Of a stretch of 64,000 nucleotides of DNA, positions 1 through 64,000 are shown piece by piece. The stretch is from contig CAVZPC010000008.1 of assembly GCA_963777005.1 (NCBI GenBank), positions 1,781 through 65,780 on the forward strand. Reading direction: 5' to 3'. The position numbers were made by a program, and so were the translations under genes. The DNA is from an uncultured Acidobacteriaceae bacterium (GTDB taxonomy: Bacteria; Acidobacteriota; Terriglobia; Terriglobales; Acidobacteriaceae). The notes beneath the pieces are model-generated. The model ran no database searches, was not told the origin of the DNA, and saw only the letters and a list, made by a program, of their open reading frames with translations. The first letter of the stretch is position 1. The number at the start of each line of letters is the position of its first letter.

Positions 1-135
1 TTGTCCTTCCCCGCCGGGTTCCCTGTACCTCAAGCCCGGCGATTTCAGTAGAGAATCTGAGAAGAAATAAGGGAAATTTCGTCTGGCGCTAAGTGCGATA
101 CCATTCCAAATGAGCCATGAGAGCGTGATGGAAGA

Positions 136-903
136 ATGAGAGTCGTGATCAAAGTCGGCACCAGCCTGATCGCTCCCGGCGGTCAGATCGACGCGAATAT
201 CCTGCGCTCCATGGTCGACCAGTTCGACCTTCGCAAGAATGAGTATCTGATCGTCACCTCCGGCGCGATCGCCGCGGGCATGTCGGGACTGGGATTGGGC
301 AAGCGGCCGAACGATGTTCCGGGAATGCAGGCGTGCGCAGCGGTCGGGCAAAGCAAGCTGATGCATACGTATGAGCGGCTGTTTTTCGGCAAGAAGGTGG
401 TCGCGCAACTCTTGCTTTCGAGTGATGACTTCACGTCGCCCGTGCGCTATCGCAACTTGCAGAACGCGCTGGCCGAGTTGCTTTCGCTGGGCGTGGTACC
501 CATCGTGAATGAGAATGACAGCGTCAGTGTGCGCGAATTGGTGGGCGCTTTTGGCGACAACGACGAACTGAGTTCGTTGCTGGCCACGGCGGTGAAAGCG
601 GACTGGCTTCTGCTGCTCACTGACGTGGACGGCTTTTATATGCCCGATCAAGGGAAAAGGTCAGGCAAGAAGCCGCGCCTGGTGCGGGTGGTACGCAAGC
701 TGACCCCCGCGCTGGAAGCGCAATGCAATGGCAAGAGCACTCTGGGACGCGGAGGTATGATTTCCAAATTACGGGCGGCGAAGCTGGCTAGTGAGGCAGG
801 CGTCCACGTGGCGATTGTAAATGGACGCCATCCGCAGGGGATCGCGATGGCCGTGGAACGCAAGATCGGAACCTATTTTCCTCCGTCAAAAGGGCGAAGC
901 TAA
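136..903 (+). CDS. proB: Glutamate 5-kinase, short form without PUA domain
   Basis: 255-aa ORF with amino-acid-kinase motifs (VIKVGTS, VTSGAIAAG, NENDSV, GDNDELS, TDVDGFY, GRGGM). Its stop abuts the proA start (TAAATG). Confidence 0.9.
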   Translation: MRVVIKVGTSLIAPGGQIDANILRSMVDQFDLRKNEYLIVTSGAIAAGMSGLGLGKRPNDVPGMQACAAVGQSKLMHTYERLFFGKKVVAQLLLSSDDFTSPVRYRNLQNALAELLSLGVVPIVNENDSVSVRELVGAFGDNDELSSLLATAVKADWLLLLTDVDGFYMPDQGKRSGKKPRLVRVVRKLTPALEAQCNGKSTLGRGGMISKLRAAKLASEAGVHVAIVNGRHPQGIAMAVERKIGTYFPPSKGRS

Positions 904-2156
904 ATGGCGGTCACGGTTACTCAATCGATGTCCACGAAGGAGAAGCTGCTGCGTGCGCGTGGAGCTGCCGCGAAGCTGGCTTTGCTCTCCACTGGCGAGA
1001 AGAATGCGTTGTTGCTGGCGATGGCGGATGCGATTGAAGCCGATATCCAGATGATTCTCGCCGCGAACCGCGAGGACGTGGAAAGCTCCGGCCTCGACGG
1101 CGCGATGCGCGACCGTTTGCTGCTGACGACTGAACGAATCAAGGAGATGGCGCAGGGTGTCCGCGACGTGGCGGCGCTGGGCGATCCGATTGGCGAGACA
1201 ATGGCGGAGTGGACGCGCCCGAATGGCCTGCGCATCCGCAAAGTGCGCGTGCCGCTGGGCGTGGTGGGAATCATCTACGAATCGCGGCCGAACGTGACCG
1301 TCGATACGGCGGTGCTCGCGCTGAAAACTGGCAATGCCATTGTGTTGCGAGGCGGCAAGGAAGCCGCGCGCAGCAATCAGCGACTGGTGGAGATTCTTGC
1401 GGCCGTGCCCGGAGTGCCAGAGGGAGCGATCGAACTCCTGGATTCGAGCACGCGGGAGTCGGTGGAGGAACTGATCAAGGCGCGTGGGCTGGTCGATGTG
1501 ATCATTCCGCGCGGCGGCGCTGGACTGATCACATTCGTCACTGAAAATTCGTCCGTCCCGGTGATTGAAACCGGAGCAGGGAATTGCCACATCTTCGTGG
1601 ACGAATCCGCCGATTTCGACATGGCGGATGAGATCGTGATCAATGCCAAGACGCAGCGTCCGTCGGTGTGCAACGCGGCGGAGAAGCTGCTGGTGCATGA
1701 ACAGATCGCGGCAGATATGTTCCGCGAATCGTGAAGAAGCTGATCGATGCAGGAGTCGAAGTTCGCGGGGACGCGAAGTCGCGCAGCCTGGCGCCTGGGA
1801 TGAATATTGCGCCGGCCACGGAGCAAGACTGGTACGAAGAATATCTGCGGCTGTGCATGGCAGTTTGCGTGGTCGCGAATGTGGATGAGGCGATCGCCCA
1901 CATCAATCGTTATTCGACGAAACACTCGGATTCCATCGTGACGCGCAATGAGGCGAATGCCCGCAAGTTTCTGCGCGGCGTGGATTCGGCCGCGGTGTAC
2001 TGGAATGCCTCAACCCGCTTTACCGATGGCGCGGAGTTCGGCTTTGGCGCCGAGATGGGCATCAGCACGCAGAAACTGCACTGCCGCGGGCCTTTCGCGC
2101 TGGCGGAGCTGACGTCTTCCAAGTACGAAATTATCGGCACGGGGCAGGTGCGATAA
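904..2156 (+). pseudogene. proA: Gamma-glutamyl phosphate reductase, interrupted by a 1-nt deletion-type frameshift
   Basis: ORFs 904..1734 (frame 1) and 1731..2156 (frame 3) together give a ProA of about 417 aa (RVPLGVVGIIYESRPNVT, GGKEA, NAAEKLLVHE, then HINRYSTKHSDSIVT, STRFTDGAEFG). The junction ...ADMF / PRIVKKLIDAG at about 1719-1727 needs one more C (ttcc versus ttccc). Confidence 0.85.
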
Positions 2157-2248
2157 ACTCCTGCGGCGCTAACTTGATTCGCGCGTGCTCTTCGTGCATC
2201 TTCCACAGCCCGCTGTGCTACCTTACTTACTTTCCCAACGGGAGCATC

Positions 2249-4427
2249 ATGCGATTCGTTTATTCGGCGCATTTTTTGCTCAGTCGTCTTCCTCTGCTTT
2301 GTATTCGCCAGCGTCAGCGGCCATGCGCCAGAGGCCTCTGCTGCGGCTCAAACCATCTTTGGTTTTCGCGACGCGGCTGCGGAAAGCGCTACCGAAGCCC
2401 GCTTCCTCGCGGTGCCTGATCCTAAACTGGCCGAGGAGCACCTGCGCACGCTGACGCAAGCTCCGCACATGGCCGGCACGCCTGAGGACAAGGCGACGGC
2501 GGACTACGTGGCGCAGAAGTTTCGCGCGGCTGGGCTCGATACCGAGATCGTCGAATACAAAGTGTGGATGAACTATCCGCAGGAAATCAGCGTCGATGTT
2601 ACCGCTCCGGCCGGAGTCGAAATGCACGGGCCCACGCGCGAGCATGTGGATGGAGATCCCTATCAGGACGATCCGCGCGTGGTGATGCCGTTCAACGGCA
2701 TGTCGCCCTCCGGAGATGCCGAGGCGGACGTGGTGTACGCCAACTACGGAACGCCTGAGGATTTCGAGAAGCTGGAAAAGTTGAAGGTCGATGTGCGCGG
2801 CAAGATTGTGATCGTACGGTATGGGCAGAATTTCCGCGGAGTGAAGGAATTCATTGCGCAGGAACACGGAGCGGCGGGAGTGATCATCTACTCGGATCCG
2901 TTCGATGATGGATGGCGGCGGGGAGATAAATATCCGGATGGGCCTTGGCGGCCGGATACCGGCGTGCAGCGCGGATCAGTGGGATACATGTTCGAATTTC
3001 CCGGCGATCCCACCACGCCCGGGATTCGCGTCCGTGCCATCGTTGCCGGAAAGCAAGCGGATCTCCCCAGAGCAGTCGGCGCAGATGCCGAAAATTCCCG
3101 TCACCCCACTTTCCTACCACGATGCCTGGCCGATTCTTCAACATCTGGGCGGAGCCGGATTCGCCGCGAGAGTGGCAGGGGGCCCTGCCTTTCACTTATC
3201 ACGTGGGACCGGGGCCGGTGCGGGTAAAGATGCACCTCAAGCAGGACTACCAGTTCCGCACTTTGTGGGATGTGATCGGCCGAGTGCGTGGCAGCGACGC
3301 ACCGGATGAGTGGGTGGTTGCAGGGAATCATCGCGATGCGTGGGTATATGGGGCAGTCGATCCGAACAGCGGCACGGCGGCGATGCTCGAGGCGGTTCAT
3401 GGCGTAGGCGAGTTGTTGAAGTCAGGTTGGAAGCCGAAGCGCACGATGATATTTGCGAGCTGGGACGGCGAAGAAGAAGGGCTGATGGGTTCGACCGAAT
3501 GGGCCGAGCAACATGAATCCGAACTGGCCAATGCTCCAGCCTATTTCAATATGGACGTGGCTGTTTCAGGATCGAAGTTCGGAGCCTCGGCGGTGCCGAG
3601 CCTGAAACGATTTTTGCGCGATGTGACCAAGGCCGTGCCCAGCCCGAAGGGTGGAACGGTTTACGAAGCGTGGCAAAAGACAGATCAGCCGGGGGTTCCG
3701 TCGACGCAATCGCGTGCGGAAGCGATTGGAGACGGCCGCCGCGCACCGGCAGCGCCAGTCAAGGGCGAGGTTCCGGTCGGGCGATTTGGGTAGCGGTTCT
3801 GATTACAGCGCTTTTCAGCAGCATCTGGGCGTGCCTTCCAGCGACATCAGTTCTACCGGGCCATACGGCGTCTATCACTCGGTGTTCGATAATTTCGCGT
3901 GGTTCAAGAAATTTGGAGATCCGGATTTCGTGTATGAGCAGCAAATGGCCAGAATCTTCGGACTGGAGGCGCTGCGCATGGCCGACGCCGACGTACTGCC
4001 CTACGATTACCAGGAATACGGCGAAGAAGTTTCAGCATACCTGGACGCGGCGGGAAAACGGGCAGAGAACAAATTTGGCGACCACGCACTCGATCTGGGC
4101 GCGGTAACCGCGGCGGCCAAGCACTTTCAAGATGCGGGAGCGAAGATTCTATCGAAGCAGAAAAATCCGCCGCGTGATACAGCGCGGCTGAATCGAGCGT
4201 TGCTCGGGGTGGAGCGGGCGCTGCTGGTGCCGGAAGGGCTGCCGCATCGTCCGTGGTTTCGCCATGCGATTTATGCTCCCGGTGAATATACCGGCTATGC
4301 AGCGGTGGTGATTCCGGGAGTGAACGAAGCTCTCGACAAAGGGGACGCGGGACAGGCGAGGCAGCAGTTAGCGGTTCTGGCGGCAGCGCTTGAACGCGCT
4401 GCGAAGGTTTTGGAGGGATCCCGGTAA
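2249..4427 (+). pseudogene. Secreted M28-family peptidase with PA domain (glutamate carboxypeptidase II / transferrin-receptor-like), reading frame broken four times
   Basis: Signal-peptide-like start MRFVYSAHF at 2249 preceded by GGAG. Motifs (VVYANYGTPEDF, GKIVIVRYG, NHRDAWVYGAVDPNSGTA, FASWDGEEEGLMGSTEW, LGSGSDYSAFQQHLGVPS, YHSVFDNF) run through frames 2>3>1>2>3, with switches near 2272-2290, 3021-3030, 3148-3158 and 3775-3785. Confidence 0.8.
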
Positions 4428-4431
4428 CGGC

Positions 4432-4742
4432 ATGAACACTACGCAGGCTCTTGGGCAATTTCTGCGCACGCTGCCGCACTCCGCTGCGGCAACGTTTCTT
4501 GCGCTGTTTCCCATTGTCGATCCGTTCGGCGGCATCCCGATTTCGCCGCTTCATACCTGGGGATGGTGATTGGAATTGCCGGGATCGCACTCTCGGTGTT
4601 GTTGTTTTTCTGGCTGGGAGGCCCGCTGGTGCGACGGTTGGGGCCGAGCGCGGTAGGAGCCATCAACAAGATTTTTGGCTTTCTGATTCTGGCGATTGCC
4701 GTCCAGTTAGTGTGGGACGGGGTGGCCGACTTCAAGAGCTAA
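4432..4742 (+). pseudogene. MarC/UPF0056-family membrane protein remnant (half-size, frameshifted)
   Basis: The N-terminal family motif FLALFPIVDPFGGIPI (frame 1) continues as FAASYLGMVIGIAG...INKIFGFLILAIAVQLVWDG (frame 3) after a 1-nt gap near 4538-4545. The joined product is about 103 aa, against about 200 aa for typical MarC proteins. Confidence 0.5.
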
Positions 4743-4807
4743 AGTTTGCCAGGAGCCTATCCTCTCGCGAAGAAACCGAAAGGATAGGCTGCCAGCTAGT
4801 TTGAGAG

Positions 4808-5581
4808 TTATTTGTAGGTTGCATCGGTTCGCGCCAGATAGTCGCGGTGCTGACTGAAGTCCACCATGGAGGCGAAAGCGGTGCCGCCCATGGGATTTGC
4901 CTTGACAGCATCGCGGACGGCCGCGTTGACCTTGTCGAGTCCTTCCGCATTGGCCGCGATGTAATCAATCCAGAATGTTCCCGGAGCATCGGTGTGGATG
5001 GCTTCGGTATCGATTTCATACTCGTGGATGACGCCGTCGGCCAGCATTTTTTCCATGAGCGGGCCGACTAGATGCTTGGCAATCATATCCACTGCGTTGT
5101 CGGGGGCATCGGCTTTCAGTTTATACATCGACGCCTCGGAGTAGACGCCTTTCCATGATCCGGAATGCCAATTGTAGTAGCGGCTGACGAGCATGGCGTC
5201 GGAGTGTTTTGTGGCGCTCTCGTCCACCGGCGAAGTCGGCGAGCCCGACTTGTAAATTACATCGAGAAGGTTCAGCAGTCCGGCCATTGACGTGGCGGAG
5301 AACCAGTCATCGTGAGTGGGACCACCGTCCTGGTGAATTAAATTCGTGTCGTAGCCGTAGGCGATGATCTGTCCATCGGAGACGCCCTTGTCCATCATCT
5401 TCTGCTCCGCTGCGATCTCTTTGGCTTCGTCGGCCCATTGTGTACGGGGAAGCGTCCAGAAGGCTACGTAGGTGTACATGCGGGGTTTTTCTTTTATCTC
5501 AGTCGTTTGCGCCGGAGCGCAGACGGCTGACACGGCGAGCGTGCATCCCAGGGCAAGAACACTCCATAGTTTTCTGTTCAT
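4808..5581 (-). CDS. Secreted protein of unknown function with an internal tandem domain duplication
   Basis: 257-aa ORF with an N-terminal signal peptide (MNRKLWSVLALGCTLAVSAVCAPAQT). The two halves align (DGQIIAYGYDTNLIHQDGGPTHDDWF versus DGVIHEYEIDTEAIHTDAPGTFWIDY). Confidence 0.7.
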   Translation of the reverse strand: MNRKLWSVLALGCTLAVSAVCAPAQTTEIKEKPRMYTYVAFWTLPRTQWADEAKEIAAEQKMMDKGVSDGQIIAYGYDTNLIHQDGGPTHDDWFSATSMAGLLNLLDVIYKSGSPTSPVDESATKHSDAMLVSRYYNWHSGSWKGVYSEASMYKLKADAPDNAVDMIAKHLVGPLMEKMLADGVIHEYEIDTEAIHTDAPGTFWIDYIAANAEGLDKVNAAVRDAVKANPMGGTAFASMVDFSQHRDYLARTDATYK

Positions 5582-5819
5582 GTTTTATCCTCAGTGATTC
5601 AACAAGGGACTTCGATCTTGCTGTCCCAAGCGGCAGCAAGTGTACACCTTTGTTCGGGGGACGCCGAATCTGGGGTGAAAACTTGTGTTCGCGGCTTACG
5701 TAGCCACGGAGTTCTGATTTCGGCGCTTTTCGTGCGCCGTGGCGAAGGTGGAGAACCTCGATCGGTATGCTCTGTTCCGCCAGGAATTCGGGATCATGGT
5801 GTCTCCCGGCACGCATTCG

Positions 5820-7406
<1,587 letters not shown>

Positions 7407-7453
7407 TCACGGCGCCGGCTGAGTTGAGACGTTAGGTTAGAAGCACAACCAAA

Positions 7454-9103
7454 ATGAAAACTCATCCCAAAGGCAGTCATGCTCGCATCCTTCTGAGTTC
7501 AGTGTTTGGACCTTATGCGCAGGACGATGAATTTGGCAGTCGCGCGATCAATCCCATGGAGCTTTATCACAACCAGGTAACGCGGGCCCAGGGCAGCTTC
7601 TCGTTGCGGATGTTCCATCGTTCCTGGGGCATCATGATGATCCAGGAAAATATTTCGGCGCCGTGCAGCGTGCTGGATTTCCCCACGCGCGAGGCTTTTG
7701 CCCGCGAATTGACCACCAACCACTATGACATCGTTGGAATTTCATCGATCATTGTGAATGTCTTGAAGGTTCGGGAGATGTGCCGCATGGTGCGAGAGCT
7801 GTCGCCGGATTCCGTGATCGTGGTGGGCGGACACGTGGCTGCGATTCCCGGGCTGGACGCGATGATCGATGCTGACCACATCGTACGCGGGGAAGGCATT
7901 TCGTGGATGCGCCGATACCTGGGCGAAGACGAGAATGCGCCCATTCGCCATCCGGCGATTGTTTCAGGCCTGCAGACTCGCATTATGGGAGTGCGTCTGC
8001 CGCAGCGGAAGGGCGGGACGGCGGCGACTATCATTCCATCGGTGGGTTGCCCGATGGGGTGCAACTTTTGCACGACGTCCGCTTTTTTCGGTGGCAAAGG
8101 AAAGTTCATCAACTTCTACGAGACCGGAGATCAATTATTCGACGTGATGTGCAAGATCGAAGCGGAGCTTGCCGTGAAGTCGTTCTTTGTGATGGACGAG
8201 AACTTCCTGCTACACCGCGAGCGCGCCATGCGCCTGCTGGAGCGCATGAAAGAAGCCGGCAAGAGCTGGGAACTTTCGGTCTTCGCTTCCGCCAACGCGA
8301 TTCGAAAATACTCGATGGTGGAGCTCGTGGAACTCGGCGTGTCGTGGATCTGGATGGGACTGGAATCTCCCAGATCGAGCTATGGCAAGTTGCAGGGGCA
8401 CGATCTGACGCATCTCACGCGCGAGCTTCGCGAACACGGCATACGGGTGCAAGGTTCGACGATCATCGGACTCGAACACCACACGCCGGACAATATCGTC
8501 CAGGAAATTGAATCGGCGGTTGATTACGAGACCGATTTCCATCAGTTCATGCTCTACACGCCGGTTCCGGGCACGCCGCTCTATCAAGAGATGGCGAAGC
8601 AGGGCCGCTTGCTATCGAACATTGACTATGCGGACATTCATGGCCAATACAAATTCAACTTCAAGCATGCTGCAATTTCCCGAGAGGATTCGAAGCGATT
8701 CTTGGATTGGGCATTCTGGCGAGACTTTGAACGAAATGGTCCGAGTCTTTACCGTCTGTGCCAGACCATGCTGCAAGGCTGGCAGCGTTACAAAGATTAT
8801 CCGGACCCGCGCGTGCGAGAGCGATTTACGAGGCAAGTGAAGAAGATGATTGGGGCCTACAACGCTGCCCTGTGGGCGATGGAGCGGGATTTCAAGAAAG
8901 TGAATCGCAGCGTGAGTGAGAAGATTCATAAGCTGCGCCGCGAAGTTGAAAAGGAGTTTCCGGTGATTGCCCGGCTGACGGCCGCGTCGCTTGGTCCCGT
9001 GTTGTTGTGGTCTACACGGCGAGAGACGCGCCGGCTGGCGGCGGGACAGACCTACGAGCCTCCTACGTTCCTTGAACGCACTCATTGGATTCCGGCTTCG
9101 TAG
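7454..9103 (+). CDS. B12-binding-domain radical SAM protein (class B), substrate unknown
   Basis: 549-aa ORF. It has an N-terminal cobalamin-binding-like segment (HYDIVGISSII...VIVVGGHVAA) followed by the CxxxCxxC motif GCPMGCNFC. Confidence 0.85.
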   Translation: MKTHPKGSHARILLSSVFGPYAQDDEFGSRAINPMELYHNQVTRAQGSFSLRMFHRSWGIMMIQENISAPCSVLDFPTREAFARELTTNHYDIVGISSIIVNVLKVREMCRMVRELSPDSVIVVGGHVAAIPGLDAMIDADHIVRGEGISWMRRYLGEDENAPIRHPAIVSGLQTRIMGVRLPQRKGGTAATIIPSVGCPMGCNFCTTSAFFGGKGKFINFYETGDQLFDVMCKIEAELAVKSFFVMDENFLLHRERAMRLLERMKEAGKSWELSVFASANAIRKYSMVELVELGVSWIWMGLESPRSSYGKLQGHDLTHLTRELREHGIRVQGSTIIGLEHHTPDNIVQEIESAVDYETDFHQFMLYTPVPGTPLYQEMAKQGRLLSNIDYADIHGQYKFNFKHAAISREDSKRFLDWAFWRDFERNGPSLYRLCQTMLQGWQRYKDYPDPRVRERFTRQVKKMIGAYNAALWAMERDFKKVNRSVSEKIHKLRREVEKEFPVIARLTAASLGPVLLWSTRRETRRLAAGQTYEPPTFLERTHWIPAS

Positions 9104-9174
9104 GCTGACATCCTTGCTCCCGAGAACAAGCGGGGCTTAGAATCTCATCCGTTCCTATAAGGAGAGATTCACCC

Positions 9175-11217
9175 ATGCGTGTGCTCCGATTCATGCCGGC
9201 TTTGTTGCTTGTCATAACCGCCAGCGGCTTCGCTCAAACATCTTCTTCCGTGAAGCCGGCTCCCGGCTTCAGCCTGGACAATATCGACAAGAGCGTTGAT
9301 CCTTGCGTGGACTTTTACCAGTATGCCTGCGGCAACTGGATTAAGAATTCGGAGATCCCTCCTGACCAATCGCAGTGGGTCAGCTTCGTGGAACTTCGCG
9401 AGCGCAACCTCGACATTGAGCACGGCATTTTGGAAAAGGCCGCTGCGGGCGGGGCGAGCCGCGACGCGGTCGACCAACGAATTGGCGATCTTTACGGCTC
9501 CTGCATGGACGAGAAGGCGGTGAATGCCAAAGGCCTCGCGCCGCTCAAGCCGGAGCTCGACCGTGTGGCTGCCGTTCAGGACAAGGCTGCGCTGATCGAT
9601 GAACTCGCTCATCTGTATCTGGTCGGAGGCACGTCACTGTTCAGCTTTTACTCTTCTCCCGATCTGCACAATGCCGATCAGGTGATTGCTTACATTGATC
9701 AGGGCGGGCTCACGTTGCCGGATCGTGACTACTACATCAAGGAAGACAATCCGAAGATGAAGGAGATGCGGCAGCATCTGATGGAGTATGTGACGCAGTC
9801 GTTCACGCTCGTGGGCCAGACTCCGCAACAGGCAGCCGATTCCGCGCAGACTGTGCTGCGCATCGAAACTGCTCTAGCCAAGGCCTCGATGGACCGCACT
9901 GCACGGCGCGATCCGAAGAACCGCGATCATAAGATGAGCCGCGAGGAAGCCGTCGCCCTCGGGCCGGATTTTTATCTAAATCGCTATTTTGCGGCAGTCG
10001 GTGCGCCCAACTTCACCCAGCTCAACGTTACTAATCCTGATTTCTTCAAACAAGTGAATGGAGTTCTGGAATCCGAATCTCTGGATTCGTTGAAGACTTA
10101 CGTGAGTTGGCATGTGCTGAATGCGGCGGAGCCGTGGCTTTCGGAACCTTTCGTCGAGGTGAACTTCAAATTCCAACAGAATCTGACTGGTCAGAAAGAG
10201 ATTCAGGCGCGCTGGAAGCGCTGCGTCACTCTTACCGACCAGGAGCTTGGCGAAGCTTTAGGGCAAAGATATGTGGACGCGACGTTCGGCCCGGATGGCA
10301 AGCAGCGGATGCTCAAGATGGTGGATGCACTGGAGAAATCGCTCGCAGATGATATTCAGGGTCTGTCATGGATGAGCGACGAAACGAAAAAGCAGGCCAA
10401 AGTGAAGCTGGATGCCATTCGAAACAAGATTGGCTATCCTGATGTGTACCGCGACTACAGTTCGGTGGTGATCAAGCCGAACGATCTGCTGGGCAACATA
10501 GCTCGCGCCGATGAATTTGAATCGAAGCGCGACATTGCCAAGATCGACAAGCCGCTTGACCGCAAGGAGTGGGGCATGACTCCGCCGACGGTGAACGCAT
10601 ATTACAGCGGTTCATTCAACGAAATCGTCTTTCCGGCGGGAATTTTGCAGCCGCCGTTCTTCGACAAGACCATGGATGATGCGGTGAACTTTGGTGGCAT
10701 CGGTCTGGTGATTGGTCATGAACTCACGCATGGTTTCGACGACCAGGGGCGAAAGTTCGATCCACGGGGCAATCTGCATGATTGGTGGACAGCGCAGGAC
10801 GGCAAGGAGTTTGAGAAGCGAGTGAGCTGCGTCGCCGATGAATACTCAAACTTTGTGGCGGTTGACGACCTCAAGCTGAATGGCCGCCTCACGCTGGGAG
10901 AGAATACCGCCGACAACGGAGGAGCGCGCATCGCTTTGGCGGCGCTTGAGCATATGATCGCCGACGACAAGACGGGGAAAGAAGGCCAGAAGATCGATGG
11001 CTATACCCCTGAACAGCGTTTCTTCTTGGGATTCGGGCGGGTGTGGTGCGAGAAGCGGCGTCCGGAGATCGCGCGCACCCGGGTGCTCACCGATCCGCAC
11101 TCACCCGGCAAATATCGTGTAGATGGCGTGGTGCAGAACATGCCGGAGTTTCAGAAGGCATGGGGATGCAAAGCGGGACAGCCGATGGTGGCTGAGAACG
11201 CTTGCCACGTCTGGTGA
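9175..11217 (+). CDS. M13-family zinc metallopeptidase (PepO / endothelin-converting-enzyme-like), secreted
   Basis: 680-aa ORF with AAGGAG RBS and a signal peptide. It carries the motifs HELTHGFDDQG and GENTADNGG and has a CxVW C-terminus. Confidence 0.9.
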   Translation: MRVLRFMPALLLVITASGFAQTSSSVKPAPGFSLDNIDKSVDPCVDFYQYACGNWIKNSEIPPDQSQWVSFVELRERNLDIEHGILEKAAAGGASRDAVDQRIGDLYGSCMDEKAVNAKGLAPLKPELDRVAAVQDKAALIDELAHLYLVGGTSLFSFYSSPDLHNADQVIAYIDQGGLTLPDRDYYIKEDNPKMKEMRQHLMEYVTQSFTLVGQTPQQAADSAQTVLRIETALAKASMDRTARRDPKNRDHKMSREEAVALGPDFYLNRYFAAVGAPNFTQLNVTNPDFFKQVNGVLESESLDSLKTYVSWHVLNAAEPWLSEPFVEVNFKFQQNLTGQKEIQARWKRCVTLTDQELGEALGQRYVDATFGPDGKQRMLKMVDALEKSLADDIQGLSWMSDETKKQAKVKLDAIRNKIGYPDVYRDYSSVVIKPNDLLGNIARADEFESKRDIAKIDKPLDRKEWGMTPPTVNAYYSGSFNEIVFPAGILQPPFFDKTMDDAVNFGGIGLVIGHELTHGFDDQGRKFDPRGNLHDWWTAQDGKEFEKRVSCVADEYSNFVAVDDLKLNGRLTLGENTADNGGARIALAALEHMIADDKTGKEGQKIDGYTPEQRFFLGFGRVWCEKRRPEIARTRVLTDPHSPGKYRVDGVVQNMPEFQKAWGCKAGQPMVAENACHVW

Positions 11218-11243
11218 TCCACACGCTATGACAATTTCAGAAT

Positions 11244-11276
11244 GAAAGGCCCGGCATCTTGCCGGGCCTTTATTCT
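11244..11276 (+). terminator. Intrinsic terminator after the M13 peptidase gene
   Basis: Perfect 12-bp stem aaaggcccggca / tgccgggccttt with a 3-nt loop, followed by attctt. It starts 27 nt after the stop codon. Confidence 0.7.
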
Positions 11277-11516
11277 TGCAGCCAGGCCGCGCCGCGCACC
11301 GCAACGGAAACCTGATGACAAATCTCCGACGACAAAATGACTCACGTTTGACGATGCGGTGACAATCTCTTTTTCTGCGTCGCCTATGCTCGACTTGTCT
11401 GGAATAAAACCCCTGCGAACTGAATAAGTACATCAACCGCTGACCAGTGGTGACAGGCCGAGGGAGTTCCTCGTTCAGCCAGCGGAGTCGCGTCAGCGAA
11501 ACGTAGAGGAGAAAAA

Positions 11517-11801
11517 ATGAGCAAACTTTCTGCATACATGCTGGCGATTGCCGTCTCTCTGGGAACGACGGCGATGCTCGATAACAGCCAACTCTCCCAT
11601 AGAACAAACGCAAGCGCCGAAGCGCGACTGCAAGGGGATGGAGCTTTCCGCGACGGGCTGTACCTCGGAAAGCTAGCTGCCCAAAGCGGCCAGCCGCAGC
11701 ATCCCGCCATTGCCCGCTGGTCCAGCGATCAGGACCGCGCCACGTTCACGGCGGGGTATCGCCGCGGATACAACGAATCGCTCGGTCGCATGGAGCCATA
11801 A
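11517..11801 (+). CDS. Small secreted hypothetical protein
   Basis: 94-aa ORF with a strong RBS (GAGGAGAAAAAATG) and a signal-peptide-like N-terminus. No recognisable motif. Confidence 0.5.
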   Translation: MSKLSAYMLAIAVSLGTTAMLDNSQLSHRTNASAEARLQGDGAFRDGLYLGKLAAQSGQPQHPAIARWSSDQDRATFTAGYRRGYNESLGRMEP

Positions 11802-11847
11802 ACACAAATTTCGCGAAATGCGAATTCTGAATTTGAGGTGAAGTTGT

Positions 11848-12612
11848 ATGCATGAAAGAAAGTTGCTTTCCCTATTCGCATTGAGTCTCTCTGTCTGCCT
11901 CTCGTTGGGAATGTGCGTCGTCGCTACTCGCTTGGCGAAGGCCAGCGGCGCTCCTCCCAACGCGGCGGCAACGAGCGCGGCGAACCTGAAGGGCACCGTC
12001 CGATTTGAAGGTGTTGTGCCCAAGCCCAAGGTGATCAGCATGACTGCAGACCCGAGCTGCGCCAAACAGCATTCCTCACCTGTCTTTGCTCAGGACGTGC
12101 TGACGGATTCGAAGGGCGATCTGCAGAACGTAATCGTGTTCGTTGCGGACGGGTTGGGAGACCGCGCGTTTGATCCACCCACTCAGCCCGCAGTTGTCGA
12201 ACAGAAAGGCTGCATGTATATGCCGCATGTTCTGGCGGTGCGGGCAAACCAGCCGTTGCATGTGGTGAATGACGACCCCACGTCGCACAACATTCATCCC
12301 ACGCCAGCGAATAATCGCGAATGGAACAAGGCGGAACCGCCGGGGTCGAGCATGGACGAGTCGTTCGCGCGGGAAGAAATCGCGATTCCAGTGAAGTGCA
12401 ATTTGCACCCGTGGATGCACGGTTACATCGCGGTGTTCAAACATCCATACTTTGCGGTGACCGGCAAGGACGGAACGTTCGACCTGAGCAGTTTGCCGCC
12501 GGGCACCTACACGATCAAAGCGTGGCACGAAAAACTTGGGACGTCCACGCAGACGATTACGATTGGGGCAAACGAAACCAAGGAGATCAGTTTCGTTTTC
12601 AAAGGAATGTAA
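11848..12612 (+). CDS. Secreted cupredoxin-like protein with a C-terminal CarboxypepD_reg-like beta-sandwich
   Basis: 254-aa ORF with a signal peptide. It has type-1-copper-like ligands (SHNIH ... CNLHPWM, the same spacing as amicyanin C-x2-H-x2-M) and a C-terminal GTFDLSSLPPGTYTIKAWHEKLG segment. Confidence 0.7.
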   Translation: MHERKLLSLFALSLSVCLSLGMCVVATRLAKASGAPPNAAATSAANLKGTVRFEGVVPKPKVISMTADPSCAKQHSSPVFAQDVLTDSKGDLQNVIVFVADGLGDRAFDPPTQPAVVEQKGCMYMPHVLAVRANQPLHVVNDDPTSHNIHPTPANNREWNKAEPPGSSMDESFAREEIAIPVKCNLHPWMHGYIAVFKHPYFAVTGKDGTFDLSSLPPGTYTIKAWHEKLGTSTQTITIGANETKEISFVFKGM

Positions 12613-12618
12613 TTCGCT

Positions 12619-13176
12619 TCAATGCTTCTCAGTAATCTTGAAACCCTTGCGGCGTTGTTCGCTGTAGCGGTGCAGGGCGTCAAGGATGATGGGATACGCC
12701 TCTCCCGCGGGGCGTATCTCATCCACTTCAACAGCCTTGCCTTCGAGTTGTTTGTAATCCTGAAAGAAACGCCTGAGCATCAGCATGCGGTGCGGCGGCA
12801 TCTCCGCGGCCTCGCGGTAGGAGTTGAACTCGGGATCCTCAGTGGCGATAGCGATAATCTTGTGGTCAGGCTTGCCACCGTCGATCATGGTCATCAGGCC
12901 GATGGTGCGGGCGTGGATGATGGTGAGCGGCACTACGGGTTCCTGGCAAAGCACAAGAACATCGAGCGGATCCTCGTCTTCCGCCAGAGTCTGCGGAATG
13001 AAGCCGTAGTTGGCAGGATAGTAAACGGCGGAATAGAGAATGCGATCGAGCTTGATCAGGCCGCTTGCTTTATCGAGTTCGTACTTGACGCTCGATCCGA
13101 AAGGGATTTCGATCACGCAGTCGAATTCCTGCGGAAGTTTGTCGCCGGGAGTTACGTCGTGCCAGGGATGAATCAT
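12619..13176 (-). CDS. ppa: Family I inorganic pyrophosphatase
   Basis: 185-aa ORF with IEIP.GS..KYE, YP.NYGFIPQT and DPLDVLV motifs. Confidence 0.95.
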   Translation of the reverse strand: MIHPWHDVTPGDKLPQEFDCVIEIPFGSSVKYELDKASGLIKLDRILYSAVYYPANYGFIPQTLAEDEDPLDVLVLCQEPVVPLTIIHARTIGLMTMIDGGKPDHKIIAIATEDPEFNSYREAAEMPPHRMLMLRRFFQDYKQLEGKAVEVDEIRPAGEAYPIILDALHRYSEQRRKGFKITEKH

Positions 13177-13379
13177 AGGATTCTTCTAACCACTACCATT
13201 CTAACGGACGATTCTTCTGGTTTGAGTACGCTGGCCATCTCAAAAACGCTGGCTGGCATCCATGGCTCCAGACATCTTCGTTGCGGTGTCTAACCCCTGC
13301 AGGGCCGCATTGTCGCGCAAGAACGGGTCCCAGCGGCGTTCTATCTGGGATGAGCGGCCCCCAGCTCGACGGAGGAGCC

Positions 13380-15554
13380 ATGCGTCCTTTGAGACTTTTT
13401 GTCTTGTGCGTTTTACTCGCCTCGTTTTCGGCGGGCCAGTCTGCGTTCGGTCAGTCGTCATCCCAATCTCCAAATTCTTCAGCAGAGGACGATTCCGCAG
13501 CGCGTCTCCCGGTGACCCGGGTAGTTCTCTACAAGAATGGTGTTGGTTACTTCGAGCACGCAGGGCGCGTGCGTGACAGCCAGGACGTCAACGTGGATTT
13601 CACCACGGCGCAACTGAACGATGTTCTGAAGTCCCTGACTGTGCTCGATCTCGGCAAGGGACGCATCACCGGCGTCAGCTACAACTCCAACGCTCCTCTC
13701 GAGCGGCGTCTCGGCTCTTTGCATCTGCCTGTGGGCGAAAATCCGACCACGGCACAGTTTCTCGACGCGTTGCGCGGGGCGCGACTGGAGGTGCACAGCG
13801 GATCGGAGAGCGCCTCTGGACGCCTGCTCAGCATTGATGAGCGGGAGATTCCCATCAAAGGGGATCAGAAAGTTACCGTCGATCAGATTTCCATCGTCAG
13901 CGATAGCGGAGAAGTTCGCGTCTTCGATCTGACTCCTTCCACCAGTGTTCGCGTGGCGGAAAAAGAGGTGAATGAGGAAGTTGGAAAATATCTCGGCCTT
14001 GTCGCCTCTACGCGCGATCAGGACCTGCGGCGCATGACGATTTCTACGGCGGGCGAGGGCGAGCGGAATCTACGGGTCAGCTACATCAGCGAAGTGCCGG
14101 TGTGGAAGAGCACATACCGAATCGTAATTCCGAACGAAGGCAAGCCGCTTTTGCAGGGCTGGGCAATCGTAGATAACACCGTTGGCGAAGACTGGAAGAA
14201 CGTGGAACTGTCGCTGGTGGCGGGAGCGCCACAGTCGTTTGTGCAGGAACTTTCACAGCCGTATTACACGCGGCGCCCGGTGGTGGCGCTGCCGCAGAAT
14301 GCCATGATCACGCCGCAGACCTTTGAGGCGACGATGGAGTCTCGGACGGAGGTCACAAACGGAAATCCTTCCGGTGGCGTGGTCGGGGGCGTTCCGGGCG
14401 GAGTCGCCGGAGGGGTGATCGCAGAAAGTATGAGTGCTCCGAGGCCGCAGATGGGCATCGGCTCAGGGAGCGGTGGTGGCTTTGGCGTTGGAGGTAGTGC
14501 GTACAAAAATTGGGCCGGTCGGCCCAATGCCGGGGAAGTGGCCGAGTCGCTCGAGGCAGGGACCATCACTGCTCAGACTCGCGACCTCGGCGACCTGTTT
14601 GAATACAAGCTGCGCGACCGCGTCACCATCCGCAAGAACCAGTCGGCGCTGGTGCCGATTCTGCAGTCGCGCATCGATGCCGAGAAAGTGTCCGTCTGGA
14701 ATCCTTCGCAAAGCGCCGTGCTGCGCGCGCTTTGGGTCGACAATACCAGCGATCTTACGCTGGATGGCGGCAGCTTCAACGTGCTGGAAGGCGATGCCTT
14801 TGCCGGCGAAGGCTTGATGGATGCAATCAAGCCGGGCGAGAAGCGGTTGCTCTCCTACGCGGCCGATCTCGGCGTTCTGATCGATGGCAAGCAGAAAGCC
14901 GAGAACCAACGCGTCACCAAAGTGATCATCGCCCATGGGGTAATGATGCAGTCTACGCAGGAGCGCCAGGAAAATACTTACACCATCCGCAACCGCGACA
15001 CTTCGACGCGCACCATCGTGATCGAGCATCCGGAGCGGCCTGGATGGAAACTCAACGACGACGAGAAGCCGGTGGAGAGTTCCACGTCGTTCCACCGTTT
15101 CCGCCTTACCGTGGAGCCGAAGAAGACGGAGACACTGCTGGTCAAGGAGTACCGGCCGATTACGAACAGTTACCAGTTGTCGAACGTAACTGACGACCAA
15201 ATCAAGTTCTTTCTCAGCCAGAAAATGATCAGTCCCGAAATTGAACAAGCGTTGCGGAAAGTGATGGCGCAGAAGGCCAGCGTAGCTGTGATCGACGGTG
15301 AAGTGGCGTCACGCAAGTCGAAGATTTCGGGGATCTCGGAAGACCAGCAGCGAGTCCGCGAGAATATGAAAGCGCTGAAAGGCAGCGCGGAAGAAAAGGT
15401 GCTGATTGCTCGCTACGTCCGCGAGCTGAATGAGCAGGAGGACCGGGTGCAGGCGCTGCACCACGAAGTGGCCGATCTGCAACTGAAGCGCGACGCCGCG
15501 CAGAAGACGCTCAATGAAATGATCGAAGGCTTGCAGATGGAGGCTACGTTGTAG
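13380..15554 (+). CDS. DUF4140/DUF4139-family secreted protein with a Gly-rich insert and C-terminal coiled coil
   Basis: ATG at 13380 sits behind GGAGGAG, followed by a signal peptide. The sequence matches the family (VTRVVLYKNGVGYFEH; VPVWKSTYRIV...WAIVDNTVGEDWKNVELSLVAG; FEYKL...LVPIL). Confidence 0.8.
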   Translation: MRPLRLFVLCVLLASFSAGQSAFGQSSSQSPNSSAEDDSAARLPVTRVVLYKNGVGYFEHAGRVRDSQDVNVDFTTAQLNDVLKSLTVLDLGKGRITGVSYNSNAPLERRLGSLHLPVGENPTTAQFLDALRGARLEVHSGSESASGRLLSIDEREIPIKGDQKVTVDQISIVSDSGEVRVFDLTPSTSVRVAEKEVNEEVGKYLGLVASTRDQDLRRMTISTAGEGERNLRVSYISEVPVWKSTYRIVIPNEGKPLLQGWAIVDNTVGEDWKNVELSLVAGAPQSFVQELSQPYYTRRPVVALPQNAMITPQTFEATMESRTEVTNGNPSGGVVGGVPGGVAGGVIAESMSAPRPQMGIGSGSGGGFGVGGSAYKNWAGRPNAGEVAESLEAGTITAQTRDLGDLFEYKLRDRVTIRKNQSALVPILQSRIDAEKVSVWNPSQSAVLRALWVDNTSDLTLDGGSFNVLEGDAFAGEGLMDAIKPGEKRLLSYAADLGVLIDGKQKAENQRVTKVIIAHGVMMQSTQERQENTYTIRNRDTSTRTIVIEHPERPGWKLNDDEKPVESSTSFHRFRLTVEPKKTETLLVKEYRPITNSYQLSNVTDDQIKFFLSQKMISPEIEQALRKVMAQKASVAVIDGEVASRKSKISGISEDQQRVRENMKALKGSAEEKVLIARYVRELNEQEDRVQALHHEVADLQLKRDAAQKTLNEMIEGLQMEATL

Positions 15555-15663
15555 TCGGGGGGCAGGCCAATTCATCACACTCTACCCCCGAGGTCTCGTG
15601 CCTTGATTCTGAGCTTGGGGAAGATTAGAGTCATAGAAACCTAGTTCCTGTGGGGTGGTTTCC

Positions 15664-16137
15664 ATGTCCAGTCAAAGCAAGACCTATCTGAAGTTCGGCG
15701 GGGCTACCGTGTTGATCCTGCTTCTGCTGGGCTATCTCGCCTATACGGGAGTGCAGGACAGCAAGAGCTATTACGTCACCATCAGTGAACTGCACAAGAT
15801 GGGGAACGGCGCTTACACCAAGCGCCTGCGCGTGGCGGGAAATGTGCAACCGGGGTCGATTAAGCGCACGGGCACTCATGTGCAGTTTGTGTTGATGGAG
15901 CAGGACCAGTTGCTCTCGGTCGACTACACCGGAACGGAAGCGCCTCCCGATACCTTCAAGGACGATTCGCAGGCGCTGGCCGACGGCAGCTTTGGACGGG
16001 ACGGCGTCTTCCACGCCAAGGCGTTGCAGGCCAAATGCGCCTCGAAATATGCCCCGCAGCAGCCCGGCAATCAGATGCAAGCAGAGCCGAGCAAGAGCGT
16101 CACGCAGGTGCAGAAACCTTCCTTGACGTCAAACTGA
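15664..16137 (+). CDS. ccmE: Cytochrome c maturation heme chaperone CcmE, Cys (CxxxY) variant
   Basis: Single N-terminal TM segment followed by an OB-fold-like sequence (RLRVAGNVQPGSI, DTFKDDSQALADG). The motif AKALQAKCASKYAP aligns with the E. coli sequence AKEVLAKHDENYTP. The start could alternatively be the GTG at 15655. Confidence 0.85.
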   Translation: MSSQSKTYLKFGGATVLILLLLGYLAYTGVQDSKSYYVTISELHKMGNGAYTKRLRVAGNVQPGSIKRTGTHVQFVLMEQDQLLSVDYTGTEAPPDTFKDDSQALADGSFGRDGVFHAKALQAKCASKYAPQQPGNQMQAEPSKSVTQVQKPSLTSN

Positions 16138-16216
16138 TTCTTTGTCTTTGGTTCTTGGCCGGGCTCCTCCGCAAGGATGTCCCTGTGTTAATAGTTTTCC
16201 ACAGCCCGGTAATCCG

Positions 16217-16245
16217 TTGACTTTGTCAGTGTCCGGATGTAAGTT
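16217..16245 (+). promoter_or_regulatory. Sigma70-like promoter (TTGACT-N17-TAAGTT) upstream of the 16315 gene
   Basis: The hexamers were read directly from the sequence, about 70 nt upstream of the ATG. This rests on the motif only. Confidence 0.35.
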
Positions 16246-16314
16246 CTCCGCGAAGTTCTTCCGCACGCGGGCCCTGCATCACCAACTTCTATTTCGATCT
16301 TCAGGAGAATCTCT

Positions 16315-17160
16315 ATGAATTTCAATGTGCGTAGACAAGGTCTACGTCTAAGCGGATTAACCATGCGTTTAACGATTTGGGTTCTAGCTGTAGGGGTTTT
16401 ACTGGCTGTGGCACCAGCGGCTGCAACCGCTCAAACCCTCGGACTTGATTTTTCCGTGCCCCCCCAGGTCAGTAACAGTCAGACAGAAGTGCCCCTCCAA
16501 TGGTACACGGACCGTTATGCCCCGGCCGGTTTTACCGCTGCCAGCGGTGTTCTGACGGAGACTGTCACCCCGGCAGGTTTTAATCCTACTGAGAGCTTCT
16601 ACAACACGCAAGGTAACAAGTTCGACTTGTTAGCTGGCACCACCTCGGTATCGATCCAGGTCCGCGTTCCCACAGCTTGGGAAACGTCGAACGAGCGCTT
16701 GGCAGGATTTTGGGCCACCGCAATCGATACGACCTACGTCAACAACGGTGACGGTGACTTCCCAATCATCGAGTTCCAGGGGCCCATCACCAGCTGCATC
16801 CCAGGCCCCGGCTGCTACACCAATGGCGGTGTTGCTGGATTCTATGGCTGGAACAATACGGGCGCTGGCTCATGGGATTACATCGGCCTCCCCGCGGGCT
16901 TCAGATACAACGCCTATTACAAACTAACCATCACCCTGAACAACCCAACCCCGGCCCAATCCAACGGGTACTTCACGTACACTGTCTCTGATACCAACGG
17001 GGGAAACCCTGTGAGCATAAATAGCCCACTCTCCGATCCACTTGACTTGTTTCTAGGTAACGTGATCCTCGAGGGCTACAACTATGACAACACTGCAACC
17101 ATCCAATGGAAACTTCTGAAGTTTTCCTTCGATTCAAACGGGCAAATAGTTTGGAATTGA
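16315..17160 (+). CDS. Secreted hypothetical protein (orphan, no recognisable domain)
   Basis: 281-aa ORF with AGGAGA RBS and a signal peptide ending AAATAQT. It is rich in Thr, Asn and Gly, and its 5' end has lower GC than the surroundings. Confidence 0.7.
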   Translation: MNFNVRRQGLRLSGLTMRLTIWVLAVGVLLAVAPAAATAQTLGLDFSVPPQVSNSQTEVPLQWYTDRYAPAGFTAASGVLTETVTPAGFNPTESFYNTQGNKFDLLAGTTSVSIQVRVPTAWETSNERLAGFWATAIDTTYVNNGDGDFPIIEFQGPITSCIPGPGCYTNGGVAGFYGWNNTGAGSWDYIGLPAGFRYNAYYKLTITLNNPTPAQSNGYFTYTVSDTNGGNPVSINSPLSDPLDLFLGNVILEGYNYDNTATIQWKLLKFSFDSNGQIVWN

Positions 17161-17194
17161 CGGACGGGCTGGAGAATCCAAAAATAAGTGCATG

Positions 17195-17224
17195 CCGCCC
17201 GATCTTTCGGGCGGTTTTTCTTTT
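17195..17224 (+). terminator. Intrinsic terminator after the 16315 gene
   Basis: Stem ccgcccga / tcgggcgg with loop tctt, followed by tttttctttt. Confidence 0.75.
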
Positions 17225-17517
17225 GCACCACGCGGAAGGTTGATGCGGTAACTTCTGTTAGCAGGTGTGGATGTTGAAAAAGTCACATCGACTAGCCAGG
17301 ATGAGATTCAGCAGAAGCATGTTAGAAGAAACTGATCCCGCGTGCTGTGTTGGATTTTCATCGTCGGAGGCCTGCTGATCATGATGGGGCAACACGACCG
17401 CTCGTTTCGCTCGGGTGACGCTCTGCCATGGCATGCAGCGCTTGCGCCGTTTCCTGGCGTCCTCGACTTCGCCGCGACCTTCCGCTATCTTCTACTTTTC
17501 ACCTTAATCCAATTATC

Positions 17518-18207
17518 GTGAGCGCCTCTGAAATTCCGGACGCCGCTGGAATCGTCACCGTCAGCAACCTGATCAAGCAGTTCGGCCGCTTCGCCGCCTT
17601 GCGCGGAGTGAGCGCGGAGTTTGCTGCCGGCAGGTTTTATGTGATTCTTGGCGACAACGGGGCAGGGAAGACGACTCTGCTGCGGGCCTTAGCCGGGCTC
17701 GCGCATCCCACACGAGGCAGCATTTCGATTCTGGGCAAGAGTCCAAACGAGGCTTGCCGCGAGGTTGGTTACATGGCGCACCCCTCCTTGCTCTATGACG
17801 AGATGAGCGGGATGGAAAATCTGCGCTACTTCGCGCGACTGTACGGGATTGATGGAGACAAGCGCTGTCAGCAGGTGATTCGCTCGGTGCGGCTGGATCC
17901 GGAGCTGGCGCGTCCAGTCGGCCAGTACTCGCAAGGCATGCGGCAGCGCATGTCGCTGGCGAGGGCGATTCTGCACAATCCTAAAATTCTTTTGCTGGAT
18001 GAACCGTTTTCGAACGTGGACGTGCATTCGGCTCGAGAGATTGTGGGATTGCTGAAAGAGATGAGGGATGCCGGGAAGACTATTTTTCTGGTGACACATC
18101 AGGCATCACTGCTGGAGGGTGTGGCTGACGAATTTGTGTGGATGCAATACGGACAGATCGTGGAACGCACGGCCAGTCTGAATCCCGCGCGAGTGGGGCT
18201 GCAATGA
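17518..18207 (+). CDS. ccmA: Heme-exporter ABC ATPase CcmA
   Basis: Walker A (GDNGAGKTTLLR), ABC signature (YSQGMRQR) and Walker B (LLLDEP) are present. The gene sits in a ccmABCD context. The GTG start at 17518 is a guess; the ORF is open from 17428. Confidence 0.8.
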   Translation: MSASEIPDAAGIVTVSNLIKQFGRFAALRGVSAEFAAGRFYVILGDNGAGKTTLLRALAGLAHPTRGSISILGKSPNEACREVGYMAHPSLLYDEMSGMENLRYFARLYGIDGDKRCQQVIRSVRLDPELARPVGQYSQGMRQRMSLARAILHNPKILLLDEPFSNVDVHSAREIVGLLKEMRDAGKTIFLVTHQASLLEGVADEFVWMQYGQIVERTASLNPARVGLQ

Positions 18208-18881
18208 GTTCGCTCCGCTCCATCACGTTGGCGACGTTGACGAAAGATATTCGGCTGGAGTGGCGCTCGCGGGATGCGATCAACTCCATGTTGTTTTTCT
18301 CGCTGCTGGTAGTGGTGATCTTCAGCTTCTCGTTCGATCCGAATGCCGAGGAGTCGCGGGAAATTGCGGGAGGACTGATCTGGGTTGCCTTCTTGTTCGC
18401 CGCCGTGGTTGCCTTGAATCAGACCTGGGCGCGCGAGCTGCGCAACCAGGTGCTTGATGCTTATCGCGTTTCTCCGGCTCCGGCGAATGCGTTGTTCCTG
18501 GCCAAGGCGCTGGGCAACTTCATTCTGGTCAGCGTGCTGGAGGCGGTGATGGCACCGCTTTTCATGATCTTTTACAACCTGCGCGCCCTTGGTCCGGCGT
18601 GGCAGTTGATTCCCGTGGCAATTCTTGGGACGTGGGCGCTGGTGGTGAATGGAACGTTTTTCGCAGCCATGTCGCTGCGCACCCGCAGCCGCGAAATCAT
18701 GCTGCCCCTATTGCTGTTTCCTATCTCGATTCCAGCCGTGCAATCGATGGTGGAGGCAACGCGCATTATTCTCGCCGGTGACGGCTCGGCGCGTTTCTGG
18801 ATCGTATTGCTTCTCACCTACGATGTGGTGTTTACTACAGCTTGTCTGGCTTTGTTCGAGACCATACTGCAGGCGGAATGA
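18204..18881 (+). CDS. ccmB: Heme-exporter membrane protein CcmB
   Basis: The start overlaps the ccmA stop (ATGA). It is a polytopic membrane protein of about 225 aa in the expected position and with CcmB-like sequence. Confidence 0.85.
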   Translation: MSSLRSITLATLTKDIRLEWRSRDAINSMLFFSLLVVVIFSFSFDPNAEESREIAGGLIWVAFLFAAVVALNQTWARELRNQVLDAYRVSPAPANALFLAKALGNFILVSVLEAVMAPLFMIFYNLRALGPAWQLIPVAILGTWALVVNGTFFAAMSLRTRSREIMLPLLLFPISIPAVQSMVEATRIILAGDGSARFWIVLLLTYDVVFTTACLALFETILQAE

Positions 18882-19561
18882 AACGGGCCTTTCCCATCCT
18901 CGCGGTTTTTACGGCGCTGTTGCTGGCTTACGCTTTCTACGAAGCGATCTGGGTGGCGCCGATGGAGCGGACGATGGGCGATGTGCAGCGCATCTTCTAC
19001 TACCATGTGCCCTCGGCGTGGACGGCGTTCCTGCTATTCACCGTAAATCTGGTGGCTTCGGTGGTCTATCTGATAGAGCGAAGCCCGAAAGCGGATGCTG
19101 TCGCCCTGGTTTCGGCGGAAGTTGGCGTTGTGTTCTGCACGATTGTGCTGGTGACCGGCCCGATCTGGGCGCGGCCAGTGTGGGGCATCTGGTGGACTTG
19201 GGACCTGCGCCTTACCCTGACCCTGGTCTTGTGGCTGATTTACGTGAGTTATCTGGTTCTGCGGCGGTTTTCTGACAGTTCGCAGACTCCGAAGCTGGCA
19301 GCAGTACTGGCAATCTTCGGAGCGCTTGATGTGCCGCTCGTGTATTTCTCGATATGGTTTTTCCGCACGCAGCATCCCCAGCCGGTGATTGGTGGCGGCG
19401 GTTCGATTGATCCGCGAATGCTGCATGTGCTTTTGATCAACTGGCTGGCATTCTCCTGCTTTGCCGTCGTGGTCTGCTGGTGGCGTTATCGCCTGGAAAT
19501 GTTGCAGCGGGCGGTGGACGAGGCGGAAAGTCTGGAGTCGCTGATGGGAGTGCCGCAATGA
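18878..19561 (+). CDS. ccmC: Heme-exporter / heme lyase component CcmC
   Basis: ATGA overlap with ccmB. It has the Trp-rich WWD motif (WARPVWGIWWTWDLRLT) and conserved His residues. Confidence 0.9.
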   Translation: MKRAFPILAVFTALLLAYAFYEAIWVAPMERTMGDVQRIFYYHVPSAWTAFLLFTVNLVASVVYLIERSPKADAVALVSAEVGVVFCTIVLVTGPIWARPVWGIWWTWDLRLTLTLVLWLIYVSYLVLRRFSDSSQTPKLAAVLAIFGALDVPLVYFSIWFFRTQHPQPVIGGGGSIDPRMLHVLLINWLAFSCFAVVVCWWRYRLEMLQRAVDEAESLESLMGVPQ

Positions 19562-19692
19562 ACGCCGTCAAATATCTATGGGCTGCCTACATCGCTACCT
19601 GGCTGATTCATGGGATCTATCTGGGTAGCATCGCGCGCCGGTACGGACGTTTGCGGCAGCGCATGAAGGACTTGGGGAAAAGAGAGAAGTAA
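19558..19692 (+). CDS. ccmD: CcmD-like small membrane protein
   Basis: 44-aa ORF with ATGA overlap with ccmC. It has a single TM segment followed by a basic tail (ARRYGRLRQRMKDLGK). Confidence 0.55.
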   Translation: MNAVKYLWAAYIATWLIHGIYLGSIARRYGRLRQRMKDLGKREK

Positions 19693-19704
19693 AATCCTCG
19701 CCGC

Positions 19705-20103
19705 TCAGTTTGCCGCTTTCCATTCTTTCTGCAACGCGCTGAGAAAATCGGTGCTTCCGCTGGAACGCAGGAATTCGTAGTCCTCAATCATGGCGGCGGT
19801 GCCCACACGCAAGGACGGCAGCGGTGATTCCGAACGGACGACCCGGGCAGTGAAGCGGACGCGAACCGCATCGGTCAGCGTAATGTGGGGCGGGAAGGTG
19901 AGCGTGACTTCACAAGCGGTGCCCTCGGGGAGAGGCCGGTCCAGATAAAAAAAAACCCCACGCGCGCTCACATTCTGAGTTTCGGTTTGAAATTCGCTTT
20001 CTCCCGTGAGACGGACTACCGCCGGAAGGCGCATATCAAAGCGCCGCATCGTCCGCCGTTCCTGAGAGCTGTTTTGCATCGGTGGCGTATTTTCCGAAAG
20101 CAT
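19705..20103 (-). CDS. Stand-alone PilZ-domain protein (predicted c-di-GMP receptor)
   Basis: RxxxR (RRTMRR) and N.S..G (NVSARG) motifs at PilZ spacing. The start may be at an internal Met. Confidence 0.75.
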   Translation of the reverse strand: MLSENTPPMQNSSQERRTMRRFDMRLPAVVRLTGESEFQTETQNVSARGVFFYLDRPLPEGTACEVTLTFPPHITLTDAVRVRFTARVVRSESPLPSLRVGTAAMIEDYEFLRSSGSTDFLSALQKEWKAAN

Positions 20104-20694
20104 TTATTCCCCAAGAAAACCACATCTGATGCAGAACGGAATCGACAGCCAAGGCTGGAAGACACAAGTCCTGCCCAGGTTCTCGGGGCGGGCTTGATAA
20201 CTTCACTTTATAGAAACGCCCGTGGTTTGCAAGAGCAAAAAGACTCATGGAACTGAGTCGGTAAACGCCCAAGCGGCCCTGGAGGATATTTGGAGGAGCC
20301 GGTGGCCGCTTTGATTCCGGAGATAACGGAGCAATCCCGATGCCATCTGTCGTGCGACATGCTGGTTGATTGTTGAGAAGAATCAGAGCTTTTATCAGAC
20401 CCACCGTCGTGTGGGAACACCTGCCTGCAACGCTTTGCAGAAATCGTCCTAGTTCGCTTCACCTGCAGATCTCTTCATTCCACTTTCGTGCCAGGTTGCG
20501 GCATCTTTCCTTGGTCACGGGCGCATCTGAGGGGTTGGAGCACGCTCGGCAGCGGCAGCCTCGCTTGACTTGGCTATCCGTCAGATGTTTAAGTAGTTGT
20601 TTATTTTCCGCCAGTTCCAAAGTGACATGTCAGCAGCGGGCGGTATCGCCGGCGCCGGGGTAAAAACTCGCGCTTCGGCTCTACTCTCTCCAGA

Positions 20695-23600
20695 ATGATT
20701 AGTGTGCGTCGGAGGAAAAGCGTAATGGGAAATGGCCGTGAGGGGTTGATGGGGAAGACTTCGGGAAGCAGTCAGCAGCGGGTCCGGATCGCGGGAGCGG
20801 TTGTGGTTTTGCTTTTGGCAGCCTGCGGGATACTGGGCTCGGGCTTCCGCCACAGCTCTCAGAAAACGTCGGCAAATGTTCCGGTCTCTCCGATTTCAGC
20901 TGCTCTCGGCAAGGCTCATGCGAACGCGAAGCCGGATGCTCGCGCCCTCCTCAACCAGCTCCCGATGATCTTCGAACCCAACCAGGGCCAGGCCCCTTCT
21001 GGTGTGAAATTCGTTTCGCGAGGGTCGGGATACAGTCTCTACCTGGACCCGACTGGAGCGGTGTTGGCCATGCAAACGGCGATGCCTGCGCTGCACGGTC
21101 ACAGTGGCCTCCGTCGGAGAGTGCAGTCGGTGCGCATGAAGCTGGTCGGTGCTGGTCCGGCGACGACGGTTGCAGGAAGCGTACCGCTCCCCGGCAAAAG
21201 CAATTACTTCATCGGCAATGATCCGAAGAAGTGGCATACCGGCATTCCGCAGTTTGCCGGGGTTCACTATCAGAACGTTTATCCGGGAATCGATCTGGTC
21301 TTCTATGGCAGCCAGGGCCACCTGGAATACGACTTCAAAGTGGCACCCGGTGCGGACGCGTCGCAAACCGAGTTGCAGTTTGACGGCGTAAGTGAACTGC
21401 AATTGACCGGCGGAGATTTGATTCTCAAGGGCGCGGGCGCCGATGTGCGCTTGCAGGCTCCGCGGGTGTACCAAAGTGTTGCTGGCCGGCAGCAGCCAGT
21501 TGAAGGGCACTTCGTTCTCCGGGCGGGCAATCGAATCGGCTTTGAGATTGGCGCGTATGATCGCACACGCGAACTGGTGATCGATCCAACCATCAGCTAC
21601 TCCACTTACTTTGGCGGCGCGAACGGCGCTGAAACCTCTCCGTCGATCGCGGTGAACGGTAACGTGATCTACATCGCAGGATCTACCACTTCCAACGATC
21701 TTCCGCTCCCAACCAGCGTGACGCCCTACCAAGCCACTCTGAACGGAGCACAGAACGTTTTCATCGCGGAGCTTAGCCCGACACTGGGCGTTGGTGGGTT
21801 GGTCGCTATGACTTACCTCGGCGGGAACGGAACCGACACCATCGCCGGCAACCCCGGAGTTGGTGACTCTGCAGGGCTGGCAGTGGATAATGTGGGAAAT
21901 GCCTACGTCGGCGGCACAACCACTTCGACGAACTTTCCCACGATCAACGGATACCAGAGCGGGCCTGAAGCCGGTAGCACGGGAACTTCCCACGTATTCG
22001 TCAGTCTGTTGAATCCCACCCTTTCGGGACTCATTTATTCGACTTATCTTTCGGGTAATGGCACGGATGCGGCGAGTGCTTTGGCCATTGACAACAATGG
22101 GGACGCTTTTGTGCTGGGCACCACGAGTTCCACCGATGTGGCTACCGGCTTTCCCGCCACCTTGCTGCCTCCGGCGTATCAGAAATCGTCCTTGGCGAGC
22201 CAGCAGTTCTTTGTAACCGAAATCAATACCAAAACCATCGGGACGGGAAGCCTGGCTTACTCGACATATTTCGGCGGTGGAAATCCCAGCACGGGCGCTG
22301 TAGTGGTTGGCGGGGGCATCGCGGTCGACACTACAGGAAACGTCTACTTCAGCGGCACCACGAATTTCTTCAACAGCGGCGAAGGCACCAATGGCCAAGG
22401 TGGGCTGACGACGGGAGATTTTCCCATCACGAACGCCTACCAGCCTTGCCTCAACACACCTCCTCCAGTCACGATCAGCTATCCTGTCAGTTGCGGAACA
22501 ACTACCGCAGCGACTGATGCTTTTGTGGCAAAGCTGAATCCGAACAATGCCCAGACCGGCGCCACGCAACTGCTTTTTTCCACCTACTTCGGTGGTGCCA
22601 ACAACGATTCCTCCACCGGCCTTACGATTGATACCACTGCGTCGGCCATCTACATAACCGGCGCAACCAACACCGGATCGACCAGCTCGACGGGCTTCAA
22701 CATTCCCACCGGAGCCGGAGAGTTTCAGCCCTGCCTGAATGCTCCCGGGGTAACGTTGGCGGCATGTACGGCTCCCAACACCACGTTTACCGATGCTTAT
22801 GTGGCCAAGTTCACGAATCCCACCGAGACCTCCGGATCAACCACCACCAATGCAGTGGGTCTCAGCTATTTTTCTTACCTTGGGGGATCCGGAAACGATA
22901 GCGGTTTGGCGGTTGCGGTCGATACCGGGGCGGGAGCGCTGGTGACCGGCGAGACTAATTCAACAGATTTCCCGGCCTCGACGGGAGCAATCCAGACTAC
23001 ACTCAAAGGCACGCAGAACGCTTTCTTTGCGCACATTGATACGACCACTTTGTCGGGTACGAACACGGTTGGCTCGTACGCCACTTATTTCGGCGGAAGC
23101 GGGGTGGATCGCGGCACCAGCATCACGGTGGATCAGGCCCTCAATACTTATTTTGCCGGTGATACGACTTCTACGAATTTGCAGGTGCAAGGAGCGTTTC
23201 AACCGACCTTCCAGGGGACCACCATGGACGCGTTCGCGGTGATGCTGCGCCCCGTGAACAGTTTGTGTATTACCTGCGTGGCGCCCGTGTACTCTCCGGG
23301 CTCGCAAGTGGTGGGCGCGGGCAATCCGATTTCAATCACTTTTACTGTCACGAACGAAGGGCCGGACCTGGCCACGAACATTACCGTGGGCGCACAGCTT
23401 TCCACCGGCATATCGGCTACTTTTACCAGCGCTTCTGGCGGGGCGGGTAGTATTTGCAGCCTTCCCACCGGTACGACAGCGGCTTGCCTGATTCCCGTTC
23501 TGCAGTCGGGTTCGATCGCGACCGTGGCATTTTCTGTAACCCCGACTACGGCTGGGACTGGTTCGATTACGGTGACGGCCACGAACGCGAACAACACGAA

Positions 23601-24153
23601 TCCGATCGTCACCACAACGGCCTCGTTCACAGCTACCAATTTTTCCATCGCGATCAATCCTTCCAGCCAGACCGTGGTTGCGGGCAACACCGCAACCTAC
23701 TTCCTGCAGGTCAATCCGGCCATCACGTTTGGAAACAACGTGTCGCTGACTTGCGGTTCTACCCCGGTAGGTGCAAGTTGCGGATTCACTCCCGCTACTC
23801 TTATGTTCAATGGCCCGGGTGCCCAATCGAGCACGCTCAACCTGACGACAACGGCCCGACCTCCCTCCGTGATCAGTTCTCTTCAGTGGGGAGGGCGATT
23901 TTACGCTCTCTGGCTCATGGTTCCGGGGATGGCCGTGGTCGGATTGGGAGGCAAGAAACGCCGACGGAATCGCCTTCTCGGCCTGCTTGTGATTCTGGCA
24001 CTATTCTCATTCATCGTCCCGTTGCCGGCTTGCAGCAAGGCGAAGCAACAGCCAGTCGTGACCGGAACTCCTGCGGGCACATATTCGCTCACGGTGACGG
24101 CGACTTCGGGCTCCTACACGCAGACCGTCGGGTTCAGTTTGACGGTGCAGTAG
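20695..24153 (+). CDS. Giant cell-surface protein: N-terminal beta-rich domain, seven SBBP beta-propeller repeats, DUF11/Ig-like domains and a C-terminal membrane hairpin
   Basis: 1152-aa ORF with a signal/anchor (AGAVVVLLLAACG). It has seven repeats of the form STYFGG...D.A.GIAVD..GN.Y..G.T.S..FP. A CITC... TNEGPDLATN segment is DUF11-like, and FSIAINPSSQTVVAGNTATY is Ig-like. The start could be 20725 or 20749. Confidence 0.85.
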   Translation: MISVRRRKSVMGNGREGLMGKTSGSSQQRVRIAGAVVVLLLAACGILGSGFRHSSQKTSANVPVSPISAALGKAHANAKPDARALLNQLPMIFEPNQGQAPSGVKFVSRGSGYSLYLDPTGAVLAMQTAMPALHGHSGLRRRVQSVRMKLVGAGPATTVAGSVPLPGKSNYFIGNDPKKWHTGIPQFAGVHYQNVYPGIDLVFYGSQGHLEYDFKVAPGADASQTELQFDGVSELQLTGGDLILKGAGADVRLQAPRVYQSVAGRQQPVEGHFVLRAGNRIGFEIGAYDRTRELVIDPTISYSTYFGGANGAETSPSIAVNGNVIYIAGSTTSNDLPLPTSVTPYQATLNGAQNVFIAELSPTLGVGGLVAMTYLGGNGTDTIAGNPGVGDSAGLAVDNVGNAYVGGTTTSTNFPTINGYQSGPEAGSTGTSHVFVSLLNPTLSGLIYSTYLSGNGTDAASALAIDNNGDAFVLGTTSSTDVATGFPATLLPPAYQKSSLASQQFFVTEINTKTIGTGSLAYSTYFGGGNPSTGAVVVGGGIAVDTTGNVYFSGTTNFFNSGEGTNGQGGLTTGDFPITNAYQPCLNTPPPVTISYPVSCGTTTAATDAFVAKLNPNNAQTGATQLLFSTYFGGANNDSSTGLTIDTTASAIYITGATNTGSTSSTGFNIPTGAGEFQPCLNAPGVTLAACTAPNTTFTDAYVAKFTNPTETSGSTTTNAVGLSYFSYLGGSGNDSGLAVAVDTGAGALVTGETNSTDFPASTGAIQTTLKGTQNAFFAHIDTTTLSGTNTVGSYATYFGGSGVDRGTSITVDQALNTYFAGDTTSTNLQVQGAFQPTFQGTTMDAFAVMLRPVNSLCITCVAPVYSPGSQVVGAGNPISITFTVTNEGPDLATNITVGAQLSTGISATFTSASGGAGSICSLPTGTTAACLIPVLQSGSIATVAFSVTPTTAGTGSITVTATNANNTNPIVTTTASFTATNFSIAINPSSQTVVAGNTATYFLQVNPAITFGNNVSLTCGSTPVGASCGFTPATLMFNGPGAQSSTLNLTTTARPPSVISSLQWGGRFYALWLMVPGMAVVGLGGKKRRRNRLLGLLVILALFSFIVPLPACSKAKQQPVVTGTPAGTYSLTVTATSGSYTQTVGFSLTVQ

Positions 24154-24224
24154 AGCAGAAAAGAGTTTTTCGGACGGGGCAGTGTTCTGCCAGACCTTTC
24201 TTTGGGTGAGAGTGTTGGCGAAGA

Positions 24225-25631
24225 TCAGGCGCCAGCTGAGAGTTTGTGGTGGCTCTTGGCTTCGGCAATTCCGTATTGCCGAATCTTATAAAGCAAAGCC
24301 TTGTAGCTGATCTGAAGAAGCCCGGCGGCCTGTTTACGATTCCAGTTGGTTTGCTCGAGAGCCTGCCGGATGGCTTCGCCCTCGGCTTCGTCCTTGGCGG
24401 TGCGGGCCAGCGACTTTAATCCGCCACCTGCTTCTTTTACGGCTGGATCTGAGCCTCCAGCGCCTCCATTGCCGTCATGGCGCGGCTGCAATTCCGTGGC
24501 GGCTAAATTCTCGTCCCCCAGGATCAAGTATCGCTTCAGAAAATTGTTCAACTCCCGCAAGTTGCCGGGCCAGGAATATCTCTGGCACGCCTCCAGCAAA
24601 GGCGGCGAGAGTGGAAGCTGAGGCCGGGCATACTGTTCTGCCATATGCGTCATGAAATGCTTTAAGAGGATCGGAATTTCTTCCTTGCGATCCCGTAGCG
24701 GGGGCAATTGCAAGGTGAACGCGTTCAGCCGGTAGTAAAGATCTTCTCGCAGCCGCTTAGTGGCGAGTGCCTGAGGAATGTCGATGTTGGTGGCCGCCAG
24801 AATGCGCACGTCGACTTTGATCACAGAACGGCTTCCCAACCGAGAGAATTGCTGGTCCTGCAATACGTGCAACAATTTGGCTTGCAGGGCTGGCGGCATC
24901 TCGCCAATTTCATCCAGCAGAATCGTGCCCTTGTTGCAGAGCTCAAACTTGCCGGGCTTGGCGTGCGTCGCACCGGTGAAGGCGCCGGGCTCGTAGCCGA
25001 ACAATTCGCTCTCCAGCAGGTCCGCGGGAACGGCAGCGCAGTTGACCTTCAAGAAAGTTCGATGCGCCCGCGGTGAGAGCTTGTGAATCAGGCGGGCGAG
25101 CACTTCCTTGCCGGTGCCACTCTCGCCCAGCAGCAATACCGGAATATCGACATGGGCGACCAGCGCCGCTTGCGAGCGTATTTTTCGCATGGCAGGACTA
25201 GCGGCGACGAAAAATACATCGTCGGCAACTTCCTCGACTTCGCCACCCACCGGACCTTTTCCGTGACCAAGGCACTGATGAATCACCGCATCGAGTTCTG
25301 ACTTCTGAAAGGGTTTGGTCAGGTAGTCGTGTGCGCCCAGTTTCATGGCTTGCACGACCTTGCGCGTGTCGCTGACGCAGGAAAGCATCACCACCTTGGC
25401 GCCGGGACGCTTCTGGCGAAGCTGTTCCAGAGTCTCCAAGCCGTCGATACCGGGCATGAGCACGTCGAGCAGAACCAGATCCGGCTCCATGCCTTTTTCC
25501 ACACGCTGCAATGCCTCTTCACCCGTCGAAGCCGTTTCTACTTTGTAGTCGTCGACTTCGAGCAGCGTCCGGATATAGCGGAGCATGGCGGGCTCATCAT
25601 CGACCAGAAGAATCTTAGCAGTATCGCTCAT
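24225..25631 (-). CDS. Sigma54-dependent response regulator (REC - AAA+ - Fis HTH, NtrC family)
   Basis: REC domain (ILLVDDEP...LLDVLMPG), Walker A (GESGTGKE), GAFTGA motif and a C-terminal HTH (NRKQAAGLLQISYKALLYKIRQYG). Confidence 0.9.
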   Translation of the reverse strand: MSDTAKILLVDDEPAMLRYIRTLLEVDDYKVETASTGEEALQRVEKGMEPDLVLLDVLMPGIDGLETLEQLRQKRPGAKVVMLSCVSDTRKVVQAMKLGAHDYLTKPFQKSELDAVIHQCLGHGKGPVGGEVEEVADDVFFVAASPAMRKIRSQAALVAHVDIPVLLLGESGTGKEVLARLIHKLSPRAHRTFLKVNCAAVPADLLESELFGYEPGAFTGATHAKPGKFELCNKGTILLDEIGEMPPALQAKLLHVLQDQQFSRLGSRSVIKVDVRILAATNIDIPQALATKRLREDLYYRLNAFTLQLPPLRDRKEEIPILLKHFMTHMAEQYARPQLPLSPPLLEACQRYSWPGNLRELNNFLKRYLILGDENLAATELQPRHDGNGGAGGSDPAVKEAGGGLKSLARTAKDEAEGEAIRQALEQTNWNRKQAAGLLQISYKALLYKIRQYGIAEAKSHHKLSAGA

Positions 25632-26560
25632 CGACCCTTTCCTTTAACGGCGGGTGTGGAGGATGGTTTGAAGGGAATGAGAAATGAGAACTTGCAGCCA
25701 GCGCCGGGATCGCTTTCCAGCCAGACTTTTCCACCCATGCCCTGGACCAGGCGGCGGACGATCGCGAGACCCAGGCCCATGCCTTCCTGATTGTCATTGT
25801 TTGGCAGGCGGAAGAAATCATCGAAGACTTCCTGATGAAACTCCGCCGGAATTCCGGGACCGGTGTCGGATACGCTGACTTTCACGGAATTGGGTTGAGA
25901 ATTCATCTGCCGGCGCCGTTCGCCGGTGGAGGCTGGCTGAGCAGCAGCGCGGCGCTCCCACATATAGGGCTCGGCGTGCAACCAAACCGTGCCGCCTTGA
26001 GGAACGAACTTGAAGGAATTCTCCAACAAATTCGAAATGACGCGCTCCAGCTTCGGAAGATCAAACTCGAATTCCGGCAGTTTGTCATTGGCCAGAAAAT
26101 AAAGCGCTAATCCTTTTCCTTGAAATCGCGTCGACCACAGACGGCAGACCTCGGAGAGGCACTCGTTGATGTTGCCGACGGCAAACTGCATCTTCAGTCC
26201 GCCCGTCTCCAAGGCGCTGTAAGTGAGGAAATCCTGAATGAACTGCTGCAGCCGTTTACCGCTCGCCTCCATGTCGTGGAGCACTTCTCGCTGCCGCTCG
26301 CTGATCGGTCCCAGTTTTTCGCTCTGCAGCAATTCGACGTATCCATTCAGAATCGCGAGAGGTGTTTTGAGATCGTGAGCGGCCGATCCAAGGGCGTTCG
26401 TGGTGCGTTGAAATCGCTGTTGCAGTTCGGAATAGGCCTGTGGGAGATCCGCCGAGCTAGGCATTCCCGACCCGGAAGCCGAACGAGTCGACTCGTTCAC
26501 TCTTCCTTTGCCAGCCTCGGGAGCGCACACATTCTTTTGCACGGTGACCATAAGGGGCAC
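25628..26560 (-). CDS. Soluble histidine kinase (HisKA + HATPase_c only, no TM or sensor domain)
   Basis: H-box (AAHDLKTPLAIL), N box (NLLENSFKF) and G boxes (DTGPGI, GMGLGLAI). There is a 4-nt ATGA overlap with the response regulator gene. Confidence 0.85.
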   Translation of the reverse strand: MPLMVTVQKNVCAPEAGKGRVNESTRSASGSGMPSSADLPQAYSELQQRFQRTTNALGSAAHDLKTPLAILNGYVELLQSEKLGPISERQREVLHDMEASGKRLQQFIQDFLTYSALETGGLKMQFAVGNINECLSEVCRLWSTRFQGKGLALYFLANDKLPEFEFDLPKLERVISNLLENSFKFVPQGGTVWLHAEPYMWERRAAAQPASTGERRRQMNSQPNSVKVSVSDTGPGIPAEFHQEVFDDFFRLPNNDNQEGMGLGLAIVRRLVQGMGGKVWLESDPGAGCKFSFLIPFKPSSTPAVKGKGR

Positions 26561-26863
26561 GGCGGTCTAGCACAGAGGGAGGATAACGGAGCGAATGATC
26601 TGAATCTATTAAGAAAATCGTAAGCTAGGTTACTTTTCATTGTCAACGAAAAATGCAACCTGATTACCCAAGAGTAGCAAAACCTTGCACTATACAAGGG
26701 TGGTGCGGAGACGCTTGCCATCCGAGGAAGTGAAGGGGCGCAAGGCTCGAAGCTGATGGAAACACAGTACTTTGCTTGGTTGTCGCGGTCCGGGGCGGGG
26801 ATAAGGGTGGTTTCATCGGGTTTCATAGGACTCGCTTCCTCAATGATCCGGTTAACCCCTAAT

Positions 26864-26880
26864 TTGGCCCCAAAGCTGCT
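26864..26880 (+). promoter_or_regulatory. Candidate sigma54 -24/-12 promoter (TTGGCCCCAAAGCTGCT)
   Basis: GG at 26866-67 and GC at 26878-79 have the exact N10 spacing. The element lies 39 nt upstream of the PilZ gene start. This rests on the motif only. Confidence 0.35.
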
Positions 26881-26918
26881 CCCTATTCTGGCGTAAATCG
26901 GATAAAGAAGGGGCGTGA

Positions 26919-27299
26919 GTGATCGCAAAGACTCCCATGGCAGAGCGCCGGCGGTGGCCGCGCTTGCCTCTGGCCATACCCGTCTTTGTCAGGATCCAGC
27001 TGGAGGAAGATAAGGAGTATTTGGAGTTCGCCACTGCCCTGAATGTATCTGCGGGCGGCATGTTGGTGGCGGTGCGACGTTCCCTCCCCGCGACGGCGGA
27101 AGTTTCCCTCGAAATTCCCAGCGCACCTTTAGCTGCTCAATCCGCTCTGCCGACGGCCTCGCGCACCTTGCGTGCCAAGGTATTGCGAACCGAGCATGCC
27201 GAAGCCTACAACCTGGTTGGCGTGAAGTTCTTCCGGCCACTGGTGAGCGACCGCGTCCCGATCAAAGTACTCCGAAGGAAACAGGCTTCCATGGTATAA
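26919..27299 (+). CDS. Stand-alone PilZ-domain protein
   Basis: RRRWPR and NVSAGG motifs. The ORF has a GTG start at 26919; an alternative ATG lies at 26937. Confidence 0.75.
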   Translation: MIAKTPMAERRRWPRLPLAIPVFVRIQLEEDKEYLEFATALNVSAGGMLVAVRRSLPATAEVSLEIPSAPLAAQSALPTASRTLRAKVLRTEHAEAYNLVGVKFFRPLVSDRVPIKVLRRKQASMV

Positions 27300-27461
27300 G
27301 GTTTTGGTATGGAGAGGCTTTTCTTTTATTGCCCATTCCGCTAACCTGTACATAACTCCCCCACCGGTTATTAGACATCTCCTCCGAATAATCTTTAGTA
27401 AGTTGCTTTTCATCAATTACATAGGCTAGCGTTTACACTGAAGCAGCCCGCTCCTTCGTGT

Positions 27462-27479
27462 TTGGTTCTCCGGATGCAC
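27462..27479 (+). promoter_or_regulatory. Candidate sigma54 -24/-12 promoter (TTTGGTTCTCCGGATGCA)
   Basis: GG at 27464-65 and GC at 27476-77 have N10 spacing. The element lies 41 nt upstream of the activator ATG. This rests on the motif only. Confidence 0.35.
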
Positions 27480-27517
27480 GCGCTCCGTAGCCTGTGCCGG
27501 AGAGCCGATAAAGCCTT

Positions 27518-28585
27518 ATGAGCACTTCACATCTAGTCAGTTCCCTGGTGCAGCCTCTGGGAGAAATGCCTCCCGAGTCGATTGTTTTTGGGAACACCGA
27601 GGCCATGCGGGCTTTGCGTGAACGGCTTGACAAATTGGCCAGCGCAAATGTTCCAGTGCTGATCGAGGGAGAGAGTGGCACTGGCAAGGACATCATCGCA
27701 CGCATGATCCACGCTGCTTCCCCGTGGAAGACTGGCCCGTGGGTGAAGGTGAATTGCCCGGCGATACCTGGAACGCTGCTCGAGAGCGAGCTCTTTGGCT
27801 ACGAAAAAGGGGCTTTCACTGGTGCCTTCGGCACAAAGCCTGGCCGCGTGGAGATGGCTCACCGTGGCACTTTGTTCCTGGATGAAATCTCCGAACTCGA
27901 CATGAGTCTGCAGTCGAAACTGCTGCAGTTGCTGCAGGACGGACAGTTCTGCCGCATCGGCGCGCAGGAAGACAAGAAAGTTGAAGTCCGCGTGGTGTGC
28001 GCCACCAATCGAAAGCTGGAAGAGGAAATCGCCAACGGCACGTTTCGCGCGGATCTCTTCTATCGCATCAACGTCGTAAATCTTCACATGCCGCCGTTGC
28101 GCGAGCGGGCTTCCGATCTGCCGGATCTCATTGCTTATTTTCTCGATCGCTATAACCGGAAATTCAACTCGCGTGCTAAACCGCTCTCTACCGAGTTGAT
28201 GAACTCACTCAAGAAGTATCATTGGCCAGGGAACGTTCGCGAGTTGGAGAACCTGATCAAGCGCTACGTGATCCTGGGCACCGAGGAGGCGATCTCCGGC
28301 GACTTGCGGCCGCACCAGCCGGATTTCTTCAGTGCAGATATCGCCGTCGATGGGCCGATCTCGCTGAAGAAGATTACTCGCCAGGCTGTGCATGAATTAG
28401 AACGCAAGATTATCCTGAGGGTGCTACAGCATCATCATTGGAATCGGAAACAGGCGGCTCGAGCGCTCAACATCAGCTATCGAGCGCTGCTATATAAAAT
28501 CCGCGACGCCGGTCTGCCTTCGAACCGTACCGCTCGCCGTCCTAAGGAAGACCCGGATGAGCAGGACGTCGTCGTTCTGGATTAA
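27518..28585 (+). CDS. Sigma54 enhancer-binding protein without an N-terminal regulatory domain (PspF-like architecture)
   Basis: 355 aa. Walker A (GESGTGKD) lies about 50 residues from the start. GAFTGA and Walker B (LFLDEI) are present, with a C-terminal HTH (NRKQAARALNISYRALLYKIRDAG). Confidence 0.9.
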   Translation: MSTSHLVSSLVQPLGEMPPESIVFGNTEAMRALRERLDKLASANVPVLIEGESGTGKDIIARMIHAASPWKTGPWVKVNCPAIPGTLLESELFGYEKGAFTGAFGTKPGRVEMAHRGTLFLDEISELDMSLQSKLLQLLQDGQFCRIGAQEDKKVEVRVVCATNRKLEEEIANGTFRADLFYRINVVNLHMPPLRERASDLPDLIAYFLDRYNRKFNSRAKPLSTELMNSLKKYHWPGNVRELENLIKRYVILGTEEAISGDLRPHQPDFFSADIAVDGPISLKKITRQAVHELERKIILRVLQHHHWNRKQAARALNISYRALLYKIRDAGLPSNRTARRPKEDPDEQDVVVLD

Positions 28586-28596
28586 GTCCTCGGGTT

Positions 28597-28980
28597 CTAG
28601 ATTAGGCCTTGGCGGATTTTCGAAAGAAATTCATCGGCATCGGCGCGCGCCTTCTCAATGAGCTTTGCATTGCCACCCGATTCCGTAGCGACTTCGTGCA
28701 GCACAAGTTCCACCGCATCCTTCGGCTTGAAACCCCGCATAATCAAAATTCGCGCGCGGTTTGCGAAAGCGCTCCCGGTATCCGGTTTCTTGTTCGCCGC
28801 AGGAACGCTCACTTCAGCTGCGCACTGATGCTCGCGAAATTTCGCTGCGGCGAGGCGGTCATATGCTGCCATAGCTTCTTCCTCTCCACTTAACAGCGTC
28901 GGTACCGCGAATCGCCATCCACAGTTTGAACACGACCAGCCGGCCGCATCACCCTCGATCCAGATCAAAGAGCGTTCCAT
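28597..28980 (-). CDS. Hypothetical protein with an N-terminal W.CS.C.W motif
   Basis: 127-aa ORF starting 42 nt downstream of the PilZ gene stop on the same strand, so probably co-transcribed. No recognisable domain. Confidence 0.6.
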   Translation of the reverse strand: MERSLIWIEGDAAGWSCSNCGWRFAVPTLLSGEEEAMAAYDRLAAAKFREHQCAAEVSVPAANKKPDTGSAFANRARILIMRGFKPKDAVELVLHEVATESGGNAKLIEKARADADEFLSKIRQGLI

Positions 28981-29022
28981 ATCGCAACCTCATCGCGTTT
29001 CGCAAGGAAGGCGGGGTGGCGT

Positions 29023-29373
29023 TCACTGCAGGAGTTGCAGCGTCTTGCATAACTGAGTGATCGTGTCTCGCTGGTAAGCGGTCGGATTCATAAATTCCAC
29101 TCCATAACTGAAACCGCTGCGGTTTCTAACCAATCCGCGAATCGCCATCACTCGTGAGTTGTAAGGCAGGGAAAACTCCATCAGAACGATGATGCCCGGC
29201 TCAAGATCGCGCGGCATGAACAGTCGCAGGCCGCCTTGGCTTACATCGCTGGCTTCTCCGTGGAAGCAGAGCGTTTCACCGTTCGTATTCAGAGTAATCT
29301 TGACACGAATCTTAACCTGGTAGCGGTCCCAGCGCCGCTGCTGCGGCCGTGTTGTCTCCATCGGTCCCATCAC
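29023..29373 (-). CDS. Stand-alone PilZ-domain protein
   Basis: RRWDR and DVSQGG motifs in a 116-aa ORF. Confidence 0.75.
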   Translation of the reverse strand: MMGPMETTRPQQRRWDRYQVKIRVKITLNTNGETLCFHGEASDVSQGGLRLFMPRDLEPGIIVLMEFSLPYNSRVMAIRGLVRNRSGFSYGVEFMNPTAYQRDTITQLCKTLQLLQ

Positions 29374-29586
29374 CTGTACTTCGCAAAGAACGTGTACGCG
29401 ATGTAGTTATTCTCAACAAGCGGGAGAAATCAGCAATCCGGTTTACGCAATTGGCTCCGCGTGTTATTGGTCTCCAAGGTACACAGTCGGATGGATAAAT
29501 CATAGTGAATCGTTTCACTAACAAAATTGCTCTTGAACTCCGCCATCCCGGAAGATAAGGTACATGGAACCGTACGACGAGGGGCG

Positions 29587-30633
29587 ATGTTCTCAGAAGG
29601 CATTCACCAGTCTAATCAAAATCTGCTTACATATCCCTTGGTTCTCGAAACCACGGATGTGGAAGAGGCGGCGTCCGTGCTGGCCGAGTCCGCCGTCCCC
29701 TATCGCTCAGAATTGATCGGTGCCAGGCCGGCGTTTTCCACCCAGATTTTTGGGGCTCAAAGTCCGCGAATGCATTTGTCGACGGTTAAAACTACTGGGG
29801 CCATGAAGGTCCAAGCCCAGTTGCCCGACGATTCCTACGCCGTTGTTCTCTCCGTGTCCGGGGATGTGGAGCATCGCGTGGCCGACGAGATCGTCCCGGT
29901 GCGTTCGGGGTGGGGATTAGTGCAATCGCCATTGCAGGTGGTCGAAGCCCGGACTCCCGAGCGCTTCGAATTGCTTTTTCTAAGACTCAGCCGCGAGAAT
30001 TTGGTTCAGGAATTGGAGAAGATGCTTCTGCGGCGGATTAACTCTCCCTTGGTCTTTTCTCCCGGTTTCAATCTGAGGACCGAGGCAGGACAGCGCTTTC
30101 GCCGCCTGGTGTTGAGTCTGTGCAGTCACCTCGAACGGATGCGTGCCGCCGGCAGCGATCCAGAGGGCGAGTCAGACAGTGAACAAGAGAAGCAATACGA
30201 GCTGGCTGCGCGCGCACTGGAGAATGATCTGGTGGCGCTCCTGCTAGAGGCGCAGCGCCATAACTATACACGCTTGCTGGTTCGCTCTCGCTATGCAGGT
30301 CCCTGGCAGGTGCGTGCCGCCGAAGAGTACATGAGCGCCAACGCACATCTGGCGCTGTCTCTGGGCGATATCTGCATGGCCGCAGGGGTGAGTTCGAGAA
30401 CCCTGCAACACAGCTTCCAGCGAAAACGCGGATACACTCCCATGCAGTTTCTGCGCCGACTGCGCATGGAGCGCGTGCGTGACGATCTTGCCCAAACGAA
30501 TCAGGTCACGACCGTGACCAAAGCCGCCTCGCGTTGGGGCTTCCTGCACTTCGGCCGCTTCGCCGCGGAGTACCAGGCGCGTTTCGGGGAGAAACCGTCC
30601 GAGACCCTGCAGCGCTCCCGAACGCAAAGTTAA
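29587..30633 (+). CDS. AraC-family transcriptional regulator
   Basis: C-terminal double HTH (LSLGDICMAAGVSSRTLQHSFQ ... ASRWGFLHFGRFAAEYQARFGEKPSETL). The start is uncertain; the ORF is open from 29527. Confidence 0.8.
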   Translation: MFSEGIHQSNQNLLTYPLVLETTDVEEAASVLAESAVPYRSELIGARPAFSTQIFGAQSPRMHLSTVKTTGAMKVQAQLPDDSYAVVLSVSGDVEHRVADEIVPVRSGWGLVQSPLQVVEARTPERFELLFLRLSRENLVQELEKMLLRRINSPLVFSPGFNLRTEAGQRFRRLVLSLCSHLERMRAAGSDPEGESDSEQEKQYELAARALENDLVALLLEAQRHNYTRLLVRSRYAGPWQVRAAEEYMSANAHLALSLGDICMAAGVSSRTLQHSFQRKRGYTPMQFLRRLRMERVRDDLAQTNQVTTVTKAASRWGFLHFGRFAAEYQARFGEKPSETLQRSRTQS

Positions 30634-30654
30634 AGCGGGTAGGTGATGTGAGGA

Positions 30655-32988
30655 CTAGCCGCGTAGCTCGGATAGCGCCTTGCGCGCTTCGCTGTTATTC
30701 GGATTGATCCTCAAGGCGCGCTCCAGTTGCTGTCGCGCTTGCGCTGGCTGGTTCACTTTCTGATAGGCGAGCCCGAGATGAAGGTGAACGGTCGGATCGT
30801 CAAACTCGCCACGCTTCTCGTTGAGCCGCAGCGACTCCTGGAACAGATCAATCGCAGATTTGTACACACCCTTCTGGTAATAAGCCAAACCTAAGGTGTC
30901 TGCGACATTCGAGGAGTTTGGCATCCCACGCCGCGCCGTCTGGGCCATCGCCAGCGCGACATCAACATTGCCGTCGCCGTTGCGGCTTATCTGCTGGAGG
31001 ATCAAGTAGGCCAGATTGTTGGAGGCCAGGGGATTGTCAGGCTGAATTTCCAGCGCCTTCTGGTACATCGCTTTCGCGTTAGTCCAATCCTGTTGCGATT
31101 CGTACATCTCTCCCGCAAGAATGTAGAATCCGATGTCCCGGGGATGATCCTTGATCGATTGTTGATACGTGGCTAGCGCCTGGCTGACAGAGCCCTCTGC
31201 GGCCTGCACCTGCCCTAACTTCAAAAGCGCATCGGAATTATTTTTATCCAGTTCGATTGCCTTGCGCAGCGCAGCCTCCGCGCCGCTCAGGTCTTTTTTC
31301 TGAGACAGCGCCGACCCTAAGAGATCGTAGAAACCGCTGCTGCCGGGCGATTTGGCGATCTGCGCCCGGGCTGCGGCGACGGCTTGATCAGGCTGCTTTT
31401 GAGTCAGATAGACGTTCATGATTCCCTGCAGGGCGTCGGTGGACGTCGCATCCTTATCGAGCGCCTGGTAGAAAAACTTAATTGCCTCCGGGTACTGTTT
31501 CTGCGCCTGATAAAGATCCCCCATGTATATGTAAGGAGCCGGACTTCCGGGGGCCATCCCCATGGTTTTGGTGAGGTCTTGCTGGGCATCGGAATATTTC
31601 TGGCGATTCATCTCGACCAGAGCGCGCATCAGGTAGCCGTCGGGCGCGTAAGGCGCAACCGTAATGATCTGTTGCGCGGTTTGCATAAGGGCATCCAGAT
31701 CGCCGCGGCTCCTTTCCAGTTCGGCCAGCGCGCGTTGCGCCTCCATGAGGTCGGGCCGGAGCCGCGCGGCCTCGCGCAATTCCGACTCGGCACGCGCATC
31801 GTTGTGCTGCATGTCAAAAGCGAGACCCAGTTGATAGTGAGCCACGGCGTTATCTGGTTCGTTATTGATCGCCTGCTGCAGTGAGTCCACTGCCCCGCCC
31901 GCATCGTTGCGGCGAAGCTGTATCTGCCCACGGTAGACCAGCACCTCCACATCATGCGGGTTTGCTTTCAGAACTTCGTCGTTCAGCTTGGTGGCTTCCT
32001 CCAGACGGTTTTTCAGGATCAGAAGCTGTATATAGTTCTTCTTCACCTGCATGTCCTTGGGATGGTCGTTATACAGCGACGAGTATTCAGCCGTAGCTTT
32101 GTCCAGGTCGCCGGTGGCGTAATAAAAGTCTCCCAGCATGCGGTAAGCTTCGGAATTATCGGAAAGATCGCTCTTGGCCTGCTTCAGTAAGGCCTCAGCC
32201 TCAGCTTTCTTGCCTTCGGACATGTAAAGCCGCACCAGCGCCTCGCGAGGTGCGGGATCCTTGGGAGCAAGTTCAATCGCATGCTTGAATTGTTGTTCGG
32301 CCTCGGGCAAGCGATTGCGCTCCTGGTAGAAGCCTCCCAGAGCCAGTTGAGCGTTCGTGGCTTTGGGATCGAGTTGGGCGGCTTTCTTGAAATTAGCTTC
32401 GGCTTGATCGAGCAGATTCGAGCGCAACTGGAGAAGCGCCAGGTCTAGATAAGACTCCGAGCGGTTAGGATCGGCCGCGATGGCTTTCTGCAACTCCTGC
32501 AGCGCCGCTCCGACATTGCTCTCAGCTGCATAATAGTCAGCCCACGCCTGGAAAACTTTGGGGTTCTGGGTTTGTTTCTCGCGCAGGAGATCGAGGTGTG
32601 TGCGTGCCTGTTTCAATCGGTCATTGTTGATCGATCCGTCAGGGTTCCTCGAATTCCCAACCAAAAGATTGGCGAGATCGATGTGGGCCTGATAGTTGTC
32701 AGGAGTGACGTCTACCACTTGCGAGAGTTCCTGGAAGGCCTGGAAGCCATTGCCGAGTTTGAGATAAGTTTCTCCCAGTTTGAAACGTGCCTGGGCGAAC
32801 CGGGGGTCCAATTTCAGTGCGTTGAGGTACTGGATTTTGGCTTCGTTGTACTTGCCTTTATCAAAATAACGGTCGCCACTCTCCAGATATTTCTGCTTGC
32901 GGATATTGGGATCGCGCGAACATCCAGTAAACAGAACGGTGATGACAAGCCCGACAACCAACAGACGGGCGACCACAAAGCAGCTCAT
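30655..32988 (-). CDS. TPR-repeat lipoprotein
   Basis: Lipoprotein signal MSCFVVARLLVVGLVITVLFTGC with a GGAGAAG RBS, followed by about 20 TPR-like repeats across roughly 777 aa. Confidence 0.85.
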   Translation of the reverse strand: MSCFVVARLLVVGLVITVLFTGCSRDPNIRKQKYLESGDRYFDKGKYNEAKIQYLNALKLDPRFAQARFKLGETYLKLGNGFQAFQELSQVVDVTPDNYQAHIDLANLLVGNSRNPDGSINNDRLKQARTHLDLLREKQTQNPKVFQAWADYYAAESNVGAALQELQKAIAADPNRSESYLDLALLQLRSNLLDQAEANFKKAAQLDPKATNAQLALGGFYQERNRLPEAEQQFKHAIELAPKDPAPREALVRLYMSEGKKAEAEALLKQAKSDLSDNSEAYRMLGDFYYATGDLDKATAEYSSLYNDHPKDMQVKKNYIQLLILKNRLEEATKLNDEVLKANPHDVEVLVYRGQIQLRRNDAGGAVDSLQQAINNEPDNAVAHYQLGLAFDMQHNDARAESELREAARLRPDLMEAQRALAELERSRGDLDALMQTAQQIITVAPYAPDGYLMRALVEMNRQKYSDAQQDLTKTMGMAPGSPAPYIYMGDLYQAQKQYPEAIKFFYQALDKDATSTDALQGIMNVYLTQKQPDQAVAAARAQIAKSPGSSGFYDLLGSALSQKKDLSGAEAALRKAIELDKNNSDALLKLGQVQAAEGSVSQALATYQQSIKDHPRDIGFYILAGEMYESQQDWTNAKAMYQKALEIQPDNPLASNNLAYLILQQISRNGDGNVDVALAMAQTARRGMPNSSNVADTLGLAYYQKGVYKSAIDLFQESLRLNEKRGEFDDPTVHLHLGLAYQKVNQPAQARQQLERALRINPNNSEARKALSELRG

Positions 32989-33205
32989 TTCTTCTCCACG
33001 AAAGACGCGAACACGCATACGATTGCAAACTCAAGGAATGCTACAACGAGCGACCGCAACAAACCCTACATCATGCCTAGCGGACATTCATTGTACGTGA
33101 ATGATTGCGCTCCAGTGTGAATTGAATGTGACAACTAAGGTGTTGGCTGGCCCATTTAGAGGGTTGCTGAAGGGCGCAAGTGGTTTGAAATCAATGGGTG
33201 AGAAC

Positions 33206-33236
33206 TGCGCAATCGAGGAACCTCCTCGATTGCGCA
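33206..33236 (-). terminator. Strong hairpin downstream of the sedolisin gene (no U-tract)
   Basis: 14-bp perfect stem tgcgcaatcgagga / tcctcgattgcgca with a 3-nt loop, 17 nt after the stop. Confidence 0.4.
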
Positions 33237-33252
33237 CTTCGAGTTGCGGTGC

Positions 33253-34881
33253 CTAAGTGCCTGTCTTCCGGGCTGGCGGCTGAGCCGGCACCCCTAATGC
33301 TACGGCAACCTGGCTCCCGATCGGCGACCCCAGTCCGGAGCATGCATCCCAGCCCGGGCCGGCGGAATAGGCCCCATTGTTGCCGGAGATGATGTCACTG
33401 AAATCGGCGGCGGTCCCCGTGTTCTGATAAAGCAATGGGTTGATAAATCCCGCCGATTTTCCGAGGCTCTCGTTGATCAGCGCGATCAATCCCGCCCAGA
33501 GCGGTGCTACAGCGCTCGTTCCTCCGATCACGTCAGCCTTGCCGTCAACGAGGGTAACGTATCCAGTGGTCGGATCGGCGTCTCCCGCAACGTCCGGAAC
33601 CCCGCGTCCAACATGTCCACCGGGATTCGCCGAAGGTGGAACTCCCGCCGCACTCTGGTAACTCGGAAGCGGAAACACGTCACTGATGCCGCCTCCGGTT
33701 GCACCTTCATTGTTGGCGAGTTCGTTCCACACCGTTTCGTTCGTGATGTTATTGCCCGACGCCACCAGCTGTGTGCCTCCACAGGCCAGTACATTGGGAC
33801 TGGATGCTGGGAAATCCACGTGGTTTAGCCCATCGGTTACACCATCAGTCGAACCGTCATCTCCCGCCGCCACGCAAACCGTCACGCCCATTGCAGCTGC
33901 AGATTGGAAGGCCTCGTCCATCGACGTCATGGCCTGCTGGGTCCAGGAAGATTCGGGACCACCCCAACTGATCGACACGATGGAAGGGTTGTTCGTGCTG
34001 TCGTGCACCGCAGTGGTGATCGCATTCAGGAAGCCAGCGTCCGTGTTCTCGGCAAAATAAGCGATAATCTTTGCCCCCGGCGCAATCGCCCCGGATACCT
34101 CGATATCTAACATCACTTCGCCATCGGGCCCGTTCGGGTCTCCCGTAGGATTGTTGCTGCCGTTTCCTACCGAGACTGCAGAAACGCTAGGAGTTTTCGC
34201 CAGCTGGAGTTGACTCCAGTAGCTGCTTAGATCCGTTGGATTGAACCCACCTCCAAGTTCGATCAGGGCGATGCATTCTCCGGATCCATCCACGCCGGTG
34301 GGATAGTCGTAGAGAGTGGCGACTTGGATCGGCGTGTAGGAGAGGTTTACGACCGCGGCACGAGCGCCGGTTCGTCCGTGCCGTCTACGAAAATGCGGTT
34401 TGGCTTGGGGACGGTTATCCAGGCCAAAGACACCTTCGATCACATCCTGCAAATCCGCGGGAATATGGATTGGTCCAGTACGACCCCGATACCTTCCGGA
34501 CGGATGATCATATTCTTTTAGTTCGACGCCAAATGCCTGGTTCATGGCTGTGACGGTCCCGGACAGGATGACCGTCCGTCGTGCCACGCTCTTTTCCTTC
34601 ACTTTGAGTTTGTGTTCGCGGGCAAACGCCTCCACGCGGGCAATGCCCTCCGGATCAGCGCCGTGGTGTTTTTCGAACTCTCCGCGCGTAAAAATGGCGC
34701 GCTTCTCAATGGGCTTGGTAAATTCCTTCGGACTGACGGGCGGTTTTTTCCCGGCACGCGATCGCAAACGGATGGTCACGTCAACTGTCTCATTGGGATT
34801 CGCTGGGCCGACTTCGCGCGCTCCTTCTAACGGCGCTCGCTCACTACCGGCAAGTGGAAGACGATTCTTCGGAGTAGACAT
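33253..34881 (-). CDS. S53-family serine peptidase (sedolisin / kumamolisin-like) with pro-domain
   Basis: ATG at 34881 behind AAGGAG. The pro-kumamolisin-like N-terminal part is followed by a catalytic region containing GGTSAVAPLWAGLIALINE. No signal peptide is visible. Confidence 0.85.
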   Translation of the reverse strand: MSTPKNRLPLAGSERAPLEGAREVGPANPNETVDVTIRLRSRAGKKPPVSPKEFTKPIEKRAIFTRGEFEKHHGADPEGIARVEAFAREHKLKVKEKSVARRTVILSGTVTAMNQAFGVELKEYDHPSGRYRGRTGPIHIPADLQDVIEGVFGLDNRPQAKPHFRRRHGRTGARAAVVNLSYTPIQVATLYDYPTGVDGSGECIALIELGGGFNPTDLSSYWSQLQLAKTPSVSAVSVGNGSNNPTGDPNGPDGEVMLDIEVSGAIAPGAKIIAYFAENTDAGFLNAITTAVHDSTNNPSIVSISWGGPESSWTQQAMTSMDEAFQSAAAMGVTVCVAAGDDGSTDGVTDGLNHVDFPASSPNVLACGGTQLVASGNNITNETVWNELANNEGATGGGISDVFPLPSYQSAAGVPPSANPGGHVGRGVPDVAGDADPTTGYVTLVDGKADVIGGTSAVAPLWAGLIALINESLGKSAGFINPLLYQNTGTAADFSDIISGNNGAYSAGPGWDACSGLGSPIGSQVAVALGVPAQPPARKTGT

Positions 34882-35143
34882 AGATCTCCTTTCGATTGGG
34901 CCGAGCCTGGAGTCGAACCGAAGCAGAGAAGCATTACCACAGGAGTATTTTCGCAAACCACCCAGGAAAAGGAGCCTAGCCCTCTGCCATCCCCGAGATC
35001 AGTGCTGGCCCGTTAGTTGGTTGGAAAGTAGCAGTAGACCGGCGACGACGCAAGTGGTTTCTCGTGCTTGTTACGAAAAACGAACAGCAAGTCCTAAGTT
35101 AAGACCAGAGATATCTGTCGTTAAACTGTGCCGAGATGGAACG

Positions 35144-36004
35144 CTAGGTGATGTCGGAATAATGCGGAGATGAGAAGAAATCCGTCCGCTGCCAGAATTT
35201 TGCGTAGCATTCAGTGCATACCCAGTGATGACCGTTGGTGTAGCCCGTGCCATGGTCGGCATCATCCGGCGATTCATATAACTCCCAGCGACAGATGAAG
35301 CAGTGATCTTTCTTCCACCCGCCTTTGACGAGTTCGAAATGTTCGGCATCCTCGGCGAGGCGCAGATCAAAAGAAATTTTGCCGGTCTTTTTTTCTATCA
35401 CAACGTCGGCATTGGTCCAGGCGCGCCTGGCCCAGTGCCAGTTGCGAATGCGGCAGCGCTGGACCGATTCGTGAATCCGGTCGGCGCTGCGGGCGATGCC
35501 ATGAATGAGAATCGCACCTCCGGCGAGGGAACCGGAGCTGCGGGTGCGAATGGCTTCATAAATTCCTGGCATCGAGTGCTTCTCGGCCTCAGTTGCGAGT
35601 TGTAGCCGAATGCTCGCAGCGTCGGCTCCGCCTTCGCGCAAGAGCGAGGCGGCAAAGCAGTCCTCTTCGTCGAGCAAGCCAAGAAACAGGTGCTCGGTTC
35701 CGATGTGCCTGTGAGCCAGCCGCTCGGCTTCGTCGGCTGCGTGTTTCAGGACTCGCTTAGCGGCGCTGCTCAGCGGCAAATCGACATTGGTTGGGAGCGT
35801 GGGGCGCGATCTTGAAAGGTCATCGATTCGCCGGCGGATGGTTTCAGGAGTTGCCTGCAGTAGCCAACGGTGCAAGGCCTTATTCTCGCGCAAAAGTCCG
35901 AGGAGCAGATGCTCGGTGTCGATTTCCTGCAAGCCATACTGGCAAGCTTCGTAGCGCGCGAAGAAGATTACTCGCCGCGCTTTCTCGGTGTATCGCTCGA
36001 ACAT
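35144..36004 (-). CDS. Clp N-terminal (Clp_N repeat) domain protein with a Cys-rich C-terminal domain and no AAA+ module
   Basis: MFERYTEKARRVIFFARYEA...IDTEHLLLGLL and a second repeat IGTEHLFLGLL. The C-terminus reads CFICRWE...HHWVCTECYAKFW. Confidence 0.75.
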   Translation of the reverse strand: MFERYTEKARRVIFFARYEACQYGLQEIDTEHLLLGLLRENKALHRWLLQATPETIRRRIDDLSRSRPTLPTNVDLPLSSAAKRVLKHAADEAERLAHRHIGTEHLFLGLLDEEDCFAASLLREGGADAASIRLQLATEAEKHSMPGIYEAIRTRSSGSLAGGAILIHGIARSADRIHESVQRCRIRNWHWARRAWTNADVVIEKKTGKISFDLRLAEDAEHFELVKGGWKKDHCFICRWELYESPDDADHGTGYTNGHHWVCTECYAKFWQRTDFFSSPHYSDIT

Positions 36005-36007
36005 GTT

Positions 36008-37438
36008 CTACTCCACGGCTGTAACCTTCCGAGCGTTGCGCTTCCAATACAAGTATCCCGGAACGCCCACCAGCACGATGGCAGTGCCCCAGAAGGCCTC
36101 GGTGGGACGGGTGATGATTGTGTTCAACGTCCAGGCGGCGCCGACGAGCACGTAGATCGCTGGGAGCCACGGATATCCCGTGCAGCGGTAGGGACGCGGA
36201 ATGTCGGGACGCTTCCAGCGCAGGAGAAACATTCCGATCACGGTCAGCGTGTAGGAGAGCACCATGCCGTAGATGACATAGGTGTAGAGCTGATCGTAGC
36301 GGCCGCTGATGGTGAGCAATGCGGCCCAGATACCTTGTCCAACCAGGCTGAAGGCGGGCGTGCGCCATTTGGGATGGATCACCGCCATGCGCTTGAAGAA
36401 GACGCCATCCTGCGCCATGGCAAGATAAACGCGGGCACCGGAGAGGGTGCAGGTAGCCGCAGCGCTGAAACAGGAAATCGCAATCATCAACGACAACCAC
36501 ACGGCGGCGTGCGGAGAAAACAACGCAGCTGCGGCGGCGTGCGCGATGGTTTCGTGCCGCGCGATCTCGCCAAGCGGCAGAGCGTAGAGATAGGTCACGT
36601 TCATCGCCATGTAGATCGCGCCCACGACAACCACGCCCAGTACCATGGCCAATGGAACATTGCGGCGCGGTTCTTTCACCTCGCCCGCGACCCACGTGAT
36701 GTACACCCATCCGTCATAGGCCCAGAAAACTGCAATCAGCGCGATGCCCATGGCGGAGATTAATTGTGTGGGGTGAAGTCCCATGGTGAGGCTGACGCCG
36801 TGGGAGCGGAAGTGCGACCAGTCGCCTTTGCCGATAGCGAATCCGAGAAATACGAAGGCGGCCATGGCTGCGAACTTCGTCCAGGTGGAAAGATTCTGCA
36901 GCAGCGTGCCCCAGCGCAGGCCGACCACGTTCACATATGTCAGGATGGCGATGAGCAGCAGGCCGAACAGGTGCGCGCGGGTGATGGCGATTCCAAGGAT
37001 AGAAACGACGACGTGCTCTTGCGAGAGGATGGGGAAGACTTGTCCGGTATAAGCCGCGGAAGCCACGGAGAGCGCGGCAATCGTGCCGCCATTGGCGACC
37101 GCAAACAGCATCCATCCATAGAGGAATGCGACCAGGTCGCCGTAGGCTTCGCGTAGATACACGTACTGGCCGCCGGATTCGGGGAACATCGATCCGAGCT
37201 CAGCGAAGGCGACGCACCCGAAGAGTGAAATCACGCCGCCGATCACCCAGACCAGCAAGAACAGCATGGGCTGAGGCAGCGGCCCGGCGATGTCTTTCGC
37301 GGTGAGAAAAATTGAGGAGCCGATGATGCCGCTGACCAGCAGCAACACGGAATCGAGCAGGCTGAGCCCGCGAACCAGAGTGGGCTGCGAGATCTTTGCG
37401 GGATTTTCGATAGCGGGCGCTGCGGTGGGCGTTTCCAT
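36008..37438 (-). CDS. APC-superfamily amino acid permease
   Basis: 476 aa with about 12 TM segments and APC-like motifs (GSSIFL, FAELGSMFPESGGQYVY). Its stop is 3 nt from the Clp_N gene start. Confidence 0.9.
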   Translation of the reverse strand: METPTAAPAIENPAKISQPTLVRGLSLLDSVLLLVSGIIGSSIFLTAKDIAGPLPQPMLFLLVWVIGGVISLFGCVAFAELGSMFPESGGQYVYLREAYGDLVAFLYGWMLFAVANGGTIAALSVASAAYTGQVFPILSQEHVVVSILGIAITRAHLFGLLLIAILTYVNVVGLRWGTLLQNLSTWTKFAAMAAFVFLGFAIGKGDWSHFRSHGVSLTMGLHPTQLISAMGIALIAVFWAYDGWVYITWVAGEVKEPRRNVPLAMVLGVVVVGAIYMAMNVTYLYALPLGEIARHETIAHAAAAALFSPHAAVWLSLMIAISCFSAAATCTLSGARVYLAMAQDGVFFKRMAVIHPKWRTPAFSLVGQGIWAALLTISGRYDQLYTYVIYGMVLSYTLTVIGMFLLRWKRPDIPRPYRCTGYPWLPAIYVLVGAAWTLNTIITRPTEAFWGTAIVLVGVPGYLYWKRNARKVTAVE

Positions 37439-37608
37439 TATCCAATTCCCAGTTCGTCAGGAGATTCCAGCGGCGTCCCACAGCGGCGACAGATGACGGC
37501 AGAACAGTCGCCGCAGGTGAGAGGATCGTTGACTTCTTGCGCGCAATTCGGGCAGTAAAGTGATCCCGGGTCAGGCTTGGGTGGAGGGTCTTGAGGACGT
37601 GTCGCCAT
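37438..37608 (-). CDS. Small double zinc-ribbon-like protein (about 56 aa)
   Basis: CPNC...CGDC...CRRC. Its stop overlaps the permease start (TAATG). The start is uncertain (a TTG at 37659 is possible) and no clear RBS is visible. Confidence 0.4.
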   Translation of the reverse strand: MATRPQDPPPKPDPGSLYCPNCAQEVNDPLTCGDCSAVICRRCGTPLESPDELGIG

Positions 37609-37777
37609 GAGGAGGAAAACTGTACCACAGGCGTGGGGGCAGGGGTAGAAGCTAGACAAGGCGGTAGCTCAGATTCTGATTGCCGACCAACTGCCCTGTG
37701 GCGAACTATTCAGGCATTGTGAGTAACATGGCGATTTTGCAACAATCCGCTCGATTTTCGAGCATAATCTTGGTGCG

Positions 37778-38320
37778 ATGAATAACTTGCTTTGCTGGCT
37801 CCCAAGTCTCTGGCGACCGGCGTCAATATTCTACACGCCGGCGCGCCTAGCGACCTTTCACACGATCACGCTGTCACTCATATGTCTCGGAAGCTTGGTT
37901 TTTTTGATCGGCGGTCTAACGGCGAAAGAGGGTGTTAGAAGTCGTGACCAGCGATTAATGTCCCTAACCGGACTATCAGGCCTGTTATACGCAGGACTGG
38001 CCTTGTTTTGGTACTTCCATGTACGCTTTCTCCAATCCCGTGCGGTCGCCGTTGGCTATTACTTCGCCTGGCACCTCTTCGGTGGGATAGCGCTGGGCCT
38101 GTTCTTGTATCTCGGATTTCCAAGAGCTGCGAAGGTCTTGCTCACAGCATCGGGCATATTATTCGTGGCATTCAATATGTTCGTGATCGTCCGCCATCTT
38201 GCATCGTCGACTCTTTTTCTCTGCTTGGGTAACAGTCTGGTCATTGGAGTGTTAATTCCCTCGGCCCTGGTTCTTTGGCTCTACCATCCTAAGACGAACA
38301 ATCAGAGCGGCAATGGCTAA
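37778..38320 (+). CDS. Hypothetical integral membrane protein (about 5 TM segments)
   Basis: 180-aa hydrophobic ORF with GC visibly lower than its neighbours. No recognisable motif. Confidence 0.6.
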   Translation: MNNLLCWLPSLWRPASIFYTPARLATFHTITLSLICLGSLVFLIGGLTAKEGVRSRDQRLMSLTGLSGLLYAGLALFWYFHVRFLQSRAVAVGYYFAWHLFGGIALGLFLYLGFPRAAKVLLTASGILFVAFNMFVIVRHLASSTLFLCLGNSLVIGVLIPSALVLWLYHPKTNNQSGNG

Positions 38321-38412
38321 GAGCCATGCCCGCGGCGACGGCCCGGAATGCGCATGGACGCATAACAGTCGAGAACAGGCCATAGCACTCGGCGACACGT
38401 TAAAATCCTCTC

Positions 38413-39162
38413 ATGCCCGAAAAATCCCTAACTCCTGACGAAAAGCTGCAGCAGGAATTCAACCGCTGGGCCGTGGCTGGCGAAGGCGCGAAGATGGAGA
38501 GCCATCACTTCGATATCACGGCGAAGACGATTCGCCGCATGACCCTGCGTCCGGGTGAGCGCGTGCTGGACCTGGGCTGCGGCTCGGGGTGGGCGACGCG
38601 ACTGCTGGCGCGGCTGGTGGGCGAAGGGCCGGATGGGTTTGGCCAGGTGGTTGGTCTCGATGTCGCGGACGAAATGATTCGCGAGGCGCGCGCGGCTTCG
38701 AAGGATTTCGACAACGTGCTTTACGTCTGGGGATCGGCGCAGCAGATTCCGTGGGAAGAAAATTTCTTCGACAAAGTATTGTCGGTCGAGTCGTTTTACT
38801 ACTACGCCGATCAGGATCGCGCGCTGATGGAATTGTTTCGCGTGATGGCGCCGCGGGGAAGGTTATTCATCCTAATCAATCTATACAAGGATAATCCGTA
38901 TTCGCTGCAGTGGGTGGACAAGCTGAAAGTTCCGGTGCACGTGCGTTCGGCAGCGGAGTACGTCGAGCTGCTGAAGAAACATGCGTTCGAAAATGTGGAA
39001 GCTTGCCGGATTCCCGACGACACTCCCACGCCCGATGACTATCAGACGCAGTCGTTTCATAGCCTCGACGACCTGCGGGCATTCAAGCGAGAGGGCGCTT
39101 TGCTTCTGATGGCAACCAAGCCTGATTTCCGGACTCCCGCGCCGGGCTATACGATTTATTAG
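38413..39162 (+). CDS. Class I SAM-dependent methyltransferase
   Basis: Motif I VLDLGCGSGW and an overall Methyltransf_11-like layout. Confidence 0.85.
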   Translation: MPEKSLTPDEKLQQEFNRWAVAGEGAKMESHHFDITAKTIRRMTLRPGERVLDLGCGSGWATRLLARLVGEGPDGFGQVVGLDVADEMIREARAASKDFDNVLYVWGSAQQIPWEENFFDKVLSVESFYYYADQDRALMELFRVMAPRGRLFILINLYKDNPYSLQWVDKLKVPVHVRSAAEYVELLKKHAFENVEACRIPDDTPTPDDYQTQSFHSLDDLRAFKREGALLLMATKPDFRTPAPGYTIY

Positions 39163-39167
39163 CTTGT

Positions 39168-40061
39168 TCAGATCGTGCTGTCGTCATCGTCATCGCTGTC
39201 GCGCTGCCCCAAGTCCTTGGCGGGGCTGAGAGTACGCCCGTCGGAAGCGTGATGGACTTCGATCCGGCCATTCACATTCTCCAATCTGATGTGCGTGCCG
39301 CCGTTGCCGAGTTCGCCCCGCAGGTCATGCCCCACAAAGCTGCGTCGATTTACATGCAGCCCAAAGTCATTCTCGATCCCGCCCGAGACGGTGCTGGCCT
39401 CGATTTCCGCTTTGGAGTCGGATGGAATCGTGAGCTCGACCGAACCATTCACTGACTTCAGTTCGAGCGAGGAGCCGGGAAGCTGGTCGAACTTGGCGTC
39501 CAGATGGCCGTTGATGGTGGAGAGTTCGGCGCGCCCCGCGAGATTGTGCGCTTCCAGCCTGCCGTTAATGCAGGAGGCATGCACTTCGCCACTCACGCCC
39601 GCGACATCGAGCGAACCATTGATCAGCTTGATCTCGTCGAGGCGCGCGCCCCGCGGCACCCTCAGCGTGTATTCGACGGTGGCGGGATTGTTGTGCGAAC
39701 CCCAGTTGAAGGTCAGATCGTGGTCGGGATATTTGGTGCGAATCGATAGATGATCTTTGTCGGAGTCGATATCGATGTGCGCCTGATCGAGGCGCTCCTT
39801 CGAGTCGGCATACTTCACCGCATCGACCTTAACTTCGTTCTGGTCCCAGGTGGAGATGTGAACCGCGCCGTTGATGTTATCGAGTTCCACGCGTCCGTCG
39901 GGAGTGAAGGCGTAGGTCTGATGGAATTCTTCGCTGAAGGCGCCGTGGTGATCAGAGGCGTGCGCGGCGAGAGCGAGAAGGAACAGAGCGCAGGTGCTCA
40001 GAAAGATTCCGGTCGGGGCGGGGAATTGGCGTAGGCGGTTCATTGCATTCCTCCGTTTCAA
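39168..40061 (-). CDS. DUF4097-family beta-helix repeat protein (putative adhesin), secreted
   Basis: Signal peptide followed by repeated NG.V.. / INGS.. strands (NGAVHIST, INGSLDV, INGRLEA, INGHLDA, VNGSVEL, VNGRIEV). It has an acidic C-terminal tail. Confidence 0.75.
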   Translation of the reverse strand: MKRRNAMNRLRQFPAPTGIFLSTCALFLLALAAHASDHHGAFSEEFHQTYAFTPDGRVELDNINGAVHISTWDQNEVKVDAVKYADSKERLDQAHIDIDSDKDHLSIRTKYPDHDLTFNWGSHNNPATVEYTLRVPRGARLDEIKLINGSLDVAGVSGEVHASCINGRLEAHNLAGRAELSTINGHLDAKFDQLPGSSLELKSVNGSVELTIPSDSKAEIEASTVSGGIENDFGLHVNRRSFVGHDLRGELGNGGTHIRLENVNGRIEVHHASDGRTLSPAKDLGQRDSDDDDDSTI

Positions 40062-40157
40062 GAAGTTAGACGCGGCGGTCGCAAATTCGTGAGAGCCAAA
40101 AGTGGACGGTTCTCTGCGTACAGGGTTATACGAAATACCTCTGGGCTATGTTCCGCA

Positions 40158-41468
40158 TCATTTTGGGGCGGAAACGGGGTCCTTCTGACCTGCTTCGGTA
40201 AGAAGATAGACTCCAAGAATCGTCATCTCGGGCTCAATGGGATGGCGATAGCGCTGGCCGGGGTAGACCACGTAATAGATCGCGGGATATAGCAAAATCA
40301 GCCAGAACAGCAGCCATGCGCCTGGTTTGTGCTGACGTAGAGCGCGTCCCAGTCCCCAGAACATCAACACGGACGATGCCAGAAAGAGCGAATTCTTTAA
40401 CTCGGCAAGCCACCAGATCTGGGAGAGTCGTGGTGGGCCCGCCCAGAAGTAGATGGAGCGTTTGAGGCAAAGGACAGCGAAGCGTGGGTAATCGGCCTTG
40501 ATGTAGTCGACCGCCTGCTGTTTGCGCCTCTCGATATAGGCCAATTCGCCCATGGAAGTGTACTGGCGCATGGCGAAGCTATCCTGCGTGGGATGCAGGT
40601 ACTGCATCCACGTGCCGTCGGCGCCGGGTCCGTTGCCGAGGCGCAGTTCCGCGCCCAGGTTGTCGCGGATGAAGATGAACTTGCCGAAGGTTTGATAGTT
40701 GCGCACCGTCCACGGAGTGACGCAAGCGATGAAAACCAAAGAAGCCAGCACGACACCGGCCAGCGAAGGCTTTCCGCGTTTGGCGCGGTGATACCACGCC
40801 CACAATCCCGAGACCGGCAGGAAGGCGATCAGCACCGTGCTGTTCAGAGCTGCGATTCCCCAGAGCAGGCCGAATTCGATCCAGGGTTGAATTCCTTCGC
40901 GATCTTCCATCGTCAACGCCAGCCAGAAAATCACGGCTAACAACAGGGCCGAAAAACTCGTCTCCCACACCCAGCGCGTGCACCAGAACATCACGTAGGG
41001 TAGAAGAGCCCAGGTCCAGGCTGAGCCGATGGCCACTTTCTCAGAGAAGATCCTTCGCGCGATGAGGAAAATTGGGATGCAGGTCAGGGCGGAAAAAATG
41101 CTGTTGATGGTGAGCAGAATGAATGCCGATGCTCTGGAATAGATTCCGAAGAAGTGAAACACGCCCGCAGTTAGATAGGGATAGAGCGGCGGTTCCCATG
41201 CGGTGGGCCCAGTGGGTGAGCCGAAAGCATCGCTGAATCCTCGCCCGGATGCGATGGCGGCGCCGATGCGTCCCATCTCCCAACCGAAGCCGAAATTATC
41301 TTCCGCGGGCTTGAACTTGTAGGTGTGGCCGACGATGATCCAGCCCACGCGCAGGAATAGGGCGATCGCGACCATCCAGAATTGCGAGGTGCGAATTCGG
41401 GCCCATGTAGCGAGAAGCTGAGCTACGATGGTCCTGCGGTGGGCGGCCACGCCGAGCGTTGAATCCAT
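40158..41468 (-). CDS. GT-C fold membrane glycosyltransferase (family 39/83-like, ArnT/PMT type)
   Basis: 436 aa with about 10 or more TM segments. The N-terminal loop with PPLYPYL and the overall layout are typical of GT39-like proteins. The assignment is from pattern recognition only. Confidence 0.65.
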   Translation of the reverse strand: MDSTLGVAAHRRTIVAQLLATWARIRTSQFWMVAIALFLRVGWIIVGHTYKFKPAEDNFGFGWEMGRIGAAIASGRGFSDAFGSPTGPTAWEPPLYPYLTAGVFHFFGIYSRASAFILLTINSIFSALTCIPIFLIARRIFSEKVAIGSAWTWALLPYVMFWCTRWVWETSFSALLLAVIFWLALTMEDREGIQPWIEFGLLWGIAALNSTVLIAFLPVSGLWAWYHRAKRGKPSLAGVVLASLVFIACVTPWTVRNYQTFGKFIFIRDNLGAELRLGNGPGADGTWMQYLHPTQDSFAMRQYTSMGELAYIERRKQQAVDYIKADYPRFAVLCLKRSIYFWAGPPRLSQIWWLAELKNSLFLASSVLMFWGLGRALRQHKPGAWLLFWLILLYPAIYYVVYPGQRYRHPIEPEMTILGVYLLTEAGQKDPVSAPK

Positions 41469-41638
41469 GTTGGATGTTTCTATTTGTAGCTGAGTCGCGA
41501 TACGGCGGCAACCCGACCGCTCCGCTTTAAGTAATTGACACTCCTGCGTCCCAAACCTAGACTGAAGTGCTTCGTGCCATTTGCCGCGTGGTTGAACGTA
41601 TAATCGTTTCGATACCTGGTACGAACCGAGGTGCCCGG

Positions 41639-42199
41639 ATGGGCTGGCTGCAAAATAAATTCGAAAAAAATTTTATGATCAGCACGGTGGACTACGTCTT
41701 CAACTGGGCGCGGAAATCCGCCGTGTGGCCGATGACATTTGGCCTGGCCTGCTGCGCCATCGAGATGATTGCTTCGTCGACCTCGCGTTTCGATATCGCG
41801 CGCTTCGGGTCGGAGGTGTTTCGCCCCAGCCCGCGGCAGAGCGACCTGATGATTGTGGCCGGCACAGTGACCCTGAAAATGGCGCCGGTGCTGAAGCGCA
41901 TCTATGACCAGATGCCCGATCCGAAGTGGGTGATCTCGATGGGCGCGTGCTCCTCGGTGGGCGGGCCATTCAATACTTATGCGGTGCTGCAGGGCGTCGA
42001 TAAAATCGTGCCCACTGATGTGTATGTCACCGGTTGCCCGCCACGGCCTGAGAATCTCTTCTACGCTCTGCTCAAGCTGCAGGACAAGATCGATACCATG
42101 ACACTGGCTAAGAAGCCCACGGAAGTCCGTCTCGATCCCAACATGATGGAGAACTTCAAGCGCCAGGTCATGATCGCACAGACTTTACAACCTAAATAG
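41639..42199 (+). CDS. nuoB: NADH-quinone oxidoreductase subunit B (orphan copy 1)
   Basis: Motifs [37 protein letters not shown] and GCPPRPE are present, so all four N2-cluster Cys are there. No other nuo genes are adjacent. Confidence 0.9.
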
Positions 42200-42384
42200 A
42201 CGCGTGTGGGGGACGGGGCTTTCTTTCTTCTGGCCTTGAGCGTCTTCCAATCGATGCCCGCCTTGCCCCGTTAAAATGATTTTCTGCACGTTTGGCCTCT
42301 CTGATTTGCAAAGTCCTGCCTGATACGAGAACATACAAGGTTTGCACATCCACACAGATTCTCACTGAGGAAGCGGCCAAAAAT

Positions 42385-43779
42385 ATGGCGACACGGAATA
42401 AATCCGCGAAAGCGGCAAGGGTTGAAGTGAAGTCCCAAGGGAAGGCCCAGAGTCGATCCAAGAATAACGGCACGATCGATCCCGCGAAAGGGAAGCTGGG
42501 GGTCATGATCCCGGGCATGGGCGCAGTGGCGACGACGTTTGTTGCCGGCGTGGAGGCGATCCGCAAGGGGCTGGCGAAGCCGATCGGATCACTGACGCAA
42601 ATGGGCACGGTGCGGCTGGGCAAGCGTACGGACGGCCGCTCGCCGAAGATCAAGGAATTTGTGCCGCTGGCCGGACTCGACGATCTGGTCTTTACCGGCT
42701 GGGACATTTTCGAAGACAACATGTACGAAGCGGCCTCGAACGCGGGGGTGCTCGATCAGAGGCTGCTCGACCAGTTGAAGCCTTTTCTTTCGTCGGTGAC
42801 GCCCCGCGCGGCGGTATTCGATCACAACTACGTGAAGAAGATTGACGGGCCCAACGTGAAAAAGGGCAAGACGAAGATGGATCTTGCCGAGCAGTTGCGC
42901 GACGATATCCGGCAATTCAAGAAAACCAGCGGCGCGAGCCGCCTGGTCACGATGTGGTGCGGGTCGACCGAATCCTTCATCGAAGCGACCGAGGCGCATC
43001 AGTCGGTGAAGTCGTTTGAAAAAGCGCTGCGCGAAAATGACGAGATGATCGCGCCCTCGATGGTGTATGCGTACGCGTCGCTAATGGAAGGTGTGCCGTT
43101 CGCCAATGGAGCACCGAACTTGACCGTGGATTTGCCGGTGATGCTCGAACTGTCTCGGCAAAACGAAGCGCCTATCTGCGGAAAAGATTTTAAAACTGGC
43201 CAGACGCTGATGAAGACTATTCTTGCACCCGGGTTTAAGGCGCGCATGCTCGGGTTGAACGGATGGTTCTCCACCAACATTCTGGGCAACCGCGATGGCG
43301 AGGTGCTGGACGATCCGGGATCGTTCAAGACCAAGGAAGAGTCGAAGCTTTCGGTGCTGGAGCACATTCTGCAACCCGAGCTTTATCCCGAGCTCTACGG
43401 CAATATGTGCCACAAGGTTCGTATTAACTACTACCCGCCACGTGGTGATAACAAAGAAGGTTGGGACAATATTGATATCTTCGGATGGCTGGGTTATCCG
43501 ATGCAGATCAAGGTTGATTTTCTATGTCGCGACTCGATTCTGGCAGCGCCGATCGTGCTTGATCTGGTGCTGCTGACCGATCTGGCGAAACGGTGTTCGG
43601 AGCTGCGTGGGCTGGGAATTCAGGAGTGGTTAAGCTTTTACTTTAAGTCTCCGATGACGGTGCCGGGGCTCTATCCGGAGCACGATCTCTTCATTCAGTT
43701 GATGAAGCTGAAGAACACTCTACGGCATTTGAAGGGCGAAGAACTGATTACACATTTGGGGCTCGAGTATTACGACTGA
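42385..43779 (+). CDS. ino1: myo-Inositol-1-phosphate synthase
   Basis: About 464 aa with MIPS-like sequence (GVMIPGMGAVATTFVAG, NGAPNL, SKLSVLEHIL...). Confidence 0.85.
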   Translation: MATRNKSAKAARVEVKSQGKAQSRSKNNGTIDPAKGKLGVMIPGMGAVATTFVAGVEAIRKGLAKPIGSLTQMGTVRLGKRTDGRSPKIKEFVPLAGLDDLVFTGWDIFEDNMYEAASNAGVLDQRLLDQLKPFLSSVTPRAAVFDHNYVKKIDGPNVKKGKTKMDLAEQLRDDIRQFKKTSGASRLVTMWCGSTESFIEATEAHQSVKSFEKALRENDEMIAPSMVYAYASLMEGVPFANGAPNLTVDLPVMLELSRQNEAPICGKDFKTGQTLMKTILAPGFKARMLGLNGWFSTNILGNRDGEVLDDPGSFKTKEESKLSVLEHILQPELYPELYGNMCHKVRINYYPPRGDNKEGWDNIDIFGWLGYPMQIKVDFLCRDSILAAPIVLDLVLLTDLAKRCSELRGLGIQEWLSFYFKSPMTVPGLYPEHDLFIQLMKLKNTLRHLKGEELITHLGLEYYD

Positions 43780-43921
43780 TTCGGGCGGCATCCTTCCTTT
43801 CTGCGAAACTTTGGATAACCCAGGGAGAAAATGGGGCTTCTAACAAAACGGGGAAGTTCTGGCTTGGCGTGTGCGCGCCGGGCGTATAATCCGGGTTAGA
43901 GTTGGTCGTAAAGGAGTTCCT

Positions 43922-45115
43922 ATGAAGTTGCGCGGGTTGGCAATCGCAGCGGGATTGGCGGCGTTCAGCGCGGTACCCTGGACGATAGCGCAAACACAGC
44001 AGCCTGCTCAGAACCCCGGTCAGACACAGAATCCGGGTCAAACTCAAACTCAGACTCAGACGCAAACTCCATCTCCGGTTCCAGATCAAGACAAAGGCCA
44101 ACCAAAAGCAGGAGACGTGCAAAACGCCCCCGCGCAGCCTCCGGCAACTCTGCCGACGCAGGATGATAGCCAGATCAAGCACGATGGCGGCAAGACCGAC
44201 GTGGATGCGGTCGGGAACCGCAATGTGGGTTGTGGCCGCGGGGTGGGCAACTGGTACAGCATCGAGAAGCAAGTGGCCATGGGCCGCTCCTACGCGCAGC
44301 AGATCGAGTCGCAGATCAAACTGGTCAATGATCCGGTGGTAACGGAATACGTAAACCGGGTCGGACAGAATCTGGTGCGGAACTCCGACGCCCAGGTGCC
44401 GTTCACGATTAAAGTGATCGACTCCGATGTGGTGAACGCGATGGCGTTGCCGGGAGGATTCTTCTATGTGAACTCCGGGCTGATCCTCGCAGCCGACGAG
44501 GAAGCCGAGTTGGCGGGCGTTATGGCACACGAAATATCCCATGTGGCGGCTTGTCACGTGGCCCGTGAGCAGACGCGCTACACGCTGATGCAAATGGCAA
44601 CAATTCCTCTGATCTTCGTTGGTGGCGGAATTGGCTATGGGGCCTATGAACTCGCCGGGCCGGCAGCGATGTTGGGTATTTTGAAGTTCTCGCGCGGCTT
44701 CGAAGCCGAAGCCGACTATCTCGGCGTCCAAACCATGTACCGTGCCGGCTACGACCCGTCGGCTTTTGTTTCCTTCTTCGAGAAGATTGAGGCGATGGAG
44801 AAGAAGAAGCCGGGGACGATCGCGAAGGCGTTTGAAACGCACCCACCCACGCAGGATCGCATCGAGAAGTCGCAGGAGGAAATCCGTAAGATTCTGCCGG
44901 CCAAGGCGCAGTACGTTGTTACTACGTCGGAATTCGACGATGTAAAAGCTAGGTTGGCTTCGATCGAGAATCGCCACAAGGTTCTGGATCAGAGAGACGA
45001 GAACAAGCCTAGCTTGCGGCGAACGTCCACCAGCGGCAGCGACAAGACGGGCGATAGCACGAACGACGATGATCGTCCAACCTTGAAACGGCGCGATGAT
45101 TCGTCCTCGAACTAA
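43922..45115 (+). CDS. Secreted M48-family zinc metallopeptidase
   Basis: AAAGGAG RBS and a signal peptide, then a Q/T/P-rich linker and the HEISH motif (AGVMAHEISHV). The downstream part is M48-like. Confidence 0.85.
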   Translation: MKLRGLAIAAGLAAFSAVPWTIAQTQQPAQNPGQTQNPGQTQTQTQTQTPSPVPDQDKGQPKAGDVQNAPAQPPATLPTQDDSQIKHDGGKTDVDAVGNRNVGCGRGVGNWYSIEKQVAMGRSYAQQIESQIKLVNDPVVTEYVNRVGQNLVRNSDAQVPFTIKVIDSDVVNAMALPGGFFYVNSGLILAADEEAELAGVMAHEISHVAACHVAREQTRYTLMQMATIPLIFVGGGIGYGAYELAGPAAMLGILKFSRGFEAEADYLGVQTMYRAGYDPSAFVSFFEKIEAMEKKKPGTIAKAFETHPPTQDRIEKSQEEIRKILPAKAQYVVTTSEFDDVKARLASIENRHKVLDQRDENKPSLRRTSTSGSDKTGDSTNDDDRPTLKRRDDSSSN

Positions 45116-45131
45116 GCCTGTGCATTTTAAC

Positions 45132-45164
45132 AACCGGCGGCCTTGGCCGCCGGTTTTGTGTTTT
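45132..45164 (+). terminator. Intrinsic terminator after the M48 gene
   Basis: Stem aaccggcggcc / ggccgccggtt followed by ttttgtgtttt. Confidence 0.75.
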
Positions 45165-45312
45165 GAGCGAGACCGATAAGCAGGGATAGGGCCGTCCGGA
45201 GCGTAAGCTGCGTCACGGTTAGACGTGACCTCAGTCACAGCAAGGTGGTTGTCGAAGCTAGTAAAGGTAAGCTACGCTAGCGTTATAGCGCTACCGAGGA
45301 GCGGGGACTTCC

Positions 45313-46635
45313 ATGCCACAAGACACACTCACCATCACCGACAATCGCACTGGCCAGACCTATACCGTCCCCATCGAGGATGGCACGATCCGGGCGATGA
45401 ACCTGCGGCAGATCAAGACTGGTCCGGACGATTTTGGGCTGATGACCTACGATCCGGCCTTCATGAATACGGCATCGTGCCGCAGCAGCATTACCTACAT
45501 TGATGGCGACAAGGGGATTCTGCGCTATCGCGGATATCCCATCGAGGTGTTGGCCGAGCGCTGTACTTTCCTGGAGGTCGCCTACCTGCTGCTCTTTGGA
45601 GAACTGCCGACCGAGGTTGAGCTCAAAAAATGGGTGTACGACATCACGCATCACACCATGCTTCACGAGAGCACAAAGAAGTTCATGGAGGGCTTTCGCT
45701 ACGACGGTCATCCCATGGGAATGTTTGTCAGCACGGTGGCCGCGCTCTCCACCGTATACCCCGATGCCAAGCACGTGCACGATGGCAAGAACCGGCTGCT
45801 CCAGATCAAGCGATTGATCGGTAAAGTGCCGTCGATCGCGGCCATGTCCTACCGGCACAATGTGGGATTTCCCTATGTGTATCCGGATAATGATCTGAGC
45901 TATGCCGAGAATTTCATGAATATGTTGTGGAAGATGGTCGAGCCGAAATATGTGGCCAATCCAGCGATTGCCCGTGCGCTCGATATTCTTTTCATCTTGC
46001 ATGCCGACCACGAGCAAAACTGCGGCACCAACGCGATGCGATCGGTAAGCAGCGCGCAAACTGATCCTTACCTCTCCATGGCGTCGGCGGCGTCAGCCCT
46101 GGCGGGGCCATTGCACGGTGGTGCCAATGAAGAGGTTCTGAAGATGCTGGATGAAATTGGTTCGAAGGATAAGGTTCCGGCCTACATCCAGAAGGTGAAG
46201 GAAGGTCATATCAAGCTGATGGGATTCGGACATCGCATTTACAAAAATTACGATCCGCGGGCGAAGATCATTCGTTGGTGTGCAGAGCAGGTCTTCGAGG
46301 TTACCGGGCGCAACCCGAAATTGGAGATCGCTCTTGAGTTGGAGCGAATCGCGCTGGAAGATGATTATTTTGTGAAGCGCAAACTCTATCCCAATGTCGA
46401 TTTCTATTCCGGCATCATGTACCAGGCGATGGGCTTCCGGCCCGAAATGTTCACGGTGCTGTTTGCCATTCCGCGTACGGCGGGCTGGCTGGCGCAGTGG
46501 CAGGAATTGATCACGGACCCGGAGCAGAAGATCGCCCGCCCCCGGCAGATTTACACCGGGCATGAAGCGCGGGAATTTGTAGCGATGGAAAAACGGACAT
46601 CGGCGGCCGTGGCGGCGACTAGTTTAAAAAGCTGA
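45313..46635 (+). CDS. gltA: Citrate synthase (type II, hexameric-type length)
   Basis: 440 aa with GYPIE, ADHEQN, GPLHGGANE, GFGHRIYK and DPR motifs. Confidence 0.95.
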   Translation: MPQDTLTITDNRTGQTYTVPIEDGTIRAMNLRQIKTGPDDFGLMTYDPAFMNTASCRSSITYIDGDKGILRYRGYPIEVLAERCTFLEVAYLLLFGELPTEVELKKWVYDITHHTMLHESTKKFMEGFRYDGHPMGMFVSTVAALSTVYPDAKHVHDGKNRLLQIKRLIGKVPSIAAMSYRHNVGFPYVYPDNDLSYAENFMNMLWKMVEPKYVANPAIARALDILFILHADHEQNCGTNAMRSVSSAQTDPYLSMASAASALAGPLHGGANEEVLKMLDEIGSKDKVPAYIQKVKEGHIKLMGFGHRIYKNYDPRAKIIRWCAEQVFEVTGRNPKLEIALELERIALEDDYFVKRKLYPNVDFYSGIMYQAMGFRPEMFTVLFAIPRTAGWLAQWQELITDPEQKIARPRQIYTGHEAREFVAMEKRTSAAVAATSLKS

Positions 46636-46678
46636 GATTCTTGCGGCAGCGGGATCTGTCAAAGAGATTGGTTCTGAA

Positions 46679-46709
46679 CAACAAAAGCCGCGACCCGAGG
46701 CCGCGGCTT
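46679..46709 (-). terminator. Hairpin terminator between the convergent gltA and small Zn-ribbon genes
   Basis: Stem aagccgcg / cgcggctt. On the minus strand a T-run (ttttgttg) follows, so it may act bidirectionally. Confidence 0.55.
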
Positions 46710-46766
46710 GGTGCTCCTTAGTTCTTTGGCAGTCAGCGCGGGCTGATTCGCCTAGGCCGGCGTCGA

Positions 46767-47003
46767 TCAGGCAGCCTGCTTGGTGGCCAGCGAAGCGACA
46801 TACTGTCGGCTTTCTGCTCGAGAAGTGATGACCTTCATCTCCTGCCAATCGTAGGGAAATTCTTTGCCGCAATCCAGACATGCGACATAAGTTCCGGTTA
46901 ATGCACCGGCTTGCGGCCGGCGTGCTTTTCCACGAAGCGTCACCGGGAAACTGTAGCGGGAGTGCCTGCAACCAAAAATCGCATCAATCAATTTTGTCAG
47001 CAT
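46767..47003 (-). CDS. Small hypothetical protein with a C.H...C..C zinc-binding-like pattern
   Basis: 78-aa ORF (GCRHS ... CLDCGKEF) with its own terminator. Confidence 0.55.
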   Translation of the reverse strand: MLTKLIDAIFGCRHSRYSFPVTLRGKARRPQAGALTGTYVACLDCGKEFPYDWQEMKVITSRAESRQYVASLATKQAA

Positions 47004-47278
47004 GAAGCACCTTCCACAGGCTCAATTCGCTTGGACTCTTTTGAACGGCGGTCCTTGCGTGTTTAATACTGTACCTACACTCAATACCTTAGATTCAATA
47101 ATGGGGGGAATGGTTTCGCATTCTTCCCGGCGTATTCCTGTTTTGGAACTAGCGCGCGCCAAGTGATTGCTTCGCAATAGCTTACGCCAACGCCAAAAGT
47201 ATTAACCGGATTGGTGCTGAACCGCCGGATCAGGAAATAGCGTATTGCGAAAGGTTCGAAGGTGGAAGAATCGAATCC

Positions 47279-47839
47279 TCACGCCAAGTTGAAGGCTTTC
47301 TTGATGGTTCCACGTTCCTTCTGAATTTTTTCCTGGAGGAGGGTAATGCTGTAGATGAGTTGCTCGGGGCGCGGAGGGCAGCCGGGAACGTAGATATCGA
47401 CGGGAATTACCTGATTCACACTCTGCACCAGCGCATAATTATTGAAGACGCCGCCGGAAGTAGCACACGCACCCATGGAAATCACCCACTTCGGCTCGGG
47501 CATTTGCTCCCATAACTGCCGGATCACCGGCGCCATCTTGTTCGAGACTCGCCCGGCGATAATCATCAGGTCGCTTTGCCGTGGGGACGGACGAAATACT
47601 TCTGCGCCGAAGCGTGCAATATCAAAGCGCGAAGCTCCCATCGACATCATCTCGATCGCGCAGCAAGCCAAGCCAAAGGTCATGGGCCAGATGGAGCCTT
47701 TGCGCATCCAGTTCACAGCGGAATCAAGCGTGGTGAGAACCACTCCTTCCGGCGTGGGATTGCCGAAAGTAAGATCCTTGACTACTTTCTTTCCGTTTTC
47801 GAGATCGACGTAAGGGCCGAAGTTCAATTCGCGGGGCAT
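47279..47839 (-). CDS. nuoB: NADH-quinone oxidoreductase subunit B (orphan copy 2)
   Basis: Motifs [37 protein letters not shown] and GCPPRPE are present. No other nuo genes are adjacent. Confidence 0.9.
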
Positions 47840-48014
47840 CGTAGGTTTATTCTAAATGTTGTTGGGTGCAGAGTCCAAATGTTCACCCGGCAGCGTAGGA
47901 TAGCGTTCGATTTGCGTTGAAACCGGATTGACAATGCGAGTTTTTGTTGTAAGCTCTTCTGCATCTTCCCCGTCCCTGCGTATCCGGCCCCCATCTAACG
48001 AGTAGGAGATGTAT

Positions 48015-49301
48015 ATGAGTTCTCTGCATTCCCTGAGCACCGGTAAGGGTGCTGGCCAGCGTCGCAGCCATACGCCGCCGGTTGCAGGTGGTAAGTTTCC
48101 CGTGCAAGCAACCAGCGCGCCACTTCCGCATTACCCCTTTCAACCGCTTCCTCCGCCACGTCCCTTGCCTTATCGCTTTGATTTATCGAAGTTACTTCCG
48201 GCGGCTGACGTCACAAAGATCAAAAACGACGGTGTGATGGTGTTTCACACGGTTGGAGATACCGGAGATTACCGCGATTCGGGACCGCAGGATCTGGTGG
48301 CGCAAATCATGACGCAAGATGCGCAAAATTCGCCGGACGGCAAACAGCCGGCTTTTTACTACCATCTCGGCGACGTGGTCTATTTCGCCGGCGACATCGA
48401 TAAGTACGGTGCGAACTTCTACGAAACCTACAAAGATTATCCGTGCTTCATCGTTTCCATCCCCGGGAATCATGATTGCCAGCCCGACGATCCGCAGGAT
48501 GGTCCGGTCGATCCCAACAAAGTTCCGCTGGATGGCTGGGTGCAAAATTTCATGTCGACCAATCCAGCCCAGCTCGGCTCACTCAAGACTGGTTCGAATC
48601 GAACCCAGATGGATCTGCCGTATGTGTATTGGACCTTCACGACTCCGTTGGCAACGATCATCGGACTGTTCTCCAATGTCGGCGAGACCGAAGGCGAGAT
48701 TCACCCGGATCAAATTAGCTGGTTCAAGGGAGAACTGACGGCAGCAGATCCCACCCTCGCCCTGATTGTGACAGTGCATCATCCGCCATTTTCCGGCGAT
48801 GTGGAGCACTCGGGCAGCAGTGCCGTCGATCAGGTGCTCTCCAGCTGCTTCCAGGCGGTGAAGCGATATCCCGATCTGATTTTGTCCGGTCACGTGCACA
48901 ACTACCAGCGCTTCACGAATGTGGTTCAGGGTCCGAAGGGCAAGCTTCAGATTCCCTACATCGTGGCTGGCGCCGGAGGTTATACCAAGCTCGGAACGCT
49001 TCACCAGATCAATGGCGCAGATCCAACGGTACCGCTGGCTCTAGGAAGCGGCCTCACCTTTGAACAGTACGACCAGAAGAACTTTGGTTTTCTCCGCCTG
49101 GAAGTCAGCAAGACACAGATCGCGGGAACATATCTGTCGGCGCCTTACGTTACCGGCAGTACGCCCGCCGCCAAGGTCGTCGACAGCTTTGTAGTGGACC
49201 TCACGAAGCACACCGTGACGACTACAGTTTCCGGCGCTGAGAGTCGGTCCACCAAGAGTGAGCCAGCGCAGAAGCCACCGAAGCGCGGAAAAAAGAGATG
49301 A
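48015..49301 (+). CDS. Calcineurin-like metallophosphoesterase
   Basis: Motifs GDTGD, GDVVYFAG, GNHD, HHPP and GHVHNYQR. The ATG at 48015 is best spaced from the AGGAG. Confidence 0.8.
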   Translation: MSSLHSLSTGKGAGQRRSHTPPVAGGKFPVQATSAPLPHYPFQPLPPPRPLPYRFDLSKLLPAADVTKIKNDGVMVFHTVGDTGDYRDSGPQDLVAQIMTQDAQNSPDGKQPAFYYHLGDVVYFAGDIDKYGANFYETYKDYPCFIVSIPGNHDCQPDDPQDGPVDPNKVPLDGWVQNFMSTNPAQLGSLKTGSNRTQMDLPYVYWTFTTPLATIIGLFSNVGETEGEIHPDQISWFKGELTAADPTLALIVTVHHPPFSGDVEHSGSSAVDQVLSSCFQAVKRYPDLILSGHVHNYQRFTNVVQGPKGKLQIPYIVAGAGGYTKLGTLHQINGADPTVPLALGSGLTFEQYDQKNFGFLRLEVSKTQIAGTYLSAPYVTGSTPAAKVVDSFVVDLTKHTVTTTVSGAESRSTKSEPAQKPPKRGKKR

Positions 49302-49317
49302 GCGCCGTAAGGTATCT

Positions 49318-50340
49318 TTAGATGCTCAGCACTACCTTGCCGAACATCAGACTCTTTTCCAGGTACTCGTGCGCCGCGCGAATGTCACTAAGAGGAAAAA
49401 CACGATCCACCACAGGTTTGAGCCGTCCCGCAAAAACATGCCGCAGCACGGCATGCAGTTCGCCCATGGTGCCCATGTAGGAGCCCAGCAGCGACAATTG
49501 CCGCGCAAACAAATGCCGCAGATCGATTGCGACGTTCGGCCCCGTGGTGGCTCCGCAGGTTACCAGCGTGCCGCCGCTTTTGAGTGACTTCACACTCTCG
49601 TCCCAGGTCGCCGCACCCACGTGCTCAATCACAATATCGACGCCTTCTTTATTCGTTATCTTTCGCACTTCTTCGGAGATTTTTTGTTTGTAGTGATCGA
49701 TGCCGTAATCGGCGCCGAGTTCGCGGCCTTTGGCCAGCTTGGCTTCGTCGCCCGCGGTCGTAATCACGCGGCAGTGGAAGAGCTTGGCGATCTGGATCGC
49801 AGCAATGCCCACACCGGAACTCGCACCCAGCACCAGCACAGTCTGACCCGGGCGCATGCTGGCTCGTCCCACGAGCATGTGCCAGGCGGTGACAAATACC
49901 AAAGGAACGCTCGCCGCCTGAATGAAATCAAGCGAGTCGGGAATCGGGATCACATTGGCGGCTGGTGCCGCGAAGAATTCGCAATTTCCGCCGTCCACAG
50001 CATTGCCGAGCACAGTGAAGATCCGGCACTGATTCTGCAGACCCTCGAGACACTTCTCGCAATGCCCGCAGAAATGCATGGGAGCCACCAGAACCCGCTG
50101 GCCGACTTTGACCCCGGTCACGTACTCGCCGACTTCAACCACTTCGCCGGCAATATCGCTACCGAGAATGTGGGGCAGCTTCACGCCCGGCAGGCCTTTG
50201 CGCACCCAAACGTCCAGATGATTCAGCGAGCAGGCACGGACACGAACCATCACTTGATCCTTGCGCAGTTGCGCTTCAGGAATATCCTCATAGGTCAAAA
50301 CTTCCGGACTACCGAATTGATGAATGCGCGCCGCTTTCAT
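49318..50340 (-). CDS. Zinc-binding medium-chain dehydrogenase/reductase (alcohol dehydrogenase / quinone oxidoreductase family)
   Basis: AGGAGG RBS. The sequence begins MKAARIHQFG and contains GSDIAGEVVEVG, a structural-zinc region (C..C..C) and the Rossmann motif VLGASSGVG. Confidence 0.9.
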   Translation of the reverse strand: MKAARIHQFGSPEVLTYEDIPEAQLRKDQVMVRVRACSLNHLDVWVRKGLPGVKLPHILGSDIAGEVVEVGEYVTGVKVGQRVLVAPMHFCGHCEKCLEGLQNQCRIFTVLGNAVDGGNCEFFAAPAANVIPIPDSLDFIQAASVPLVFVTAWHMLVGRASMRPGQTVLVLGASSGVGIAAIQIAKLFHCRVITTAGDEAKLAKGRELGADYGIDHYKQKISEEVRKITNKEGVDIVIEHVGAATWDESVKSLKSGGTLVTCGATTGPNVAIDLRHLFARQLSLLGSYMGTMGELHAVLRHVFAGRLKPVVDRVFPLSDIRAAHEYLEKSLMFGKVVLSI

Positions 50341-50437
50341 AACTCCTCCTGCAAAGGGTGAAACTAACACAAAACCCTAGTTGTTTGACTCGCCGTTGTT
50401 AACCGACTGATAATCAATGCTGCAGGGTTCTGGCCGA

Positions 50438-51301
50438 ATGGATATTTACGAACAGATCGTGCAACTCCGCCGCGAAGGGCGTCGTGGCGCCGTGGCCACG
50501 ATCGTGAACGTGCGCGGTTCGATTCCTTCGTTTCGTACGGCGAAGATGCTGGTTCGCGACGATGGCTCGATCGTTGGCACGATCGGCGGCGGCTGCGTTG
50601 AAGCCGACGTTTGGCAGGCGGCCCGTGAGGTGATGGAATCCGAAAAGCCGCGCACGTTGAGCTTCGATTTGAACCAGGATCCGAAGTACGATACTGGACT
50701 GGTTTGCGGGGGCACGCTCGAGGTATTCATTGAACCTGTATTACCTCCAGCACTACTTTATGTGTTCGGAGCAGGTCATGTAGCCGCAAACCTTTGTCGG
50801 GTAGCAGCGAATGCAGGCTTTGAACTCATCGTTACCGATGACCGGACTTCCTACGCCACCAAAGAACGCTTTCCCGCAGCTCGCGAAGTGCATGCGCTCG
50901 AGTTCGACGAGGCGATGCAGAAGCTCGACCCCAACGAGACTTCCTATATCGTGATCGTAACGCGAGGGCATCGCGACGACATGCGCATTCTGCGCTGGGC
51001 CGTGCAGACTCGCGCCCGCTACGTCGGCATGATCGGCTCCAAACGCAAAGTGATTGAAATTTCGAAGACGCTGCAGAAGGAAGGCGTGCCCGCGCATTTG
51101 TTCGAGCGCGTTCACGCGCCGATCGGCCTCGACATCGGCGCTATTACGCCCGAGGAGATTGCGGTGGCAATTACAGCCGAGTTGATCGCGATTCGCCGGC
51201 ACGCCAACTCGAGCCTGCCTCACATGAGTTGGTTCCATCCTCAAGATTCTCAGCCCGATGCAAACCACGAGCCAGACAAGGCGCTCGACGAGCACGAATA
51301 G
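50438..51301 (+). CDS. XdhC/CoxI-family molybdoenzyme maturation factor
   Basis: The sequence RGAVATIVNVRGS.P ... GTIGGGC.E is followed by a Rossmann-like half (YVFGAGHVA). Confidence 0.85.
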   Translation: MDIYEQIVQLRREGRRGAVATIVNVRGSIPSFRTAKMLVRDDGSIVGTIGGGCVEADVWQAAREVMESEKPRTLSFDLNQDPKYDTGLVCGGTLEVFIEPVLPPALLYVFGAGHVAANLCRVAANAGFELIVTDDRTSYATKERFPAAREVHALEFDEAMQKLDPNETSYIVIVTRGHRDDMRILRWAVQTRARYVGMIGSKRKVIEISKTLQKEGVPAHLFERVHAPIGLDIGAITPEEIAVAITAELIAIRRHANSSLPHMSWFHPQDSQPDANHEPDKALDEHE

Positions 51302-51380
51302 GCTGCGATTGCTTTCCTTTCGATCGTTCCTCAATCATAAAAAATAAACACTTTACCCCGGTTCCTGCTATCTTCGCAGC

Positions 51381-52016
51381 ATGATCCGAGCGCCCAGTTT
51401 CGCTGGCGTGATTCTCGCGGCGGGAGAATCTTCGCGCATGGGCCGGGATAAAGCGCTACTGCCGTGGCCTCCAGCAGTCCCGGGGCAAGCGCCTTCGAGT
51501 GAGACATTTCTCTCAGCTGCCATTCACTCGCTTTCGTTAGCTACGGAGTTCGTGGTGGTCGTGGTCGGAAAGAATGAAGAGGCGCTGGCGCCGATTATTT
51601 ATGCCCAGGGTGCGTCACTGGTCGTGAACCCCGATCCGGATCGCGGCCAGTTCAGTTCATTGCAAGTGGGTCTGCACGAAGTGCTCGACCACGGCCGCGA
51701 TGCGGCGATGGTTACGCTGGTTGACAGGCCTCCCATCGGCGCTGCGACGATTCAGACCTTGCGGGACGCTTTCGGGATCTCCGATCAGAATGTATGGGCG
51801 GTCATCCCTGAATTCTCTGGCAAGCACGGTCACCCATACCTGGTCGGCCGGGAAATGATCGAGGAATTCCTCCGCGTCCCGGCCACATCCACGGCGCGAG
51901 ACGTTGAACACGCGCATCAGGATCACATTCAGTACGTGAAGGTCGACGATCCTCTGGTGGCGTCGAATATCAACACTCCTGAGGACTATGCGGGACTCTT
52001 GGCGCGCTCATCCTGA
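51381..52016 (+). CDS. MobA/MocA-like nucleotidyltransferase (molybdenum cofactor nucleotidylation)
   Basis: GVILAAGESSRMGRDKALLPW N-terminal motif in a protein of about 211 aa. Confidence 0.8.
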   Translation: MIRAPSFAGVILAAGESSRMGRDKALLPWPPAVPGQAPSSETFLSAAIHSLSLATEFVVVVVGKNEEALAPIIYAQGASLVVNPDPDRGQFSSLQVGLHEVLDHGRDAAMVTLVDRPPIGAATIQTLRDAFGISDQNVWAVIPEFSGKHGHPYLVGREMIEEFLRVPATSTARDVEHAHQDHIQYVKVDDPLVASNINTPEDYAGLLARSS

Positions 52017-52067
52017 TGGATCCCCGCGACGTTGCGCGTTTTCCCCGAAGCACGTTATCGTCGTTAG

Positions 52068-52799
52068 ATGAGCACTGCAGAAGCGGAAGCATTTCTTCCG
52101 GCCACCAACGAATTCCTCGACTCCATTCTTCGTCTTCAGCCGCGCGTCGCGGCGTTCGACTGCGATGGCACGCTATGGTCCGGCGACGCTGGCGAGCGAT
52201 TCTTTGATTGGGAACTGAAGCAGGGCGACCTCGTGGATGCAGCGCTCGATGGTCCGCTGCGAGAACGTTATGCGGCCTATAAGCGCGGCGAGGTTGAGGA
52301 AACCACTATGTGTGGTGAGATGGTGACGATGCACCGGGGCGTCCCGGAGCGTAAGTTGATGGATGCCGCTGTCCGTTTCTTCGATCAGTTCTTCGTCGTC
52401 CAGATTTTTCCCGAGATGCGCGAACTCGTGCGGCGTCTCCAGGAAAACTGCTGCGAGATCTGGACAGTCTCTTCTTCCAATGAGTGGGTGATCCGCGCCG
52501 GGATGAAACATTTCGGCATACCCGAGAACCGGATTCTTGCCGCCAAGGTGGAACTGGATCGTGGCGTCGCCACCGACCGGTTGATCCGCGTACCTTCTGG
52601 CGCGGGGAAGCCGGAGGCCCTCCGCGAAAACGTCGGCAAAGAAATCGATGCAGCTTTTGGCAACTCGCGCTGGGATACCGAAATGCTGGCCATGGCGAAG
52701 AGTGCCATCGCGGTGAATCCAAATCCAGATCTTGAGACGATGGCCCGCGAACGCGACTGGCGAATTTATTTTCCCGAGGGAACTCCTTCACGGAGTTAG
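52068..52799 (+). CDS. HAD-IB family hydrolase
   Basis: DxDxT motif (AAFDCDGTLW), a later VSSSNEW, and K...GNSRWD motifs. Confidence 0.8.
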   Translation: MSTAEAEAFLPATNEFLDSILRLQPRVAAFDCDGTLWSGDAGERFFDWELKQGDLVDAALDGPLRERYAAYKRGEVEETTMCGEMVTMHRGVPERKLMDAAVRFFDQFFVVQIFPEMRELVRRLQENCCEIWTVSSSNEWVIRAGMKHFGIPENRILAAKVELDRGVATDRLIRVPSGAGKPEALRENVGKEIDAAFGNSRWDTEMLAMAKSAIAVNPNPDLETMARERDWRIYFPEGTPSRS

Positions 52800-52839
52800 A
52801 AGTTGCGGCGCAGGTTTGCCAGTTACAATTGTCTTGCCC

Positions 52840-53199
52840 ATGTATTCCGCGCAGTTACTCGATCATTTTCGGAATCCGCGCAATGCCGGCGAGATTGCTG
52901 ACGCCGACGCCATGGCAGAAATTGAAAATCCCGCTTGTGGAGACGTGCTCCGCTTGACCTTGAAACAAAGAGCGGGGCGAATTGCCCAGATGCAATTCAA
53001 GGCGAAAGGATGCGTGGCGGCGATCGCCTGCGGTTCGGCTTTGACAGAATTAGTAGTAGGGAAGACGCTTGAGGAAGCTATGAAGTTGCGGCGCGAGGAT
53101 GTGAATGCCGCCCTTGGAGGCCTGCCTCAAGCCTCAACCCACGCTGCTCAGTTGGCCGTAGAGGCTCTATCGCTCGCACTGAGCCGCATCCGACAATAG
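52840..53199 (+). CDS. IscU/NifU-N-like Fe-S scaffold protein, atypical (third Cys ligand replaced)
   Basis: Aligns with E. coli IscU (LDHFRNPRNAG, NPACGDV, KAKGCVAAIACGS), but the HCS motif reads HAA at 53140-53148. Confidence 0.8.
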   Translation: MYSAQLLDHFRNPRNAGEIADADAMAEIENPACGDVLRLTLKQRAGRIAQMQFKAKGCVAAIACGSALTELVVGKTLEEAMKLRREDVNAALGGLPQASTHAAQLAVEALSLALSRIRQ

Positions 53200-53205
53200 A
53201 TTTTG

Positions 53206-54045
53206 ATGCCAGACCAAACGCCACTCCGCATCGCCAGCCTGCAACCCAGTGCCACCGTGATTCTCGCCGCAATTGGCGAACTGGATCGTGTGGTTGCATG
53301 CACGAAATATTGCGCGGAAGTGGTTCCGGAAATTAGATCCCAGGCCCGCATCATCCTTGCCGACTCGTGGAGTGCGAACGCTGAGCAGATTATCGCGGCT
53401 CGTCCCGACCTCGTAATTGCCTCCGTTCCTTATCAAGAAAAGGCAGTCGTCGAGATACTCAAGGCTGGAGTGCGTTTTTTGGGCTTTGCGCCTAAGACGC
53501 TGGCTGATATTTACGCTGACATTGCAATCATCGCAGGTACAGTGGGAGCCTGCGATCGAGGTGAAGCTGTGATCAGCCAAATGAAAGGGCGTATTGAAGC
53601 GGTCCGTGATCGCGCGTCTGGGCTGCCCCGACCGAAAATATTTTGTGAAGAATGGGGCAAGCCGCTGATTGCGTCGCAGCCCTGGGTTGAGGAATTGGTA
53701 GAAGCTTCTGGAGGTGAGTTTCTTGGCGTACCCGGGCGGCAGATATCCGCCGAAGAAGTTGCCCGTATCGATCCAGACGTATGGATTGCGGCCTGGTGCG
53801 GAGCGGGCGACCGCGTCCCGCTGGAAAAAATTATGGCGGACCGCAACTGGCAAGGAACTCGCGCGGCTCAGGCTGGCCGCATCTACTGCATTCGCGACGA
53901 ATATCTCAACACCCCGGCGCCTACGCTCCTCCGGGGGTTGGATGCATTGGCGTCTGCAATCCATCCCGAGCTCTTTAAGAGTACGGAAGGAATCCGCCAG
54001 ATTACCGGCGTTCCGTCTTCCACAGCTGCGAATCTGGCTCAGTGA
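53206..54045 (+). CDS. Class III (BtuF/FhuD-like) periplasmic-binding-protein-fold protein without a signal peptide
   Basis: The sequence RIASLQPSATVILAAIG...RVVA, PDLVIAS and the overall PBP_2-like layout. The N-terminus has no hydrophobic leader. Confidence 0.75.
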   Translation: MPDQTPLRIASLQPSATVILAAIGELDRVVACTKYCAEVVPEIRSQARIILADSWSANAEQIIAARPDLVIASVPYQEKAVVEILKAGVRFLGFAPKTLADIYADIAIIAGTVGACDRGEAVISQMKGRIEAVRDRASGLPRPKIFCEEWGKPLIASQPWVEELVEASGGEFLGVPGRQISAEEVARIDPDVWIAAWCGAGDRVPLEKIMADRNWQGTRAAQAGRIYCIRDEYLNTPAPTLLRGLDALASAIHPELFKSTEGIRQITGVPSSTAANLAQ

Positions 54046-54059
54046 GTTAATATCTGCTC

Positions 54060-54539
54060 ATGCATACCACCACCAGAGTCGAAGAAGTCCGCCACGAAGT
54101 TGGAGCGCTCGCAAGTGCCGTAACCGCAGCCAACGTCTTCATGCAGGCAATCTGCAAACTTTTGCACGAGCGCATGCTGAAGTACAACTGGGTGGGTTTT
54201 TACATGCTGGAGCCTGGCACCCAACCGCCGGTGCTGGTGCTGGAAACGTTCGTGGGCGCGATGACTCCGCACACGCGGATCCCGCTCAATCAGGGAATCT
54301 GTGGAGCCGCGGCCTCCAGCGGCAAAACAGTGGTGGTCGATGACGTCAGCAAGGATTCCCGCTACCTTGCCTGTTCCCTGGAGACGAAGTCGGAAATTGT
54401 TGTGCCCGTTTTTGTAAACGGAGAAGTCGCCGGCGAACTCGATATCGACAGTCATTTCCCGGCAGCATTCGGCGCCGAAGATCAACGGCTCGTACAATAC
54501 TGTGCGGAACTCGTAGGAAAAAAGCTGGAGAGGCCGTGA
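54060..54539 (+). CDS. GAF-domain protein, free methionine-(R)-sulfoxide reductase-like
   Basis: WVGFYML, QGICGAAA, YLACS..TKSEIVVPV and GELDIDS motifs. Confidence 0.75.
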   Translation: MHTTTRVEEVRHEVGALASAVTAANVFMQAICKLLHERMLKYNWVGFYMLEPGTQPPVLVLETFVGAMTPHTRIPLNQGICGAAASSGKTVVVDDVSKDSRYLACSLETKSEIVVPVFVNGEVAGELDIDSHFPAAFGAEDQRLVQYCAELVGKKLERP

Positions 54540-54711
54540 GGGTTAAAAAGGGCAAAGCCCCTGTGCCTGCAATCGGACGGGTCTGGCTGAATTGTTCTCC
54601 AGTGTGTTTTGGCCAACTGCGCGGGCGCGTCCTGGCGGTGTTCGCGTTCTCCTTTATCGGTTGCGTGGATCCGGTGGCCAGTGCCTTGCACGCCACCAGC
54701 AGTCCAGATTT

Positions 54712-55104
54712 ATGAAACGGGTTGTAGCGGCGGTGATCGAGAAGAACGGCAAGCTGCTGGTTTGCCAGCGCACCCGGCATCAGACGATGCCGCTGAAGTG
54801 GGAGTTTCCCGGGGGAAAGATTGAAGAAGGCGAGCAACCTCGCGATGCTCTGCGCCGGGAATTGGAAGAAGAATTAGGCATTCACGCCAAAGTCGGGGAT
54901 GAGATCGCGCGCATCCAGCATACGTATCCAAATGGAGCTGCAGTCGAACTGCGTTTTTTTATCGTGCGGGAATACGACGGCGAACTGGAAAATCGAATTT
55001 TCCGAGATCTGCAATGGGCCGCCCCCAACACTCTGCCCTGTTTCGATTTTCTCGAAGCCGATGCGTCCCTTGTGAAAGATCTGGCGGCAGGAAGACTGAT
55101 CTAA
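54712..55104 (+). CDS. mutT: NUDIX hydrolase, MutT-like 8-oxo-dGTP diphosphatase
   Basis: Nudix box (WEFPGGKIEEGEQPRDALRRELEEELGI) in a protein of about 130 aa. Confidence 0.85.
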   Translation: MKRVVAAVIEKNGKLLVCQRTRHQTMPLKWEFPGGKIEEGEQPRDALRRELEEELGIHAKVGDEIARIQHTYPNGAAVELRFFIVREYDGELENRIFRDLQWAAPNTLPCFDFLEADASLVKDLAAGRLI

Positions 55105-55123
55105 ATCGAGGCGCCCTGCTAAC

Positions 55124-56389
55124 CTAGCCCCCGGCTTTTCCACCGACATAAGCGAATGCTAGCGCGAATGACAACCCGGCCACGATGATGGTTGTGGCCC
55201 AGGCCACTGCATTAAACAAATGCGAGTTCACATACTCGCCCATCAATTCTTTCTTGTTGATCAGCAGCAGCATGAAGATCAATACAAACGGCAGTACCAC
55301 ACCGTTCAGCACCTGCGACCAGAGGACGATTCTTACCAGCTGCGGCCCCGGGATCAGAAGCACGAGAATCCCGCCGGCCACGATCAGCAGCGTGTAAAGC
55401 CAGTAAAAAAATGGAGCATCGCTGAACTTCATATCGATGCCAGACTCAAAACCCAATCCTTCACACACCGTGTAGGCGGTGGAAAGCGGCAGGATCGATG
55501 CCGCGAACAGAGAAGCGTTGAACAATCCCACTGCAAACAGAATGTAGGCGTACTGCCCGGCCAGTGGCTTGAGAGCCTGGGCTGCGTCCGCGGCGTATTT
55601 AATGTCGCGAAATCCGTGCACGAACAAGGTTGCGGCGCAAGCCACGATGATGAACCAGGCCACCACATCAGTAAAAATGCAGCCGGTGATGACATCCCAG
55701 CGCGAGGCTTGTAGTCCCCTTCGAGTCACTCCCTTTTCCACGACGGAAGACTGGAGGTAGAACTGCATCCACGGAGCGATGGTCGTGCCCACCACGCCGA
55801 TTACCATGAATAAATATGCCTGGTCACGGAATGCCTTGAGGGCGGGCAATTTGACGGTCGCGATGGTCGCATCCTTCCACAGCGGATGTGCCAGCGCCCC
55901 GGCAAAAATATAGGTGATGTAGAAGAACGAAGCGGCCAGAAAGACTTTTTCTACGCTCTTATACTGGCCTTTCACTACGATCAGCCAGACGATCACGCCG
56001 CACACAGGCACCGTCACGTATCGTGAAAGGCCAAACAACTCCAGGCTGGTGGCGATGCCAATAAACTCCGTGACTACGTTGCCGAAGTTGATGATCAAAA
56101 TCCCAAGCATCATCAGGAACGTGATGCGCAGGCCAAACTCCTCCCGGATCAGATCGCTCAGGCCTTTGCCAGTAACCGCTCCCATGCGAGCGCTCATCTC
56201 CTGCACCACAATTAGCGCCAGAGTAATGGGAATCATGGTCCACAACAGAAGGAATCCGTATTGAGCCCCGGCCTGCGAATAGGTCAGGATGCCGCCCGCG
56301 TCGTTGTCGACGTTTGCGGTGATGATGCCCGGCCCTACTACCGCCAGGAACAGCAGAGTTCGACCCTTCCAACGTTTCAAGAGACGCAT
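55124..56389 (-). CDS. mntH: NRAMP-family divalent metal (Mn2+/Fe2+) transporter
   Basis: 421 aa with 11-12 TM segments and NRAMP-like sequence (GPGIITANVDNDAGG, QEMSARMG). Confidence 0.9.
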   Translation of the reverse strand: MRLLKRWKGRTLLFLAVVGPGIITANVDNDAGGILTYSQAGAQYGFLLLWTMIPITLALIVVQEMSARMGAVTGKGLSDLIREEFGLRITFLMMLGILIINFGNVVTEFIGIATSLELFGLSRYVTVPVCGVIVWLIVVKGQYKSVEKVFLAASFFYITYIFAGALAHPLWKDATIATVKLPALKAFRDQAYLFMVIGVVGTTIAPWMQFYLQSSVVEKGVTRRGLQASRWDVITGCIFTDVVAWFIIVACAATLFVHGFRDIKYAADAAQALKPLAGQYAYILFAVGLFNASLFAASILPLSTAYTVCEGLGFESGIDMKFSDAPFFYWLYTLLIVAGGILVLLIPGPQLVRIVLWSQVLNGVVLPFVLIFMLLLINKKELMGEYVNSHLFNAVAWATTIIVAGLSFALAFAYVGGKAGG

Positions 56390-56603
56390 GAGGACATTTC
56401 ACACACATAAAAATTAGAGCAACCCGTAGCGGGGCGGCGACCCGCGTTTCGCGGTGCACTCCAGCTTAAGGCGGCATCAGAATACATGGACAGCCTGTGC
56501 CGGGGATAGATGAAAATGGAGGAGAAATAGAAAAAGAACTGAAGTCGCCCGTGCGGAATCGAGCCGTGCTCGGCCGGAGCAGGGTAAGATATTTGCAGGC
56601 ACT

Positions 56604-57119
56604 ATGGGTATGACCAAAAACTCCGCGCGCGCCGTCTACCTGCTCATCATTGTGATCGTCGTCTTGCTGGATCGTTGGAGCAAGCATCTCGTGGCGCAGC
56701 GTATTCGTCTTTACTCGCACATTCAGGTGATCCCGGGTTTTTTTCGCCTGACCCACACGGAGAACACTGGCGCCGCTTTCAGCCTTTTTGCCGACTCGAC
56801 CGCGCCGTGGAAAACAGGATTGCTGATCGCATTTTCGGTGATTGCGCTAATTGTGGTTTCAACCCTGCTCTGGAAAAATCACCAGGCTCATGTTGCCACC
56901 GGCGTGGGCTTGTCGCTAATTATGGGAGGAGCGCTGGGGAATCTGTGGGATCGGCTGGCCCGCGGCCGCGTCGTGGATTTTCTGCTGGTCTACGTCAAGC
57001 ATTATCAGTGGCCGGTTTTCAACCTGGCAGATAGCGCGATTGTGATTGGCGCGGGATTATTGATTATCGAAATCCTTTTCGCGAAATCGAGCGCCCGCGA
57101 GAATGCACAGCCATCCTGA
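56604..57119 (+). CDS. lspA: Lipoprotein signal peptidase II
   Basis: Motifs DRWSK, HTENTGAAFS, GNLWDR, VVDF and FNLADS. Confidence 0.9.
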   Translation: MGMTKNSARAVYLLIIVIVVLLDRWSKHLVAQRIRLYSHIQVIPGFFRLTHTENTGAAFSLFADSTAPWKTGLLIAFSVIALIVVSTLLWKNHQAHVATGVGLSLIMGGALGNLWDRLARGRVVDFLLVYVKHYQWPVFNLADSAIVIGAGLLIIEILFAKSSARENAQPS

Positions 57120-57125
57120 AGCTCT

Positions 57126-59507
57126 TCAGGGATGTTTCGATCCTCCGAAAGGTTCGGAAAACTGGACAGACACAGTTTCTGGCAAAGTTTCAAGCCAATT
57201 CCACTGCAAACGGGCACCCTCAGTACGCAGCAAGTCGTATTCGTTGATAGGACGGTCGTCTTGCACAGCGGGGGCAGCGCTATATAGGGCGACCACTCTC
57301 GAGACGGGAACTTCCCGCTTCAACATGGCCGCGAACATCTTTTCAGCGGTTGGTACAGGCCCCCATTCTACCAAGTCCGCAGCTGCACTCGGCGGCATGC
57401 GTTTCGCCAGTTCAGACGCGGACCGAGAAGGTATCGGCTGGCGGCTGGCAAAGTAGTGGATGCCCACACCCTCGATCGAAATAAACGCGCGGACGTAGGG
57501 GAACGATTCCGTCAAGGCGCGAGCCACGGCGGCGGTGGTGACTAAATCTCCGCCGGGGTACCATTGCTGCAGGATGCCATCCGGCCGCAATCGCTTCTTG
57601 GCAGCGGAGTAGAACTCGCGAGAGTAAAGCAGGCTCGAGCCTGCCGCAGCGATTGGCGGGGGCGGATCGATTAAGATCACATCGTACTGTCCCGTGGTTC
57701 GCTCCAGAAAACGCCGGCCGTCATCCACCACAACGTGTGAGCGTGGTGACTTCAGCAATTGCGCGGCGTCCGCATGGTAGTACCCGAAAAGAGCCGGCAC
57801 GCTCGGGACCAGATCCACGACCGTGGAATCGATTCCCCAGGACAATGCCGTGCGGTGCGTCGTGCCCATGCCGAAGCAAATGACCAAGGCGTTCTGCGGA
57901 GGACGGTCGAGGAGGGCCAAGGACATGCTGGCCATCACTTTGGTGATGGGCGTCAGGTAGGTCATGCTCACACCGTTAACGTAAAGCCGCTTATCCGTTC
58001 CCTGGCCGGCCGCCATGACAGTGGCCGTGCTGTCACGGCGTACCTGCGCCCCCGGAAACTGTTCCACATATCCCTGCGTCTTGAAGATCAAGATGAAGGA
58101 AGCAAACAAAATCACGATGAAGATTCTCACCCGCCGAGCGGTGAAGCGTTTTGCCGAGCCAGGCTGTCGGGATGATAATGCGAGCAACAGGGCGACCAGC
58201 AACCAGGGAAGAGCAAGCGTCACTAAAGCGTAGCGCTCGTCGAGATAAGGCAACAAAATAAAACCCGCGACCAATGGACCCAGGATGCAGCCGGCAACGT
58301 TTACCGCGTAGCCGATTCCGGCTCGGTCCGGGTCTCCCTCCGAGAAACGGTCGACCAGCATCGGAGTCAGGAATCCCAGAAGACCGCTGAACGCCGCGAT
58401 ACCGATGGGCACACGCAGCCAGGACGAAAGAATCGTCAGGCGCGGGTCAGCCGTAAGTAGAGGGAGCAAGGCCGCCAGCCAAACGAATAACCAGACGAGA
58501 CTTCCCTCGCCACTGTGGCGACGGCTCCAGTCGCGGTACACCTTGGATCCGATAAACGTCGCGGCCAGATAAACGCCCAGGATGGATGCGAACGAATAGA
58601 CGAGGTTGCCGACATAAATTGTGTATTCCCGGGTCCAGACCATCTCCATGCCCATGCTGGTGAGTCCGGTGGCGAATAGTAGCCAAAGCGTGCTGTTCCC
58701 GAACATCTGGCGCAAAGCGGGAAAGGCTTGGCCAAGGGCATCCGGTTCGATTTCGTCATGGTTGCTCGCTTGCGGAGTCCGCTTCTTCGCGATCTTAAGA
58801 GCAACGCCGCAAACCAGGAGATTGAGCACCATCCCTAACCGCAGAGAGGTGGTAAAGCCGAAGAGTTCGATCAACAGCAACGGAATCGATGCTCCCACTA
58901 CGGCGCCAAGGACATTCGCGAGATAAAGAAAGCTGAAGGAGCGTCGCGATTCAAGGCTTTTGTCACTACGGATGGCAAACATGCCCAGGGGAATGGTTGC
59001 GCCCATGCACGCACACCACGGAACCAGACTGCACGCCACCCAGAAACCCGCAGCAACGTAATAACCCGATGACGATAGCGAGAGGCTGTTCCCCAAATGC
59101 TCCAACACCCAGCGGCCGAGCAGCAGTTCCAATGGCACGACTACGGCGGAACAACCAATGAACAACTCGGCCATGGCGTAAAGATGCAACGGAGGAGAGG
59201 TGAGACGTCGCGCGTACTTGCGCACCAGATGCCCCGCGGCCCATGAGCCGATGCCTAGTCCCGCCATGAAACTGGAGAGCACAATCGACACCATGGCCGT
59301 GGTAACACCAAATTGCGCCATGGCCAGGCGAAGCCAAATCAGTTCGTAGAGAATGCTGCAGAATCCGGAGATGAAGAAGAATGCAAAATACCAGGTCCAG
59401 CCCTTCGTCATCCGGCTGCTCGTGGTAAGGGCGATTTCTTCCCGTTGTTTCGCCCCAGCTTCAGGGGGAAGAGCTTCCACTGGTGTTGGCATCGTTTCAG
59501 TGCTCAC
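57126..59507 (-). CDS. Fused polytopic membrane (MFS-like) / spermidine-synthase-like protein
   Basis: 793 aa. About 480 hydrophobic N-terminal residues are followed by a methyltransferase-fold region (ALVICFGMGTTH, YDVILIDPPPP, SREFY). Confidence 0.8.
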   Translation of the reverse strand: MSTETMPTPVEALPPEAGAKQREEIALTTSSRMTKGWTWYFAFFFISGFCSILYELIWLRLAMAQFGVTTAMVSIVLSSFMAGLGIGSWAAGHLVRKYARRLTSPPLHLYAMAELFIGCSAVVVPLELLLGRWVLEHLGNSLSLSSSGYYVAAGFWVACSLVPWCACMGATIPLGMFAIRSDKSLESRRSFSFLYLANVLGAVVGASIPLLLIELFGFTTSLRLGMVLNLLVCGVALKIAKKRTPQASNHDEIEPDALGQAFPALRQMFGNSTLWLLFATGLTSMGMEMVWTREYTIYVGNLVYSFASILGVYLAATFIGSKVYRDWSRRHSGEGSLVWLFVWLAALLPLLTADPRLTILSSWLRVPIGIAAFSGLLGFLTPMLVDRFSEGDPDRAGIGYAVNVAGCILGPLVAGFILLPYLDERYALVTLALPWLLVALLLALSSRQPGSAKRFTARRVRIFIVILFASFILIFKTQGYVEQFPGAQVRRDSTATVMAAGQGTDKRLYVNGVSMTYLTPITKVMASMSLALLDRPPQNALVICFGMGTTHRTALSWGIDSTVVDLVPSVPALFGYYHADAAQLLKSPRSHVVVDDGRRFLERTTGQYDVILIDPPPPIAAAGSSLLYSREFYSAAKKRLRPDGILQQWYPGGDLVTTAAVARALTESFPYVRAFISIEGVGIHYFASRQPIPSRSASELAKRMPPSAAADLVEWGPVPTAEKMFAAMLKREVPVSRVVALYSAAPAVQDDRPINEYDLLRTEGARLQWNWLETLPETVSVQFSEPFGGSKHP

Positions 59508-59773
59508 AGGTTACTCATTAGTGTCGGGGAACTCAAATCCATCCGGGTTAGTGATCTTGGTGACGAACTGCTCGCTCAAGTCTCGCAGCCAATTACAGAG
59601 TGCAGGCAGACATAACCTGCTGTCACGTAACGAAGGTCACCGGCTCCGACGAGCCTCGACCTCGTCGAATCCGCGCAGCGCCATCCGGTGAAGAAGCTCC
59701 CCTTCTAGATGGTATTGCTTTTCATCATTGTTGTCTTAAACGTGGCAGGCTGGTCTCTCCTCAAGCCGGAGAG

Positions 59774-62170
59774 CTATGGCGTCCCATACAGCTGCTTATA
59801 CACGCTGGCATTCCTAAGAATGGCCTGCACATATTCCCGTGTCTCGGTGAAGGGAATCGATTCGACGAACTCCTGTGGATCGCGGTATTTCCCTTGGGCG
59901 AGCCACTCGTTCACTCGGTCCGATCCCGCGTTGTAGGCGGCGAGCGCGTACTCGAACGATCCACCAAATTTATCGACCATCCCTCGGAAATAGCGCGTAC
60001 CCAATTGCATATTCACCGCCGGCGTGTACAACTGGCTGGCGTTATAGCGCTTCAGCTTCGATTCCTTCGCCACAAGTTTGCCGGTCTTAGGCAGCAACTG
60101 CATCAATCCAACCGCATTGGCTCGCGAAACTGCGACGGGATTGAACTCAGACTCTTGCCGGATCAGGGATGCGACAAGATACGGATCCAGCCCATTGGCC
60201 GCCGAATATCGTTTCAGATCGGCCCAATAGGGTTTCGGAAAGAGCGCCTCCCAATATTTTCGCGGCAAATCCGGGATATCGAGGGCAAAGTAGTTGGGTG
60301 CGGAGTGCTTCATGTACTCGATGGCGCGGTCGTAGTGCCCAGTCTCCAAGTAGAGCTGAGCGGTCTCTGCGGGCGCCCAGCTTCCACCGTCGGTGGAAGC
60401 TGCGGCTTGCAATTCACGCACCGCAAAATCAACCAGCCCGCCATTCGCCAGCAGCTCTGCTTTCTGCACGTGCAGGTCGTCCGAGGGCGGTTCCGAATCC
60501 GTGACTTTGCCACTGCTGTCGAGCGGAGGGATGTGATCGAGCAGGGCATATTGCGTGGTTGCATCCCCGACAGCAGGGAGACTCTTCAATCTCTGCCTGG
60601 CCAGTTCGGCATAATAGAAGTTGCGATAACGGTCCGAAAGCTTTTGATAGAACGCGCGTGCCATCGCGAACTGATTGTCTTCTTCAGCCAGACGGGCGCG
60701 CCAATAGAGCGCCGCCGGAGTTTCCCCGCCAGATGGATAGAGCGCGATTTGTTCTTCGAAGGCTTTCTTGGCATCCTCATTGCGGCCTTGCCGCAAGGTG
60801 AGCCAGGCCGCCTTCCAATGCACGTAGGAAGCCCGGGGACCATCGGGAAAACGCTGCTGCGCCTCACGAAATGCGTCCAGGGCCTGGTCATACTCGTGAT
60901 GGACCAGATGCAAGTTGGCCGCTGAGAGCAGTGCCTGCTCCAGCCACAGGCTCGTCGGATCTGCCTGGCGCAACTCGTTGACCGTCCGGTAGAAGGTGTC
61001 GTTATCATTCGCGGCGAAGGCGACTTGGCCCAGAAGATACAACCGCTGTGCGTCCAGTTCACCGCTCAGAGAACCGAGCGAATCGAGCACCTGCTTGGCA
61101 TCACGATTCCGGCCAGCGCGGTGTAAAGCGTCGGCCAACGCTAGTTGCATTTTAGGCCGCTCGTCCGGGCTGGTGGCATTCACCAGGTTTCGATATTCGT
61201 CCGCCGCATCGGTATAGCGGTGCCTGCTGATCAGCGCTTCGGCTCGAGTTTTAAGTTGGGCAACAGTTGGCGGCGGAGCCGACGGCAGCTTTCTCAACTC
61301 GGCGTACGCCGCGTCGGCCTCGGTAGCGGCGGGCATGGTGTAGTAAATATTTCCCAGCGTCTCGGCGGCTTTCGCAGTTTGCCCGGACGCGGCGTAAGCA
61401 CGCCCTAGAGCAAACTCCACATCCGAACGGATCGGCAGACGAATCCGTTCCAGCAAAGAGGTTGCCTCTGCTGCCTGCCCTTCAAGCAGCACCGCATCGG
61501 CATAGCTCACCTCGGCATCACGTACCAGTAGAGAATCAGGATGCGCTTTGGCGAAGTCCGCCAAATTCGCCAAGGCTTCCGCCGTGTGTCCGGTTTCCAG
61601 GTAGGAAGTTCCGAGATAGTAAGCGACGTAATCGCCCAGATCTCCCGCGTGGAGCTTGGCGCGGTTCAGAGGGTCGATCGCTTTGCCATAGTCTTTATCC
61701 AACACATGCGCATAGCCGAGCACGAGCCAGGCCAACGCTCCCGCGTCTTCCTTGGCATGGGTAAGGGCGTACGCCTGCACTCCGGCATAGGCGGGTTTCG
61801 AACGATCCTGCAAGAGCTGTTCCGCCATGGGCCGTAAACTGGTCGATTCCACGAAGGCCTGCCGCATGCGCCGGACGCGCGGAGAAACCGTGCGCGGCTT
61901 CCGGGCATTGACATAATGATGTTTGGTGCTTCTGGCGGAGTTTTTCTTGCGGGAAGATGCTTTCTTTGGAGGATTCTTTTTCGGAGTGCTATCGGTTGCT
62001 GCGGCCGGCGCAGCTTGAGCCGGCTTTTCCGCAGAAGGGACCGCTTGTTCCTGAAGTGAAGCGGACAAAAAAGATGAAGGCACTTCTGCCGAAGCCGGCA
62101 GAGCGCCATATAAGCTACAGAGAACTGCAGCTACGATTACCCACCCAACCTTGGAACCTGATCGAACCAC
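59774..62170 (-). CDS. slt: Soluble lytic murein transglycosylase (Slt70-like: superhelical repeats + SLT domain)
   Basis: Signal peptide and a long TPR-like region, then the C-terminal SLT motifs (IRQESEFNP, GLMQLLP, AAYNAG). Confidence 0.85.
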   Translation of the reverse strand: MVRSGSKVGWVIVAAVLCSLYGALPASAEVPSSFLSASLQEQAVPSAEKPAQAAPAAATDSTPKKNPPKKASSRKKNSARSTKHHYVNARKPRTVSPRVRRMRQAFVESTSLRPMAEQLLQDRSKPAYAGVQAYALTHAKEDAGALAWLVLGYAHVLDKDYGKAIDPLNRAKLHAGDLGDYVAYYLGTSYLETGHTAEALANLADFAKAHPDSLLVRDAEVSYADAVLLEGQAAEATSLLERIRLPIRSDVEFALGRAYAASGQTAKAAETLGNIYYTMPAATEADAAYAELRKLPSAPPPTVAQLKTRAEALISRHRYTDAADEYRNLVNATSPDERPKMQLALADALHRAGRNRDAKQVLDSLGSLSGELDAQRLYLLGQVAFAANDNDTFYRTVNELRQADPTSLWLEQALLSAANLHLVHHEYDQALDAFREAQQRFPDGPRASYVHWKAAWLTLRQGRNEDAKKAFEEQIALYPSGGETPAALYWRARLAEEDNQFAMARAFYQKLSDRYRNFYYAELARQRLKSLPAVGDATTQYALLDHIPPLDSSGKVTDSEPPSDDLHVQKAELLANGGLVDFAVRELQAAASTDGGSWAPAETAQLYLETGHYDRAIEYMKHSAPNYFALDIPDLPRKYWEALFPKPYWADLKRYSAANGLDPYLVASLIRQESEFNPVAVSRANAVGLMQLLPKTGKLVAKESKLKRYNASQLYTPAVNMQLGTRYFRGMVDKFGGSFEYALAAYNAGSDRVNEWLAQGKYRDPQEFVESIPFTETREYVQAILRNASVYKQLYGTP

Positions 62171-62214
62171 TTTTAACTTTTCGCGTAGACGAGACTGCCA
62201 GAGAAACTCAAAAA

Positions 62215-63348
62215 TTAACGGCGGAAATTCGGACCCATGATGGAGACGTCGTCTTCCGCTAGACTGCGCACCAGCTCGTTCTGAAAATAGTCGCCACTGG
62301 CCGCCACCGTGCTGCCATAACGCTTGTGGAACGTGCCGCGGCTCTTATCGATATCTTCCTTCAAGCGGTCGTATAAATCCTTATTACGCCGGCCCTCTGC
62401 AACTTTTGCCTGGTTGTAAAGCTTGATTTCGTCCACCAGCAGGCGTGCGAAGCGTTGCGCTTTACGATGAATGTCGGCATCTGCGGGCGAGAGTCCAGCC
62501 AACGGATCAGTAGCGGCAGCCGGTGCAGCGGCGCTCGCCCCATGCGCCGAAGCCACTTCAACAACTTCGGCTGCGGGTTCGGGCTCCGGCACACGGTGAG
62601 CGGGAACATGCTTGGGAGCGTGCGCGGCGAAAGGATCGGAAAAAGAAGAAACGGTTTGCACCGGCGGAGCAGATCTTTCGACCGCGACTCCCGCATCGCC
62701 ATCTTCTCTGGCCGCGACTTGTTTCCGCAGTGAAATTACTTCCAGCCAGGCGCTGGTCGCGAGTACCAGCAATTCCAGGGAATCAGAACTCAGTTTGCCG
62801 GTGTCGCCGCCGTCGGCGTAAACCAGGGCAGCCACCTTATCCTTGAGCGCAAGCGGCAATACCAGTACCTGCTCATTCGCTGGAGCGCCAAATTGCCCTA
62901 CGAATTGTCGGCCCATCTCCGCGATGTTGCCCGGCGTCGCCACGCGATTCTGATAAGTATGAGCCACCGGCCCGGCATTCAAGTCGAGCGGAAAATCTTT
63001 CACCGCCTCCTCATCGCCAAAGCCGCGAGACTGCCAGCCGGAAGCCGCTCCCGCTTTCACCACGAATAGTGCGATGCGTGAACAGTGCTCACTGCCCGCA
63101 TCCAACAAAGCTCGCAGAATTTCTTTTTGCGTGGACCCTGCATGAATACTTGCGACTGCATGAACCAGCGTGCCAGAGCTTTCTCGCGGAGCGCCGGGAG
63201 CTTCGCCTTCGGAAGCGGGCAAGGCCTCCAGCACCCGCTGCGCAATCTGTTCCTGCAATTTTGGAATCTGATCCTGAAGGGTTTGAGACACGGCACGCGC
63301 CACAATCTGTTCGATCTCTTGTCCCTGATTCTGGTTCCGTTCCGCCAT
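62215..63348 (-). CDS. Hypothetical protein with a GAF-like central region and a conserved-looking basic C-terminal helix region
   Basis: 377-aa ORF starting 44 nt upstream of slt on the same strand. The central region looks like a GAF fold, and the C-terminus reads HRKAQRFARLLVDEIKLYNQ. Confidence 0.6.
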   Translation of the reverse strand: MAERNQNQGQEIEQIVARAVSQTLQDQIPKLQEQIAQRVLEALPASEGEAPGAPRESSGTLVHAVASIHAGSTQKEILRALLDAGSEHCSRIALFVVKAGAASGWQSRGFGDEEAVKDFPLDLNAGPVAHTYQNRVATPGNIAEMGRQFVGQFGAPANEQVLVLPLALKDKVAALVYADGGDTGKLSSDSLELLVLATSAWLEVISLRKQVAAREDGDAGVAVERSAPPVQTVSSFSDPFAAHAPKHVPAHRVPEPEPAAEVVEVASAHGASAAAPAAATDPLAGLSPADADIHRKAQRFARLLVDEIKLYNQAKVAEGRRNKDLYDRLKEDIDKSRGTFHKRYGSTVAASGDYFQNELVRSLAEDDVSIMGPNFRR

Positions 63349-63765
63349 GCTGAAGACCGTTTTTCCCTTAAAAATTGCGCCTGTCTGTTACCCGCAGCCG
63401 TAGGACGGCCCTAAATGCTGATTATACGGCACTTGTGGGACGAGCCCAGAGTACTTCGGTACCTGTTCGACCGCGCGACCGCGAACTTCGACTCTAACGC
63501 AAATCTCTCGGCGGTAAAAGCCCGATCACGGTTGCAGGATTAGCATCTTGACACCGGTACGATGCGTGGGATGTTGGCTGTTCCAAACGGAACGAGTGCG
63601 GCGGGCGTACGGTTCCCGGTCACGCCGCAATCGAAGCGAGCAAGTAACCCTGGGTCAGCCTGAACGGGCGATTGGGCAAATCCACACCTTCCCAAGTAGA
63701 ATGATCATTACCTTGGTGTGCCGCAATTTTGTGAGTCGCAATCAAAATACTGCATCGTCGAGAGA

Positions 63766-64000
63766 ATGGGAGCCATCCAAAACAAACTAGAGGGGCCTGT
63801 CAGTGATGAGTTGACACTGGTGCGGGCCGCCAAGCAAGGCGACGACTCAGCATTTGAAGAGTTGGTGCGCAGGTACGATCGCAACGTTTTTCGGATCGCA
63901 CAACACATCACGCAAAACCGCGAAGATGCGGAAGATGTGGTGCAGGAAGCGTTTCTGAAGGCGTACAGCAACCTGGCGAAATTCCAGGAGCAGTCGAAGT
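63766..64000 (+). CDS. ECF-type sigma-70 factor, 5' partial (runs off the window)
   Basis: Frame 1 from the ATG at 63766 reads MGAIQNKLEG...LVRAAKQGDDSAFEELVRRYDRNVFRIAQHITQNREDAEDVVQEAFLKAYSNL, which is sigma region 2. Confidence 0.8.
   Translation, partial: MGAIQNKLEGPVSDELTLVRAAKQGDDSAFEELVRRYDRNVFRIAQHITQNREDAEDVVQEAFLKAYSNLAKFQEQSK

Follow-up and report, generated by a model that had tools for sequence, protein, structure and literature searches.

The locus contains two divergently oriented pairs of regulatory genes, one encoding a histidine kinase together with a sigma-54 activator that contains a REC domain (REC-activator), the other a PilZ protein (PilZ1) and a second sigma-54 activator that possesses no input domain (Table 1). 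The genes were analysed within a window of 64,000 nt, which is the whole stretch of DNA under study.

Table 1. Features of the locus. All positions are coordinates within the 64,000-nt window.
Feature	Position	Strand	Description
Large surface protein	20695–24153	+	DUF7948, SBBP beta-propeller repeats, DUF11, 'lipo-invert' C-terminal anchor
REC-containing sigma-54 activator	24225–25631	-	Response_reg, Sigma54_activat, AAA_lid, HTH_8; GAFTGA present
Soluble histidine kinase	25628–26560	-	310 aa; HisKA + HATPase_c only; HisKA from about residue 57
Conserved block, kinase/PilZ divergent region	26612–26697		about 85 nt; holds 15-nt motif TAGGTTACTTTTCAT
Sigma-70-like promoter of kinase/REC-activator operon	26617–26646	-	TTGACA-N18-TACGAT
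Candidate sigma-54 -24/-12 promoter of PilZ1	26864–26879	+	TTGGCCCCAAAGCTGC; TTGG-N9-TGC, conserved GG/TGC
PilZ1, single-domain PilZ, subfamily A	26919–27299	+	GTG start; PF07238; RxxxR + NxSxxG
Conserved block upstream of activator promoter	27393–27432		about 40 nt; holds 15-nt motif copy TAAGTTGCTTTTCAT
Candidate sigma-54 -24/-12 promoter of input-less activator	27462–27477	+	TTGGTTCTCCGGATGC; TTGG-N9-TGC, conserved GG/TGC
Input-less sigma-54 activator	27518–28585	+	355 aa; 23-residue conserved N-terminal peptide, AAA+, lid, HTH_8
Lineage-specific insertion	28597–30633		127-aa gene, PilZ2, AraC-family regulator; present in few relatives
127-aa GWSCSNCGW protein	28597–28980	-	two-gene unit with PilZ2; the unit starts 11 nt after activator stop
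PilZ2	29023–29373	-	PilZ 59.9 bits (cut-off 22.5); RRWDR, DVSQGG
AraC-family regulator	29527–30633	+	part of lineage-specific insertion
PrsT-like TPR protein	30655–33018	-	TIGR02917 386.3 (cut-off 312.2)

The reading frame of the input-less activator at 27518–28585 is the longest possible one and leaves 23 residues in front of the AAA+ domain. A Pfam scan of the protein assigned Sigma54_activat (PF00158, 223 bits) from residue 24, AAA_lid_14 at residues 195–260 and a C-terminal Fis-type HTH_8 (PF02954, 44 bits) at residues 292–329, and returned no REC, GAF, PAS or V4R domain. Its Walker A motif GESGTGK (residues 51–57), GAFTGA (residues 98–103) and Walker B motif LFLDE are intact in 81 of 81 orthologs, among which the N-terminal 23-residue peptide is conserved nearly to the degree of the AAA+ core. 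Nearly all of the closest 120 clusters keep a length of about 339–381 aa, one reaching 413 aa, and about 340–375 aa is also found in many clusters that are 45–58% identical to the activator. By its domains and motifs the protein is a bacterial enhancer-binding protein (bEBP) with predicted sigma-54 activation, and its architecture fits the type Ic class without N-terminal regulatory domain, which comprises LafK as well as PspF and HrpR/S, both devoid of an N-terminal input domain (Francke et al. 2011, PMC3162934). The activator scores far below the equivalog cut-offs for PspF (TIGR02974 254.8 against a cut-off of 443.55; NF008622 219.7 against 529) and below that for PrsR (TIGR02915 300.4 against 502.6). 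No PspA-like gene was seen among its scanned neighbours, and an rpoN gene is absent from the window.

PilZ1, encoded exactly 218 bp upstream of the activator gene on the same strand, matches PF07238 with 38.7 bits at a Pfam cut-off of 22.5 and carries the c-di-GMP motifs RRRWPR and NVSAGG. Among its 81 orthologs, NVSAGG or NISAGG was the first match in 77, and an RxxxR motif of the R..W.R type (RRWPR, RQWPR, RKWPR, RRWSR and similar) in at least 68. The remaining cases were mostly artefacts of upstream extension of the reading frame. The integrity of both motifs across essentially all orthologs marks PilZ1 as a predicted c-di-GMP receptor. A search of the PDB with its sequence found no relative, and a single-sequence AlphaFold model (pLDDT 46) was unusable. 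The reading frames, Pfam matches and motifs agree with the first-pass annotation of this DNA on both genes, which it had described as an activator running nearly straight into its AAA+ domain, with GAFTGA and a Fis-type HTH and no input domain, preceded at 218 bp by a single-domain PilZ gene with intact motifs.

Since the kinase and REC-activator genes overlap by 4 nt, they form an operon, which runs divergently from the PilZ1 and activator genes. The REC-activator, presumed to be the first-tier activator, is found at the same position and with 84–98% identity in 79 of 80 related loci, and the kinase gene is present in all 80. In the kinase, the residues before HisKA show no recognisable sensor or transmembrane domain, and because the kinase is sensor-less in the clade of the window, it is an equally plausible PilZ target. 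Relatives with a co-directional gene layout encode a kinase of 408–413 aa that is longer at its N-terminus by about 150 aa; in one locus (L086) this extension gives a faint PAS match. This gene pair was overlooked when the activator was first proposed to be controlled by PilZ proteins and by sigma-54-dependent autoregulation; it offers a simpler source of input, via a transcriptional cascade, and renders autoregulation unnecessary.

Two TTTGG-N9-TGC elements with GG-N10-GC spacing lie upstream of the PilZ1 and activator genes in the right orientation and end 39 nt and 40 nt, respectively, before the start codons, in agreement with the 39–41 nt given earlier for TTGG-N9-TGC elements at both starts. 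Across the window, TTGG-N9-TGC occurs at chance level (9 matches against about 8.4 expected), as does the loose pattern TGGCAC-N5-TTGCW (283 against 293). In an 81-species alignment the TTTGG and TGC bases are 98–100% identical (GG and TGC of the PilZ1 element in 81 of 81), compared to 70–83% in the spacers and 51–56% in the remaining intergenic sequence, and it is because of this conservation, not of pattern frequency, that the two elements exceed chance. At a chance of 0.12 per region, TGG-N9-TGC was found upstream of the activator in 8/10 loci (p ~1.5e-6) and upstream of the PilZ gene in 5/8 loci (p ~1e-3), with PilZ-gene equivalents in L082, L083, L084 and L088, while the upstream regions of the kinase gene contained a GG-N10-GC element in none of six loci. 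We regard both elements as predicted sigma-54 promoters that go beyond a chance match.

The intergenic regions further contain two conserved blocks that share a 15-nt motif. The first copy (TAGGTTACTTTTCAT, 26626–26640) sits within the sigma-70-like kinase promoter, both hexamers of which fall into near-invariant columns of the 81-species alignment; the second (TAAGTTGCTTTTCAT, 27399–27413) belongs to the block 30–70 nt upstream of the activator's candidate promoter. The motif is a candidate operator or enhancer, and the 27393–27432 block a candidate enhancer.

Downstream of the activator, PilZ2 and the 127-aa protein, the latter with no Pfam or NCBIfam match, are encoded by a two-gene unit convergent with the activator gene. 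The first-pass annotation had described the activator as bracketed by PilZ genes. The convergent unit is real in this genome, but the 127-aa gene was found in only 7/80 related loci and PilZ2 in 6/80 (the AraC gene in 5/80), so that the bracketing is incidental, true of this genome only and not a feature of the module. In several relatives without the insertion the PrsT-like gene directly follows the activator gene, and in about half of the relatives it lies within 8 kb downstream; in this genome it is the sole XrtA/PEP-CTERM marker beside the module. At the other end of the locus, the surface protein (NCBIfam NF058595, 79.7 against a cut-off of 37) was recovered by tblastn at the corresponding place in most of the 80 loci, and its gene is preceded by its own conserved sigma-70-like promoter, TTGACT-N17-TTTAAG.

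Wherever the contig allows, the kinase, REC-activator, PilZ and input-less activator genes keep an unchanged order, which was observed in 79 of the 80 species-level relatives. PilZ1 lies upstream of the activator in all 80, at a spacing of 205–300 bp; adjacency in related genomes, on which the original proposal had been made to depend, is thus kept for the upstream PilZ gene. Eight more distant Terriglobia loci were informative, with activator identities of 59–69% (above 72% in one) and rearranged gene order. The four-gene set is again clustered in six of them (L082, L083, L084, L086, L088 and L089; activator identity 62–69%, in L084 >72%), in divergent as well as co-directional layouts. A PilZ gene directly precedes the activator in five of the eight, and in a sixth one gene lies in between; in L081 the activator is preceded by a weak PilZ-like ORF, with no kinase pair nearby, and L085 has no PilZ gene upstream of the activator. 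The position before the activator is taken by two different, non-orthologous PilZ subfamilies, A and B, and the subfamily-B proteins also carry RxxxR and (D/N)xSxxG motifs. Subfamily-A PilZ is always divergent from the kinase gene (window, L084, L089, L083, L086 and L088) and adjoins the activator only in the clade of the window, while in the co-directional clade it lies beside a GGDEF gene and subfamily B precedes the activator. Hence, the oldest neighbour of PilZ1 is the kinase.

An XrtA/PEP-CTERM-type exopolysaccharide operon opens with the input-less activator gene in the distant loci, where a GGDEF gene is often a neighbour (L083, L086 and L088). In seven relatives the activator is followed after 1–42 nt by genes for Poly_export, an XrtA chain-length determinant (TIGR03007), a pepcterm ATPase, a tyrosine kinase and a TIGR03013 transferase; scores against cut-offs in L089 were 280.9/278.85 for TIGR03007, 300/324.5 for TIGR03015 and 161/180 for TIGR03027. 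Throughout the window's clade of 80 species, the module no longer has the polysaccharide operon next to it, and within the window the export, chain-length, ATPase, tyrosine kinase and transferase genes are absent beside the activator, the PrsT-like gene alone remaining. In Proteobacteria, XrtA/PEP-CTERM loci are accompanied by the kinase PrsK, the REC-type sigma-54 activator PrsR and the TPR protein PrsT, and have sigma-54 promoters with an upstream motif (Haft et al. 2006, PMC1569441). The cassette resembles this system in its kinase, its REC-activator and a PrsT-like protein above the family cut-off. It differs in that its REC-activator scores 350.3 against the cut-off of 502.6 for TIGR02915, in that its kinase is short and soluble whereas PrsK is a membrane kinase (PrsK TIGR02916 is not among the best 25 of 82 NCBIfam matches), and in that its PilZ gene and its second, input-less activator have no counterpart in the proteobacterial Prs system.

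Based on these data we tentatively propose, with a confidence that stays somewhat below even, that the cassette is a conserved sigma-54 module of the Terriglobia which governs an XrtA/PEP-CTERM-type exopolysaccharide and receives c-di-GMP input through PilZ acting on the activator. The kinase and REC-activator would be expressed from the sigma-70-type promoter, and the phosphorylated REC-activator would fire the two sigma-54 promoters, that of pilZ and that of the gene for the input-less activator, the latter of which would in relatives also drive the polysaccharide export and biosynthesis operon. The input-less activator would then serve as second-tier activator of further sigma-54 promoters. 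PilZ1, co-produced with it, may act as a detachable c-di-GMP-sensing regulatory subunit that would bind the activator at its AAA+ core or at its conserved N-terminal 23 residues and gate ATPase activity or oligomerisation, in analogy to NifL and PspA, the partners of NifA and PspF. We infer these assignments of activators to promoters, as well as c-di-GMP binding, the PilZ–activator contact and a sign that may be either activating or inhibiting; taken as a whole, the first-pass interpretation of PilZ proteins as the missing input is partly supported. Points counted for the proposal are the intact motifs of both proteins, the PilZ–activator fusions, the conserved 23-residue peptide, the synteny, the polysaccharide operons and GGDEF genes of relatives, the conserved promoter elements and the adjacent partner genes of known trans-regulated cases; counted against it are that the oldest neighbour of PilZ1 is the kinase, that PilZ1 shows the same rate covariation with kinase and activator, that fusions are rare, that L085 has no PilZ upstream and that the promoters are predicted. 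Moreover, tight transcriptional control through sigma-54 may be enough for an activator without input domain, with no need of regulation after translation.

In nifLA, pspF/pspA and hrpRS/hrpV the partner gene adjoins the activator gene; sigma-54 promoters drive both pspA and the nifLA operon, and nifLA is fired by the REC-type activator NtrC. The cassette would resemble NifL-NifA, PspA-PspF and HrpV-HrpRS in that a separate protein sets the activator, with a two-tier logic like that from NtrC to nifLA, whereas its candidate partner is an unrelated PilZ domain and the proposed signal is c-di-GMP. HapZ-SagS, MapZ-CheR1 and FlgZ-MotC are examples of stand-alone PilZ adaptors, one-domain proteins that relay c-di-GMP to another signalling protein in trans, as proposed for PilZ1; to our knowledge no target of such adaptors is a sigma-54 activator. 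Our literature search found no paper describing a PilZ-in-trans/bEBP circuit, in keeping with the view taken at first pass that none was known.

A closely comparable case is BerB of Burkholderia cenocepacia, a sigma-54 activator of an exopolysaccharide cluster that is described as having no sensory input domain, binds c-di-GMP (PMC5552954) and is bound in trans and sequestered by the c-di-GMP-signalling protein RpfR (PMC5552954, PMC9684580). The proposed cassette shares with it an input-less activator, exopolysaccharide, c-di-GMP and a trans partner, but BerB itself binds c-di-GMP, RpfR is a PAS-GGDEF-EAL enzyme and not a PilZ protein, and phylum and polysaccharide system are others. c-di-GMP also acts on the NtrC-family AAA+ factors FleQ, FlrA, VpsR and EpsI/Nla24 at matrix polysaccharide genes (PMC10333796, PMC8316039), which differ in that c-di-GMP binds directly to their own AAA+ or REC domain. 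The domains split over two genes in the cassette (PilZ, Sigma54_activat, lid and HTH_8) are found in one polypeptide in MXAN_2902 of Myxococcus xanthus, whose PilZ is predicted not to bind c-di-GMP (PMC8316039), and in cluster P0217, which is 48% identical to the window's activator and, as called, has no RxxxR arm. Such fusions are rare, with one among the closest 150 representative clusters.

The evidence has to be weighed against other roles of PilZ1. It could be the missing sensor of the kinase, so that c-di-GMP-bound PilZ docks on the kinase or the REC domain and sets phosphorylation, the input-less activator then being constitutively active at the second tier and limited simply by how much of the protein is present; we consider this unlikely. 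The HapZ adaptor provides a precedent by acting on SagS in Pseudomonas aeruginosa. The clade's kinase consists of HisKA and HATPase_c only, without a sensor domain, subfamily-A PilZ and kinase genes diverge from a common promoter region in both layouts, and the shared 15-nt motif lies within the kinase promoter. Rate covariation of PilZ1 with the kinase (0.32) is at least equal to that with the activator (0.30), and these values thus do not separate activator and kinase as PilZ1 partner. What speaks for the activator as target instead is that PilZ genes from two subfamilies stand directly upstream of it in both layouts, that the PilZ-like ORF of L081 stays with the activator where no kinase pair is nearby, and that PilZ–activator fusions exist (P0217; MXAN_2902, PMC8316039).

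It is likewise improbable, in our estimate, that PilZ1 acts outside transcription, as the c-di-GMP receptor of polysaccharide synthesis, of polysaccharide export or of some other cellular target, and is merely co-expressed within the sigma-54 regulon. PilZ domains gate polymerisation post-translationally in Alg44 and BcsA, post-translational control of exopolysaccharides being the commonest known PilZ role, and in relatives the PilZ gene heads the polysaccharide export and biosynthesis operon with its own candidate sigma-54 promoter. Against this role count the retention of PilZ1 next to the regulators (205–300 bp) throughout the 80-species clade without adjacent polysaccharide operon, the placement of the PilZ gene, which in every case lies with the regulators and never among the biosynthesis genes, and the PilZ–activator fusions. 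Quite doubtful, finally, is an input that bypasses PilZ, either by direct c-di-GMP binding in the AAA+ domain as in FleQ, FlrA and BerB or by mixed oligomers with the REC-activator. Mixed activator oligomers are formed by HrpR/HrpS and FleQ/FleT. BerB exemplifies an input-less, c-di-GMP-binding activator of an exopolysaccharide cluster (PMC5552954), the two activators are always neighbours in relatives and their partial rate covariation (0.46) is the highest of any pair, although covariation is expected anyway between two members of one family. Their HTH similarity of 0.48–0.66 does not exceed what unrelated activators can show (mean 0.43, maximum 0.69), and of the FleQ-type motifs (LFRS, post-Walker-A RN and ExxxR; PMC10333796) the first two are absent in 81/81 orthologs, the sole ExxxR of the activator being EMAHR at residue 112, outside the lid.

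If PilZ1 acts on the activator as we propose, the cassette, which is found in a large group of soil Acidobacteria, may represent a new route by which c-di-GMP reaches sigma-54 activators.

The first-pass annotation proved correct on re-checking in all its sequence statements on the sigma-54 activator, the PilZ genes and the promoter-like elements. In the activator, Pfam places Sigma54_activat from residue 24 on, then AAA_lid_14 and a Fis-type HTH_8; no REC, GAF, PAS or V4R domain was found, and we refer to the protein as the input-less activator. Its Walker A (GESGTGK, residues 51–57), GAFTGA (residues 98–103) and Walker B motifs are intact. The protein reached no NCBIfam equivalog, scoring far under the cut-offs for PspF, NifA, NtrC and PrsR. 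Across 81 orthologs, conservation of the 23-residue N-terminal peptide nearly matches that of the AAA+ core, whereas the C-terminal tail varies freely. For the upstream PilZ gene (PilZ1), the ortholog alignment favours a GTG start; no relative in the PDB was detected by sequence, and its single-sequence AlphaFold model (pLDDT 46) was too poor for a fold search. The module as initially described was accurate in these statements but too small in its extent, as the genes for a histidine kinase and a REC-containing sigma-54 activator (REC-activator) located upstream of PilZ1 had gone unmentioned.

Features of the regulatory cassette and its flanks in the window
Feature	Positions	Strand	Remarks
Surface-protein gene	20695–24153	+	1152 aa; DUF7948, SBBP repeats, DUF11
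REC-activator gene	24225–25631	-	REC-Sigma54_activat-HTH_8 response regulator; 4-nt overlap with kinase gene
Histidine kinase gene	25628–26560	-	HisKA and HATPase_c only; divergent from PilZ1
15-nt motif, copy 1	26626–26640		TAGGTTACTTTTCAT; in spacer of the kinase's sigma-70-like promoter
PilZ1	26919–27299		Single PilZ domain over Pfam cut-off; RRRWPR, NVSAGG; 218 bp upstream of activator
15-nt motif, copy 2	27399–27413		TAAGTTGCTTTTCAT; terminates about 50 nt before the -24 element of the activator
Input-less activator gene	27518–28585	+	355 aa; longest possible ORF of the gene
127-aa GWSCSNCGW protein, PilZ2, AraC-family regulator	28597–30633		Block of about 2 kb between activator and PrsT-like gene
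PrsT-like gene	30655–33018	-	TPR protein

The cassette of kinase, REC-activator, PilZ and input-less activator is conserved. Comparison with 80 relatives, all Candidatus Sulfotelmatobacter-like Acidobacteria with activators 82–97% identical, revealed PilZ1 and the kinase in 80/80 loci and the REC-activator in 79/80, the contig of the remaining one stopping before the gene. The order (REC-activator, kinase, then divergent PilZ1 and input-less activator), the orientation and the approximate spacing are constant throughout, so that for the upstream PilZ the adjacency to the activator holds in all 80 loci. The window itself does show the bracketing by PilZ genes claimed at first, but the downstream half of it represents a local insertion: only 6 of the 80 loci have PilZ2, only 7 the 127-aa gene and only 5 the AraC gene. 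In several relatives devoid of these genes the PrsT-like gene directly follows the activator. Within the window, the 127-aa and PilZ2 genes lie downstream of and convergent to the activator, with the AraC-family gene and the TPR protein beyond. The 127-aa protein has no family match, and its single-sequence AlphaFold model (pLDDT 65, too poor for a fold search) hints at a small N-terminal sheet of three strands around CxxC and, after it, a helical bundle. With 386 bits, the TPR protein exceeds the 312-bit threshold that NCBIfam sets for PrsT of the XrtA/PEP-CTERM system. Directly upstream of its gene and on the same strand, a sedolisin/kumamolisin-type peptidase is encoded (Pro-kuma_activ and Peptidase_S8, 33253–34956, minus strand), which may be co-transcribed with it.

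PilZ1 and the input-less activator each have a conserved -24/-12 element in front, the kinase/REC-activator pair a sigma-70-like promoter. Since window-wide sigma-54 scans remained at chance level, with 9 matches to TTGG-N9-TGC (about 8.4 expected) and 283 to a loose TGGCAC-N5-TTGCW (293 expected), the pattern alone proves nothing, and only conservation rescues the two sites. When the intergenic regions of the 80 loci, each a distinct GTDB species, were aligned, the TTTGG and TGC bases were 98–100% conserved in both regions, the 9-nt spacers 70–83% and the remaining intergenic DNA 51–56%. The elements reported before both genes thus exceed chance by virtue of their conservation across species and not of their count in the window. 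Ten loci, comprising the window and nine more distant Terriglobia loci (activators 56–69% identical, one above 72%), gave a similar picture: TGG-N9-TGC occurs in the 250 nt before the activator gene in 8/10 (the window counted) and upstream of the adjacent PilZ gene in 5/8, each at a chance expectation of 0.12 per region, and was found upstream of the kinase gene in 0/6. The kinase gene is instead preceded by a conserved sigma-70-like TTGACA-N18-TACGAT. Each of the two control regions additionally harbors a strongly conserved block, and a 15-nt motif is common to both. Its copy near the activator plausibly occupies an enhancer-like position, and one of the two activators could use the motif as a shared operator or enhancer. 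As Rfam returned no family for these blocks and no hit in the whole window, they do not represent a known riboswitch or sRNA.

The large surface-protein gene is usually found upstream of the cassette as well, being syntenic with it in most of the 80 species, and its product ends in a 'lipo-invert' anchoring domain (NF058595, 79.7 vs a cut-off of 37). Its upstream region (20540–20694) contains a strongly conserved promoter-like TTGACT-N17-TTTAAG and a leader of about 110 nt, GC-rich and likewise conserved, that matches no Rfam family. As a target the gene was rejected, given this sigma-70-like promoter and the lack of GG-N10-GC in the conserved upstream region. Beyond it, a TGGCACGAAAGTGGAA element (20478–20493, minus strand) upstream of small minus-strand ORFs (19705–20404) carries a perfect -24 half-site without GC at -12 and is kept in a 67-species alignment.

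Pfam labelling of the neighbourhoods of the nine more distant relatives (L081–L089) showed that kinase, REC-activator, PilZ and input-less activator are clustered in L082, L083, L084, L086, L088 and L089. Two layouts occur, one divergent like that of the window and one with all genes co-directional. No PilZ was seen in the L085 neighbourhood, and that of L087 is truncated where its contig stops. L081 has no kinase pair and carries a weak PilZ-like ORF (16.9 bits) upstream of the activator. There, a NusG/RfaH-like paralog gene (5423–5983) replaces the pair 18 nt upstream of the activator and a polysaccharide operon, an arrangement that suggests that antitermination controls the long operon in this lineage. 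In 7/9 distant relatives, such an operon starts 1–42 nt after the activator and encodes Poly_export, an XrtA-type chain-length determinant (TIGR03007, just over cut-off), a pepcterm ATPase, a tyrosine autokinase and a TIGR03013-type transferase. A GGDEF diguanylate cyclase gene is adjacent in L083, L086 and L088. In relatives, an XrtA/PEP-CTERM polysaccharide operon and GGDEF genes are thus found in physical linkage with the cassette.

The PilZ genes of these loci split into two subfamilies, both of which keep RxxxR and (D/N)xSxxG. Subfamily A, to which the PilZ1 of the window belongs, is always divergent from the kinase gene and stands before the activator in the window's layout alone; in the co-directional layout, this place is taken by subfamily B (MTERRxARRYDL...). 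In L083, L086 and L088, the GGDEF gene and a second, subfamily-A-like PilZ gene, the closer homolog of PilZ1, stand side by side and divergent from the kinase gene. In the co-directional layout the kinase has about 100 aa more, and that of L086 gives a faint PAS match. This N-terminal region of the kinase appears to be lost from the window's clade, along with the subfamily-B PilZ and the adjacent GGDEF gene.

Among the 120 clusters (90% identity) closest to the input-less activator, nearly all have a length of about 339–381 aa (one has 413 aa) and an identical domain list, and a scan of 1.84 billion representatives yielded many clusters of about 340–375 aa at 44–58% identity, whose short and variable N-terminus ends in a semi-conserved LPP(D/E)xxxFG. 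Profile searches with distant input-less activators mostly returned the same clade and few new lineages. One cluster representative, P0217 (48% identical to the window's activator), is a PilZ-Sigma54_activat-lid-HTH_8 fusion. Fusions of this kind are rare, as a home-made PilZ HMM detected no further one among the 150 closest clusters; MXAN_2902 of Myxococcus xanthus is another PilZ-bearing enhancer-binding protein (PMC8316039). A metagenome scan with P0217 did not recover its own locus, and its closest metagenomic relatives are input-less and paired with a divergent stand-alone REC gene, not with PilZ. Six such loci from another lineage, of high GC (L091–L095 and L102), encode activators with N-termini of 8–45 aa and a divergent REC protein of about 130 aa (MEIMIVDDEPQVAEVL...), which hints that 'split' activators with the regulatory domain in a separate gene may be a wider theme.

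In Proteobacteria, PEP-CTERM genes possess sigma-54 promoters governed by PrsK/PrsR (PMC1569441). The cassette is not this system, since the REC-activator stays below the PrsR cut-off and PrsK is not among the best 25 of 82 NCBIfam matches. We propose that the kinase/REC-activator pair would be made constitutively and, once phosphorylated, would fire both sigma-54 promoters, with the input-less activator serving as a second-tier factor for further sigma-54 promoters and PilZ as the route by which c-di-GMP would enter the circuit. The synteny and promoter conservation are strong. The single most likely target of PilZ is, at somewhat less than an even chance, the input-less activator, because in both layouts its immediate upstream neighbour is a PilZ gene, of one or the other subfamily, a PilZ-like ORF may have stayed with it where the kinase pair is missing, PilZ-activator fusions exist and the arrangement mirrors nifL-nifA and pspA/pspF. 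That the single-domain PilZ constitutes a detachable c-di-GMP-sensing regulatory subunit of the activator is a more doubtful proposal. The key mechanistic step, a contact between both proteins, is inferred, and a cascade lacking it would explain the data almost as well.

PilZ1 may rather act on the kinase by a HapZ-SagS-like mechanism, in line with the sensor-less kinase of the window's clade and the constant divergence of its PilZ subfamily from the kinase gene. Evolutionary rate covariation over 69 species gave nearly equal values for PilZ1 with the kinase (0.32) and with the input-less activator (0.30), and 0.14 with the REC-activator. By analogy to Alg44 and BcsA, PilZ may also act on the polysaccharide machinery. 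The activator could likewise work without need of PilZ, either by binding c-di-GMP directly, for which BerB is a precedent (PMC5552954), or in mixed oligomers with the REC-activator. FleQ-type motifs are absent in 81/81 orthologs, and a FleQ-like nucleotide pocket was rejected for this reason. With regard to mixed oligomers, both activators covary at 0.46 over the same 69 species, and their DNA-recognition helices share an identity of 0.48–0.66, which unrelated activators also reach (controls: mean 0.43, maximum 0.69).

The closest functional precedents for control of an activator in trans are NifL-NifA, PspA-PspF and HrpV-HrpRS, and for a c-di-GMP-linked form acting on an input-less activator of a polysaccharide cluster BerB/RpfR (PMC9684580). 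Full-text searches of open-access papers turned up no account of trans control of an enhancer-binding protein by PilZ, as already presumed by the first-pass annotation, nor of the acidobacterial cassette. If the activator is indeed the target, PilZ would join PspA, NifL and HrpV as a fourth kind of regulator that acts on enhancer-binding proteins in trans and would be the first PilZ adaptor aimed at the sigma-54 transcription machinery, hence a new class of PilZ target, and c-di-GMP and a two-component signal would be coupled to PEP-CTERM-type matrix production across Terriglobia. If PilZ targets the sensor-less kinase, this would be a second example of a HapZ-type mechanism, in a distant phylum. 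For the sigma-54 field, the cassette is a case in which the control of an activator that has no sensor domain can be put to the test. Terriglobia are a dominant soil lineage and among the most abundant soil bacteria, and acidobacterial extracellular polysaccharide matters for soil aggregation and survival; to our knowledge, its regulation in Terriglobia is essentially unstudied. The cassette, linking c-di-GMP (through PilZ and, in relatives, GGDEF genes), a two-component signal, two sigma-54 activators and an XrtA/PEP-CTERM operon, provides a concrete and conserved candidate for this control.
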